DNA of 64,000 nucleotides from Malacoraja senta. Lineage: Eukaryota. The position numbers and the translations under genes are program-made. Where the stretch lies: positions 17,360,001 through 17,424,000 of the forward strand of contig CM075979.1 in the NCBI GenBank assembly GCA_038087875.1, given 5' to 3'. Under the pieces are notes generated by a model. The model had not been told where the DNA came from, ran no database searches, and saw only the letters and a list, made by a program, of their open reading frames with translations. Positions within the stretch are counted from its first letter, which is position 1, and the number at the start of each line of letters is the position of its first letter. Shown one piece after another: positions 1-64,000 of this stretch.

Positions 1-66
1 GTTCAGTGTGTCTATATAGCATAGACCATATATATATACGCATAAATAAACAGATAAAGTGCAATA

Positions 67-1346
67 GGCTGTTATAGTTCAGAGTTTGTATGATGGCGAG
101 TTTAATAGCCTGATGGCTGTGGGGAAGGAGCTGTTCCTGAACCTTGATGTACCAGATTTCAGGCTCCTGTACCTTCTACCTGATGGCAGCGGAGAGATGA
201 GTGTGTGGCCAAGATGGTGTGGGTCCTTGATGATGTTGACAGCCTTTTTAAGACAGCGACTGCGATAGATCCCTTCGATGGTGGGGAGGTCAGAGCCGAT
301 GATAGTCACAACTTTCTGCATTCTTTTCCGCTTCTGGACGCTGAAGTTGCCGAACCAAGCCACGATGCAACCATTCAGCATGCTCTCTACTGTGCACCTG
401 TAGAAGTTCGAGAGAGTCCTCTTTGACATACCAACTCTCCGTAATCTTATCAGGAAGTAGAGGCGCTGATGTGCTTTCTTTATAATTGCATCAGTGTGCT
501 GGGACCAGGAAAGATCTTTGGAAATATGTACGCCCAGGAATTTGAAGTTCTTGACCCTTTCCACCATCGTCCCATTGATATAAACGGGATTGTGGGTCCC
601 TATCCTACCCCTTCCAAAGTCCACAATCAGTTCCTTGGTTTTGCTGGTGTTGAGAGCCAGGTTATTATGCTGGCACTATTTGGTCAATCGGTCGATCTCA
701 CTTCTATACTCTGACTCGTCACCATCAGTGATTCGTCCCATAACAGTGGTGTCGTCGGCAAACTTGATGATGGAGTTCGCACTATGTCCGGCTACGCAGT
801 CATGAGTATAGAGTGAGTACAGCAGGGGGCTGAGCACGCAGCCTTGAGGTGCTCCAGTGCTGATTGTTATTGAGGATGACACATTTCCACCAATACGGAC
901 AGACTGGTCTGTGGATGAGGAAGTCGAGGATCCAATTGCAGAGGGATGCGCAGAGACCCAGATCTGACAGCTTGGTAACCATCTTGGATGATGGTGTTAA
1001 ACGCCGAGCTGTAGTCAATGAATAACAGCCTAACATATGAGTTTTTGTTGTCCAAGTGGTCGAGAGCGGAGTGGTGAGCCAGTGAGATCGCATCCACCGT
1101 TGATCTGTTGTGGCGGTAAGCGAACTGCAGTGGGTCGAGGTTCTTGTCGAGATAGGAGTTGATATGCGCCATAATCAACCTCTCCAAGCACTTCATCACC
1201 ACAGACGTTAGTGCTACTGGTCGATAGTCGTTGAGGCATGTCACTTTGCTCTTCTTGGGCACCGGTATTATTGAAGCCCTTTTAAAGCAGGTGGGAACCT
1301 CAGACCTCAGAAGTGAGAGGTTGAAAATGTCCAAGCTGTATGACAC
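67..1346 (-). mobile_element. Rex1/Babar-type non-LTR retrotransposon, 5'-truncated, frameshifted RT and C-terminal region
   Basis: ORFs 867..1346 ([30 protein letters not shown]), 676..882 (GAPQGCVLSPLLYSLYT, KFADD) and 79..624 (KFLGVHIS, KKAHQRLYFL, RFRNSSFPTAIRLLN) are consecutive pieces of one RT ORF. Confidence 0.85.
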
Positions 1347-1754
1347 TGAGGTTAAATTAAAGTATAATATAAGTTCTGTCTTATTGTATTAAGGGACATT
1401 TTGCAAAGGGGCAAATTCTCTTCTTGATCAAATACAAATCACCTGTGTTATCCTTTCATTACCTTTCCCATCCACACTGCAATATTGCTCTCCCCTCCTT
1501 CCACCCCGCTAGCACATCACACCCTCTCACTCTTGATCCCATTCCCACTTCGCCGATGTCATGTGTCGCCGATCGTGCCCTGGAAATTGTCACCACCAGC
1601 AACTCCCTTCTCCTCTCCCCGCCATCCACTTCCCCTGCCCATGATGTACCCTCCCCCTTCCATCCCCTCCCCATTTCCCCTTCCTCTTCCTCTTCCTCCC
1701 CCTGCCGTCCACTTCCCTCTCCCTTCCCCCGCAGTTACCGGGCCTCACTCCTAC

Positions 1755-1901
1755 CTCGTCGGTGAGTGAACGGAAAGGAAGCGCCCCGATGATGACGGTC
1801 TGATCAATCCGATCATACCAGTGGCGACCGAACATCTTGGACATGAAGACGTTGTAGCCCAAACTCGGATAAAACACGATCCGTGCAAACAACGCCGCCA
1901 T
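1755..1901 (-). CDS. PTPMT1: Phosphatidylglycerophosphatase / protein-tyrosine phosphatase mitochondrial 1, coding exon 1 (gene continues beyond the left edge)
   Basis: [49 protein letters not shown] matches the PTPMT1 N-terminus (ARVLFYPTLLY...WYHRIDPTVLLGALPLRSL). Kozak-like agaATGG. Phase-0 donor GAG|GTAGGA at 1755/1754 after 49 codons. GC-rich context. Confidence 0.92.
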
Positions 1902-2135
1902 TCTTAACTGCCGTGTCCGGTCAGCCCCGTCCCGTCACATTAGATGTCCCCCCTGCCCTGCTAGCAACAGTGCCGCCCGCTCTTGCTCTAGTATCTTTGG
2001 TGCCGCCGGGAAGACAGAGATCCCATCTGTCAGCTTCAGAGCAACCTGGAGGCTGGTGAATGCACCGCATCTGAAATAAAAGAGAATATTGGAAACCCGC
2101 GGACCCTTCAAACAGCATCTCTTGGGAGAAAAATA

Positions 2136-2270
2136 TACTTCAAGAGGGTCTCGACCCGAAACGTCACCCATTCCTTCTCTCCGGAGATACTGCCTGACCC
2201 GCTGAGTTACTCCAGCATGTTGTGTCTATCTTCGGTGTAAACCAGCATCTGTAGTTCATTGCTACACACT
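2136..2270 (+). repeat. Penelope-derived short dispersed repeat with hammerhead-like core; further copies near 2748, 15123, 17215-17340, 32367-32560, 39296, 48565-48840, 54190, 59893, 63715-63890
   Basis: Recurrent (ctgaaga)agggtctcgacccgaaacgtcacc...ccagagatgctgcctgacccgctgagttactccagca. Related sequence caps the GIY-YIG elements at 3862 and 39509. Confidence 0.75.
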
Positions 2271-3861
2271 TCTTCTTCATCAATGCTGCTTACTTTAGAA
2301 AACTGGGAAACGTCCAGACTATTTAAAAACACACTGAAAAATACAAACCCTGAAGATACTGGATGATTTAACATGGTTGGATAGTAATAATATAATCAGA
2401 AAAATAATATTAAGTTGGATGCACAACTTTCCCCCGCTGTATTACCTATGAAAAATGAATAGAGTAGCTACTCAACGCAGCTGGAATCACAATCGGAAAG
2501 AACTATTATTCCTTCTTCAGACCCGAAGCGTTACCTTTTCTTTTTCTCCAGAGAAGCTGCCTGACCCGCTTACCCAGGAGATGGTATGGAGGTGATTCAC
2601 CAGGATATTACCTGGAATGAGGATCTCAATTATAAAGAGAGATTAGATAAGGTTGGGGTTGTTTTCCTTGGAGCAGAGAATTCTCACGTGTACACAGTTA
2701 TGAGGGGCATAGATAGGATAGACAGTAATATACTTTCCCCGTGACATTCTGAAGAACGGTCTCGACCCGAGACGTCACCCATTCCTTCTCTCCAGAGATG
2801 CTGCCTGACCCGCTGAGTTACTCCGGCATTTTGTGCCTATATTTCCCATGACATTGTTGAGCATAAGAGGGCCAGGATAAGCCAAAAGGCTTGTGCGCTG
2901 TGTGACAAATTACAACGTTCATTTAACATCTCTGGCAATGAACACTACTGCAACCCTGAACTAGATTTTCCGTGTAGATTCTGCATTTTGTCCATGAAAT
3001 GCTTGCTCAGATTCCACACACCAAGCTAAATTGTTAACTTATTTTTTTAATTTAAACTAAACTAAGAAATTAAGCGAACAATTTTGCTTGGTATGTGCAA
3101 TCTGAACAAGAAGCATTTCAATTATTCATATATTTACCGTACGTGGTATCCAATGTTTGTAATGAAAGTTAGCTTTCAGTTTTCAAAAAGTGTAAACAAT
3201 CCTGTTAATGTGCTAAAATTATTTACGCTTAGTATTGCCAATTGTGACATGAGTAAACTGTCCATTCCAAATGGGTTTGTTGAACTTCAGACCAAAGACA
3301 TTAGAACCGCAAACAACATTTGTCTATTTCACATTGTCAAAAGATTGCTGCTCGGCATTCTGTTAAATTATTTTGATCATATTTGATAGCCTTGTAAAAA
3401 CATAAGTTTGCAAGAACTTTTTTAACTTTTTCTTTGATATTTTAATTTATGTCTGAAAATTTATATTAAGGATTACTATGATGAAATACAGGGGGGGGGG
3501 GGGTCTTCATTTCTCAATAAGTCGTTACACAAGTTATATTGTGAGTTCTAAAGGGCCTGTCCCACTTACGTGTCCTTGGCACGCAAATTATGCGACGGTG
3601 GTGCGCATTTTCAAGCTTCTGCATCTTTTGCCTGACGGAAGCAGGGAGAATATCTCTACTTTAATTCTATTTGCTCCCATTTGATCCATATACCTCAATG
3701 ACCTAACCTAATATCAATTGTTCCAGCAGCCGAAGTAATTTCTGCTCCACATTGCATGAAAAAAACGAATGATTTAATTCCTAAAAGTTTTGGTTTATTT
3801 TTGTCACATGTATGGAGGTGAAAGGTTTTGTTTTGCATGCTATCCAAACAGATACAATAAG

Positions 3862-5070
3862 GACACAAAGTGCTGGAGTAACTCAACGGGTCAGGCAGCC
3901 TCTGGAGAACGGGGATAGGTGACAATTCGGGTCGGGACCCTTGAGACTGATTTTCGGAGGGATGGGGGAAAGAAAGTGTGGCAGGTAATAAATGGACGCA
4001 GGCAAGGAGGGTTAATGTTGGGCAGATGGTTGGAAGACAGGTCAGCGATAAAAGTAGAAGATGTGAGATAAAGATTGAGGAGTTGCAAATCCTGATCCAG
4101 AGGAAAGGATGTAGGAGGAGAGGGAGGGGAGAAATAGGTGGGAGTCCAGGTAGGGCACAGGGGATGAGGAGGAGGGGTTGTGGTGGTGTCAAAAGGGGAG
4201 GGGGAGTTGTGAGAGGTTTCCCAATATTAGAGAATTCAATGTTCATACCATTGGGTTGTAAGCCACCCAAGAGGAATAGGAGGTGTTGTTCCTCCAGTTT
4301 GCCTGTGGCCTCACTCCAACAATGGAGGCAGCTCAGGACAGAAAGGTCAGAATGGGAGGAGTTAGAATGCAACTGGGAGATTCGGTAGACCTTGGCTGAC
4401 CAAGCACAAGTGTTCAGCGAAACAGTCGCAAAGTCCACGCTTGGCCTCACCAGTATACAGGAGGCCACATCGGGAACACCAGATGCAGTAGATGAGGTTA
4501 GCGGAGGTGCACCAGGAAGTACTGCTGGGATCCCTGGATGGAGGCAAGGAGGCGAGGAGGTTTAGGGACAGGTGTGACATCTTCTGCGGGAAAATGCCTG
4601 GGGAGGGGATGGTTTGCATGAGTAAACCAAGGAGTTGCAGAGGGAATGGTCTCTGCAGAAGAAGCAGAATGGAAATGGATGGAGATGGAAAGATGCAACT
4701 GATGGTGGGATAACGGAGGTAAAGGAAATGTCAGAGTATGATGTGTTGGATATGGAGGCTGGTCATATGAAAGATGAGGACCAGGTGAATGCTATCATTG
4801 TTCCATTTGGAGGAGAGGGAGTGAGAGCAGAACCACTGACACAGGAGATACAAGTGAGGGATGCATCTATGACAAGAAGGGGGAAACCGCATTTACTAAA
4901 GAATTAGTACATCTTGGATGTCCTCGAATGGAAAGTCTCATCTTGGGAGCAGATGTAGCAGAGATGGAGGAATTAAGAGTAGAGAATAGCGTCTATGCAA
5001 GAGGCAGGGTGGAAGTGTAGTTCAGATAACTGTGAGTCAGTAGGTTTATCGTAGATGTCAGTCGATAGTT
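3862..5070 (-). mobile_element. Degenerate Penelope-like element (GIY-YIG endonuclease end plus terminal repeat)
   Basis: ORF 4362..4619 NLIYCIWCSRCGLLYTGEAKRGLCDCFAEHL. ORF 3695..4468 HSDLSVLSCLHCWSEATGKLEEQHLLFLLGGLQPNGMNIEFS. Collinear with 39509-40989. Confidence 0.8.
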
Positions 5071-5139
5071 ACCATACATAGATATAATCAGTTCAAAGTC
5101 AGGTACAACAGTAGAACGAAGAAGATAGAGTGCATGTAG

Positions 5140-8100
5140 TTCTCAGCATTGTGGCACATCAGTTCCTTAGAAAAAACCCAATGTTCTCAATGGGGTGGAG
5201 GTGAATCAAACAGTACCCTAGCTTATGGAAGGACTGTTCAGAAGCCTGAATACAGGGTAAGAAGCTGTTCCAGAGTCTGTTGGTGCACACTTTCCAGCTT
5301 ACGTACCCTCTATCGGATCGGAGCAGGAAGGAGGAATGACCAGGATAGGATATGATGCCTTTGATTGTGTTAGCTGCTTTTTCCAAGTCAGCGTGCTGTA
5401 GATGGAGTAAATGGTGCAGATAGCTATTAATGACTATGATAGTTGGGATCACGGAGACATGGCTCCAGGGTGACCAAGGCTGGGAGCTGAACATCCAGGG
5501 ATATTCAATATTCAGGAGGGATAGAGAGAAAGGAAAATGAGGTGGGGTAGCGTTGCTGATTAGAGAGGAGATTAACGCAATGGAAAGGAAGGACATTAGT
5601 TTCGAGGATGTGGAATCGGTATGGGTAGAGCTGCGAAACACTAAGGGGCAGAAAACGCTGGTGGGTGTTGTGTACAGGCCACCTAACAGTAGTAGTGAAG
5701 TTGGAGATGGTATCAAACAGGAAATTAGAAATGCGTGCGACAAAGGCAAAACAGTTATAATGGGTGACTTCAATCTACATATAGATTGGGTGAATCAAAT
5801 TGGCAGGGGTGCTGAGGAAGAGGATTTCTTGGAATGTATGCGGGATAGTTATCCAAATCAACATGTAGAGGAACCAACGAGAGAGCAGGCTATTTTAGAC
5901 TGGGTATTGAGTAATGAGGAAGGGTTAGTTAGCAGTCTTGTTGTACGTGCCCCCTTGGGCAAGAGTGACCATAATATGGTTGAGTTCTTCATTAGGATGG
6001 AGAGTGACATTGTTAATTCAGAAACAATGGTTCTGAACTTAAAGAAAGGTAACTTTGAGGGTATGAGATGTGAATTGGCCAAGATTGACTGGCAATTAAT
6101 TCTAAAAGGGTTGACGGTGGATATGCAATGGAAGACATTTAAAGACTGCATGGATGAATTACAAAAATTGTTCATCCCAGTTTGGCAAAAGAATAAATCA
6201 GGGAAGGTAGTGCATCCGTGGATAACAAGGGAAATCAGGGATGGTATCAAAGTGAAGGATGATGCATACAAATTAGCCAGAAAAAGCAGCATACCGGAGG
6301 ACTGGGAGAAATTCAGAGACCAGCAGAGGAGGACAAAGGGCTTAATTAGGAAAGGAAAAATAGATTATGAAAGAAAACTGGCAGGGAACATAAAAACTGA
6401 CTGCAAACGTTTTTATAGATATGTGAAAAGAAAGAGATTAGTTAAAACAAATGTAGGTCCCTTGAGGTCAGAAACAGGCGAGTTGATCATGGGGAACAAG
6501 GATATGGCGGACCAAATGAATAACTACTTTGGTTCCGTCTTCACTAAGGAAGACATAAATAATCTTCCGGAAATAGCAGGGGACCGCGGGTCAAAGGAGT
6601 TGGAGGAATTGAGTGAAATCCAGATTAGTCGGGAAGTGGTGTTGGGTAAATTGAATGGATTAAAGGCCGATAAATCCCCAGGTCCAGATTGGCTGCATCC
6701 CAGAGTACTTAAGGAAGTAGCTCCAGAAATAGTGGATGCATTAGTAATAATCTTTCAAAACTCTTTAGATTCTGGAGTAGTTCCTGAGGATTGGCGGGTA
6801 GCAAACGTAACCCCACTTTTTAAGAAGGGAGGGAGAGAGAAAACGGGGAATTACAGACCAGTTAGTCTAACATCGGTAGTGGGGAAACTGCTAGTCAGTT
6901 ATTAAAGATGGGATAGCAGCACATTTGGAAAGTGGTGAAATCATTGGACAAAGTCAGCATGGATTTACGAAAGGTAAATCATGTCTGACGAATCTTATAG
7001 AATTTTTCGAGGATGTAACTAGTAGCGTGGATAGGGGAGAACCATTGGATGTGGTGTATCTGGACTTCCAGAAGGCTTTCGACAAGGTCCCACATAAGAG
7101 ATTAGTATACAAACTTAAAGCACATGGCATTGGGGGTTCAGTATTGATGTGGATAGAGAACTGGCTGGCAAACAGGAAGCAAAGAGTAGGAGTAAACGGG
7201 TCCTTTTCACAATGGCAGGCAGTGACTAGTGGGGTGCCGCAAGGCTCAGTGCTGGGACCCCAGCTATTTACAATATATATTAATGATCTGGATGAGGGAA
7301 TTGAAGGCAATATCTCCAAGTTTTGTTTTGGTCTCCAAATCTGAAGGACATTATTGCCATAGAGGGAGTGCAGAGAAGGTTCACCAGACTGATTCCTGGG
7401 ATGTCAGGACTGTCTTATGAAGAAAGACTGGATAGACTTGGTTTATACTCTCTAGAATTTAGGAGATTGAGAGGGGATCTTATAGAAACTTACAAAATTC
7501 TTAAGGGGTTGGACAGGCTAGATGCAGGAATATTGCTCCCGATGTTGGGGAAGTCCAGGACAAGGGGTCACAGCTTAAGGATAAGGGGGAAATCCTTTAA
7601 AACTGAGATGAGAATAACTTTTTTCACTCAGAGAGTGGTGAATCTCTGGAACTCTCTGCCACAGAGGGTAGTCGAGGCCAGTTCATTGGCTATATTTAAG
7701 AGGGAGTTAGATGTGGCCCTTGTGGCTAAAGGGATCAGAGGGTATGGAGAGAAGGCAGGTACGGGATACTGAGTTGGATGATCAGCCATGATCATATTGA
7801 ATGGCGGTGCAGGCTCAAAGGGCCGAATGGCCTACTCCTGCACCTAATTTCTATGTTTCTATGTTTCTATGGTGGAGTCTGGTCTCTGTGATGGACTTGG
7901 CTACATCCACAACTCCCTGCAATTTCTTGTGGACTTGAGCAGAGCTGTTCCCAAATCAAACAGCGATGCAACCTAACAGTATGCTTTCCATGGTGCATCT
8001 GGAGGAGTTTGTAAGATTTACTGGAGAGATGCCGAATTTCCTCGGTCTCCTCGGGTTGTAGACACGTTGATGTGTCTTCTTGGCTATCGCATCAATGGTT

Positions 8101-9690
8101 TGTCCATGATTGATCATTGGTAATATTAATGTCAAGGAAAGTGAAGCTCGTAACCACTTCCACATCAGCCCCATTGATGCTGACTGGGGCATGTACTTCA
8201 CCATGCTTGCTGCAATCATAACTAGCTCCTTCATCGTGCTGACATTGAAAGAGAGTTTATTGTCCTGACACCATGTCACTAAGATCTATATCTCCTCCCT
8301 GTACTCTGTTTCATCATTGATATGATTTGATCCACCACAGTGGTGTCATCTGCAAACTTGTAGATGGAATTAGAGCCGATTTGGCCGTACTGTTAAAGGG
8401 AACATAATAGGGGACTGAGAATGCAACCTTGCAGGGCACTGGTGTTAAGTTATTGGAGAGAAGGTATTGTCACCTATCCTCATTGATTGAGGTCTGTGGG
8501 TCAGAAAGTCAAAGATCCAGTGGCAGAGGGGTGCTCATTCCTAAATCGCAGAGTTTGTAGATGAGTTTGGTTGGGATTATGTGTTGAATACAGGGCTATA
8601 ATTAATCAATAGAAGACTAACGTAAGAGTCCTTGTTGACTGGGTGTTCCAGAGATGAATTTAGGGCCGGAGAGATAGCGTCGGATGTGGACGCCAACAAT
8701 AAGCAAACTGCAGTAGATCAAGGCTGGCTGGGAGGCTGAAGTTAATGTGCACCATCAAATGTCTTTTGAAGCACTTCATGATGATGGATATCAAAGTCAC
8801 TGAACAGTAGACATTAAGACATGCTACCATACTTTTCTTTTGCACCAGGATGATATTGGCAACCTTAGAATGGAGAAGTGAGAGCTTAAAAATGCCTGCA
8901 AATGCCTCTATCAGCTGATCCACAGGTCCTGAAGACACAGCCAAGGACTTCATCCAGACAAGTTGCTTTCCGTGGATTCACTCTCAGGAAAGCCAATCTT
9001 ACATCAGCCTCAGAGAACCCATTGGGACAAGTGGACTCAAGACTTGCAGAGTGGGTGATGTTCTTCTACCAACCTTCTGTTCAAAGTGGGTGTAGAATGG
9101 TACCGAGTTCATCCAGGAGAGATCCATTGTTACCAACGACACTGCGTGCCTTAGCTTTGTAGCCCAATATAGCATGAAAGCCTTGCTACAATCTACGGTT
9201 ATCCGTGTCATTGCCTCGAGACTCCTGCTTAGTCTGGAATGCACCCTTGACATTCCTTATGGCTCTGCAAATATCGCAGATACATTTCATGGAATTCTCA
9301 GGATAGTTGACTTGAATGCTACAGACTTGGTCTTAACCTGGGAGTGGACCCCAAGGTTCATCCATGGTTTCCATTTGGAGAACATACAGTACATATCACC
9401 TTCTTTGGTACAGAGTCCCCTGCACACTTGCTGATAAAATATGTGACTACAGTGGCTTATTCATCAAGGTTAGGCACAAATTCCTTGAATACGTACCGTC
9501 CGCCGACTCAAAGCAGTTGTGAAGAATCTCATTTGTTTCCTCGGACCAGCTCTACTCAACTTTCTGTACCAAATCCTCCTGCTTCAGTTTCTGCTTGTAA
9601 GCAGAGAGTAGTAGAAGCACAGCCAGGTGATCGATATACTGAAGTGCAGTCCAGGATGGAGCTGTATGTTTTTTCTTTGGTTATGTAATT
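5140..9690 (-). mobile_element. Old Rex1/Babar-like LINE split by a CR1 insertion (5415-7870)
   Basis: 8660..8953 (IIMKCFKRHLMVHI, LDLLQFAY), 7956..8279 (WCQDNKLSFNVSTMKELV, KKTHQRVY) and the C-terminal part at 5159-5420 (TNRLWNSFLP) form one interrupted element. Confidence 0.65.
5415..7870 (+). mobile_element. CR1 LINE, 5'-truncated ORF2 (APE + RT) with frameshifts and an internal deletion at about 7323
   Basis: ORFs 5553..6905 (GVVYRPP, MGDFN, SDHN, GNYRPVSLTS), 6925..7344 ([20 protein letters not shown]), 7323..7772. 3' tail (TTTCTATG)n. Near-identical to the inverted copy at 54894-57730. Confidence 0.92.
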
Positions 9691-12227
9691 AAATCATAGA
9701 ATTCTATAGAAAAAAGGTCCAACCAACCCATTGTGTCCAAAAGGAACCAAAAAAAACACTGAAACCAAATACTCAGTACCTCTGCCAGCATCTGTGCAGA
9801 GAGGAAGTGTTAAAGTTTCAGATTGATGAGCTATCATCAGAATTGAGACAAGTTATAAATCAAACATGTTTTATGTTGGAGAGAAGAGAAGTGACCAATG
9901 GGAATGTGTATGAAAAAGCAAGAGAAGTGTCAAGAGAAACCAAATGTCACTTATGGTGCTGGAGCTGGCTGAGAGAAGCCAATTAAGATATGTTAATTAT
10001 GGCCAATCGATTTGGAGCAGGTGTAAACAAAAGTAAATGAAGGAAAACAGGAGGGAAAATGCATTGCTGACATTGCTGTGAGATAAGAACAGTGCAATCG
10101 CTAAAAAAAACCTGAAATGAAAGAAAATGCTGGAAATGGCTGGTCAGGCAGCATCTGTGAGGAAAGAAAAAAATATTACATCTCTATTCCCTGCCTCAGA
10201 ACAGGCCAGATATGACTCATCTGGGAAGATGGAATTGTTGCAATCAATGTCTTGGTAGGTGCTTTTGCAAAAGCCTTGGTAGATGACCATATAAATCAAC
10301 ACAATCATCTAATGGTCTGTTCTGGTTTACAAGGCCCAACCAGGGGAAATAGGTTCACCTATCAAATCCTTTATTTTTCAATTAAAACTCAATTTGAAAA
10401 ATAATAAATATTCTGAATTCAAGGGAGACAAACCAAGGTTACGAAATCTATCCACGTGACAAAATATTGGCGTAATAGTGGTGTATATCAACTTGCAACA
10501 CCAGTTTATAGTTTTTGATGATTTAGCACTTAGTATTGAAGTAGGGTGCCAGATGAGATCTAACCAAGGTTCAGAGAATCGCCTTGTCCCCATTGTTTTC
10601 TTGCACTCTTGAGATAAAAGTCAATATTCCATTAGTATCATAATTACACCCCGTTATTTTCCTGGTCACCTCAATCTCTTCCGTCGCTTCCAAACATCCA
10701 AGTCGTTCGCTGTTAAAAATATTTTCATTTTGTCTTGAATTCAAAATGATAGGGGCGGGTACAATTATGGCATTTAAAAGACAGACGTATGGTTAGGAAA
10801 TACTTGGAAAGATTGGGCCCGACAAAGGCAAGAGCTCAGCTAAGGAACTTTGTCAGCCTGGACAAATTGGATCAAAGGGCCTGCTTCTGTGCTATGACTT
10901 AACTTAACATTTGCATTATTGAACTGCCCACTCTTAATCAGTGCTGTAATTAATATGCAAGCCAAGAAATAAAGGCTTTTTGATTAATTTATCAATTACA
11001 GCCAGAGCATTGTTTCTAAAATATATCTAGTACTAGAGATCCTGGTCAGTACAATATTTCCTACGAACATGGTATTTGGTGTAAAATAGTCTTAAATCAA
11101 AATTTGTACAAACTATTTTAAAGTATTATTTTAATAGTGTTACTGGAATTTAGAAATAAATGATATTCTTATCAAAGCCTTCATTGTGTAAGCAAATATT
11201 GTCACACATTTTAAAGATAGATCAGTAAGAAAATACAACAATGTAAACACAGACTAATGTAAAGCCATATTTGTGTAACATATATAATGAAATATGTTCC
11301 CTTTAGATTTACAGATTTAAGAGATAATTTAATAAAATTATGGCCCTTAGAACGTATTTTGTTAAGTTTTATTTAGTCTTAAAACATGCCTCAAATACAA
11401 AAAAAAGTAAGCATTTAATTATATCTCCATTACCAGACCATTCAAAAGAGTCAAACTCCTTTAATTTTTTTTAAAATAATTCCCTCTCAGCCATATATCT
11501 GTTTCTAAATCTTTGGTTTAAAAGGATCAAACATTACTACTTTAACACTTACTGTTCCACTCTGTTGAATTCCTGGACACGCCATTGACTTTGTTTCACA
11601 GTTCAAGGAAGTTTAAGTGAATTGTGTTGTTTAAGAAAAGAAAATAACACTGAAGGATCCTTCAATGTTTTCAAAAATCTCCTCAGCTCCTCACTGTCAT
11701 GATTGCTTTCACATGCTTTTTCTTAATAATTATTTGTGCCGTTTTTTTGTTATTGATATGGCAAATAGCATTGACTTAAAAAATGTATCATGTCCCCCAA
11801 ATTCCTTGTTTTCTTAAGGAGAAACTCTACCCAATCTTCTTGCCTTCCATTCCCTTCAGTATGTCTCCTACCATATAAAAAATTTCCAAATGGAACCTGG
11901 CACCTGTCTCCATCATTGCTGCTCTTCCAACAATAGTAAACTGATATACAAAATGAGCTGAGATGACCAGCAAAATCATCTTACCAAATGCATACTTCCA
12001 ATTTACACGTTGAACTAAGAACTCATCTGTGCACAACTGAATATATGAATCTCCTCAGCCAAAGTTAACATAATTTTAAAATTGTATGTTGGAGTAAAAT
12101 TGTTTAACTTAGAACTTCTGTTTGTTTTTTGTGAATACTGTTTAACGCTTTCACAAACATGTCCATATTTTTTTTAATGACCAGTAAAAGTTATTATTTG
12201 ATTCTTACACTTACAATTATATTTTTT

Positions 12228-12364
12228 GGGTGGGAGATTGCAACCTTCACGTGGTCCACCCTGTTTCGACTAATGCAATCAACCCGATGTGCACAAACAA
12301 AAGATCAAACAGAACAAGTTGACCTGCAACTTTAGGCTGTGCATGCCATATGCAAGAAGAAGAA
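12228..12364 (+). repeat. Short (~135 bp) retroposon-like insert ending in (AAG)n
   Basis: GC-richer island in AT-rich DNA ending GCAAGAAGAAGAA, the same terminus as the LINE at 60066. Confidence 0.4.
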
Positions 12365-13170
12365 TGATATTTTTAAACATTAGTATTATATATTACATTT
12401 TGTAAATTAAAAAATAAATATTATAAAGTTAAAGGTTGGCTATAAAGAGCTAATAAAATGAAGGCTGAATTTATTACCTTTTCAAAATTCCACTATTTGT
12501 TTGGCCAGTAAAATATTGTGACCTACCTATGCAAAATACATTTGCAGGTTTCAGCACTCCTATTGTCTTTAAGCGTACCGTGGACCTAAGAACATAGTAA
12601 ATCATTTAAGTTTTACTTACTTTTCCTAGTGTATCCTAGAAATGTATATATCATTAAAATGCTGGAACGCTGGTCCCCATCAGGTTTACTTCTTCACTTA
12701 CCTTTTCTGTCGTCTCTTGGATTATCCTTGCATTGCAAAAGCATCAAATGATTCAGTCCTGGGAGCCAGTCTTTGGTAAAAGGCTTCCATTCTTATATTT
12801 CTCATGAAGTACTTTGAAATATATTATCTAATGCCGACTATTGATCATAAACAAATATTTCTTTGTCATTCATTGTGAACATGTCTGACATCTTTGGTTG
12901 GCTGAAAGCATTAGCACATTTGAAGTCCAATAATAATGAAAAAATATACAGAATGCATTCTCTAATCCACGCTCCTCCAATAAACACTTTTAAATATGAA
13001 TACAATCTTATTAATTGTTTTCTAAGACAAAGTCTACATTACGACATTAACATTTGGGGATTATATTTAGTTTTATCCCCTGTGAATTCATAGCATGTAA
13101 GTTTTAGAGGAGACTGCAGAAGCCACTTCCTCGAGCATAGTAAACTTGGTAATTAAAATTTCTGCCAGAC

Positions 13171-13365
13171 TCAGAATTCTTTAAGTTGTCTTCTGATGAT
13201 TTCAGGCAATGGCAGTGTGTCTATGTGGACTTTATCTACCAGATGTTGCAGGACTGTGTATAAACACTGTTCTTGCAGTGACAGAAACCGGCAGCTTCTC
13301 ATCTCCAGATGAAGTTCTGTTTCTGCAGCTGTAGAACTGACAATAGGATACAGGGGTACTCCAAC
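13171..13365 (-). CDS. SPSB3-like gene, last coding exon (end of SPRY + SOCS box)
   Basis: Acceptor cctctcAG|GTT. Translates to VGVPLYPIVSSTAAETELHLEMRSCRFLSLQEQCLYTVLQHLVDKVHIDTLPLPEIIRRQLKEF*, with SOCS box SLQxxC...LPLP. Not in the ORF track. Confidence 0.88.
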   Translation of the reverse strand, partial: VGVPLYPIVSSTAAETELHLEMRSCRFLSLQEQCLYTVLQHLVDKVHIDTLPLPEIIRRQLKEF

Positions 13366-13632
13366 CTGAGAGGATTCAAAGGAAACCAGAGTCAGTGTAT
13401 GGAAATTAAGTATTGTATTAATTATTATTAAGTATTATTATATGCCACTTTAATCTCCGTTCTTAAAATATTTTACACTATTTCAGTGCCGTAAATTAAA
13501 AAAAATGTTTGTTCATGTCAGACGCAAGAGGGATCTTCTTAACGGTCTAAGGTTTGTATGGTCTTTTTTAAATAGATAATAATCTTCAAAAGGATACACA
13601 TGGTGTCTTCATATTAAGTTTTTGATTAATGA

Positions 13633-14166
13633 CAGTATTGTGTTCAGTTCTGGGCACCATGTTATAGGAAAGATATTGTCAAGCTTGAAATGGTTCAGAA
13701 AAGATTTACGAGGATGTTACCAGGACTAGTGGGTGTGAGCTATAGGGAGAGGTTGAGTAGGCTGGGTGCTATTTCTTGGATCACAGGAGGATGAGGGGTG
13801 ATCTTATAGAGGTACACAAAATCATGAGAGGAATAGATCGGGTAGATGCTTTGAGTCTGTTGCCCAGAGTAGGGGAATCAAGGACCAGAGGGCATGGGTT
13901 CAAGGTGAAGGGGAAAAGAATTAATACGAATCCGAGGGGTAACTCTTTCACACAAAGGGTGGTGGGTGTATGGAACAAGCTGCCAGAGGAGGTAGTTGAG
14001 GCTGGGACTATCTCATTGTTTAAGAAACAGTTAGACAGGTACATGGGTAGGACAGGTTTGGAGGGATATGGACCAAGCGCAGGCAGGTAGCTGGGACATG
14101 TTGGCTGGTGTGGGCAATTTGGGCCATTGGGCCTGTTTCCACACTGCATCACTCTATGACTCTATG
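13633..14166 (+). mobile_element. CR1 3' fragment in the last intron of the SPSB3-like gene
   Basis: RRMRGDLIEVHKIMRGIDRVD...SRTRGHGFKVKG...FTQRVVGVWNKLP; (CTATGACT)n tail. Confidence 0.8.
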
Positions 14167-14629
14167 AACCCTGAGAAATAAGACAATATGACATGCAGCC
14201 ACTACAAATAATTCCCAAATCATGGTAAAATGCAGTTTTTAAATTGTCCCCCAGATATTGCTGTGCTCCCTGAGAAAACTACTCCTGTGTGATTTCAATT
14301 TTCTACTCTTACTGTTGCTCTCAGGCCAGTGAGATCCAGTCAACTACTTCCATACAGGTCAAAGTACTGATAATAAACTGACTAAACACCACGCTCTTCA
14401 CACCACTCAAAGAGCAGGAAAAGAAGAATATTATACTATTGGTTTTAACAGGATTCACAGGACCAAGAGACAATTTTAGTATCCACTGTGCCGTCCAAGC
14501 ACATAAAGTAATAGAAACCATTGTATATAATAAAGCTACTTTTCACCAGAGCAAGGTAATTAAAATGTCATTCTGTCACTCATAATACAAAAAACAATAC
14601 TAAAATCTATGGAGGTCTGTACTAATTAC

Positions 14630-14820
14630 CTCATTGAGGCCTGTAAATGCAACCCCCAAATTGAGTCCATTTTTATAAAAGACCATAGTACCATCATACA
14701 GATTTAAATCGACTCCTATGATCGTAGATGTCTCGTAGAATGGTTCAGTGTACTGCCTGCTTTGTCCACCATGCCAGACTGTACCTTTGTAAGATAAGCC
14801 CCAGCTTTCCGAATCCATTC
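14630..14820 (-). CDS. SPSB3-like gene, coding exon 3 (SPRY)
   Basis: Acceptor ttctcacAG|GA (phase 1). MDSESWGLSYKG...IIGVDLNLYDGTMVFYKNGLNLGVAFTGLNE. Donor GAG|GTAATT (phase 0). Confidence 0.9.
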
Positions 14821-16127
14821 CTGTGAGAAGAGTGACTTTAGGTTAAATAACAGATTAATCCAAAGACAACTTTGATCTGGATATTTCTACCAGTTTGAAG
14901 GAACAGCACTCACTATGAGCCACATTGAAAACCAGCCCAAAAAATTATGAAATGGTTTCATCTGGACTTGCTCCAAGGCTTCTTTACTTCTTACAGATCA
15001 TAAGGGAGATAACTAAGAATGCCAAAATGGGAGCAATGTAAATTCTAAGTGTCTAAGTGACATGAAATATAGAAAAAAACCATTTCAGCAATGAATCTGG
15101 TAAATAGATCAGGAATTTATATCTGAAGAAGGGTCTTGACCCGAAACATCACCCATTCCATCTCTCCAGAGATGCTGCCTGTCCCGCTGAGTTACTCCAT
15201 CATTTTGTCTACCCAGGAATTTATACCCATTTACTTACATTTAATTCCCATTCCAAACTTTATTGGAAGTGGATGATTTTGCTATTTGATTTATTAGTCA
15301 ATCATCAAGATGGGAGTAAATGAATGCCTCAACAAGCTTATAATATCCCAAAGAAGAAAAAACCCATCTGTTTTTGTGTTGATACAACTATAAAAACAGA
15401 CCATATTTTATACAGTGAGTATTTTTGTGCTACAATGAGACATTGATAGTTTTACAGTGAGATCACAGCGTAGGTGACTGGATAAGAAAGTTGTACCTGT
15501 TAAAGCATAACTTTGATATACAACAGTTCCAGATTATTTACAGATATTGTAAGTTGTTAACAGATGTAGAATTCTCAAACAGCCAGTCACATATGTTTAT
15601 CATTTTATTTGCAATCATGAGTAGCCTCAAATGTGAAAGGTGGAATTTCAGCTGCAATGCTCAAGGTGTAGGTGAAAGACAAAGTGAAAGAGAAGCGGCT
15701 GTGGAAGCAAGATTTGGTCATCACATTTTCTAAAACAAGAGACAAAGAAGAAATCAGTGATGGTAACCAATATAAAAGCAACAAATAGAAACTCTGTAGT
15801 GTGGACCAGAACTTCCTGGAAGAGATCATAAACTTGAAACATAAACTCTGGCTCTCCCTCTGCACATATTGTCAAATAAATATTGTCTCTTTTATCATTA
15901 AGGTTTCCAGCATCTGCCTTTACTTTCCTGATGACTTTATCACTTTATGAGCACTGATAGATTGTTCCATGGATAAACCTCTGAATCTCTCATGGATGGG
16001 GCCACTAGGGTGCAGCAGAAGTCAAAAGATTATTTGGCAATGACAAATAATGCAAATAAAGCAAGGCCAACTTTAAAATATTATGATATATTGAACAGAT
16101 AATTACATATTTACAGAAGATACTCAC

Positions 16128-16259
16128 CTAACATGTTTCTAAATTGATAATTCCCAAGATGTAGCAGAGCTTGTTTTGTCCCAGCACCCACCATCACAGA
16201 AGTACCATAGGGGGGTTCAAGAAACTTCACTTCCCAATAATGCTCTCCATGGATGAAAC
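16128..16259 (-). CDS. SPSB3-like gene, coding exon 2 (SPRY)
   Basis: Acceptor ttctatAG|GT. (G)FIHGEHYWEVKFLEPPYGTSVMVGAGTKQALLHLGNYQFRNML(G). Donor TAG|GTGAGT. Phases 1/1 fit both neighbouring exons. Confidence 0.9.
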
Positions 16260-16346
16260 CTATAGAAACAACATGATGATGAATTAAAAGGAGTATTTAA
16301 TTATTTTAGTCACTATTGACCATTGTATTAAACATACATAGGGTGG

Positions 16347-16434
16347 TGATGGGTTTCGGCCCGAAACGTTGCCTGTTTCCTTCGCTCCATAGATGCTGCT
16401 GCACCCGCTGAGTTTCTCCAGCATTTTTGTGTAC
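16347..16434 (+). mobile_element. 88-bp Penelope terminal-repeat insertion with 14-bp target duplication, adjoining a CR1 3' fragment (to about 16780)
   Basis: CATACATAGGGTGG at 16333-16346 and 16435-16448 flanks gggtttcggcccgaaacgttgcc...gcatttttgtgtac. Confidence 0.7.
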
Positions 16435-18112
16435 CATACATAGGGTGGATGTGGAGAGGATGTTTCCAGTAGTGGGAGAGTCTAGGACCAGAGGGCACAG
16501 CCTTAGAATAAAAATGTTCCTTTAGAATGGAGATGAGGAATTTCTTTAGCCAGGGAGTGGTGAATCTGCAGAATTCATTGCCACAGATGGATATGTCAGT
16601 CCAATCATTGTGTATTTTTAAAACAGAGATTGATAGGTTCTTGATCAGTAAGGGCTTCAAAGGTTACGGGGAGAAGGCAGAAGAATGGGGTGAAGAGGGG
16701 AGAATAGATCAGCCATGATCGAATGGCGGTGCAGACTCAACGGGTCAAATGGCCTGATTCTGCTCCTATGTCTTATGATCTAATAATACACTTCTGCACA
16801 ATGTGCAAAATTCTATGTCAATTTTAAAAAGCTGTCGATGCTGAAAATCTGAAATAGAAACATAAAATTTGAGAAACCTGCAGCTGATTAGGTAGCAACT
16901 GCGGAACAAAACTCTGGACATTTGTATATCCCTCAATGTGCGGTTTCAATTGACCATTAATGATCTGCTTTAGAACAAGTCAACATCCCACTTGCAACAG
17001 GAAAGCAAGACTTTAAAGAAAGGAATGCTAATTCGTTCGTGGTTTTCTATATTTGGTTTTGGAGGATACAATTACTGCAAAATTGGAAGGCCAGCTAGAC
17101 AGAGAAAACAGAATATAAAATGTGCAGGAAGGAACTGCAGATGCTGGTTTACACCGAAGATGGACCCAAATTGCTAGAGTTAATCAGTGGATCAGGCAGC
17201 AACTCTGGAGAAATGGAATGGGTGTGTTTCGGGTCGAGACCCTTCATTAGTCTCAAGGAAGGTTTCGACCCGAATCATCACCTATTCCTTTCCTCCAGAA
17301 ATGCTGCCTGACCCGCTGTGGTACTCCAGCATTTAGTGCCTATCTTCAGAATATAAAATGGACCAGGCCTGTTGGAAAAAATGATGGTTACAATAACTGG
17401 AGGGAATTAATAATAATTGATGAACAAATAATCTGACAAACATTATTTGTGAGAACATTGATATAATGTCAGCATATGAAATATGATGAATAAGAATGTT
17501 TAACAAAATTAACTGAGCCGGAAAAGAAATGTTATCCAAGGTCAACACTTATGCAATATTTCTAAATTACCCTGGGAAGGTGGGACAGCCAATTTCCTGC
17601 ATTGAATTCACCTGGTGGCATGTTTTTTTATGTTTTAATTCTTAAGTTAAGTTAAGTTTTAAGACAAATGTGACTGAATTCCTAACCAATGGTGACTGCT
17701 CGCTGGTTGATCAAACAAATTTCAGAATCACTAGAAGTGCATTTCTTTTCCCCTGGATGAGAAAGTGATTTCTATACAACCTCCTGTTGCCTTTTTGAAT
17801 ATTTACATATACCAACTATTGATTTTTTTTCCTTTTTAATTAAAGGAAAATTATGATATTTAACTCTAACCCTTACGATCATGTCCATAAAAAAAAAAAC
17901 GATCTGTTTCACACACTGGAAAGGTTTGCTGTAGCAAGTGGAATTTGAAAGGCACTGGATGGCTCCAAATTTAGGAAGATGGCCCTATGATAGGGAGTTG
18001 ATCATCACTGATGTTCTAGATGTGTTAAATGAAACACCTCATAGTGTATATGAAATAAAGCTTCATTTAGTCTTGTGTTAATTTGGACCAAAGAACAAAA
18101 ATATGAAATCAC

Positions 18113-18290
18113 CTTTGGTTCCTCTCACTCCAGCTGTACCTTCACTTTGCACGATGGGATCAATATGGAAGTAAACAGCTCTCCGACAAGGAGAAAGTTG
18201 CACTGCTGGTGACTTGGCATGAACGTCCCATACCCAATGTTCCTCAACAAAACCACTTGAGATGGACTGAGGTAAACAGGGAAACTGCAT
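18113..18290 (-). CDS. SPSB3-like gene, first coding exon
   Basis: ATG at 18290, 7 nt after acceptor ccattAG| (exon edge 18297). MQFPCLPQSISSGFVEEHWVWDVHAKSPAVQLS...GTAGVRGTK(G). Donor AAG|GTGATT. Spliced CDS is 696 nt = 231 aa + stop. Confidence 0.85.
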
Positions 18291-19099
18291 TGTCAATCTA
18301 ATGGCATAACCAGAAACAGATTATAATAAGGATCTATTTTTACCATCAATTAAGAAATATCTTCATTCAAAAGCAATCTTTGGTTTAAAATATCTCCATA
18401 GATTTGCCCCATTCTATAAATGCGTCAGGTTCCATAACTCTTGTAAAATCGATGCACTTCAAATTCTGGCCTCTTTAGTTTCTTTGAATGTTAATGATTG
18501 ATTGCTGTACCTTGAGTTGTCAAAGCCCTAAACTCGGGAATACAGTTCTGTTGTATCTCTGTCTCTCTTCTTTAAGATGCACCTTAAAACTTACCTTTGT
18601 CCAAATTTTTGATCACTTCCCTCTTATATCTCACCTCTTACTGTCAACTGGGGGTTATCATCTACTGGATACTGAGCTAGATTAGCCATATTCACATTGT
18701 GACCACAAAAACAACGATGAATCCAGCCATGAATAACTAACCTCCAAGCTCCCATAGCCTGTCCACTATCTGCAAAGCTCATGTCAAGAGTGTGATAGAA
18801 TACCCCCCCCCCCCCCCACTTGCCAGGATGAGTGCAGCTTCAAGAGAAGTCAAAGTGCAGCTTCAAGAGAAGTCAAGAAACTCGACTCCATACAGGGCAC
18901 AGCAACCCATTTGATAAATATTCCATTTACAACCATTCACTCACCCCACCACCGATGCACAGTGGCAGCAGTTTGTACCAACTACAGGATGTATTGCAGC
19001 AACACACCCAGTCTCCTTAGACAGCACCTTCCAAACCCATGACCTTTGCCGGAGAGAAGGACAGAGCAGCAAATGCAGTGGAACACCAACACATAGAAG

Positions 19100-19317
19100 G
19101 TACACAAAAATGCTGGAGAAACTCAGCGGGTGCAGCAGCATCTATGGAGCGAAGGAAATAGGCAACGTTTCGGGCCGAAACCCTTCTTCAGTCTGAAGAA
19201 GGGTTTCGGCCCGAAACGTTGCCTATTTCCTTCGCTCCATAGATGCTGCTGCACCCGCTGAGTTTCTCCAGCATTTTTGTGTACCTTCGATTTTCCAGCA
19301 TCTGCAGTTCCTTCTTT
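19100..19317. mobile_element. Penelope-derived fold-back mini-element (perfect inverted repeat) with 18-bp target duplication
   Basis: 96-bp arms (19096-19191 and 19193-19288) around a 1-nt centre. AACACCAACACATAGAAG at 19082-19099 and 19318-19335. Confidence 0.8.
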
Positions 19318-19677
19318 AACACCAACACATAGAAGTTGCCCTCCAAGCAATGTATATTCTAATAGGGAAATATATCACAATTCCTTTACTGTCATAAAAC
19401 ATGGAACAGTACAGCACAGGACTAGCATTTCGACCCTCAATGTTCGTGCCGAACATGATGCCAAGTTAAACTGATCTCATCTGCCCACACATGACCCATA
19501 TCCCTCAATTCCCTGCATTTCTATGTGCCTATCTAAAGTCTCTTAAACGCCACTATCATATCTGTCTCCACCACCACCCTCGGCAATGCATTCCGGGGCC
19601 CCACTACTCTCTGTGTAAAAACTTTGGCCAGCACATCTCCATTAAACTTTCCCCATTCGCTAATAGTTATGCCCTCT

Positions 19678-19980
19678 ATTTAGTTTAGTTCAGAGATACA
19701 GTGCGGAAACAGGACCTGCAGCCCAATAAGACCAGCGATCCCCGTACACTAGCACTATCCTACACACTGGGGATAATTTACAGTCTTTACCAAAGCCAAT
19801 TAACCTACAAACCTGTCCATCTTTGGTGTTTGGGAGGAAATCAAGAGCACCCGGAGTAAACCTACGCAGTCACAGGGAGAAGGTACAAACTCTGTACAGA
19901 CAACAATCATAGTCAGGATCAAACCCAGGTATGCGGGACTGTAAGGCAGCAGCTCTACCACTGCACCACCATGCCACCCA
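19678..19980 (-). mobile_element. tRNA-derived V-SINE (HE1-like)
   Basis: Minus strand: head GGTGGTGCAGTGGTAGAGC...GGGTTTGATCCTG (A/B-box-like), V-domain-like GAGTTTGTACCTTCTCCCTGTGACTGCGTAGGTTTACTCCGGGTGCTC, and an (ACTAA)n tail. Confidence 0.7.
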
Positions 19981-20037
19981 CTAGTGTTGGAAATTTCCAC
20001 CCTGAGAACAAGGTTTTGACTGTCTACCCTATCTATG

Positions 20038-21070
20038 TAGGTATGTTACAATACTTACCTTTAGCGGCGCTGCAATTCTGCCACTGGCCGTGTGCGCGAT
20101 TTTGGCGCCTTTGAGGGGTGGGCGGGATTAAAACGCGGGTTTCTCTTACCTTGTCCTGAATTATATTTCGTTGGAGTGCAAGCTTTTGCTGAAGAATCGT
20201 TCCGACGGGCATTTTGTGTATTTTTTATTTTTATTCACCCGACAAGTTCAGCGCTGGAGTTTTTTAAAATCAGCTTCGAAAGCCGTCAACGGGGACGGAT
20301 TTCACGCACGGGACAGGTAAACGAAAGCCGTTTATTTTATGTATAAAAGTGCTTCTTAAGAGGCCTTTAAGTCACATTTTAAAATGCGAAACGGTGATTC
20401 TTTTCCCCGAACTAACCGGCAATATTTTTCATGCCGATACGGGGTTAAATTCACCGCAAATCAACGTTCCAAATGATCGCGTTCCAGAAAAACCCACTCG
20501 CAAGATGATTTAAATGTCCATTAATTTACAGGTATTAAACATTAAATTCCTTCCATCTGGCCTATAAATCCATGACAATGAGATTTAAAAATTATGTTAT
20601 ATTGTGAATTCTTGTGTGAATGTTATTTGGACACTTAGGCTATTTAAAAATGTGAATCTATTCTTAAGAAATTGATAGATGTTTAGATCTAGTAATTGAA
20701 TTTTGTAATTAGCTACAATTAGGTAACTAACTAATTATATGCTTTAATTTCATGTCATCTAAGTAAGACTGTTTCATATTTGTTTCATAATGCTTCAATC
20801 TATAATAACTGAAAATTTCTTTCAGTTCTCTTAATTTTTAAGAAAGTTATGGGCTTTTGACTGTCCTCGATCACAGCTTTTGTGTTAAGTCAATGGAAAA
20901 GCAATAGGGAACAAGATGCTAATTTCCGAGTATGAAAATGGCCATAACGTTTTTAATACTGGAGATATGAAAGTGAATTAGGTGTCAAATTAAACGTCTT
21001 TTTGTGCTTTATCTGATGGGATAAATTACAGACTTGATTTTTAAAATCTCAAAATTTTGTAACATTGCTA
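20038..21070 (+). mobile_element. Non-autonomous TIR DNA transposon (1033 bp, TAG..CTA ends, 7-bp TSD), copy 1
   Basis: Ends TAGGTATGTTACAA / TTGTAACATTGCTA (14-bp TIR, 2 mismatches). TSD ATCTATG at 20031-20037 and 21071-21077. Confidence 0.88.
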
Positions 21071-22285
21071 ATCTATGCCTCTCATAAATTTATATACTTC
21101 TATCAAGTCTATTCAACTTCTATTATGTGGAGAAGGCAGGCACGGGTTATTGATTGGGGATGATCAGCCATGATCGCAATGAATGCCGGTGCTGGCTCGA
21201 AGGGACGAATGGCCTCCTCCTGTGCCTATTTTCTATGTTTCTATGTTTAAGTCTCCCCTCAACCTCCAACAAAATCCTGGGACAAAATCCTGGAACTGCC
21301 TCTATAACAGCTTTTGAGTGTGCACACACCTCAAAGACTGCAATGGTTCATGAAGGCAACTCATTCTCAAGGGCTGCGAAATTAAATGTTGGCTCAGTGT
21401 GTGAAGCCCAGATCCTTTAAATGAATAAAGCTAGTTATTCAGCTTAATTTTATTTGTTCACTATCCTGTGAAATGCCATGGGATGTTCTAGTAATTGAAT
21501 TTTGTAATTAGCTACAATTAGGTAACTAACTAATTATATGCTTTAATTTCATGTCATCTAAGTAAGACTGTTTCATATTTGTTTCAGAATGCTTCAATCT
21601 ATAATAACTGAAAATTTCTTTCAGTTCTCTTAATTTTTAAGAAAGTTATGGGCTTTTGACTGTCCTCGATCACAGCTTTTGTGTTAAGTCAATGGAAAAG
21701 CAATAGGGAACAAGATGCTAATTTCCGAGTATGAAAATGGCCATAACGTTTTTAATACTGGAGATATGAAAGTGAATTAGGTGTCAAATTAAACGTCTTT
21801 TTGTGCTTTATCTGATGGGATAAATTACAGACTTGATTTTTAAAATCTCAAAATTTTGTAACATTGCTAATCTATGCCTCTCATAAATTTATATACTTCT
21901 ATCAAGTCTATTCAACTTCTATTATGTGGAGAAGGCAGGCACGGGTTATTGATTGGGGATGATCAGCCATGATCGCAATGAATGCCGGTGCTGGCTCGAA
22001 GGGACGAATGGCCTCCTCCTGTGCCTATTTTCTATGTTTCTATGTTTAAGTCTCCCCTCAACCTCCAACAAAATCCTGGGACAAAATCCTGGAACTGCCT
22101 CTATAACAGCTTTTGAGTGTGCACACACCTCAAAGACTGCAATGGTTCATGAAGGCAACTCATTCTCAAGGGCTGCGAAATTAAATGTTGGCTCAGTGTG
22201 TGAAGCCCAGATCCTTTAAATGAATAAAGCTAGTTATTCAGCTTAATTTTATTTGTTCACTATCCTGTGAAATGCCATGGGATGT
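20688..22285. repeat. 799-bp tandem duplication (20688-21486 / 21487-22285)
   Basis: Identical ORF pairs offset by 799 (21147/21946 and 21154/21953). I found one substitution (TTTCATAATG vs TTTCAGAATG). Confidence 0.92.
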
Positions 22286-23869
22286 TTTCATTATACTGAA
22301 GGTGCTTTATTGTTGATGTTGCCTTTCCAAGTTACCCAGAAGTAACCACACAGTGCAGAACAGATGTTAGAATGTTGTATTGAGATGGCCTGGCCAGTCC
22401 CTCCCTTAATAAGTATGAGTGAGAGATTGTTGCTTAAACAACATTCCAGGCATCTCCACAGATATTTTATCTGTTGCTAGCCAACATATGATTAGACGTA
22501 ATTAATTTCACAATTTACCATGATGAAATTGGAAATTATGGTGTCTGAACTACAAATGCTAGGGATAAGATAATTTGATACTATAGTTTGTTGGAAAACT
22601 AACTTTTCTAGAGCTTGGTGTGAAGAAATTAGAAAATCTCTCAATGATTGAAAAAAACAGCTTGTAGGTTTACCTTCACAAATAATAGATACAAATCTAC
22701 AAGAAGTTAACATGCTCAAATTGCTCTTGGATGACAACCAATAAATAACAGAAAATATCTGTGATCAGTTTACAAAATGTGGTATACTGATTCCCTATTT
22801 AGCATTCACAGACCATTTTTCTTAAAAATACAAGGATTTGGGGTTGTGAATCAGTATACAAAGAAATAGTGTTCTTTCATTTTCCATTTTTTCCTGAATT
22901 ACTGACAGAAGCCCTCCCAATTTCACCCAAGGTTTATTCAGTTGGTAGGTTTTGAAGAATGGCGCATTCTCACCTGCAACTCTTCTATATAATGAATACC
23001 AGATGATATACTGAAGGAAAATACACATGATTCTTTCTCCATCCTCTCCCAGAGATAATAACAGGAATTCTAAAATAACAATCATAACTCTGTCTGAGAT
23101 CAGATCACTGAACAGTAATAGGATTGATCCAGAGTCCTCCTTGAACTAAATAATTAAATTCCACACTTCTTGATGAACTGATGCTAAGTTCATAAGGGCT
23201 TTATGATTTATTAATTGGCAACATTAACTAAATCAGCAGCAATATTAGATTGGAAATGTTACTGGTGAGAGAACATCAGAAAGCATTTGGAATTCTGAAA
23301 TTAAATATCCTTAAAACAACAATACATTTCTGCTGGTGGCCATTCCATCTTTTTCCCAAGTAGGTCATCTTTCTGTTATCCACTATATATGTTGATAAGT
23401 AAAAATCAACAGAAAGTCAGAAATAATATGTTGATAAGGCTTGAATAATTTAGTATTTTGTGCCTTTATTTAATTGACATTAGCCGTGCTTCCCTGCAAT
23501 GATATTTGGTCATTTATAAAACTTTATGTATTGATTATTCTGCAAAGGAATAATTGTTTTATATACATTTGATTATAACTTGGCCTACATGATCTTTCAG
23601 TTCTTCCTGTCATTTAAATATTTTTTACCAATTTCAATGTATTGAATCTGATTTTACTTCGGAGTCACGTGAGTGACTACGTGAAGAAGGGACGTCAGTC
23701 GGCATGCCCGTCATTACGTCTGAAGCTAGCGCCAACGACTGACTGGCAGGCGCGCAGCAGCCTTCCAGCGGCATGTTTAAAAACGGTAGGTAAGTGTTTT
23801 TACAACTACTCTGCAGTCGGTTTTGGCGGGTTCGTTAAACCTTGTTTTTTCAACAAGTTGAACCCAGCA

Positions 23870-25103
23870 ATGTCCAAAGTAAGGAGACGGTCTGCGGGGA
23901 AGCCAGCTACCGAAGACAGCGGTAAAGCGGGTAGCGGGCGACTGTCTACATCACCGACTTTGTCGCTGGCGGTAGAGCCAGCAGCAGCAGACCTGGTGCC
24001 CGAGGAAAGCACCGTGGCAGTCCCGCAGGGGTGCAAGGCCACACGGAAATCCGTAAGGCCCGTTGACTCAGATGAGTCGGGCCAGGAGGGATCCCCTCCT
24101 TCGTTGGGAAACGTCCACGGGCGACTTACCCACATGGAGCACCTTATGGAGAGGTGGCTCCAGAGTGATCTGCTCAGTAGGAGGTAGCAGTATAAACACG
24201 GGTCTCCGCAGCAGCCCGCACCAGCGGCTTCATACATGGGGCTGCAAAATGTCTCTCTCACTGGAGAAGGGAGTACACCGGGTCAGTTTTTGACTGACTC
24301 CGAGTTTGGAGGCACAGAAGGTGAGCATTCCCAGGGGCACGGGGCTGAAGTGCCATTTTTGGCATCCAGATTCGCCATCACCTCTCCATTAGGAGCACCC
24401 CTGGATGAAGACATGGCCAGCAATATCAATTATTTGGCCTCTCACCAACTCAAAGAATTAACGATGGAAGAAACCACTAACAGGTACCCCTCTCCAGCTA
24501 ACTGCTGCTCTCAATGTGCCGGCCGTTAACCACGCCATCTGGGGTCATATTGGAGCAGGTGTAAGAGCCCAGGAGATGAAACTCCAGAAGGTCCTGAAGT
24601 TGCTGGCCTCTGGCATAAAGGCCTTTGCAAGGTCAGTAGGAGAACCACTGACCAATACTCAGCAAGACGCAGTATCATTACTCTGTAATGCTCATTTTGA
24701 GATTAATTGCCTGCGCAAAAACGCTATCCGGCCAGCACTAAATCCAAAGTTTGCTGTGCTGTGCAAGGCCAGCAACGTCCAGCCGGCCAATTATCTGTTT
24801 GGGGAAGATCTTCCCAAGCAGGTCCGGGAGCTGGACGATGAGGCGAAGACCATCCACCTCATGAGTAGAGCCCAAGCCACACCCAGAGGCTCATCATACC
24901 GGACTCACCCCTATGCACCCTACAGCACCAGGCGATACCAGCCTAGGGGCACTGGAACTGGTGGAAGACCAGGATTGGAGGCATCAAGGTCTTTTTTAGG
25001 GGTGGGCCCCAGCCGAGCCACGGCAAGGATGCGCATGGGGCACCCACCACCAGCTCGATTTCCCAAACCTCACGAACGGAAGTCAGCACCACACCGCCAG
25101 TAA
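23870..25103 (+). pseudogene. DIRS ORF1 (gag-like), broken by a stop at 24185-24187 and a frameshift near 24516
   Basis: PAVNHAIWG...KLQKV...LLCNAHFEINCLRKNAIRPALN...YLFGEDL, typical of DIRS gag. Confidence 0.7.
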
Positions 25104-25262
25104 CAACTGAGGTAACTCTACCTAGTTCCTTGTGGAACACCTTACACATGCCCCATGCACCGGTTGGGGGAAGGTTACAACATTTCTTAAATGAATGGTG
25201 TTGGGTCACAGTGGATCCGTTTATACTGCACGGTATACGAGGGTTCAAAATTGAGTTAATTA

Positions 25263-27035
25263 TTGACTCATTTCCACCCACACAACATTCACCCAACCGC
25301 ACATTTGTGTTTTCACACCAGGAGTTTGGATATACAAGCTGAAATCCGAACCCTATCCAATAAAGAGGTCATTGAGAGGTCACATCAGGAACCTCACCAA
25401 TTTGTATCCAATATTTTCACCAAGCAGAAAAAGGATGGAGGAGTTCATATTATCCTAGACTTGACTGAACTCAACTCTTTTGTGCAGTATAAACATTTCA
25501 AAATGGATAGTTTTGCCACTGCCATCCAAATGATTTCTGAAGGTGGCTACATGGCATGCATCGACCTTAAAGATGCATACTACACGGTACCTATTCACAG
25601 GGAGCACAGGAGGTATTTGAAATTTAACTGGATGGGCCAATTATGGCAGTTCAAAGCATTGCCCAATGGGCTGACTTCAGCTCCAAGACTATTTACCAAA
25701 CTACTGAAACCCATTCTGGGGCTATTACGGGCTCAGAACCACATGGTCAAGGCATATTTGGATGACATCCTCATTTTCGGGGTCACCGAGCTATCGGCAG
25801 TATCATCTGTCTCAGCCACCAAACTCATGTTTGAAAGATTGGGTTTTCTCATCCATCCAGTTAAGTCCAAGTTGACACCTACCAGGGTTATGGATTACCT
25901 GGGGTTTACAATTAACTCAGTCCGCATGTCAGTGACTCTGCCTTGGGGCAAACAATTAGAGTTAACCAAAGCTTGTAATGACCTTATTGAAAAACATAAG
26001 CCATCAATTAGACATACAGCAAGTGTAATTGGCAAACTAGTGGCGGCATTTCCAGCAGTGCGTTATGGACCTTTGCACTATCAAAATTTACAACGTGCAA
26101 AGGAACAGGCACTTAGATCCCACGCTGGCCTTTACGGTAGACCAATGCGATTACCAGCCGAGGCCGTTTCTGAACTACAATGGTGGATGATGAATATACG
26201 TCATAGCTCCAGGGATATTTTGCTGGATACTCCTTCGGTCGTCTTACAAACCGATGCAAGCGGCCTAGGATGGGGAGAAACTGATACCATCTCCAGCTGT
26301 GGTGGGAGGTGGAATGAGCAGGAGTCCTTGATTCTTCAGCAACGAGGTATTAACTACTTAGAGTTGTTGGGGGCTCACTATGGGCTAAAGGCTTATTGCA
26401 GCACTATGCAACATGAGCATGTTCAGCTCCAGATTGACACTACCGTGGTGGCGTATATTAATCACATGGGTGGTGTTAAGTCTGTGTCTTGTGATAGATT
26501 GGCAAATCTTATTTGGCACTGGTGTATTGCAAGGGATATTTGGGTCTCAGCTGGCTACCTACCGGGTAGATACAACACGGTGGCGGACACCAGATCAGGG
26601 ATTTTCAACGACAACACAGAATGGATGCTGAATCGTGCAGTATTTAACGATATTATTACCTGGTATGGCATCCCGGATATTGATCTGTTCGCATCCAGAT
26701 TAAATCACCAATTACCCAAATATGTGTCCTGGGAGCCAGACCCAGGGGCAGTAGCAGTAGATGCATTTTCACTACACTGGGGAGAAAATGTTTTATATGC
26801 TTTTCCCCCATTTTGCCTCATCGGCCGATGCTTGGCTAAAATCAAGCAAGACAATGCCACAGGCATTTTGGTAGTGCCTGACTGGCCTACACAGTATTGG
26901 TTTCCACAAGTCCTGGGAATTATAACACAGCCTTTTATGACTGTCCCTAAAAGCAGGGAACTTCTCGTTCATCCAGTAACGGGGAACATCCATCCTCTAC
27001 ATGACCGAATCAATCTATTGGTTTGCAGATTCTGA
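25263..27035 (+). CDS. DIRS pol: reverse transcriptase, RNase H and C-terminal DNA adenine-methyltransferase-like domain (N-terminus probably frameshifted)
   Basis: IDLKDAYY, LPNGLTSAPRLFTK, AYLDDILI; TDASGLGWG, INYLELLG, NTVADTRS; IDLFASRLN...DAFSLHW...YAFPPF. Confidence 0.9.
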   Translation: MTHFHPHNIHPTAHLCFHTRSLDIQAEIRTLSNKEVIERSHQEPHQFVSNIFTKQKKDGGVHIILDLTELNSFVQYKHFKMDSFATAIQMISEGGYMACIDLKDAYYTVPIHREHRRYLKFNWMGQLWQFKALPNGLTSAPRLFTKLLKPILGLLRAQNHMVKAYLDDILIFGVTELSAVSSVSATKLMFERLGFLIHPVKSKLTPTRVMDYLGFTINSVRMSVTLPWGKQLELTKACNDLIEKHKPSIRHTASVIGKLVAAFPAVRYGPLHYQNLQRAKEQALRSHAGLYGRPMRLPAEAVSELQWWMMNIRHSSRDILLDTPSVVLQTDASGLGWGETDTISSCGGRWNEQESLILQQRGINYLELLGAHYGLKAYCSTMQHEHVQLQIDTTVVAYINHMGGVKSVSCDRLANLIWHWCIARDIWVSAGYLPGRYNTVADTRSGIFNDNTEWMLNRAVFNDIITWYGIPDIDLFASRLNHQLPKYVSWEPDPGAVAVDAFSLHWGENVLYAFPPFCLIGRCLAKIKQDNATGILVVPDWPTQYWFPQVLGIITQPFMTVPKSRELLVHPVTGNIHPLHDRINLLVCRF

Positions 27036-28007
27036 GGAGACCATACCTGGGGCTCAGACTGTCTAATCGAACCGTGGATGTGATGACAGCAGCCTGGAGG
27101 GACAGTACACAAAAACAGTACGTCTCTCACATCAAGAAGTGGGAGATGTTCTGTACTGTCTCAAATATCTCGTATTATACAGCATGCATTACGGATGTCC
27201 TGGAATTTCTATCTGCCCTGTACTATGACCAAAAACTGAGCTACAGTGCCATTAATAGTGCCAGAAGCGCACTATCCTCCTATTTAATGCTGGGGGCAGG
27301 GCACCAGACGGTAGGGACGCACCCTTTAATAACTAGGTTCATGAAGGGCATTTTTAATTCCATACCACCAAGGCCCCCGGTACACGGACATATGGAATGT
27401 AAGCGTAGTGCTTACACTGCTTCGCCAGTGGGCGCCAGCTCCCTCTCTACCCTTATCTAAGCTCACCCTAAAAGTGGTCATGCTTATGGCACTTGTAACT
27501 GCGCAGCGAGTCCAGACTTTGCACAAGCTGCGTCTCGACTTCATGACCACCAATGTAAACATTATAACCTTTTACATAGAGGGCTTGATCAAACAGAGCA
27601 GGCCAGGGGTGCCAGGGATCAAGATAGAGTTCCTGGCATATTCCGAGGATCCACGGTTGTGTGTCGTATCACATTTACGCCATTATATTAAGGTCACCAA
27701 GGACCTCAGAGGCTCTGAGCAATCGGTCCTAATTAGTTACAAAAAGCCTCACCATAAGGTATCAGCACAAACCATTTCCAGATGGTTAAAGGAGGTACTG
27801 GCGAGTGCAGGAGTGAACATTGACACTTTTAAATCTCACTCCACCAGGGCTGCATCTACGTCGGCAGCAAGAGCAATGGATGTACCCCTGGAAAACATCC
27901 TAGCGGCTGCAGGATGGACCAATGAACGAATGTTGCACCGGTTTTACAACAAGCCTATTGCCGGACCAGGGGTGTTTGCACGTACCATTTTAAATTATGT
28001 TTTGTAG
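27023..28007 (+). pseudogene. DIRS tyrosine recombinase, frameshifted near 27375
   Basis: SYSAINSARSALS, HPLITRFMKG; LVTAQRVQTL, HSTRAAS, AAGW...RFY catalytic signature. Confidence 0.88.
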
Positions 28008-30757
28008 TTTTCCCCCCAGGATGGTAGGGGTTACTATTATTATTTTTTCTTTTTCATATTAAAGCATCAGTTTATTACCTAACTAAAGTTATGCCTGAGT
28101 GCTTTAACTTTTCACTCATCCATGGTCAATCCATTCAGTGTGTGACGCCTGGACTCGTATCCGGCGTGAAGTCACAGAGCTTTAAAGTCTTCACGTAGTC
28201 ACTCACGTGACTCCGAAGTAAAATAGTAAGATCAAACGAGAACTTACCCGTTTGATCTTGATTTTATGAGGAGTTACGATGAGCGATTACGTGCCCCCCG
28301 CTCCCTCCCTCATATTATCAAGGTCATCAGGTAGTTCTATTTCTCAATCTTACCATCCTCAGGTCATTTTCTCTTTTCTGTGATTTCACACCGCTGCATA
28401 AAATCAAGATCAAACTTCAAACTGGTAAGTTCTCGTTTAATCTTACTATTTCTGTGCATAATGTGCATTTTCCTTCAGATGAATTTTGCTTCTGACCTGT
28501 CTTACATTTACTCCATGTCAAACTTAGTCTAACTTATATGAGAAAATATTTCCTCCCACTAAATGTTTGAAACACTGATGCCAGTGTCTTCAGTCTCTAC
28601 CATAACTCTGCTCCCTATCCTTACACTCAATTCCTCTCCTAAGTTGGCATTAACCTATTCATGACACATATCCATTTTGTCAGCAAGACTGTGTAGTGAG
28701 ACCAGGCAGGTTGAGCGAAATGATTTTTATTGACAAAACACAAACAAGCTCGTAAAACCGCGTACCTAGTTTAGCTAACGGACACAGCTCCTGTTGATAG
28801 GAGCGCTAATAACTAACTAAAAAGTCCGCGGACGTACCCCCGCGGTCACGTGACTGCCGCCCAATGACGAGGGTTCTGACTTCCCAGCCTCACCACTATG
28901 CCGCTACTGGACCCACCCCCCCCCCCCCCCAACGAAAAGAAAACGAGCAGGAGTCCAAATCAGGCGGTCAGACCGTGTGGAGACAGGAGGACCAGGTAGA
29001 ACAGGCACAACAGGCGTAACCGGCACAACAAGTGCAACCGGCGAAAGCGGGATGGCCAGCGGACGTCCTCTACGATGGGGCTGGGCCACCAACATCGACT
29101 CCAGGTGGGCGGGCTTGAGGCGGGCCACCAAAACGACCTCCTGCCGGCCCCCGACATCCAAAACAAAAGTTGCGACGCCGGGTTGCAACACCCGGAAGGG
29201 ACCCTGCAGAGGAAAACAAATTGGCAGTCCTTGAGTGCAGGCGGAATATAGGATGGAGCAACACCATGGCGAGAGGTCGGAACAGGGGCTAGCCGACCCA
29301 CTTTCTCAGAGGTGCGCCAGCACAGATGAAGGGGGTTCCTGCTGCCAACGAGCCACTGGAAGAAAATCGCCGGGTACCTTCAGCGGGGAGCCGTAAACCA
29401 ACTCAGCAGATGACGTGGCCAAATCCGCCTTAGGGGCCCGTGCGGATCCCCAGCAGCACCCAAGGCAATGCATCCACCCAATCAGGGCCCGTGAGTCGTG
29501 CTTTCAACGAGGACATCAGGTGCTGGTGAAAACGCTCGACCAAGCCGTTGGCCTGCGGATGGTAAGCAGTAGTATGATGCAGCTGAGCGCCGTACAGCTG
29601 GGCCATAGCCGACCACAGGGCAGAGATGAACTGAGCAGCACAGTCCGAAGAGATATCGGCGGGAACTCCAAAACGTGCCACCCATTGGGCCGCGAGAGCC
29701 CGAGCACAAGTCGCGGCAGAGGTGTCAGGGAGCGGGACGGCCTCGGGCCACCGCGTGAAACGGTCCACAATGGTGAGCAGGTGGGTGACACCTAGGGACA
29801 GCGGCAGGGGACCCACCAGGTCGAAGTGAATGTGATGGAACCGGTGCTGAGGGACGGTGAAATCTTGGAGAGGAGCACGTACATGACGCTGGACCGTGGA
29901 CATCTGGCAGGGAATGCAGGCCCTGGCCCCAACCTGCTTGTGGGGGCCATGCCAGACAAACTTGGCCGCCACCAATGCAGTAGTCGCCCAGATGGAAGGA
30001 TGGGCCAGACCGTGGTTAGAGTCAATAATACGCCGTGGCCAAACCGCAGGGACGATGGGCCGCGGCTGCCCGATGTAGACATCACAAAGGACCGTCACGC
30101 CCGAGCAGGACGTCCTCCAACACCAACCCCGAAACAACAGTGCGATAGGGAAGCATCTCGTCCCCATCCCGTTGCGCAGCAGCCAGTCCAGAATAATCAA
30201 TGCCCGGGTTACGGACAGCACGGCATGAACAGCAGGGCGAGATAAGGTGTCAGTGACCTGGTTAAGCTCACCCGCCACGTGCAGGACACTGGTGGTAAAC
30301 TTTGAGATGAACGGCAGATGCCATTGCTGGCGAACGGACCAGGGGTCGGACACCTTCGTGAACGCAAAAGAGAGAGGCTTTTGGTCGGTGAACGCCGTGA
30401 AGGGCCTGCCCTCCAGGAAATACCGGAACTGTCGAACCGCCAAATAGAGGGCCAGGAGCTCGCGGTCAAAAGCACTATAGTTCTGCTCGGGGGGGGGGGG
30501 GGGTGCAGTATGCCCGACGGCAGTATCAGAAGCGTCGACAGTGAGGGCGGTTGGGGAAGCAGCATGGTGGCGTTAGCGAGCGCCTCCTTGGCCCCGTCAA
30601 AAGCGGCCGTGGTCTCCGCGTCCCAAACACGGGAACAAAGGCCGCATGACCCGGGCCGCCGCTGGCACAAAACAGTGAGAGAAGTTGATCATGCCCACGA
30701 ACTCCTGGAGCCCTTTAACGGTGTGCGGCTGGGGAAACTGCCGAATCGCCTCCACCA

Positions 30758-31006
30758 TTTTCTTTTTTTAAATAAAAAATATTTATTCAAACATTAAAAT
30801 AGTATTTACAACACAATAAAACAAAACAGAACCCACCACCATAGCACAAGACAAAACAGATATACCAAGTAAACTACTAAACAACTATATTACAATCCTT
30901 GTCCAGGATACACTCAATCCACCTCGGTGCCCAACGAAAATGCCCCAGGGTGCCCATGGACAACGCGTAGTCCCTCTCCAGTACTACCTGGGCGCGGACG
31001 TAACCC
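30758..31006 (-). mobile_element. L1/Tx1-type LINE 3' fragment inserted in Gypsy pol
   Basis: A-rich tail on the minus strand at 30758-30790. Upstream frame GYVRAQVVLERDYALSMGTLGHFRWAPRW resembles Tx1 ORF2 C-termini. Gypsy RT/RH sequence resumes on both sides. Confidence 0.55.
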
Positions 31007-31607
31007 CGGAAAAAGGGCAGGCAGCTGGCTCAGGCAGAGCATCGCTTCCACCTTGGCGGGGAGGGGATGGTGGTGGCCGTGGAAGGAAATGGAGTCCAGA
31101 CCAAACTGGCATTTGGCGGGGTTAATGACAAGGCCGTGGTCCCTGAGGCGCTAGCACAGCACCCGGAGGGGCACAGTGCTCCTGGAGGGAGCGGCTGGCA
31201 ACCAGAATGTCATCCAGGTATATAAACATGAAGTCCAATCCCCGGCCGACCATGTCCATAAGCCGCTGAAAGGCTTGCGCGGCTTTCTTGAGACCGAACG
31301 GCATCCGCAACCACTCAAACAGGCCAAACGGGGTAATGATGGCAGTCTTGGGCACATCATCGGGGTGGACGGGGATCTGGTGGTACCCGCGCACCAGATC
31401 AACTTTGGAAAATATTTTTGCCCCGTCTAAATAGGCCGTGAAATCCTGGATGTGCGGGACTGGGTAGCGGTCCGCAGTCATGGCATTGTTAAGGCGGCGG
31501 TAGTCCCCGCATGGTCTCCACCCGCAGGACGACTTAGGGACCATATGGAGTGGGGAAGCCCATGGGCTGTCGAGCGCTGCACAATACCCATATCCTCCAT
31601 GCACTGG

Positions 31608-33326
31608 CAGGGCCAGCCTTAAGCGAATTGGACCAATTGCTCCCAATTGGGCCCCGCGCCTAATGGGGCCCCGCGCTAGGCTGGTGGGCAATACACTCTA
31701 TCCCCTCAGCAGGGATCTTAGTAGATGAAATTCCTCACCGACAACACAGCCCCACGGTTAACTCTCAATACTGTCACCCCAGTGATGGAAATAGGGGGTA
31801 CGCAGGGGGACGGCGTTCCCCTACTTTTCAGTTTCCAGCTCGGGTTTAATGAGTACTGCAGAAAGATTGGAGTCGTTTGTCACTTGATTCGACTGAGACA
31901 AAACGATTTGTTAACTACCACTGTTAGCATTTGTTAACAGCCAGTAGTTAACACGTAGTTATACAATGTGTCACCAATACATCGATCTGCATTCCTCAGT
32001 CAATATAATTGTGTTTTGACCAAGTATTAATGACGCCGCGTTCCTTTGAATAAAATTCACAGCAGAATTTCTTAAAACTTACTGTCATTAAGGGTTCAGG
32101 ACCGCGAGCACAGGCTTCTTCTGTGCAGGTACAGTCATTCACCCATGTTATTTTAAGAAGGAACTGCAAATTCTGGTTGGTACAAGGAGACTACAAAGCT
32201 CGTAATATCTATTTTTTTACACACTGTAACTTTCTACATTTCTACTTTTGGGTATGTATGTGGCAATTATGGCTCATGGAATTTTCTCCCACACTACTAG
32301 TTATATTCGTAACAACATATTTAAATACGTGAAATTTTCGATCTTTCCCAACCCCTTAAAAATGGCCTGAAGAAGGGACCCGACCCTAAACGTCGCCTAG
32401 CCATTCCTTCCTTAGATAGGCACAAAATGCTGGAGTAACTCAGCGGGTCAGGCAGCATCTCTGGAGAGAAGGAATAGGTGACCTTTTGGGTCGAGACCCT
32501 TCTTCGGACCCTCCATAGATCCAGCCTGACCTGCTGAGTTCTCCAGCACTTTATGTTTTGCTCTTAAAATAAATCCATGGTGCGTTGAAGAAACAACACG
32601 ATAGACCTCTCTGGAAGTGCAAGTTTTGCTGTACACTTCATACTGTAGAACACATCATAATAAACCTTGAGTGAATTATGGAGTTAGATTATTTTTTTTA
32701 ATCTGGTGTCTAGAATTAATCGATACCCACCGTATGTACCTTATATCAGATTTAAATCGGATTTCCGATTTTTTTGTTTTCTTATTTGTCAATTTTTTGT
32801 GCCCGATAATTTGGCGGCCAATCAACCGCTGTCTCTAAGGGGGTTGCGTCTAATCACCAACCAGCTTCCCTTAAAATTCCCGTCCAATCAACAAATCGCT
32901 CTCCTCCCGTCCAATCAGCCTCTGTCTGCAAGGGCATTGTGTCAAATCACATAATGCGCTGGTCACTTGGCGGCCAATCAGACACCCTCCAAGGGGCGTT
33001 GTGACCAATCACCGACCAGCTTCTTTTAAAATTCCAGTCCAATCAACAAACCAGTCTCCTCCTGTCCAATCAGCCGCTGTCTCCAAGGCCATTGTGTCCA
33101 ATCACATAATGCAGTTTGATGGTAATTAGCAGCTACGATATAGGTTGGAAGCCAGCGGAGGTACTGACAGTCAGACTCTCCAGTCAGAGCAGGAGAGATT
33201 AAGACAGTGTATGATCCATAGCACCTCAGTGTACATTTTCATAATATATACTAAATAACAGGGCTGACAGACCTTGGCTGGGAACCTGGGGCTCACCAAA
33301 ATTGTTCCCTCCTAAGGCCGGCCCTG
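31608..33326. mobile_element. Non-autonomous hAT-type DNA transposon (1719 bp)
   Basis: TIR CAGGGCCAGCCTTA / TAAGGCCGGCCCTG. 8-bp TSD TGCACTGG (31600-31607) / TGCGCTGG (33327-33334). Removing it restores Gypsy KEGFQRMEDMGIV. Confidence 0.85.
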
Positions 33327-33998
33327 TGCGCTGGAACCCCTCCTTAGCCAACCACAGCTTGTCGGGCGGGAGCCTGCTCGCTCGTTTGCGGAGCAGAGGG
33401 CCGGTGGTGAGGATATGATGGACGACACCATGTTTAGGGGTGGCCGATTTAAACTGAGGAGTCAGTATTTCCAGGAACTCGGCCAGAATCAGAGCATATG
33501 CACTGTCCGCATCAGACACTGATCCGAGATGCAGGCCGGAGGAAACCGCTGGCCGCGGTGATGCGTGCTGGAAGGACTCGGGATGAATGAGGCGTCAACC
33601 AGTAGGGAAAAGGCCCATAAGAAATCGGGGCCTAGCAATGGCTGGAAGATGACGGCGATAGTAAACGGCCATGTGTAATGGCGGGAGCCGAAAACTAAGG
33701 GACCGGTGCGAGTGCCATACGTTCGGATCAAGATCAAGATTTCCTTTATTGTCATTCAGACCTTTCGGTCTGAACGAAATTGTGATGCCTGCAGTCATAC
33801 ACAGAACCAATAATAACAAAACATACAATAAACACAAATTAAACATCCACCACAGTGTGTTCACCAAGCACATCCTCACTGTGATGGATGAGGCTGCCCT
33901 TGACGGCGGTCAGGGTGGGGCATTGCTTACCAGAACGGGTATCAACCTCGGACGGAGGTAAGATGCTGAGCTCGGCCCCGGTGTCCACAAGGAATCTG

Positions 33999-35027
33999 TA
34001 GGTATGTTACAATACTTACCTTCAATGGCGCTCTAATTCTGCCACTGGCCGTGTGCGCGATTTTGGCGCCTTTAAGGGGGGGCCGGCTTAAAACGCGGGT
34101 TTCTCCTACCTTGTCCTGAATTATATTTCGTTGGAGTACAAGCGTTTGCTGAAAAATCGTTCCATGGGGCGTTTTGTGAATTTTTTATTTTTATTAAATC
34201 GACAATGTCAGCCCTGGAGTCATTTTAAAAGCAGCTCCTGAAGCCGTCAACGCCGATAACGGGGACGGATTTCACGCACGGGACAGGTAAACGAGTGGTT
34301 TCTTTTAATGTATAAAAGTGCTTCTTAAGAAGCCTTTAATTCACATTTTTGCATGCGAAACGGTGATTTTATTCCCCGAACTAACGGCAGTATTTTTCAT
34401 GCCGATACGGGGTTAAATTCACCGCAAATGAACGTTCCAAATGATCGCGTTCCAGAAATCCTCACTCACAAGATGATTTAAATGCCCATTAATTTATAGG
34501 TATTAAACATTCAATTCCTTCCATTTGGCCTGTAAATTCATGACAATGAGATTTAAAAATTATGTTATATTGTGAATTCTTGTGTGAATGTTATTTGGAC
34601 ACTTGAATGTGAATCTATTCTTAAGAAATTGATAGATGTTTAGATCTAGTAATTGAATTTTGTAATTAGCTACAATTAGGTAACTAACTAATTATATGCT
34701 TTAATTTCATGTCTTCTAAGTAAGATTGTTTCATATTTGTTTCAGAATGCTTCAATCTATAATAACTGAAAATTTCTTTCAGTTCTCTTAATTTTTAAGA
34801 AAGTTATGGGCTTTTGACTGTCCTCGGTCACAGCTTTTGTGTTAAGTCAAAGGAAAAGCAATAGGGAACAAGATGCTAATTTTCGAGTATGAAAATGGCC
34901 ATAACATTTTTAATACTGAAGATATGAAAGTGAATTAGGTGTCAAATTAAACTTCTTTTTATGCTTTATCTGATGGGATAAATTGCAGACTTTATTTTTT
35001 AAATCTCAAAATGTTGTAACATTGCTA
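33999..35027 (+). mobile_element. TAG..CTA 7-bp-TSD DNA transposon, copy 2 (1029 bp)
   Basis: Same TIRs and body as 20038-21070. TSD GAATCTG at 33992-33998 and 35028-35034. Splits the Gypsy protease GLRF|LVDTGAE. Confidence 0.9.
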
Positions 35028-36379
35028 GAATCTGAGCCCAGAATGGCAGTCCCAGACGTATAGGCGATGTTTCTGGCCTCTACTGGCGATCAGCCGAGGC
35101 ATTTCCCAGATGCGAGCAGGGAGCGCGGCATCGGCGGGCCTCTGCACCCTAGTGTTGGTGGTAGTAACACCACAGGCGCTTACTGTGATCCGCAGCGGTC
35201 GGCTGCGGCGCGGCGCTGTCGGTCGATGGTGGAATGGACCATCGAGGCTGTTGCGGAGCCGCGGACACCCGGCTGATGGAAGCACCGTCCTGCTGCTTGG
35301 CAAGCCACAGCTCGTTCGCCCGCTCGGCAAGTTGCAGGGGGTCGGTGAAGTCACACCCGGCGAGGAGCAGGCGGATGCGTCGGGCATCTGCTCCAGGAAA
35401 GCCTGCTCGAAAGGAGACAAGGCTGGTGACCGTCCATCAGCGACAGCATCTCGCTCATCAGCACCGACGGCCGTCCATGTGCAGGAGCCGGGCCGCGCGA
35501 TTGCAGCGGCTGAGCCCGAAGGTACGCAGCAGCAGCGCCTTGAGGCCCTCGTATTTATTGTCGGCGGACGGATTTTGGAGGTAAGGGAGCAATCGGGTGG
35601 CGGTTTCCTGATTTAGCGCGCCAACCATGTAGAAATACCGAGTGGAATCCTCGACGATCTGCCGGATTTGGAACTGGGCCTCGAAGTGTTGAAACCACAC
35701 ATGAGGCTGGACGGCCCAGAAAACGGGCAGTTTAAGGGAAACCGCGTTCTGCTGGGCGGGGTTGCCGTCGAGGTTTTCGGCGGCGTTCATTTTCAGACCC
35801 GAAAAACGTTCGGATCATCGGGGTCACCACTCTAGTGAGACCAGGCAGGTTGAGCGAAATGTTTTTTATTGACAAAACACAAACAGAAGCTCGTAAAACC
35901 GCGTACCTAATCTAGCTAATGAACACAGCTCCTGTTGATAGAAGGAGCGCCAATAACTAACTAAAAAGCCCGCGAACTAACCCCCGCGGTCACGTAACAG
36001 TGCCGACCAATGACGAGGGTTCTGATTTCCCAGCCCCACCACTTGGTGCCGCTACAACTGCTTATTTTCTCAGCTCATATGCTGCTGATACCATTATCAA
36101 TGTATTTTCTAACTCTAGATGCATCTTACATCCACTGTAAACCTGACCTTTATTGTCCATATCCTAGGACGAGACCGCTTCTCCCGTGCACTTTGGCAAA
36201 TAACAATTACTCCACAATAATTTGATTCAGGACCATCTCCACAAGAAATAATTTAAATACCTGTCTTTCACATTCAATAGCACTAGCATCACGTAGTCCC
36301 CACCATCAACATTTTGGGGGTCACCGCTGACCAGAAATTCAATTGGACCAGACACATAGATGTCCTTACTCTGTGAGAC

Positions 36380-37340
36380 AGGGATCATTAGCGTTCAGTA
36401 GAGCCCATACTTGATGTCAGCTTGAGGTCTTGGCTCTCAAATATATTTGTACTCAATTGGCCAAAGGCTGTGCCTGATACTGGAGGCAGTAGTGAATTTC
36501 ATCTTTGTTAGCTGCCTTCATGGGGATGTATCCTCTGTTAAAAGGAATGTTTCCCAAGAGTTTCATTGTGAATCCTGATTATGTTGCACAGCTGAGCCAG
36601 GTTTGCAGATGACCTTTGCCTTCCAATATTTAGTGCAAACTCGCTTCTGGGCCTTGCTTCTGACATGCTTCAGAAAAGGTTTTAATTATGACTTGGAGCT
36701 CGATCTCCAAACACCACATGCATTGTCTGCATATTATCAATCAATGACTGTTTGGGTGATCTTGGTTCTGGAGGGAAGATGTTCATTCTAAAACACACTC
36801 TAGGAGAAAGATTGTTGGAAGTGACGTGCAGTACAGCAGTGAGGAAGATTGAGAGGAATGTGGGACCAAGCAAGTATTTGCTTGTACCCAGCTTGTGGTG
36901 GGATTGGGTCTGTATTGGATCTGTTGATTAGGATTAAAGTTTGCATGTCAAATGTGGAAATGGAACCCATTTCTGAGAATTGGCAAAGGTGAGAGGGATT
37001 CCTCTCAGGTGACAAAGCCAAAAGCTTTTGTGAGTTCATAAAAGGGCTGTATACAGTGGGTGATGCTTCTCTTATCATTTTGATCTGGATTTGTTGTATA
37101 GTGAACATTATTCCCATTGTGCTTTTTGATGGAAGGAATCCACAGACAGCAGCAAAGCAATGGAGCTCTCTGCGGACCTTAAAGAAAGCTGCCTTTCTAG
37201 CATTCCCTCTGGCTGTGGTCTTTACACCTTTAGCTGCTCCCATAGATCTCCCAAGTCTTGCAGCCTTTATGTCATCAGGCTTGATGGCAGCCAATCTTTT
37301 TCACACAAGCACCAAACCAGGAAGGGTAAACTACAAACTT
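36380..37340 (-). mobile_element. Highly degenerate RTE-clade LINE fragment
   Basis: CGFLPSKSTMGIMFTIQQIQ...REASPTVY resembles the RTE RT motif CGFRxxRSTxDxIFxxRQLQEK. Confidence 0.5.
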
Positions 37341-38913
37341 TAGCTCATATGTTAAACATTTTTGATCACTAACTAATGTGTGAGGCAGACTTTTAAGATT
37401 GAAATTAAAGTATCATGAAAAATTTTGTTAAAGATAAAAATATATACTTTTTGTATTCCCAAATATTTTGAAATATTTGTGGATGAATATTGGATGCAAT
37501 TTTAAGTAGGCCTTATTGAGAGCATTGAGTGCAATTCTAGGCACCAAATTACCAAAAGGATGAGAAGGTTCAGAGGAGATTGTCAAAGATGTTGCCAAGC
37601 ATGAAAAAGTTTAATTAAAAGTGGAGACTGGTTAGGTTTGTGTTATGTTATTTAGAGTCAATCGAAATGCTTTACTATAAGGTCTAGAAGACCAGAATAG
37701 AAAAGACCATTTTCCTTAGCATAGGCTAATATGCAAGATATGCAAGATCGATGGTCGGTGTGGACTCAGTGGATGAAAGGCCAGTTTCCATACTGCATCT
37801 CTAAACTAAAAATAAGAACTTGAGGGATCCTAGTGTTCATATCTACAGATAGGTGAAGACAGCAGGGCATGTGGGTCAGGGGTTAGGATTGTACATGAGA
37901 AAGCTGCCTTAATTTGTTGCAGCATAGAATACCGCAGCATAGAGTTCATGTCAAATCTATATTAAGCATAGATGGGACACTGCTAGAGTATTGTGTACAG
38001 TTCTGGTCATCACACGAAGGGATACCACCCTAAAGGGTATGGAGGAGATGACGTTTTCAGCCTTGGAGCAATAATGATTGTAGGTTGAGGCTGTTTTCTA
38101 TGGAACAGCACAGGCTAAGAAGAGACTTAACTGCAAATAAAGTTATGAAAGGTGTACACAATTATGTACACAAGAAGAATGACCAGTTTGGCTTAGGAAG
38201 AGGGTGATAACAAGGAGCCAAATAATTAAATTAGATGAATTACAAAGCGCTGGGGAAAATAATTTCATTAATGGAGGACAGTCTCTAACTGCTGCCTGTA
38301 ACTCGAGGCAAACCCCATCACCCAAAAAGCATCTTATCCCATGGGACTGTGAAACCATGAGCTGGCGTGGGATTATTGCAAAACCTGCACAGAAAAGGTT
38401 AAAAAGCCGCCTCTGCACCATTAATTTCAATGGTTTTGCAATTTAAACCCACGACCTTCAGAGTTACGACTGTGACCTGTACTTGCCGTAGGACAGTTCC
38501 TGAAATCATTTGGGCAATAATTCCAGACTTGCACAAATCCAGGAACCATCATCAGGACGTAGAGCAGGGAGAATGCCGAGGATATCTGAACGTAACCGAA
38601 GATGGTGGGTATCTGCCAGAGGTGACACAGAGTTGGGTGGGAAATGTGCGGTTGTATATCTAAATGAAAGGGTGGCAGGGAGGATTAGAGTCTTGTGGTG
38701 TCTTGTAGACACATGGAACTGCACATGGTGGTTTCCCGTGCTCCCGAGATGTGGTCAGCGTCTGCATCACGGGTCTGTGGAAATTATTACAGCGTGTTGA
38801 ACCCACTGGCTGGAAACAACAACTAGACTCCGTATTAACTGCAAGATCTGATTCACTTGTAATTACCCATTCCTCTCTAACCTACCGCACATCCTTTCAT
38901 TTCCCACACTTAC

Positions 38914-39290
38914 CCGCACCTCTCGCTTTAACCCCTCTCCAGTATGATCGTTCTTTACTAGAAGTGGAAGAAGTTGTAAACAAAGATTATAGAGCTCCTC
39001 TAATATCTTTGGTTGTAAACACGCGGCTCTGACCAACCCGTGACAGCTCCCTCGGTCATTGGCTGGGGTCAGTAACTAAACCCGCCCCTAAATCTAACAA
39101 TTCCTTAGCGTAAACGCCCCGGGTGTTGTTTGTCAGCGGACGGCGAGGGTAGTGTAAGCCACTTGGCTGCGGCTCTCACTCCGGGTTGAGCGCACCGCGT
39201 CTCCCGAGCGCCAACGAACTGACGATCACTTGCTCCCTTCTTCAGCTCATTAGTTCTGCGCCTCGGGAGCAGTGCCCCATAACTCGTCAA
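38914..39290 (-). promoter_or_regulatory. Small CpG-rich promoter-like region with a candidate non-coding first exon
   Basis: CpG-rich, non-repeat-looking DNA. Minus-strand CCAAT (39058-39062), GC box GGGGCGGG (39081-39088) and consensus donor CGG|GTAAGT at 38914/38913. Confidence 0.4.
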
Positions 39291-39508
39291 TCAGTCTGAA
39301 GAAAGGTCTCAACCCGAAATGACACCTATCCCTTTTTCTCCAAAGATGTTGTCTGGAATTCTCTGCCATAGAAGGCAGTGGAGACCAATTCACTGGATGT
39401 TTTCAAGAGAGAGTTAGATTTAGCTCTTGGGAATCAAGGAATATGGGGGGGAAAGCAGGAACCGGGTACTGATTTTGGATGATCAGCCATGATCATATTG
39501 AATGGCGG

Positions 39509-40989
39509 GTACACAGAAATGCTGGAGAAACTCAGCGGGTGCAGCAGCATCTAAGGAGCGAAGGAAATAGGCAACGTTTCGGGCCGAAACCCTTCTTCAG
39601 ACTGATAGGGGGTGGGGAGAAGAAAGGAAAAAAGGCGGAGGAGGAGCCCGAGGGCTGGGGGAGGGGAGGAGACAACCAGAGGGCTGATGAAGGGGAGGGG
39701 ACAGCAAGGGCTAGCAGAATTGGGAGAATTCAATGTTCAAGCCCCCAGGATGTAGACTGCCCAAGCGGAATATGAGGTGCATTTCCTCCAATTTACGGTG
39801 TTGCTCGCTGTGGCCATGGAGGAGACCCAGGACAGAGAGGTCAGATACGGAATGGGAGGGGGAGTTGAAGTGCTGAGCCACCGGGAGGTCAGGTTGGTTA
39901 TTGCGGACCGACCGGAGGTGTTCGGCGAAACGATCGCCAAGCCTCCGCTTGGTCTCACCGATGTAGATCAGCTGGCATCTAGAGCAGCGGATGCAATAGA
40001 TGAGGTTGGAGGAGATACAGGTGAACCTCTGTCGCACCTGGAACGACTGCTTAGGTCCTTGAATGGAGTCGAGGGGGGAGGTGAAGGGACAAGTGTTGCA
40101 TCTCTTGCGGTTGCAATGGAAAGTACCCGGGGAGGGGTGGTACGGGAGGGAAGGGAAGAATTGACAAGGGAGTTACGGAGGGAGCGGTATTTGCGGAAGG
40201 CAGACATGGGGGGAGATGGGAAGATGTGGCGAGTGGTGGGGTCACGTTGGAGGTGGCGAAACTGACGGAGGATCACTTGTTGTATGTGACGGCTGGTGGG
40301 GTGAAAGGTGAGGACTAGGGGGACTCTGCCCTTGTTGTGAGTGGGGGGATGGGGAGAGAGAGCAGTGTTGCGGGGTTGGCAGAGACCCAGGTGCGAGCCT
40401 CATCTATGGTGGAGGAGGGGAACACCCGTTCCCTGAAGAATGAGGACATTTCGGATGCCCTGGTGTGGAATGCCTCATCCTGGGAGCAGATGCGGCGTAG
40501 ACGGAGGAATTGGGAGTGGGGGATGGAGTCCTTACAGGAAGCAGGGTGGGAAGAAGTGTAGTCCAGATAGCCATGGGAGTTGGTAGGTTTGTAGTGGATG
40601 TCGGTAAGAAGTCTATCACCTGCGATGGAGATAATGAGGTCAAGGAATGGTAGGGAAGTGTCGGAAATGGTCCAGGTGTTTTGAGTGCCGGATGGAAGTT
40701 GGTGGTGAAGCGGATGAAGTCAGTCAGTTGTGTGTGGGTGCAGGAGGTGGCACCAAAACAGTCATCGATGTAGCGGAGGTAGAGGTCGGGGATGGGGCCC
40801 TGGTACGCATTGAACAAGGATTGTTCTACGTACCCGACAAAGAGGCATGCGTGTGCCCATAGCTACGCCTTGTATTTGGAGGAAATGGGAGGAGTCAAAT
40901 GAGGTTATTGAGGGTAAGGAACAGCTCCGCTAGGCGGAGGAGGGTGTCAGTGGCCGGGTATAGGTTGCGGGTAAGGACCAGCTCCGCTA
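39509..40989 (-). mobile_element. Penelope-like element (RT C-terminal part + GIY-YIG + terminal repeat), inserted in a CR1 3' tail
   Basis: YLRYIDDCFG (40404..40817). NLIYCIRCSRCQLIYIGETKRRLGDRFAEH...GLNIEFS (39711..40037). Flanked by GGCGG, which splits the CR1 tail GAATGGCGG|TGCTGGCTCGAAG. Confidence 0.88.
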
Positions 40990-41846
40990 GGCGGTGCTGG
41001 CTCGAAGTGCCGAATGGCCTACTCCTGCACCTATGTTTCTATGCTGCCTGACCGCTGAGTCACTCCAACTTTGTGTCTACATCAATCGCTGAGCCTGTCA
41101 GTGTGTTTAATCTCTGTCCCACGCTGGCTGGTGGTGTTGCATTCCTCAATGCTTCCCATTCCTTAGAATTAAATATTGTAGCTTAGAGTTGTGTATTGCA
41201 AGATTAAAGACTCTTAAAAGTTCTTGTTTCAATGTGGTGGTTCCCGATTCAATACAATTTGAAACTGAACTGGAGTAGCCATCTACATTATGTGGCTACA
41301 GTAGCAGGTCAGAAGCTCGGGGGGGGGGGGGAATGACAAAGTGCTGGAGTAACTCAACCAGTCAGGCAGTATCCCTGGAGAACATAGATAGGTGACCTTT
41401 GGAAGGCTCAAGTCAGGAATGTATTGGAATATTCTCCACGTGCCTGCATGCGTGCAATTTCAACTTAAGAAGCTCCACATAGCAACCTACAGTACTCGAG
41501 AGGTAACCCATCCGCAACCATTTACTTAACCCACTACTACCTTATCCCTCTAAACCCATCCTATACCAGTCCAAATGTCTTTTAAATGTTGTTATAGTAC
41601 CTATATCAACTACCTCCTCTGGCATCTCGTTCCATATAGTATACCCACCACCCTGTGTGAAAAAGTTGCCCCTCAGGTTCCTATTAAATCTTTCCCCTCT
41701 CATCTTAAACCTGTGTCCTCTGGTTCTTGATTACCCTACTCTGAGTAAAAGACTGTGCATTCACCCTATCTATCCCCCTTATGACGTTATATACCTCTAT
41801 AAGATCACCCCTCAGCCTCCTGCGCTCCAAGGAATTAAGTGACTAA

Positions 41847-44800
41847 TGTAACGGGGATAGCTTGGACCCGATAGCAGCACAGAATCAGGCAGGTATAGTT
41901 GGTACTGAACTTTATTCCAATACTGGAACACAGGAATGGGTACATCGTACTCACACAGAGACTCAGGATTGAGCGAGGGTTCCGAAGAGGGTCTGGCAGG
42001 TTCGAATCCTTGTAGGCAGTCGGGAAATCGCTGGAGAGTCTTGCATGAATGCTGAGAACAATCTGGCACTGTGGGAACGGTGAGGAGAGTCTATATACCG
42101 GATTAATTGGTGATCAGAGGCAACTGAGTGCCACAGGTGAGGAGAGTTGGGCTGATGAGAGGGGAGTGGCAGGCAGGCAGAAGAGGGCAGACTGTGACAG
42201 AACCCCCCCCTCAAGGGACGGCTCCTGACGTCCCAAAACAAAAGGAAAAAAAAACCACAATAAAGAAAATAAACCCAATCCCACGCAGAGTTGGGTGGGA
42301 GGAGGGGGACCGGAGGAGGGCTAATATTCGTCCGAGACATCCATGTCAGCATCCTCCTCCATAGCATCAGAGGAAAGCTCCGTATCGTCGTCACTGGGCG
42401 CCTCAGACGGAAGAGGGGACAGAGTCTCAGGGGCGGCGACCCCTCTAGGATTGGCGGACTTGGACGGCTGGTCGGGATGACGCCTGTGAAACTCCCTGAT
42501 GAGGGAGGCGTCCAGGATGTGTCGAGCAGGAACCCAGGACCTCTCCTCTGGACCGTAACCCTCACAATCGACCAGGTATTGGAGACACCTCCCGCGACGG
42601 CGGGAGCGCAGGAGGCAGTGCACCGTAAAGGCGAGGCCTCCGTTGATGAGACGAGGAGGTGGAGGAGGAGGGACTGCGGGGACCAGGGAGCTCTCCCGGA
42701 CTGGCTTTACTCTGGACACGTGGAACGTAGGATGGACCCGCATGGAACGAGGCAACTTGAGCCGCACAGCCACTGGGTTGATGACCTTCTGGATCTCAAA
42801 GGGACCGATGAACTTGGGTGCCAACTTCTTGGACTCCACCCTCAAGGGAAGGTCCCGGGTCGACAGCCACAACCTCTGGCCCGCGAGGTAGGTGGGGGCC
42901 TGGGTGCGGTGACGGTTGGCAGTCGTGGCGTAACAGGCCACGGAGCGGAGAAGAGACGCCCTAGCTTGGGTCCACGTCCCGTGGCAGCGACGAATGAAGG
43001 CCTGGACGGACGGGCAGGAAACCTCTTTCTCCAGCGCTGGGAACAGTGGAGGCTGGAACCCGTAGGCACACTGGAAAGGGGAGAGCCCAGTGGCTGAGCT
43101 TGTCAGGGTGTTGTGGGCGTACTCCACCCACAACAACTGCTGGGACCAGGAGGAGGGATGCTTAGACACCATACACCGCAGCGCCGTCTCCATCTCCTGA
43201 TTCTTCCTTTCAGTTTGGCCGTTGGACTGGGGATGAAATCCGGACGTCAGACTCACGGTGGCCCCCACAAGCGTGCAGAACTCCCTCCAGAACACAGAGG
43301 CAAACTGGGGTCCTCAGTCGGAGACCACATCGACGGGGAGACCATGGAGCCTGAAGACGTGGAGTAACATGAGCTCGGCAGTTTCCTTGGCTGACGGAAG
43401 CTTGGGCAGGGGCACGGAGTGAGCCATCTTGCTAAATCTATCGACCAAGGTCAGGATGGTGGTGTGACCCCTGGATGGGGGCAGGCCGGTAACGAAGTCC
43501 AGGGAGATGTGGGACCATGGTCGATGGGGTACAGGCAGTGGAAGCAGATGACCCGCAGAGCTTGGTGTGAGACCTTGTGCTGGTTGCAAACGGGACATGC
43601 GTTGACAAACTCCCGAGTGTCCTCCTCCAGCGATGCCCACCAGAACCTCCGTAGCACCATCTCCTTGGTCCGCTGAATGCCGGGATGACAGGCGAGTCGA
43701 GAGCTGTGGGCCCACTGAAGGACGTCGGACCGCAGGGCAGAAACCACAAACAGGCGATAAGGAGGGCATGCGCTGGGTCCCGGCTGCTTCTCCAAGGCCG
43801 CCTTGACCCTCCCTCTCCTCCACCTCCCAGGTGAGGGAGGCAACCCTGTGCGAGGACGAGAGGATGGTCTTGGGGCCCGAGGCAGACTCCTCCTTCGCCA
43901 AGAACTTTCGAGAGAGGGCATCGGGCTTCACGTTGCGGGTCCCAGGTCGGTAGGAGAGGGAGTCAAGGCGACCCCTAGGAGGAGCGGAACCAGGCAGGAG
44001 GTCTATGGCGCAGTCATAGGGCCGATGAGGAGGAAGGGAGGTGGCCCTAGACTTGCTAAAAACCTCCCCAAAGTCATGGTACTCGGCTGGGACCCCCGTC
44101 AGATCCGGAGCAGCACTGGAGCAGGTGGCCAGTTGAGGAGCTGAGGCTTGCTTCAGGCACACTTGGTGGCAGGAAGGGCTCCACCCCAAGACGACCCCCC
44201 TCCTCCAGTCGATGTTGGGGTTGTGTCGCCGAAGCCAGGGGTAACCCAGGATGAGGGGAAAACGGGGAGACTGCAGGATGTGGAACTGGATGGTCTCATG
44301 GTGATTACCAGACAGGAGCATGCGCACTGGGACCGTCCGGTGAGAAACAGTCCCCAGGCGATGGCCGTCGAGGGCGTCGGCGGGAACAGGTTCAGGCAGG
44401 GGAACACAACTGATGCCTAGCTGGCGGGCTAGTTCCTGGTCCATAAGATTAATGTCACAACTAGTCTATGAAGGTGGCGAGGGTGTGAGGACCATCAGAC
44501 AACAGCAGACGGGCATGACAAAGAGGGCATCGGGCAGAGGTAAGTTCAGAGCTTCGACATTCCCGTTCCTCGGGGGTGAGACTGGTGCGACCCACCTGCA
44601 TGGGTTCGGGTTGCCTCGACGGTTGCCCCGACGAGGGTAGTCCAGTCTCCGGAGGAAAACGAGCTGGGGTGGAAAGCTGGCGGTCCGCCGGTCCCTGTCG
44701 CCTCTCGCGGCGTCTCGCCAGGATGCGTTGGTCCAGACGGGTCGTTAGCTCGATAAGCCCATCCAGAGAAGAAGGAAGGTCGTGGGACACCAACTCATCC

Positions 44801-45835
44801 TTGATATAGTCATTCAAGCCCAGCAAGAAAGCGTCACACTGGGCCGGGGCGTTCCAAGCACTCTCCCGGGCCCTGGTGCGAAAGTCGATGGCAAAGTCAT
44901 CAACGCTCTGGTTCACCTGGCTCAACCCCAGCAGACCTCCCGCAGCGTCCGGACCCATCGAAACCTTACCGAACACCTTGCGAAGCTCCGCGGCGAAGGC
45001 CTGGAAAGAGGAGCAAGCCGGCGTGCGTCACTCCCATTCAGCCGTTCCCCACAGCCGAGCTCTGCCAGTCAGGTGATTAATGGTAAACGCCACTCTCGCC
45101 GCTTCCTGGGCGAAGGTGTAGGGCTGTAGGGCGAAGAAAATGGAACAGTTCGTGATGAATGGGTTGCAGCCCTCCGGGTCTTCAGCGTAACGCTCCGGGG
45201 TTCCCACCCGGGGCTCAGGTGATGTTCCTGGCGGACCGGGAGCTGGTGCTGTCGGAGCCGGAGGCGAAGCATGGGATGTAGCCTGGGCGAGGGTGGTCGT
45301 CAGCTGTTGGACCTGGGTGACTAGTGCAACCAATGCTTGTTCTTGGTTTGACACAACCTGTCGAATCTCGGAGTTGGAGGCAGTGAGCATAGCTTCGTGC
45401 TGCCGGAGCGTGTGCTCAATCCTCCCGAAGCGGTTTGCCGGAGACGTAGTGTGCGCCGAGTCCATTGTTGGCCAGATTGTACTGTAACGGGGATAGCTTG
45501 GACCCGATAGCAGCACAGAATCAGGCAGGTATAGTTGGTACTGAACTTTATTCCGATACTGGAACACAGGAATGGGTACATCGTACTCACACAGAGACTC
45601 AGGATTGAGCGAGGGTTCCGAAGAGGGGCTGGCAGGTTCGAATCCTTGTAGGCAGTCGGGAAATCGCTGGAGAGTCTTGCATGAATGCTGAGAACAATCT
45701 GGCACTGTGGGAATGGTGAGGATAGTCTATATACCGGATTAATTGGTGATCAGAGGCAACTGAGTGCCACAGGTGAGGAGAGTTGGGCTGATGAGAGGGG
45801 AGTGGCAGGCAGGCAGGAGAGGGCAGACTGTGACA
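41847..45835 (-). mobile_element. Sushi/chromovirus-type Gypsy LTR element lacking RT and RNase H
   Basis: 353-bp TG..CA LTRs 41847-42199 and 45483-45835; TSD ACTAA; PPT next to 42200. Gag from ATG 45465 (PERYAEDPEGC, HLTGRARLW), protease remnant (LILGYPWLRRHNP), integrase ([19 protein letters not shown]), chromodomain ([18 protein letters not shown]). Confidence 0.93.
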
Positions 45836-45840
45836 ACTAA

Positions 45841-46970
45841 TGGTGACTAAAATTAGAGCTCATGGGATTGGGGGTAGGGTGTTGACACGGATAGAAAATT
45901 GGTTGGCAGACCGGAAGCAAACAGTAGGAGTGAACGGGTCCTTTTCAGAATGGCAGGCAGTGGCGAGTGGAGTGCCGCAAGGCTCGGTATTGGGGCCTTA
46001 ACTGTTTAGCATATATATTAATGATTTGGAAGAGGGAATTGGGAGCAACACTAGCAAGTTTGCGGATGACACAAAGCTGGGTGGCAGTGTGAACTGTGAA
46101 GAGGATGTTAGGAGGTTGTAGGGTGACCTGGACAGGTTGAGTGAGTGGGCAGATGCGTGGCAGATGCAGTATAATATAGATAAATGTGAGGTTATCCACT
46201 TTGGCGGCAAAAACAAGGGGGCAGATTATTATCTCAATGGGGTTAGGTTAGGTAAGGGGGAGATACAGCGAGACCTGGGTGTCCTTGTACACCGGTCACT
46301 GAAAGTTGGCATGCAGGTACAGCAGGCAGTGAAGAAAGCTAATGGAATGTTGGCCTTCATAACAAGAGGATTTCAGTATAGGAGGAAAGAGGTTCTTCTG
46401 CTGTTGTATAGGGCTCTGGTGAGACCACATCTGGAGTATTGTGTACAGTTTTGGTCCCCTAATTTGAGGAAGGACATCCTTGTGATTGAGGCAGTGCAGC
46501 GTAGGTTCACGAGATTGATCCCTGGGATGGCGGGACTGTCATATGAGGAAAGATTGAAAAGACTAGGCTTGTATTCACTGGAGTTTAAAAGGATGAGGGG
46601 GATCTTATAGAAACATATAAAATTATAAAAGGACTGGACAAGCTAGATGCAGGAAAAATGTTCCCAATGTTGTGCGAGTCCAGAACCAGGGGCCACAGTC
46701 TTAGAATAAAGGGGAGGTCATTTAAGACTGAGGTGAGAAAAAACTTTTTCACCCAGAGAGTTGTGAATTTATGGAATTCCCTGCCACAGAGGGCAGTGGA
46801 AGCCAAATCGCTGGATGGATTTAAGAGAGAGTTAGATAGAGCTCTAGGGGCTAGTGGAGTCAAGGGATATGGGGAGAAGGCAGGCACAGGTTATTGATGA
46901 TCACAATGAATGGCGGTGCTGGCTCAAAGGGCCGAATGGCCTCCTCCTGCACCTATTTTCTATGTTTCTA
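45841..46970 (+). mobile_element. CR1 LINE 3' fragment (related subfamily)
   Basis: KFADD region; ORF 46137..46610 (RPHLEYCVQFWSP); 46658..46897; TTTCTATGTTTCTA tail. Confidence 0.88.
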
Positions 46971-49211
46971 AGTCTGAGCCTGCGTAATCTCTCCCTATGG
47001 CTAAGGCCCTTAAGTTCTGGCAACATCCTTATGAATCTTCTCTATGATCGTTCCTGCTTAACATGGCCCTTCCTATAGCACGGTGACCAGAAATGAATAC
47101 AATACTCCAAATGTGGCCTCAACAATGTTTTGTACAAAGGTAACATAACATCCAAATTTCTATACTCAATACCTTGACCGATGAAAGCTCATGTAGCAAA
47201 AGTCTTCTTGACCACCCTATCTATCTATGAAGCCACTCTCAAGTAATTATGTACCTGCAATCCTAAATCCCCCTGCTTCACAACACCCCACAGCCATAAT
47301 TATATTCCTTCATGCCAATTCTGATTAAAGGTCCCTAATCTGAACTGGTAAATATTTTCCTCGTTCACAAATGCTACCTGACTTATTGAATATTTTCACA
47401 ATATTCTGTTTTATTCCATAATTTGTCCTGATTTCCATTGTTCAGGTTTACTCTGTTGTTGGCTTTCCTCACAAAATTGCCAACTAAAGAGCAACCATTT
47501 GTGACCATTTATCAGCTTTAAGTAGCAGTTTTGTTTACTTTCTGAGGGAATTGGCTCCTTAGTAATTTTGCTAAGTAAACATGCGATTAAGTGAAAAGAT
47601 GATTGATTCATTTGCGTTATATATTGGATCAACAAACAAGTTGTTGAAGGAACTCAGCAGCATCTGTGGGGTGATATTCATATCTACACTCCCCCCCCCC
47701 CCCCCCCAACAATTGCTGCTCAAACATTGAGTTCCTCCAGCAGATTACTACATGTTCCAGATGCCCACATTTGTAGTCTTATATTGTCTCCATTTTAATT
47801 GAGCTGTTGTGAATAGGGTGACTATTTCAATGTCTTGTTCCCCCATTTATAATCCTGATTGATACAATATTAATTACATTCTGCTTTCCTTTTTATAATG
47901 ATGAGTAGCAATTTTCAACCATAGTTTTAATGAATCACAAATGCTAAAAACATAAATTATATACAACCCGACACAAATTTATTCTATTTGGCTGTGATTG
48001 TGTTTTCATAAATCGAAATCTGCACGCAACTCCTTAAGTTAACAACATTACTTAAATTGATGCAAAAAAATAAACAATTAACAGAAGTTAAGGTTACAGG
48101 TAAAATTATAGAAGTATATGAGTAAAGTTGAAAAATAAAATAAAAACATATTAAAGCCCATTTGTTCCCTGACTAGGGGATAGAACATGATTGTAGTGTT
48201 AGTTGTAAATAATTCCACATATAGCAGGAACATTGAAAATAAGCATAAATACATTTTCAAAATAATTAAGTATTGCATGTATATGCCATGCTGAGTTATT
48301 TTTCAAGATAGCATTATGGCAAGAAAATCTGCATGTGCTTAAACAGCTGTTCCAATGCAGTGTGCCACAAAGTTTTGCAATGTGGGTCCAAACACACAAC
48401 TTCCATAATTGCTGAATTACTGTCAGAAAGGGCAATCAGTCCACACACTTGAAAGAAGGAAATGTGAAATTCACGTCATATTGTGAATGTTGATTCCTAA
48501 AAATGGTTTCTCTACTTTTGAGGCACCAAATGAGTATTAAATATATCATGGAAGTTAACAGGTAGAAACAAGGAACTGCAGATGCTGGTTTATATAAAGG
48601 ACAAAAAGTGGTGGAGTAACTCAGCGGTCAGGCAGCATCTCTGGAGAGCATGGATAGGTACGTTTCGGGTCAGGACCCTTCATGCCTTTTAAATCTTATT
48701 TCAATTCTACCTTTGGAAGTTAATAATTAAAAATACTACTTTAAATCAGTCTGAAGAAGGGTCCTGAACTAAAACTCCACCCATCTATGTTCTCCAGATA
48801 TGTTGCTTGACCCGGTGAGTTACTCCAGCACTTTGTCTTCTGGAAGTTAATAACGCCAGCTAGTATTTGTAATCACCAAAATGCATAAACCTCAATGCAA
48901 CTATTGATACTGAAGATATATAATTGATACTGAAGAATATAATTGATGAGTTAGTTTCTTCGTTAAAAAAAAATCTTCTTACAGTGATATGGTTTCTACC
49001 CTTGGATGCCAACAATGAAAAGTACTATTCTAAATCACGATTACAAATACCATTTGTCAGAAAAGGCAATTATTTTTATTTAGATTGTGTCCATTTGAAA
49101 TTCCAGCTTTATTATGAAGAAATTAAAGCCAACAAAATGCCAGAGCAGAAGTATGGTATCATGTGTCAATCATAATTTCTCTGATTGGGTGGAGAATAAT
49201 CAGAATATTTT

Positions 49212-51548
49212 TTACAAAGCTGATTCATATTCAATAACCCTTGGCATTGCTGATTTAATATTGGTCCTTTGATCGGAAATATTCTCGTCTCTCTCTTCAG
49301 GGCCAAAGGCTTCATTTGTACTGTTACTTGCATCCGTTTTAATTTCAATATCCTCACATTGGCTTAGCATTTCACCATCCGTCTCAAGAATACATTTGGA
49401 TCCTTGTGCACTCTGGTTTCTCTCAGCTGCTTGTTGTAGGGAAAATAGTACAGCATCATGGATACTGCTGAAAGTGCAGCTTTGGCTTGTTGCTTTGAAA
49501 TAACCCATTTGTTGTATAGTTTTTAAAACTCCACTTGAACAACCAGCAAGAACAAAGCTGATGCCAACACCTTGATATTTCTTAAATAGATGAATTAAAG
49601 CATTAGCCCCTTCATCATCCACAAAGCTGACAGACCCACAATCCAAAATAACAGTGTGAACGACTGCAGTTTGTTTGGATATTTTACGCCTATACAGTAC
49701 AGTATTATTCATTCGCCTCAGAGCATTTTCACCCAATGCAAGAAACTGTGTAGATTCCATTAACATATGATATTTATCCTCCTCACTGTATAATTTATTA
49801 TCACTTCCTGAATTTCTACGAGGGTAACAATTTACTTTAACTTTCACCCTGGACAATAAATAATCAACATTCCCATAATATATAGAATGAAATATTTTTA
49901 TAATTTTAATCCCAACTATTTCTTTGGCAGTTTTCTCCAAAGACAAGTCTATATAGTTTTCGGTATTGGGAATATGACCTAAAATGGCAATAGAAGGCCT
50001 TTGAAGTCTGTGTAGAGTCAGCAAAATAGAAAAAATTATGCCCACACCTAAACCAATATCTATGTCTAAGAGACACACAGCCAAAAACGTTATGATTGCA
50101 ACCAAAAACTCATATTTTCTCTTCTTACATACAAAACAGTATTTCCAGAAGAACTTGAAGTACCATCCCAGATTCACAATTGCAATAGCACTGAGAACTG
50201 CTTTTGGCACCAACGGAAGTAAAGATTTTGCACAAAGCAGAGCTATTAGACTCAGGCCAGCTGCAATCAACCCTGCAGCTTGCGTTTGACCCCAGGCTTT
50301 TTCCTGTACCATAGATTGTTCCCAAACCCCAGATGCAGCAAAGGTACCCAGAAATGACAGCAACAGGTCACAGACTCCCAAAACAATAGTCTCCTGATGT
50401 GAACGATAACTTTGGTTGTGTTTTTTGGAGTTTTCACTCCCTAGCGAAATGTTAACTGCAAAAGTCACAATTGCCATAGCAACAGCATCTGCAGCAACAC
50501 TAGCTATTAACGAGAAAGAAGGAAGAATGGGTTTTGGCAAAGTAAATGGATAATTATTTATGAGGCTGATATTGTATCTCTCCTCTAGTTCCAACCAGAA
50601 TGACAAACAAATGGAAACAGCTATTGCAATAAACTCTACAGGTATAAGATGCCTACTATATGTACAATTTATTACTTTAAAAGGTGCCAGAAATGCCAAT
50701 GTTGTTAAACCCATAATTACTGAAAAAATGTTTACCTTATTAGTATTTACAATTATGTCTTTGGAAGAATAAAAGAGAGATAAAGGACCATGATGAACTG
50801 TCCCATCAATACCAAGCAATATCCTCAGGAAAATGATTAATAAGTGCAAAGCTATTCCAGCTCTGAAGCCAAGCATAACAGGCTTGGAGATGCAAGTTCT
50901 TAGGAAACTGACACAAAAAACTCCCATAAAAATTAAAATAATTCCAGAAACACAAGTGAGAGTAGCCACATGCAGTTCTCTTGAACATTTTGGAGAACAG
51001 TCACTGTCAGAGGCAGGTTCTTGAGCTTCAATATGGCTTGTGCTCTTGGCAATGAGAAGAGCAGTGACTGCAGACATCCCATAAGACAGATGTTGAGTTG
51101 TGCCAAGGAGGCAATATAAGATAGTAGTAACTAAACTTGTGTAGACACCATTAACAGCTGGCTCTCCAGCACAAACAGCGAAAGCAAGGGACAGGGGAAT
51201 CGTGAGTAGACCCACACTAATTCCGGACAGCAGGTCTCCGATAATCCATGTCTTTACTTTATACCTGGGAATCCATTTAAGGAAAGGAAAAGCTCGCCGG
51301 AAATATTTTTTAAAATTATATGTAACTGGTAACGTTAGTTCAGATGCTTTTTTTTCATATTCATACAATTTTTCTGCATAGTGATTATCTATGCGGTGAA
51401 AATAAGGAATGTCACCAGTAAATGAAACTCTATATGGTGTCTTTGCAACAAAAGTATAGTTTCTGTCAGTTCTGACTAGAGGGATGTTTGAACCAGATGG
51501 GTCTGCATTTGTGTCACTGGACCAAAAGGACTCTGAACTTCCCAGCAT
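49212..51548 (-). CDS. SLC26-family anion transporter-like protein (prestin/SLC26A5-A6-like, divergent), 778 aa, intronless CDS
   Basis: Uninterrupted ORF with an in-frame stop upstream of the ATG. FPFLKWIPRY...GDLLSGISVG...LAFA, GTTQHLSYG, QETIVLG, VQE..GQTQ, PKAVLSAIAIVNL. STAS domain (IYYGN, VHTVILDCGSVSFVD, SIHDAVL). AATAAA about 100-140 nt downstream. Confidence 0.92.
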   Translation of the reverse strand: MLGSSESFWSSDTNADPSGSNIPLVRTDRNYTFVAKTPYRVSFTGDIPYFHRIDNHYAEKLYEYEKKASELTLPVTYNFKKYFRRAFPFLKWIPRYKVKTWIIGDLLSGISVGLLTIPLSLAFAVCAGEPAVNGVYTSLVTTILYCLLGTTQHLSYGMSAVTALLIAKSTSHIEAQEPASDSDCSPKCSRELHVATLTCVSGIILIFMGVFCVSFLRTCISKPVMLGFRAGIALHLLIIFLRILLGIDGTVHHGPLSLFYSSKDIIVNTNKVNIFSVIMGLTTLAFLAPFKVINCTYSRHLIPVEFIAIAVSICLSFWLELEERYNISLINNYPFTLPKPILPSFSLIASVAADAVAMAIVTFAVNISLGSENSKKHNQSYRSHQETIVLGVCDLLLSFLGTFAASGVWEQSMVQEKAWGQTQAAGLIAAGLSLIALLCAKSLLPLVPKAVLSAIAIVNLGWYFKFFWKYCFVCKKRKYEFLVAIITFLAVCLLDIDIGLGVGIIFSILLTLHRLQRPSIAILGHIPNTENYIDLSLEKTAKEIVGIKIIKIFHSIYYGNVDYLLSRVKVKVNCYPRRNSGSDNKLYSEEDKYHMLMESTQFLALGENALRRMNNTVLYRRKISKQTAVVHTVILDCGSVSFVDDEGANALIHLFKKYQGVGISFVLAGCSSGVLKTIQQMGYFKATSQSCTFSSIHDAVLFSLQQAAERNQSAQGSKCILETDGEMLSQCEDIEIKTDASNSTNEAFGPEERDENISDQRTNIKSAMPRVIEYESAL

Positions 51549-53725
51549 CTTCTTTAGCTTTATGGTGATCTCTGCCCTTTGTCACATTATGTTCATCTTT
51601 GTGTTCATTGAATATTTCTCACATACGTTTTCATTGTTTCAAATATCTAAAAATAAAATAAAAATACAATTAAATAAATCATACATCTACTTCGTTTTAG
51701 ACCAATTTTGATTTTGAGTTTAGTTTATTGTCACGTGTTCCGAGGTAAAGTGAAAAGCATTTGTTGCATGCTAAACAGTCAGTGGAAAGACAATATATGA
51801 TTACAATCGAGCCATCCACAGTATAGAAGGGAATAACGTGAATAATAATTAGTGCAAGATCAAGTGCAATAAAGTCCGATCAAAGATAGTCTAAATGTTT
51901 CAGCAAATGAATGCTAGTGTTCCTTAACTTCCCAAGATATTAGCTTAGAATTGACATCAACATTGAAATTGGGCAAAGGTATTGAACAATCCCCGCACTG
52001 ATCCAGTCATCCCTCTGGCATGACTTTTATGTAAATGCTCGTCACCATCAGGTGTCACTTCAACAGGTTATCCCCTACCAGGAGGAAATTATTGCTCATC
52101 AGGTGCTGTGTGCTGTACAAAAGGTCTGACAATTTGGAACAAGTAGTTAGGTCAGCATGTGGATAAAAAACAGAAATACATCAAAGATAAATTCCGAGTG
52201 GATGCCAGGGGGTATTATAGATAATATCCGCTTCATGACTGAGATAAATAAGTTAAACTAAGTGCATTCTTTGCCACATGGTTAGACTATTACAATAATG
52301 AATTTACAATTAAAAAATCCAGGGACCTCAAGAAAGTTTATTAATATCTAACACCAGAATAAGTAAAATTAAAGAAATATAACAGATTTTGATTGCTCGT
52401 TTACCTTTTTACAACTTAAAACATTTACACAAAACATTTACAACTTCAAACATTTTTTAAATTACTATAAAAAAATTCTAGCCAATAGTCCATTTCAACA
52501 ACAATTATGCCATTTCTCATAGCACTGGAAGTGGCGAGCGTCATATGAAAATGTTGGTATTTGACTAATGGTGCATAATTCTTGATACAATATTATTTCC
52601 AATTATTTTTGGGCTTGGTCTTTTTCCTTCTATTTGTGTTTTTAGCATAACAGGAGGAGAGATAACAATCATTTGTACAGTGTGAAGCAAAGTCAGGCTG
52701 TGGTCTGTTGGGATTGAGCTGGTGACTGGTTGGCTGGGCTGCCTACAGTTTGGGGTATTTGATGATCGAGAAAAGGGTGCGGAAGATATTTACTAGAATG
52801 GTTCCAGGAATGAGTGATGTCAGGTGCGAAGAAATTCTGGGGATTTTCTCCTTGAAATAAAAGTTGAGAGTCGCTTTAATCAAGCTATAAACGATCATGA
52901 CTTTGTCATAAGGTAAATGGAATAAAGCTGATCTCCTTGGCGGATGGTTTGAGGACCAGAGGCACAGATTCAGTGTTAGGAGAAAAAGGCACAAAGGGAT
53001 GTGAAGACACTAATTTTATGCAGACGGATTACGATCCAAAACTCACTGTATAAAAGAGTGGAAACCGAGACAATAAAGGAAATTAGATGAGCACTTGAGG
53101 GAAAATATTTTGCAGAGATTTGGGCAAAGAGAGGAGGACTGAATAGATTATTGTACAGTAAAAAAAATGATGGGCTGAATGGCGTCCACTGTGCTGCAGC
53201 AATTCAAAGGTTCTAATTACAGCAGGAGCAGGATATTTTAAGGCTGTAAGGGGGGGGAATTCCACCAGAAGTTGGATCAGTTGATCAGAGGAGGCACTGA
53301 GGCAATTATGGGGCAGGGCAATTAGAAGTGAGGAAACATTAACAATTTAGTTCCGTGCTCATTAGGCAACATTGAAAAAGTCATAAAAATAAACCTCCCT
53401 CGATCTCTTCTGGCTGAAATCCTGCTCGCTGCAAGCATTTTATCAGCATATTTGGCAGTGATTTGGTGGCTTCAGCTAAAACAGTGAGTGCATCCAAATG
53501 ATGTCACCATCACGCAATTTTAACAATGTAATCAGGTTTCTGTTTGTTTAAGGATGACATGTATCTAAAAGTAAAAGAATTGTTTAAACGGCATCCAAAA
53601 TAAATGGTTCAAAAGTTCCCCAAAGTTTAGGTTAAATCTCTTGCATGCACCATGTTAAAATCAGCAAAACTACAAATTTCACTTTTAGTCCTGTGAATAA
53701 AAATATTGAATGATTTTGCACTTAC

Positions 53726-53871
53726 CGATTTCCTTGGGCTTCCTTGTACTGTTGTTTTGGTTAATCAGCACAACAGTAGTGGTTGTTGAGAGATTTCAAG
53801 CGACCCTTTGAAGCTCTGCTGTGAAGTCCAAATGTAGTCTCCCAAATAAGGACTAGCATGGTGACCACTCG
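53726..53871 (-). other. Candidate 5' non-coding exon of the SLC26-like gene
   Basis: Acceptor tatttttAG| at 53872, donor TCG|GTAAGT at 53726. A matching acceptor ttatttttAG| lies at 51647, 98 nt upstream of the SLC26 ATG. Confidence 0.45.
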
Positions 53872-54893
53872 CTAAAAATAGACATGCTATATGGTAACTC
53901 AATCTATTTGCATGATATTGGTCTTTACAGTTGGGAACCCATTAAAAGTCCACTACCATATTTCTAGTAAGATTTTACCCATTGCTCAAGGAGATAAAAT
54001 TAATATAATTTAGATGTACAAAATTACACAATTTATCTGTTTATCATGTTTGTTTTTTTAACAGTTTAATTACATTCAATGTGTGATTATTTACTGCATT
54101 AAGCATTCTGCTTTATGAATCATTTAATTTCAAATGAACAACAACATTCTTTAACAAAACACCACATTGAAATTAAATACTTTTTTTCAGTCTGAAGAAG
54201 GGTCTCGACCCGAATCGTCACCTAGCAATGTTCTCCACGGATGCTGCCTGACCCACTCAGTTAGTCCGACATGTTGCATCTGTTTTTGCAAACCAGCATC
54301 GGCAGCTCCTTGTTTCTACTGTGTTTTTGTTCCTCATTGACTGTTACATTTTTAACAGCTAATTTCTGATGAGCACTGGGTTAATTTCCCTATTTCTTGC
54401 ACACTGGCAGCAACCCTGTTAAAGTATCCCCTAAGTTGCCAATAGCTCAGTACTACCAGTCATCAGACATAAGTACTGGACAACTTCTGCTCCATTTCTA
54501 ACTCCAGCTATAGCACATCTGAGGTGCTAATTGGAAGCTGCTGATTCTCCCGGGGCAGAAATATAGAAGTAAGAGTCACCCTGGCTGTACCGTCTCAGTG
54601 ACTCCTCTTTGAAGTTAGTAACTAGATCTGTTTGTGCCTATGGCTCTTTACAGCTGGGAATCCCATCAATTATCCATTGCAAAGTTCCACCGCAGCAAAT
54701 TACATTGCTCACAGAGATAAACTGAATAATGTACTGGATCTAATAATTTATTTTAAAGTACATAATGTAACCTGGTTCTACTTGTTATTTTCCTCTTCTG
54801 TTCCATTGCACTTGACCGATCTCAATGTTCTTTCTGTCCTCTCTGAGCTTGCATCTTTACTGTTTTTCCCCCCTATTTCACACATTCCCTCTT

Positions 54894-57800
54894 ATAGAAA
54901 CATAGAAATTAGGTGCAGGAGTAGGCCATTCGGCCCTTCGAGCCTGCACCGCCATTCAATATGATCATGGCTGATCATCCAACTCAGTATCCCGTACCTG
55001 CCTTCTCTCCATACCCTCTGATCCCTTTAGCCACAAGGGCCACATCTAGCTCCCTCTTAAATATAGCCAATGAACTGGCCTCGACTACCCTCTGTGGCAG
55101 AGAGTTCCAGAGATTCACCACTCTCTGTGTGAAAAAAGTTCTTCTCATCTCGGTTTTAAAGGATTTCCCCCTTATCCTTAAGCTGTGACCCCTTGTCCTG
55201 GACTTCCCCAACATCGGGAGCAATCTTCCTGCATCTAGCCTGTCCAACCCCTTAAGAATTTTGTAAGTTTCTATAAGATCCCCTCTCAATCTCCTAAATT
55301 CTAGAGAGTATAAACCAAGTCTATCCAGTCTTTCTTCATAAGACAGTCCTGACATCCCAGGAATCAGTCTGGTGAACCTTCTCTGCACTCCCTCTATGGC
55401 AATAATGTCCTTCCTCAGATTTGGAGACCAAAACTGTACACAATACTCCAGGTGTGGTCTCACCAAGACCCTGTACAACTGCAGTAGAACCTCCCTGCTC
55501 CTATACTCAAATCCTTTTGCTATGAAAGCTAACATACCATTCGCTTTCTTCACTGCCTGCTGCACCTGCATGCCTACTTTCAATGACTGGTGTACCATGA
55601 CACCCAGGTCTCGCTGCATCTCCCCTTTTCCTAGTCGGCCACCATTTAGAAAATAGTCTGCTTTCCTGTTTTTGCCACCAAAATGGATAACCTCACATTT
55701 ATCCACATTATACTGCATCTGCCAAACATTTGCCCACTCACCCAGCCTATCCAAGTCACCTTGCAGTCTCCTAGCATCCTCCTCACAGCTAACACTGCCC
55801 CCCAGCTTAGTGTCATCCGCAAACTTGGAGATATTGCCTTCAATTCCCTCATCCAGGTCATTAATATATATTGTAAATAGCTGGGGTCCCAGCACCGAGC
55901 CTTGCGGTACCCCACTAGTCACTGCCTGCCATTGTGAAAAGGACCCGTTTACTCCTACTCTTTGCTTCCTGTTAGCCAGCCAGTTCTCTATCCACATCAA
56001 TACTGAACCCCCAATGCCATGTGCTTTAAGTTTGTATACTAATCTCTTATGTGGGACCTTGTCGAAAGCCTTCTGGAAGTCCAGATACACCACATCCACT
56101 GGTTCTCCCCTATCCACGCTACTAGTTACATCCTCGAAAAATTCTATAAGATTCGTCAGACATGATTTACCTTTCGTAAATCCATGCTGACTTTGTCCAA
56201 TGATTTCACCACTTTCCAAATGTGCTGCTATCCCATCTTTAATAACTGACTCTAGGAGTTTCCCCACTACCGATGTTAGACTAACTGGTCTGTAATTCCC
56301 CGTTTTCTCTCTCCCTCCCTTCTTAAAAAGTGGGGTTACGTTTGCTACCCGCCAATCCTCAGGAACTACTCCAGAATCTAAAGAATTTTGAAAGATTATT
56401 ACTAATGCATCCACTATTTCTGGAGCTACTTCCTTAAGTACTCTGGGATGCAGCCTATCTGGCCCAGGGGATTTATCGGCCTTTAATCCATTCAATTTAC
56501 CCAAAACCACTTCCCGACTAACCTGGATTTCACTCAATTCCTCCAACTCCTTTGACCCGCGGTCCCTGCTATTTCCGGCAGATTATTTATGTCTTCCTTA
56601 GTGAAGACGGAACCAAAGTAGTTATTCAATTGGTCCGCCATATCCTTGTTCCCCATGATCAACTCACCTGTTTCTGACTGCAAGGGACTACATTTGTTTT
56701 AACTATCTCTTTCTTTTTACATATTTATAAAAACTTTTGCAGTCAGTTTTTATGTTCCCTGCCAGTTTTCTTTCATAATCTATTTTTCCTTTCCTAATTA
56801 AGCCCTTTGTCCTCCTCTGCTGGTCTCTGAATTTCTCCCAGTCCTCTGGTATGCTGCTTTTTCTGGCTAATTTGTACGCATCATCTTTCGCTTTGATACC
56901 ATCCCTGATTTCCCTTGTTATCCACGGATGCACTACCTTCCCTGATTTATTCTTTTGCCAAACTGGGATGAACAATTTTTGTAGTTCATCCATGCAGTCT
57001 TTAATGTCTTCCATTGTATGTCCACCGTCAACCCTTTTAGAATTAATTGCCAGTCAATCATGGCCAATTCATGTCTCATACCCTCAAAGTTACCTTTCTT
57101 TAAGTTCAGAACCATTGTTTCTGAATTAACAATGTCACTCTCCATCCTAATGAAGAACTCAACCATATTATGGTCACTCTTGCCCAAGGGGGCACGTACA
57201 ACAAGACTGCTAACTAACCCTTCCTCATTACTCAATATCCAGTCTAAAATAGCCTGCTCTCTCGTTGGTTCCTCTACATGTTGATTTAGATAACTATCCC
57301 GCATACATTCCAAGAAATCCTCTTCCTCAGCACCCCTGCCAATTTGATTCACCCAATCTATATGTAGATTGAAGTCACCCATTATAACTGTTTTGCCTTT
57401 GTCGCACGCATTTCTAATTTCCTGTTTGATGCCATCTCCAACTTCACTACTACTGCTAGGTGGCCTGTACACAACACCCACCAGCGTTTTCTGCCCCTTA
57501 GTGTTTCGCAGCTCTACCCATACCGATTCCACATCCTCCAAGCTAATGTCCTTCCTTTCCACTGCGTTAATCTCCTCTCTAACCAGCAACGCTACCCCAC
57601 CTCCTTTTCCTTTCTCTCTATCCCTCCTGAATATTGAATATCCCTGGATGTTCAGCTCCCAGCCTTGGTCACCCTGGAGCCATGTCTCCGTGATCCCAAC
57701 AATATCATAGTCATTAATAGCTATCTGCACATTCAACTCATCCACCTTATTACGAATGCTCCTTGCATTGAGACACAAAGCCTTCAGGCTTGTTTTTACA

Positions 57801-59670
57801 ACACTCTTACCCCTTATACAATTATGTTGAAAAGTGGCCCTTTTTGATTTTTGCCCTGGTTTTGTCTGTCTTCCACTTTTACTTTTCACCTTGCTACCTA
57901 TTGCTTCTACCCTCATTTTACACTCCTCTGTCTCTACGCTCACACATTTAAGAAACCCTTTCCCTTTAACTCCATCCTCCACTATCCCATTCGACACCCC
58001 ACCCCCCTTATTCAGTTTAAAACCACCCGTGTAGCAGTGGCAAACCTGCCTGCCAGAATGCTGGTCCCACACCTGTTAAGATGCAATCCGTCCCTTTTGT
58101 ACAGTTCCCCCTTACCCCAAAACAGATCCCAGTGATCTAAGAATCTAAATCCCTGCCCCGTGCACCAGTTCCTGAGCCACACGTTCAGGTCCCGTATCTC
58201 CCTGTTCCTGCTCTCGCCAGCACGAGGAACTGGAAGCAAACCGGAGATAACAACCCTGGAGGTCCTGTTTTTCAGCATTTTTCCGAGCTCTCTAAAGTCA
58301 CGCTGCAGAATATTCATCCCCTTCTTTCCGACATCGTTTGTGCCGACATGCACTAGCACTTCCGGATGTTCACCTTCGCCCTTGAGGATTTTCTGCACTC
58401 TGTCCGTGACATCCTGGATCCTGGCACCAGAAGGCAGCACACCATCCTCGCATCCCGTCTGTGCCACAGAAACCCCTGTCCGTACCTCTCACAATGAGTC
58501 TCCCACTACAATGGCGTTGCCTGCCTTAGGCCTTTTTGGTTTTGGCTCAACAGCCCTATTCGCATCGCAAGCCAGTCCGCCGCTCAGTGTAAACACGTCT
58601 TCTGTCCCAACAGCTTCTAAGTGGGTGAACCTGTTCACAAGAGGTACAACACCCGGGGACGTTGGCATTCCATGCTTCCCTCCCTTTCTCACCGTCTCCC
58701 ACCTTCTCTCTTCCAGTACCTTAGGTGTAACAATCGTACTGTAGGACTTGTCGAGGAACGACTCCGTTTCTCGGACGAACCGGAGGTCATCCACTTGCTT
58801 CTCCAGTTCCCCAACACGGCCCTTCAGGAGCTCTACCTGGATGCACTTCTCGCATTTGTAGCAGCCAGAGGCACCAGCGGTGTCCTTGACCTCCCACATA
58901 CTGCAAGCATCGCACTGAACCAGCTTGCCTGACATCTCCTTCTTTTGTCTCTACCTCTCAAGCGTATATGCGTGGTGTCCTCTCCTAAGACTCTCGAGCC
59001 AAAGACTCACACTTCCCTCACAAGGCCGCTCACTCACTGCCGCTCGCTAACAGCCGTCTTGCTTAAATTGCCTGATTTATCACTTTACAAACAAAATTCC
59101 TCAGTTTTCAACTGTTTTCCCAGCACTGACTCACTTCTCTCCTCCCACTCGGGCTAGAGCCAATCAGTCGTATCTCTTGCTAATCTCCTGCTGCTGTTGC
59201 TCCCAAATCTACAGCAGTTCTGAATAAAGTCTGCCTGTGCTTGGCTTCTACTTTTCAACTGTTTTTCCCCCCTCTGACTCACTTCTCTCCTCCCCACTCG
59301 GGCTAGAGCCAATCAATCGTATCTCTTGCTAATCTCCTGCTGCTGTTGCTCCCAAATCTACAGCAGTTTCTGAATAAAGTCTGCCTGTGCTTGGCTTCTA
59401 CTTTTCAACTGTTTTTCCCCCCTCTGACTCACTTCTCTCCTCCCACTCGGGCTAGAGCCAATCAGTCGTATCTCTTGCTAATCTCCTGCTGCTGTTGCTC
59501 CCAAATCTACAGCAGTTCTGAATAAAGTCTGCCTGTGCTTGGCTTCTACTTTTCAACTGTTTTTCCCCCCTCTGACTCACTTCTCTCCTCCCACTCGGGC
59601 TAGAGCCAATCAGTCGTATCTCTTGCTAATCTCCTGCTGCTGTTGCTCCCAAATCTACAGCAGTTCTGAA
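54894..59670 (-). mobile_element. Near-full-length CR1 LINE (5' tandem monomers, ORF1, ORF2, 3' tail) with a few disabling lesions
   Basis: ORF1 58935->58012 (CxxC...CxxC zinc finger, coiled coil, GDSL/SGNH esterase VVGDSL, HVGTND, DGLHLN; frameshift near 58480). ORF2 in pieces 56933..58072 (APE), 56703..57014, 54984..56546 (RT, KFADD). Confidence 0.93.
59105..59670. repeat. About 148-bp tandem monomers (3.8 copies) at the CR1 5' end
   Basis: Units start near 59105, 59252, 59402 and 59550. Each contains TGACTCA and CCAATC. Confidence 0.9.
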
Positions 59671-60065
59671 TCTAAGAGACACCTCCTGTTCTTTCAACTC
59701 TATTCCCAATAAATGTCTGATCATCCAATCTTCCTTTCTGGCTGAGTGTAGTTGATATTATTCATGGACATCAACCCTCAAGTCCTGCTTATTCAAATAA
59801 GACAAGGAGTCTTATTCAAATTTTACCAATTAATTTGCTCAAAAGAAACAACATTGACTCTTATCTGCAATAACACCACCTCTATCATTGTTCTGATGAA
59901 GGGTCTTTGACCTGGAACTCCGTTTCGCTTTCCATATATTCTGCTTGCCCCACTGTGGGATTTCAGCATTTTCTGTGTGTAATTTAATTCTCCATAGCTT
60001 TCTTCCCAAGTCCCATCTCCCAAGTCTATTCCCATCTTTCTTAGCGCACTATGTTCAAACCCAAA

Positions 60066-60856
60066 TCTTCTTCTTGCGAATTAAACATAAACCACAGGAA
60101 TAGTTAGATCTCATGCCGGGTGTTGAGCAGCCAGGTTGTTGTCTCTGCGTCAATGTCTGCCAGGCCCTGAGCTCCATTTGGTGAGTGAAACGGGGACCAG
60201 AGATGACATGGTTGGCTGTCTGTTGTTCTGCTCTGCATTCACAGGCTGGGCTCTGGCGGAGCCCTATCTCCACATGCTGGCATTGAAACGCCCAACTCCA
60301 GTACAAAGTCTGTTGAGCTCACCCATGCTCCTCTGGGGAGGTCAGACCCTGGACAGCTTTAATCTGGTGAAGAGATGTAGCTGTGTAATGGAGAAGAGGT
60401 TGCCTTCCACTCCTGTGACCACTTGGTGGCTATCCAGTGTGCTTTTGTCTCAGTTGGCTGGATGGATGCTAGGAGTTGTTTTCCTAGTGGACAAAGGGGT
60501 GACAGGACTTCAGTCGGGGTGGCCTCTGCTCTCTGCTGATAGCTTGATGAAGGAGGTGTTCTGGGTCCAAGGCACGACGAGATAGTGCCAGAGTTGCTGC
60601 TTGCCTTCGGATCCCGGCAAGCGGAATGCCTGCAAGTATAGGGAGCTGCTCGACTGGAGTAGGTTGAAGGCACCCAGTGATGGTTCGCAAGGTGCTGTTC
60701 AGACTCGTGTCTACCAGGCCTAGTATGTCTGCTTCTACTCCATACAGGTGTGCTGTACTCAGCTGGAGCATACACAAGAGCTAAGGCAGTGGTGCGAAGA
60801 GTTGATGGACTGGCTCCCTAACTTGTTCCTGCCAGGCGTCGGATGAGGCCGCTACG
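60066..60856 (-). mobile_element. Ingi/Vingi-like (I-group) LINE 3' fragment
   Basis: TTALALVYAPAEYSTPVWSRSRHT...VDTSLNSTLRTITGCLQPTPVEQLPILAGI; terminal CECRAEQQTANHVI; (AAG)n tail. Confidence 0.55.
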
Positions 60857-60902
60857 CAGGGCTGGCCTTAGGAGGTGCGGGGCCCAATGGGGAACAATTT
60901 TC
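60857..60902 (-). mobile_element. One terminus of a hAT element related to 31608-33326 (other end not found in the window)
   Basis: CAGGGCTGGCCTTAGGAGG...GGGAACAATTTT resembles the reverse complement of 33298-33326. It marks the point where the upstream LINE is cut. Confidence 0.6.
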
Positions 60903-61275
60903 ATAGAAATATAAATAAATAATTATAAATGAGTCACGTGTCGAGAGTAATATGACAGTCAGTCGGCTTAAAAAAAAATCTTAAACCGTGCATGCACAGA
61001 TTGTTCTCCTCTCCGTATAAATAGAAAATAAAAATAAATAAAGTAACAATTCAATTTGCCCAAGGCTTCCAAATCTCCTTCTTTCTGAATTACTGAATGG
61101 GTGGGGGGTGGAGGGTGACAGCAGGTGGAAAGATGGTGGGAAAAACGGGAGCAACATGAATCATTTGTCATCTTATTGAATTACTATACTAGTTCAAGGG
61201 ACCAATTGGGGGAGAGTTCCTTTCACAGCGTTTGCGGAGTCTAGCCAGGGGTAAAGTTGCTGGAGGGCGGGAGCA

Positions 61276-61860
61276 TTGAGAAGGAGTGTCCTAAATTTTC
61301 TGAGGCGCAACTTTCATCATTGTTCAACTTCTGTCAAGGAGAAGCTATACTTCACCCTCGTTAGACCTCATTTGGACTACGCAGTTGCAGCATGGGACCC
61401 ATACACAAATAAAAACATTTCTTCCATCGAACGTGTCCAAAGACAGGCAGTTCGATTTGTTACTAACACCTATGAGAGAGAAGCGAGTGTTACCAAACTT
61501 CTGAATTCTCTGGGGTGGAACCCTCTCCAAGACAGACGTGAAGCTCACCGTTTGACCTGTTTTTACAAAATGTTAAATGGTCAGCTCAACATAGATTACA
61601 AGACCTACACCATACCCAAACCAATTAGGAGCAGACGAGGGCATTCGATCCAATTTTTGATTCCAGCTACCAAGACAGATGTGTACAGCAATTCATTCTT
61701 CCCCCGCACAATTACAGCAAGGAATAATCTCCACCCTACTTTAGTTACCCAACCAGATGCAACTAAATTTAAGGTAGCTCTTTCTTCCCAAAAACCCTTT
61801 CTGGCTTAAGTCCTCCCTCCACCACCTCCAGTTTAAATTCCATTTGGAATATTTTGGAGA
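61276..61860 (+). mobile_element. CR1-group (Daphne/Crack-like) LINE 3' fragment
   Basis: KLYFTLVRPHLDYAVAAWDPY...IERVQRQAVRFV...NSFFPRTI. Confidence 0.7.
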
Positions 61861-62582
61861 ACCAAGAACCAAGGAGGGGGTCAGGTCCATGCCAGTGACC
61901 CACTCACTCACCGTTGCCGCGGCGCTCCGGGCGCGGAGCCACCGCATTGTGGCCGGGGAGGGAAGTAGCTCGCGTGGCTACGAGCGGCCGCCATCACTGG
62001 ACAGCGGAACCGACTGCCATCTCAGCGCTTTCTGCCGGCCCGCTCACCACTGACAGTGCTCTCCGTCTGAACAGTGAGGGGACCAGCTCAAGAGCAAAGA
62101 TCACAGAGCGGAGTAGGTCAGCGGGTGATGGATAACATCACAGCGGGCGGTGGAGCTTACTCCTGTGTCAGCGCGAACAAGGGATCAATTGAGGTTACTC
62201 GCGCTTGCATATGGTGTAAGCTCCACCGCCCGCTGTCCTGTTATCCATTGCTGGCTGACCCGGTCTTGAGCAGGATGCTGGCATGATCCCCGACCGCCTC
62301 CTTCTCAACACTCCTGCCCTCCCCGCAACTTTACCCCTGGACAGGCTACCCACACACTGTGAAAGGAACTCTCCCCCCCCCCCCCCCCCAGCAGCGCTGT
62401 CCTTTTACAGCCGCTTCCCACTTTACAGCCACTTCCCATCAGCTGCTAGCAGTGAGGGATAGACCTGGCTATCCCTCAGTACAGCAACATCGTTCTTGAT
62501 GTTGCTGTACTGAGGGACAACAAAGTCTATCTTTCTTGGCTAACAACCTAACCTTCGGCCTCCAAGATGCAGGTACATTTTC

Positions 62583-63491
62583 TAGTAATGTTACAAAATG
62601 TTGAGATTTTAAAAATCAAGTCTGCAATTTATCCCATCAGATAGAGCATAAAAAGAAGTTTAATTTGACACCTAATTCACTTTCATATCTTCAGTATTAA
62701 AAAGGTTATGGCCATTTTCATACTCGGAAATTAGCAACTTGTTCCCTATTGCTTTTCCATTCGACTTAACACAAAAGCTGTGATCGAGGACAGTCAAAAG
62801 CCCATAACTTTCTTAAAAATTAAGAGAACTGAATGAAATTTTCAGTTATTATAGATTGAAGCATTCTGAAACAAATATAAAATCTTACTTGGATGACCTG
62901 AAATTAAAGCATATAATTAGTTAATTACCTAATTGTAGCTAATTACAAAATTGACCATTGTGACGGAAATAGTAATAAACACCCAGACTGCCTTGAAAAT
63001 TCAAAAAATGTGTTATTCTCAAGATGAGAACTTTAATATTATTGTATTATATGCTGTAAGTCTGTAACAGATAGGTAAATAAATTACAATTTCTAGCAAT
63101 AGACCAGGTCTTTATGGAGAAGATCAGTTGCTAGCTGGTACATTGGCATACCATAATCAGTAGCATCATCATACTCCTCAGATTGTAACCAATAAACAAC
63201 CCTGTACACCTTGTTTTTCCTCAACTTTTCAATTTTGGCATTGTAAACTACAAGTTTTTGTTCTTCAAACCACGCATGACATGCCTTTCTGCCCACTACT
63301 TTCCCATTAAGAATGTCCTGTAGATTCCATTTCTTAAGAAAAGGATAATTTTTAAAAATAGCCTAAGTACCAAAAAACAATCTAATCCCATTCACACAAG
63401 AACTCACAATATAACATGATTTTTAAATCTCACTGTCATGAATTTATATGCCAGATGGAAGGAATTTAATGTTTAATTCCCATAAATTAAT
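62583..63491 (-). mobile_element. TAG..CTA DNA transposon, copy 3: inverted, one TIR only, with about 370 bp of extra internal sequence containing a coding remnant
   Basis: 62583-62950 and about 63330-63491 are reverse complements of the 3' and middle parts of copies 1 and 2. An open frame at 63362->63093 lies between them. Confidence 0.8.
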
Positions 63492-64000
63492 CTAGAAACA
63501 TCCACTCAATATAATCAAAATCTCTGTAGAACCTGCAATGTGGTGTTACATATATATTGCAATCAGTGATGGAAATGGGTTTTTGGAAGAAGGGATACGC
63601 TAAGGTCCGTGAGGCTGAGGTTAGGCAGGAAGGAGGTGGGGGGTGGGGGGGGGGGGGTATATGCCATAAGCCCCCCATGAGAAATTGTATTTAACTCTGA
63701 AATTGAGGATAGACAAAAGCTAGAGTAACTCAGCAGGACAGGTAGCACTGCGACTCTGGAGAGAAGACCCTTCTTCAGACTGAACTGAACTCTCGTCAGT
63801 GAGAGTACTTGTGATTGTCTAAAGAAGGGTCTCGACCAGAAACGCAACCCTCTCCACAGAGCCCCTGCCTGTCCCGCTGAGCCACCACAGACAGGGAGTT
63901 GAAGGTAGTCACAGGGGGGGGGGGTCCACATTCAACTTCAGAGCCAAACAAAAAACACAGAGTGCTGGAGGAACTCAGCGGGCAAGGCAGCACCTGCGGA

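Follow-up and report, generated by a model that had tools for sequence, protein, structure and literature searches.

The role of the bound anion and the adjacent arginine in prestin (SLC26A5) voltage sensing, and in the exchange carried out by its relatives, is still debated. The key SLC26 experiments rely on charges engineered at three prestin positions, S396, S398 and R399. For example, the prestin mutant S398E keeps its nonlinear capacitance and is insensitive to salicylate; its authors propose that the fixed charge replaces the bound anion (PMC8755724, PMC10699807). R399 and a negative charge have been described as jointly needed for voltage dependence in prestin (PMC10699807). Elsewhere in the family, the members of the SLC26A1/A2/A12 subfamily have two protein-coding exons and a conserved intron position (PMC12357937), and slc26a12 itself has been described in PMC11145369.

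Here we analyse an SLC26 gene of the skate Malacoraja senta that lies in a window of 64,000 nucleotides (assembly GCA_038087875.1, contig CM075979.1, positions 17,360,001 to 17,424,000 of the forward strand). We call the group formed by this gene and its orthologs clade X. Databases automatically name its members 'prestin-like', a label that is misleading for them. Our overall explanation, to which we assign a probability of about 60%, is that clade X is a lineage-restricted paralog with a self-occupied anion site that has lost canonical exchange.

Gene structure, transcript ends and conservation

The initial annotation had reported an uninterrupted reading frame of 778 codons with full transmembrane and STAS domains. 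The list of open reading frames and Pfam bear this out and add the strand, minus, which had not been given (Table 1). The encoded SLC26 protein is full length, with a Sulfate_transp domain followed by a C-terminal STAS domain. The PF00916 match (3.9e-66) spans profile positions 2-380 of 380, and PF01740 matches at 1e-13; an intervening loop within STAS, at residues ~575-626, has low model confidence. Under the local base composition, 778 open codons would arise by chance with a probability of ~2e-24. The scaffold motifs singled out at first reading (GDLLSGIS, AVLSAIAIVNL, VHTVILD and SIHDAVL) are all found in the translation. At the other end of the protein, the C-terminal tail aligns with the TAL, TRL and THL ends of A9 and A6, and its terminal E-S-A-L looks like a class I PDZ ligand, a role that is putative and read from the motif. 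A database entry from Amblyraja radiata, a 'prestin-like' protein, is 97% identical to the skate protein.

The surroundings of the gene are AT-rich and filled with transposons. To its right the window holds only transposons, and one coding feature seen elsewhere in the window does not belong to a transposon, a PTPMT1-like first exon (1752-1901). This exon has no Pfam match; its PDB match covers only 20 residues (E 0.003), and the tyrosine-phosphatase-like leads from the Atlas stay below 0.9. PTPMT1 is not known to adjoin any human SLC26 gene. The tetrapod A8 locus has SRPK1 and MAPK14 as neighbours.

Table 1. Features of the skate SLC26 gene in transcript order, with positions counted from the first nucleotide of the window
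Feature	Position	Strand	Evidence or remarks
Non-coding first exon, 3' part	53726..53900	-	Block conserved with Heptranchias and Amblyraja, ending exactly at the donor
5' UTR intron, 2,079 nt	51647..53725	-	GT at 53725-53724, AG at 51648-51647
5' untranslated part of the coding exon	51549..51646	-	Conserved acceptor; contig stops at 51646/51647
Complete coding sequence	49212..51548	-	778 codons + TAA, ATG start, one exon; list of open reading frames, Pfam
Transmembrane (Sulfate_transp) domain, residues 103-487	50088..51242	-	Pfam 3.9e-66, AlphaFold, Foldseek
TM1 motif P118-L119-S120 in place of P-Q-G	51189..51197	-	Prestin Q97 to Leu; HMMER, MAFFT
TM3 entry Y156-G157-M158-S159 in place of I-G-P-F	51072..51083	-	Prestin F137 to Ser
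C184-x-x-x-C188 in the TM3-TM4 loop, just before TM4	50985..50999	-	Invariant in the clade
TM10 entry V408-W409-E410-Q411 in place of S-L-S-R (S396-R399)	50316..50327	-	HMMER, MAFFT, codon check
STAS domain, residues 540-699	49452..49931	-	Pfam 1e-13; secondary structure of the model, pLDDT
C-terminal E-S-A-L	49215..49226	-	End of the tail R-[IV]-I-E-Y-E-[ST]-x-L; kept after a variable linker
3' UTR, ~1.3 kb	47914..49211	-	Mostly covered by contigs of four runs, interrupted at the repeat pair
Pair of SINE-like repeats of high copy number within the 3' UTR	48565..48836	.	Word depth 10^4-10^5, many chimeric joints
Poly(A) signal ATTAAA	47926..47931	-	10-14 nt before contig ends

The gene had been called intronless. 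For the coding sequence this description holds in six species (this skate, Amblyraja, Heptranchias, Mobula, Heterodontus and Carcharodon), the single coding exon of the five others being judged from a gene span equal to 3 x (aa+1). For the gene as a whole it fails, as a conserved donor and a conserved acceptor bound an intron in the 5' UTR. The donor AAATCG|GTAAGT is conserved from skate to shark and the intron interior is not, and the acceptor TTTTAG|ATATTTG is conserved in this skate, Amblyraja and Heptranchias. The first exon is predicted from sequence conservation, the read contigs having been compared up to position 53500. Repeat depth marks a further high-copy repeat at ~51718-51930 inside this intron, and the SINE-like repeat of the 3' UTR has several copies within the window.

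Contigs covering the reading frame, from four runs of three related skates, stop at the acceptor and continue with 49-137 unlike letters. At the other end of the gene, the 3'-most contig pieces of three of the four runs end at 47912-47916, just past the ATTAAA signal. A run search limited to libraries described as RNA-Seq listed none; two of the four runs carry a flag for probable DNA, the remaining two are labelled 'not shown transcribed', and the transcript reading rests on the contig ends. Exon-capture DNA was considered as the source of the contigs. We think it unlikely: in each of the four runs the reading-frame contigs are interrupted at one and the same nucleotide of the acceptor, the DNA of Amblyraja and Heptranchias is colinear through this acceptor, and the 3' pieces of three runs end after ATTAAA. 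The positions of these ends suggest that skates transcribe the clade X gene and splice and polyadenylate its transcript.

Orthologs with 63-97% identity are present in 11 other cartilaginous fishes, including the chimaera Callorhinchus. A HMMER search of 1.84 billion proteins returned no ortholog outside the cartilaginous fishes, the next best match being 31-36% identical. In this search, the top hit was a Trichuris protein of 1,296 aa with three matched stretches. The inference that the reading frame had stayed open is now backed by comparison: it is intact in 12 species across the whole class, and dN/dS is 0.22-0.25 overall and below 0.4 in every region, values far from the neutral ratio near 1 and indicative of purifying selection. 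Judged by this conservation, clade X is a functional SLC26 paralog limited to cartilaginous fishes. A decaying or non-functional retrocopy with a frame open by chance finds its only encouragement in the AT-rich, transposon-filled surroundings. The 12 intact species, the selection acting on them, the ~2e-24 chance of such a frame and the conserved splice sites leave this reading a vanishingly small probability, and we regard it as already refuted by conservation. Clade X originated before chimaeras split from sharks and rays, with a burst of change on its stem (~2.1 substitutions per site) and slow evolution under purifying selection thereafter. Literature searches combining SLC26 with intronless, retrogene, shark/elasmobranch or prestin-like found no paper on clade X, though one may exist, and the clade is apparently an undescribed, lineage-restricted SLC26 member.

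The anion-binding site and the predicted fold

HMMER alignment to the solved prestin structures pairs FAASGVWEQSMVQE with FSISCSLSRSLVQE at TM10. The alignment runs through TM10 at top posterior probability with no nearby gaps, and the MAFFT alignments concur. In TM1, IPLSLAF is paired with prestin LPQGLAF, and in TM3, LSYGMSAV is paired with ISIGPFAV. In prestin numbering, V408 corresponds to S396, W409 to L397, E410 to S398, Q411 to R399, L119 to Q97 and S159 to F137; the codon coordinates of these residues were verified. The by-eye reading of the initial annotation, with PLS in TM1, GMSA in TM3, Val at S396, Glu at S398 and Gln at R399, is thus reproduced by both programs, and the alignment to solved structures puts E410-Q411, rather than a Ser/Arg pair, in TM10.

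The canonical anion-coordinating residues (Q97, F137, S398 and R399, or conservative equivalents) are absent, and L119, S159, E410 and Q411 stand in their places. The changes Q97L, I134Y, F137S, S396V, S398E and R399Q are invariant in 12 of 12 species. Within the clade Y156 and S159 never vary, residue 158 being M, A or T; at TM10 the Val, Glu and Gln are likewise invariant, and W409 is Cys in three species. We compared these positions with 311 relatives. None carries Glu at the S398 position (one has Asp), the TM1 Q97 position is Gln in 287 and Leu in 5, and the full set of site changes is combined in none. Position 399 is V, K, T or S in working family members; therefore loss of the arginine alone proves nothing.

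The AlphaFold model, used for backbone placement only, reaches pLDDT above 90 over most of the membrane domain. In this model short strands precede both half-helices, and TM3 becomes helical at residue 160, with S159 as its N-cap. The TM10 helix spans residues 409-417, so that its first turn contains E410 and Q411. Foldseek returns TM-scores (by target) of 0.73-0.85 against solved vertebrate SLC26 structures and an E-value of 5e-43 to prestin. Together, AlphaFold and Foldseek give the 7+7 inverted-repeat fold with facing short TM3 and TM10 half-helices. Clade X retains the whole SLC26 architecture, from the 14-helix core-and-gate fold and the STAS domain to a PDZ-type C-terminus. What has been rebuilt is the pocket where the half-helices TM3 and TM10 meet with their N-termini: the Gln, Phe, Ser and Arg by which prestin and its relatives hold the anion have given way to Leu, Ser, Glu and Gln.

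Placement in the SLC26 family and origin

The scaffold motifs had suggested that the gene is closest to A5/A6. Similarity scores agree with this assignment, and phylogeny does not: AU tests marginally reject both the pairing of X with A5 (p 0.046) and that with A6 (p 0.043), and monophyly of X and A5 is recovered in no tree. Neither X+A8 (p 0.48-0.53) nor X+A12 (p 0.40) is rejected; X+A9 is also unrejected, at a likelihood 8 log units worse. The trees contained no genuine cartilaginous-fish A1 or A2. FastTree makes X sister to A8 with support 93, a pairing absent from the mixture-model trees. In the first mixture-model tree X stands next to the A12/tunicate group, a position of negligible support (49/0), and in the better-sampled one it is sister to the whole A3-A9 group (85/84). 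In none of the trees does X match an already characterised SLC26 clade. Four character states are shared exclusively with A12, a single one with A8 and none with either A5 or A6, too few to decide. Orthology with prestin is rejected, both by the AU test of X+A5, marginally, and by the separate 'Prestin isoform X1 [Amblyraja radiata]', the canonical prestin of that skate, which is included in the table of PMC9396271.

The interpretation of the gene as a retrogene that stayed open is borne out in part. The gene is intact and conserved. Its origin by retroposition is plausible, but the parent lineage could have been a few-intron gene, sisterhood with A1/A2/A12 being unrejected, and descent from that subfamily would need the loss of one intron only. 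Neither a poly(A) remnant nor target-site duplications were seen on reading the flanks; an insertion older than the class itself would no longer be expected to show them.

Two more specific ancestries merit consideration. It is possible, at odds we put short of even, that clade X is a strongly derived offshoot of the few-intron A1/A2/A12 subfamily, perhaps the 'missing' slc26a12 of cartilaginous fishes, relocated and deprived of its single coding intron. One sign is the pair of cysteines before TM4: at the same aligned place SLC26A12 has C-[EDG]-[KR]-x-C and human SLC26A2 has C-D-K-S-C, and none of the A3-A10 sequences aligned has the motif. The four states shared exclusively with A12, the AU result for that pairing and the position of X in the first mixture-model tree point the same way. 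So does the gene layout, in which a non-coding exon precedes the coding sequence; it resembles that of SLC26A2, whose first exon is likewise non-coding. Finally, the loss of slc26a12 in cartilaginous fishes is left open by PMC12357937. Against this descent stand the better-sampled tree, which joins X to A3-A9, and similarity scores that favour prestin and A6 over A2. A position scan moreover finds CxxxC in the same loop region of two invertebrate relatives, so the motif may be ancestral.

The other ancestry seems to us unlikely; under it, clade X would correspond in cartilaginous fishes to SLC26A8 (testis anion transporter 1), a retrocopy having taken the place of the original gene. This reading draws on the FastTree sisterhood, on a constrained X+A8 tree that is as likely as the free tree, and on K417, which follows the TM10 VQE motif and is common to all A8 and to no other group. 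All A8 orthologs listed come from tetrapods, hence the two distributions are complementary. However, the stems of X and A8 are both among the three longest, which makes long-branch attraction likely, and A8 lacks both the PDZ-type tail and CxxxC and is 25-28% identical to X, below A5 or A6.

Possible mechanism and comparison with known systems

Canonical anion exchange has probably been lost in clade X, because its Glu would fill the anion site in the way proposed for the engineered prestin mutant S398E. More specifically, we give even odds to a model in which the E410 carboxylate fills the anion site, classical exchange is lost and a switch or a cation-coupled cycle is left. The carboxylate would occupy the position of the substrate anion, stabilised by the dipoles of both helices, and with the site permanently self-occupied the exchange of Cl-, HCO3-, SO4 or oxalate would be lost. 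What remained could be an anion-independent conformational cycle, set by voltage or by protonation of E410 and read out through STAS and PDZ partners. Alternatively, it could be transport coupled to H+ or to a cation bound at E410. If E410 were protonated, an anion could still bind. SLC26A9 has Val at the arginine position; an SLC26 anion site is therefore possible without the arginine.

The invariance of the pocket (L119, S120, Y156, S159, V408, E410 and Q411) bears on what the site now does, and fits a ligand-binding site better than a mere plug. A transporter with altered coupling or substrate would make use of such a site: E410, with Q411, Y156, S159 and S120, would bind H+, Na+ or some other cation in place of the fixed positive charge lost with the arginine, yielding a cation-coupled symporter or a carrier of neutral or cationic solutes. 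BicA, AtSULTR4;1 and UraA couple their transport to H+ or Na+ through acidic residues in or close to the TM8/TM10 substrate site, and UraA uses a TM10 glutamate. The fold matches of the skate protein reach these three, its Glu sits in the first turn of TM10, its entire pocket shows no variation throughout the clade, in keeping with a ligand site, and its PDZ-type tail is like that of the epithelial transporters A6 and A9. We nonetheless consider this reading doubtful, as Cys at W409 in three species leaves no conserved aromatic cage and as none of the 311 relatives offers a precedent for an E-Q pair at the TM10 site. That clade X is an ordinary anion exchanger or channel, whose site changes merely tune selectivity, is quite improbable: the intact fold, STAS domain and PDZ-type tail would suit it, as would the variable arginine position of other working members, but four pocket positions have changed together, including a fixed negative charge at the anion site that is found in 0 of 311 relatives, and prestin S398E is insensitive to a competing anion (PMC8755724).

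The boldest form of the self-occupied site would be a natural 'S398E + R399Q' SLC26, filled by its own carboxylate, whose elevator has turned into a voltage or pH switch or into a carrier of non-anionic solutes; we think this improbable. Its speculative extreme is an H+- or cation-coupled carrier tied to cartilaginous-fish physiology, with urea or methylamine osmolytes as the solutes.

For SLC26 research, clade X supplies what has so far been engineered, a Glu at S398 fixed by evolution, with the arginine gone, unchanged across a vertebrate class, and thus a natural and stable test protein. Ideas on the anion and the arginine can be tested on it directly, through back-mutation as well as through transfer of its site to prestin or A6. 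With clade X a medically important family also gains a member that is apparently undescribed, on grounds similar to those on which slc26a12 was named only in 2024. If this holds true, it would be an unnamed vertebrate SLC26, in effect a thirteenth.

Among the known systems, prestin scores best of all solved relatives (331-379 bits, with the Foldseek match given above), and the two have fold, STAS domain and scaffold motifs in common. Clade X carries its natural Glu at exactly the position engineered in prestin S398E (PMC8755724). It differs from prestin in the exchange of R399 for Gln, in the replacement of Q97 and F137 and in a coding sequence confined to one exon. SLC26A1, A2 and A12 have few introns and share the CxxxC before TM4 with X, at ~29-32% identity. 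A12 has A-K at the TM10 site where X has E-Q, and X lacks a coding intron and lies at another locus; like X, slc26a12 is a lineage-restricted member recognised only recently. SLC26A8, a multi-exon gene, resembles X in being fast-evolving and lineage-restricted, in its partly degenerate site (S-T at 398-399 in Anolis A8) and in the shared K417. In contrast to X, A8 has neither PDZ-type tail, CxxxC nor site Glu, and it is seen here only in tetrapods. SLC26A9 binds chloride despite Val at 399, and its C-terminal T-A-L resembles the E-[ST]-A-L of X; unlike X, it keeps Ser at 398, the TM1 Gln and the TM3 Phe. Finally, BicA, AtSULTR4;1 and UraA share the 7+7 fold with X by Foldseek at 13-22% identity, a likeness at the level of the fold.

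A constrained SLC26 gene with a rebuilt anion site

One long ORF of the window, 778 codons in length, lies in DNA where the local base composition predicts a stop about every 15 codons, and so long an open frame has a chance probability of ~2e-24. By Pfam, residues 103-487 form a full-length Sulfate_transp domain (3.9e-66) and residues 540-699 a STAS domain (1e-13), which confirms the open, two-domain protein described in the initial annotation. Among solved structures, prestin (SLC26A5) is the best sequence match, at 4e-112 for its thermostabilised consensus form and ~1e-97 for the natural human and dolphin proteins, followed by SLC26A6, pendrin, A2, A9 and A3 (A1-A12 denote SLC26A1-SLC26A12).

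The alignment to prestin reproduces the residue pairing that had been read by eye: around TM10 the HMMER alignment has no nearby gaps and top posterior probability, MAFFT agrees, and the codons were checked. In TM1, L119 and S120 correspond to prestin Q97 and G98; at the TM3 entry, Y156, M158 and S159 to I134, P136 and F137; at the TM10 entry, V408, W409, E410 and Q411 to S396, L397, S398 and R399. Among 311 other aligned family members, the S398 position holds Ser in 240, Asp in one and Glu in none, whereas Gln occupies the Q97 position in 287 and Arg the R399 position in 252.

From 81 aligned sequences, AlphaFold2 gave a model (mean pLDDT 78, pTM 0.76) in which pLDDT exceeds 90 over the greater part of the membrane domain and STAS core. 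Against solved vertebrate SLC26 structures, Foldseek gives TM-scores (by target) of 0.73-0.85, with prestin first (E 5e-43). In the model, a short strand (156-157) precedes a TM3 helix that begins at residue 160, making S159 its N-cap, and a second strand (406-407) precedes a TM10 helix spanning 409-417, which places E410 and Q411 within its first turn. The anion of SLC26 proteins is bound between the TM3 and TM10 N-termini (PMC8755724), where the changed residues are predicted to sit.

Clade X, as we term this gene and its cartilaginous-fish orthologs, was delineated with a word-index search that returned 11 orthologous proteins, every one automatically annotated 'prestin-like'. The Amblyraja radiata protein is 97% identical to that of the window, and the DNA flanking the two genes is colinear at 94% identity, so the window derives from a skate near Amblyraja. 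Orthologs from Mobula, Pristis, Heptranchias, Pristiophorus, Heterodontus, Carcharodon, Mustelus, Chiloscyllium and Scyliorhinus are 71-84% identical, and that of the chimaera Callorhinchus is 63% identical. When 1.84 billion representative proteins were searched exhaustively with HMMER, clade X's own representative alone scored highly; below it, SLC26 relatives of many families and phyla lay on a plateau of 31-36% identity. Judged by these sequence matches, clade X appears confined to cartilaginous fishes within the contents of the libraries searched. Outside cartilaginous fishes the top match is a 1,296-residue STAS-domain protein of Trichuris muris, matched along three stretches, which may reflect a tandem or fused gene model of the SLC26 type.

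By the Nei-Gojobori method, dN/dS is 0.22 for the two skates, 0.25 for skate against Heptranchias (dS 0.49), and 0.22-0.39 region by region, including the predicted-disordered N- and C-terminal tails. Seven pocket residues (L119, S120, Y156, S159, V408, E410 and Q411) are invariant across the 12 species; position 158 varies among M, A and T, and position 409 carries Trp in nine species and Cys in the other three. The initial annotation had proposed the ortholog survey, the dN/dS estimate and the structure model as checks.

The N-terminus is highly conserved among elasmobranchs despite its predicted disorder, and contains an R-V-S-F sequence resembling a protein phosphatase 1 docking motif, with Phe replaced by Tyr in Mobula. 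Most shark gene models, Heptranchias and Pristiophorus excepted, use an upstream ATG that adds 13-26 codons; in the skate, a TGA 12 codons upstream of the ATG closes this stretch. In the Pristis model the first ~54 residues are replaced by an unrelated sequence, which could come from an alternative exon or from faulty annotation.

Coding exon, splice sites and probable transcript

The called gene span equals 3 x (protein length + 1) in Amblyraja, Heptranchias, Mobula, Heterodontus and Carcharodon, so the coding sequence is a single exon in those five species too. The description 'intronless' therefore holds for the coding sequence but not for the gene, as a conserved splice-site pair lies upstream of the ATG. 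Its donor ends a block conserved with the shark Heptranchias, both signals are identical among skate, Amblyraja and Heptranchias, and conservation breaks off inside the interval between them.

Logan contigs from four sequencing runs (X1, X3, X4 and X5) of three related organisms were mapped onto 47600-53500. In every run they cover the ORF and end at 51646 or 51647, continuing past this point for 49-137 letters dissimilar to the window; the extra base matched at 51647 corresponds to the terminal G of the predicted first exon. Contig depth over 51934-53500 was nil in all four. The 3'-most pieces of X1, X3 and X4 end at 47912-47916, 10-14 nt past an ATTAAA, and those of X5 extend only to 48041. 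Automatic labels mark two of the runs as 'probably DNA' and the remaining pair as 'not shown transcribed', and restricting the runs to RNA-Seq libraries left none. Nonetheless, the contigs probably represent a spliced, polyadenylated mRNA, because Amblyraja and even shark genomic DNA is colinear through the acceptor and the contigs are not. Two short repeats reach a word depth of 10^4-10^5 in the contigs of the four runs, with many chimeric joints between them.

Features of the window discussed in the text
Feature	Position (strand)	Details
PTPMT1-like first exon	1752-1901 (-)	within ORF 1590-1901 (-); 20-residue match to mouse PTPMT1, E 0.003
LINE, first copy	5553-7772 (+)	endonuclease, reverse transcriptase
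DIRS-like retroelement	25263-28007 (+)	reverse transcriptase ORF, then tyrosine-recombinase (Phage_integrase) ORF
Ty3/Gypsy-type remnant	29430-31691 (-)	RT, RNase H, integrase core; in a GC-rich part
Ty3/Gypsy-type remnant	42321-45705 (-)	RT, RNase H, integrase core, SH3_Tf2-1 domain, chromodomain; in a GC-rich part
ATTAAA	47931-47926	
Very high-copy short repeat	48565-48836	3' UTR
SLC26 ORF	49212-51548 (-)	ATG to TAA
Disordered N-terminus	51384-51548 (-)	residues 1-55, pLDDT <50
R-V-S-F	51420-51431	residues 40-43
Acceptor AG	51648-51647	TTTTAG/ATATTTG, polypyrimidine tract; ~100 nt upstream of ATG
Very high-copy short repeat	51718-51930	5' UTR intron
Donor GT	53725-53724	AAATCG/GTAAGT; ~2.1 kb upstream of acceptor
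LINE, second copy	54984-58072 (-)	endonuclease, reverse transcriptase; ~3.4 kb upstream of SLC26 start codon

Family placement and origin

In the FastTree phylogeny clade X had a very long stem and grouped with tetrapod SLC26A8 as its sister (support 93), a sisterhood that was not recovered under the site-heterogeneous LG+C20 PMSF model. With 46 sequences this model left clade X in a basal polytomy; with 48, and slc26a12 better sampled, clade X became sister to the whole A3/A4/A5/A6/A8/A9 group (85/84). Stem length is ~2.1 substitutions per site, compared with 0.2-0.45 for the depth of the crown. AU tests gave p-AU of 0.53 and 0.48 for a pairing with A8 (in the former the likelihood slightly exceeded that of the free tree), 0.50 for the A3-A9 group, 0.40 for A12, 0.26 for A9, 0.046 for A5 and 0.043 for A6. 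The initial annotation had judged the scaffold closest to A5/A6, which describes the top solved-structure matches but not sisterhood. The AU values marginally reject sisterhood to A5 or A6, and a stingray kidney table lists a separate canonical prestin from Amblyraja, together with A1, A2, A6, A9, A10 and A11, and neither the clade X gene nor A8 (PMC9396271); we take clade X to be orthologous to neither prestin nor A6. The name 'prestin-like', under which the gene models already stand in public databases, is thus misleading.

Discrete characters are few. K417 is common to clade X and A8 only, and a search with A8 returned orthologs from tetrapods only. A CxxxC directly before TM4 (C184, C188) is common to clade X, slc26a12 and human SLC26A2 and is absent from all A3-A10 sequences aligned; a position scan found CxxxC in the same loop region of two invertebrate relatives, so the motif may be ancestral.

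Genes of the A3-A9 type have ~20 exons. Were the parent such a gene, A8 included, to which we give a little under an even chance, all coding introns were lost at once, implying retroposition, and the conserved non-coding exon upstream would have been recruited as a promoter exon. In cartilaginous fishes and tetrapods alike, the coding sequence of A1/A2/A12 genes is split over two exons (PMC12357937), so one intron loss would suffice for a parent from this subfamily, which we rate as only slightly less likely. An older independent line is unlikely. The proposed retrogene thus fits the single-exon coding sequence, but retroposition is required only under the many-exon parent. Whichever the origin, a gene that changed function would be expected to show this combination of a long stem and subsequent slow evolution.

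The window is nearly all transposons. The two LINE copies share long, nearly identical protein stretches, which suggests recent activity of the family. The sole other host feature is the PTPMT1-like first exon, on the same strand as the SLC26 gene; the remainder of that gene, which encodes mitochondrial protein-tyrosine phosphatase 1, would lie beyond the left window end. PTPMT1 is not known to adjoin any human SLC26 gene.

Proposed function of the rebuilt pocket

Clade X retains an intact fold around a rebuilt and strongly constrained pocket. In prestin, nonlinear capacitance survives the S398E change but block by salicylate, a competing anion, does not; R399E acts similarly, and both the authors and a later study take the fixed carboxylate to mimic the bound anion (PMC8755724, PMC10699807). 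The E410 carboxylate may likewise fill the anion position in clade X, stabilised by the TM3 and TM10 helix dipoles, S159 and Y156. SLC26A9 aligns a Val with R399, so a negative charge can be held there without the Arg. On this reading, to which we assign a probability of roughly 0.5, the site would stay 'loaded' at all times and the protein would have lost classical anion exchange. Such a protein could cycle or switch without substrate, governed by voltage or E410 protonation, and signal via its STAS domain and a conserved PDZ-type tail, R-[IV]-I-E-Y-E-[ST]-x-L.

Alternatively, E410 could bind H+ or a cation in place of the lost fixed charge and support coupled transport; the fact that the pocket as a whole is strictly invariant speaks for some role in ligand binding, and we rate coupled transport as the lesser possibility. 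The combination of pocket states was found in none of the 311 other family members aligned, and an ordinary anion exchanger seems improbable. The reading frame is intact in 12 of 12 species, and a dead gene is scarcely credible. No paper on clade X was found in the literature searched. Clade X clearly belongs to the SLC26 family yet departs from its substrate-site signature. Comparable evidence led to the naming of slc26a12 in 2024 (PMC11145369).
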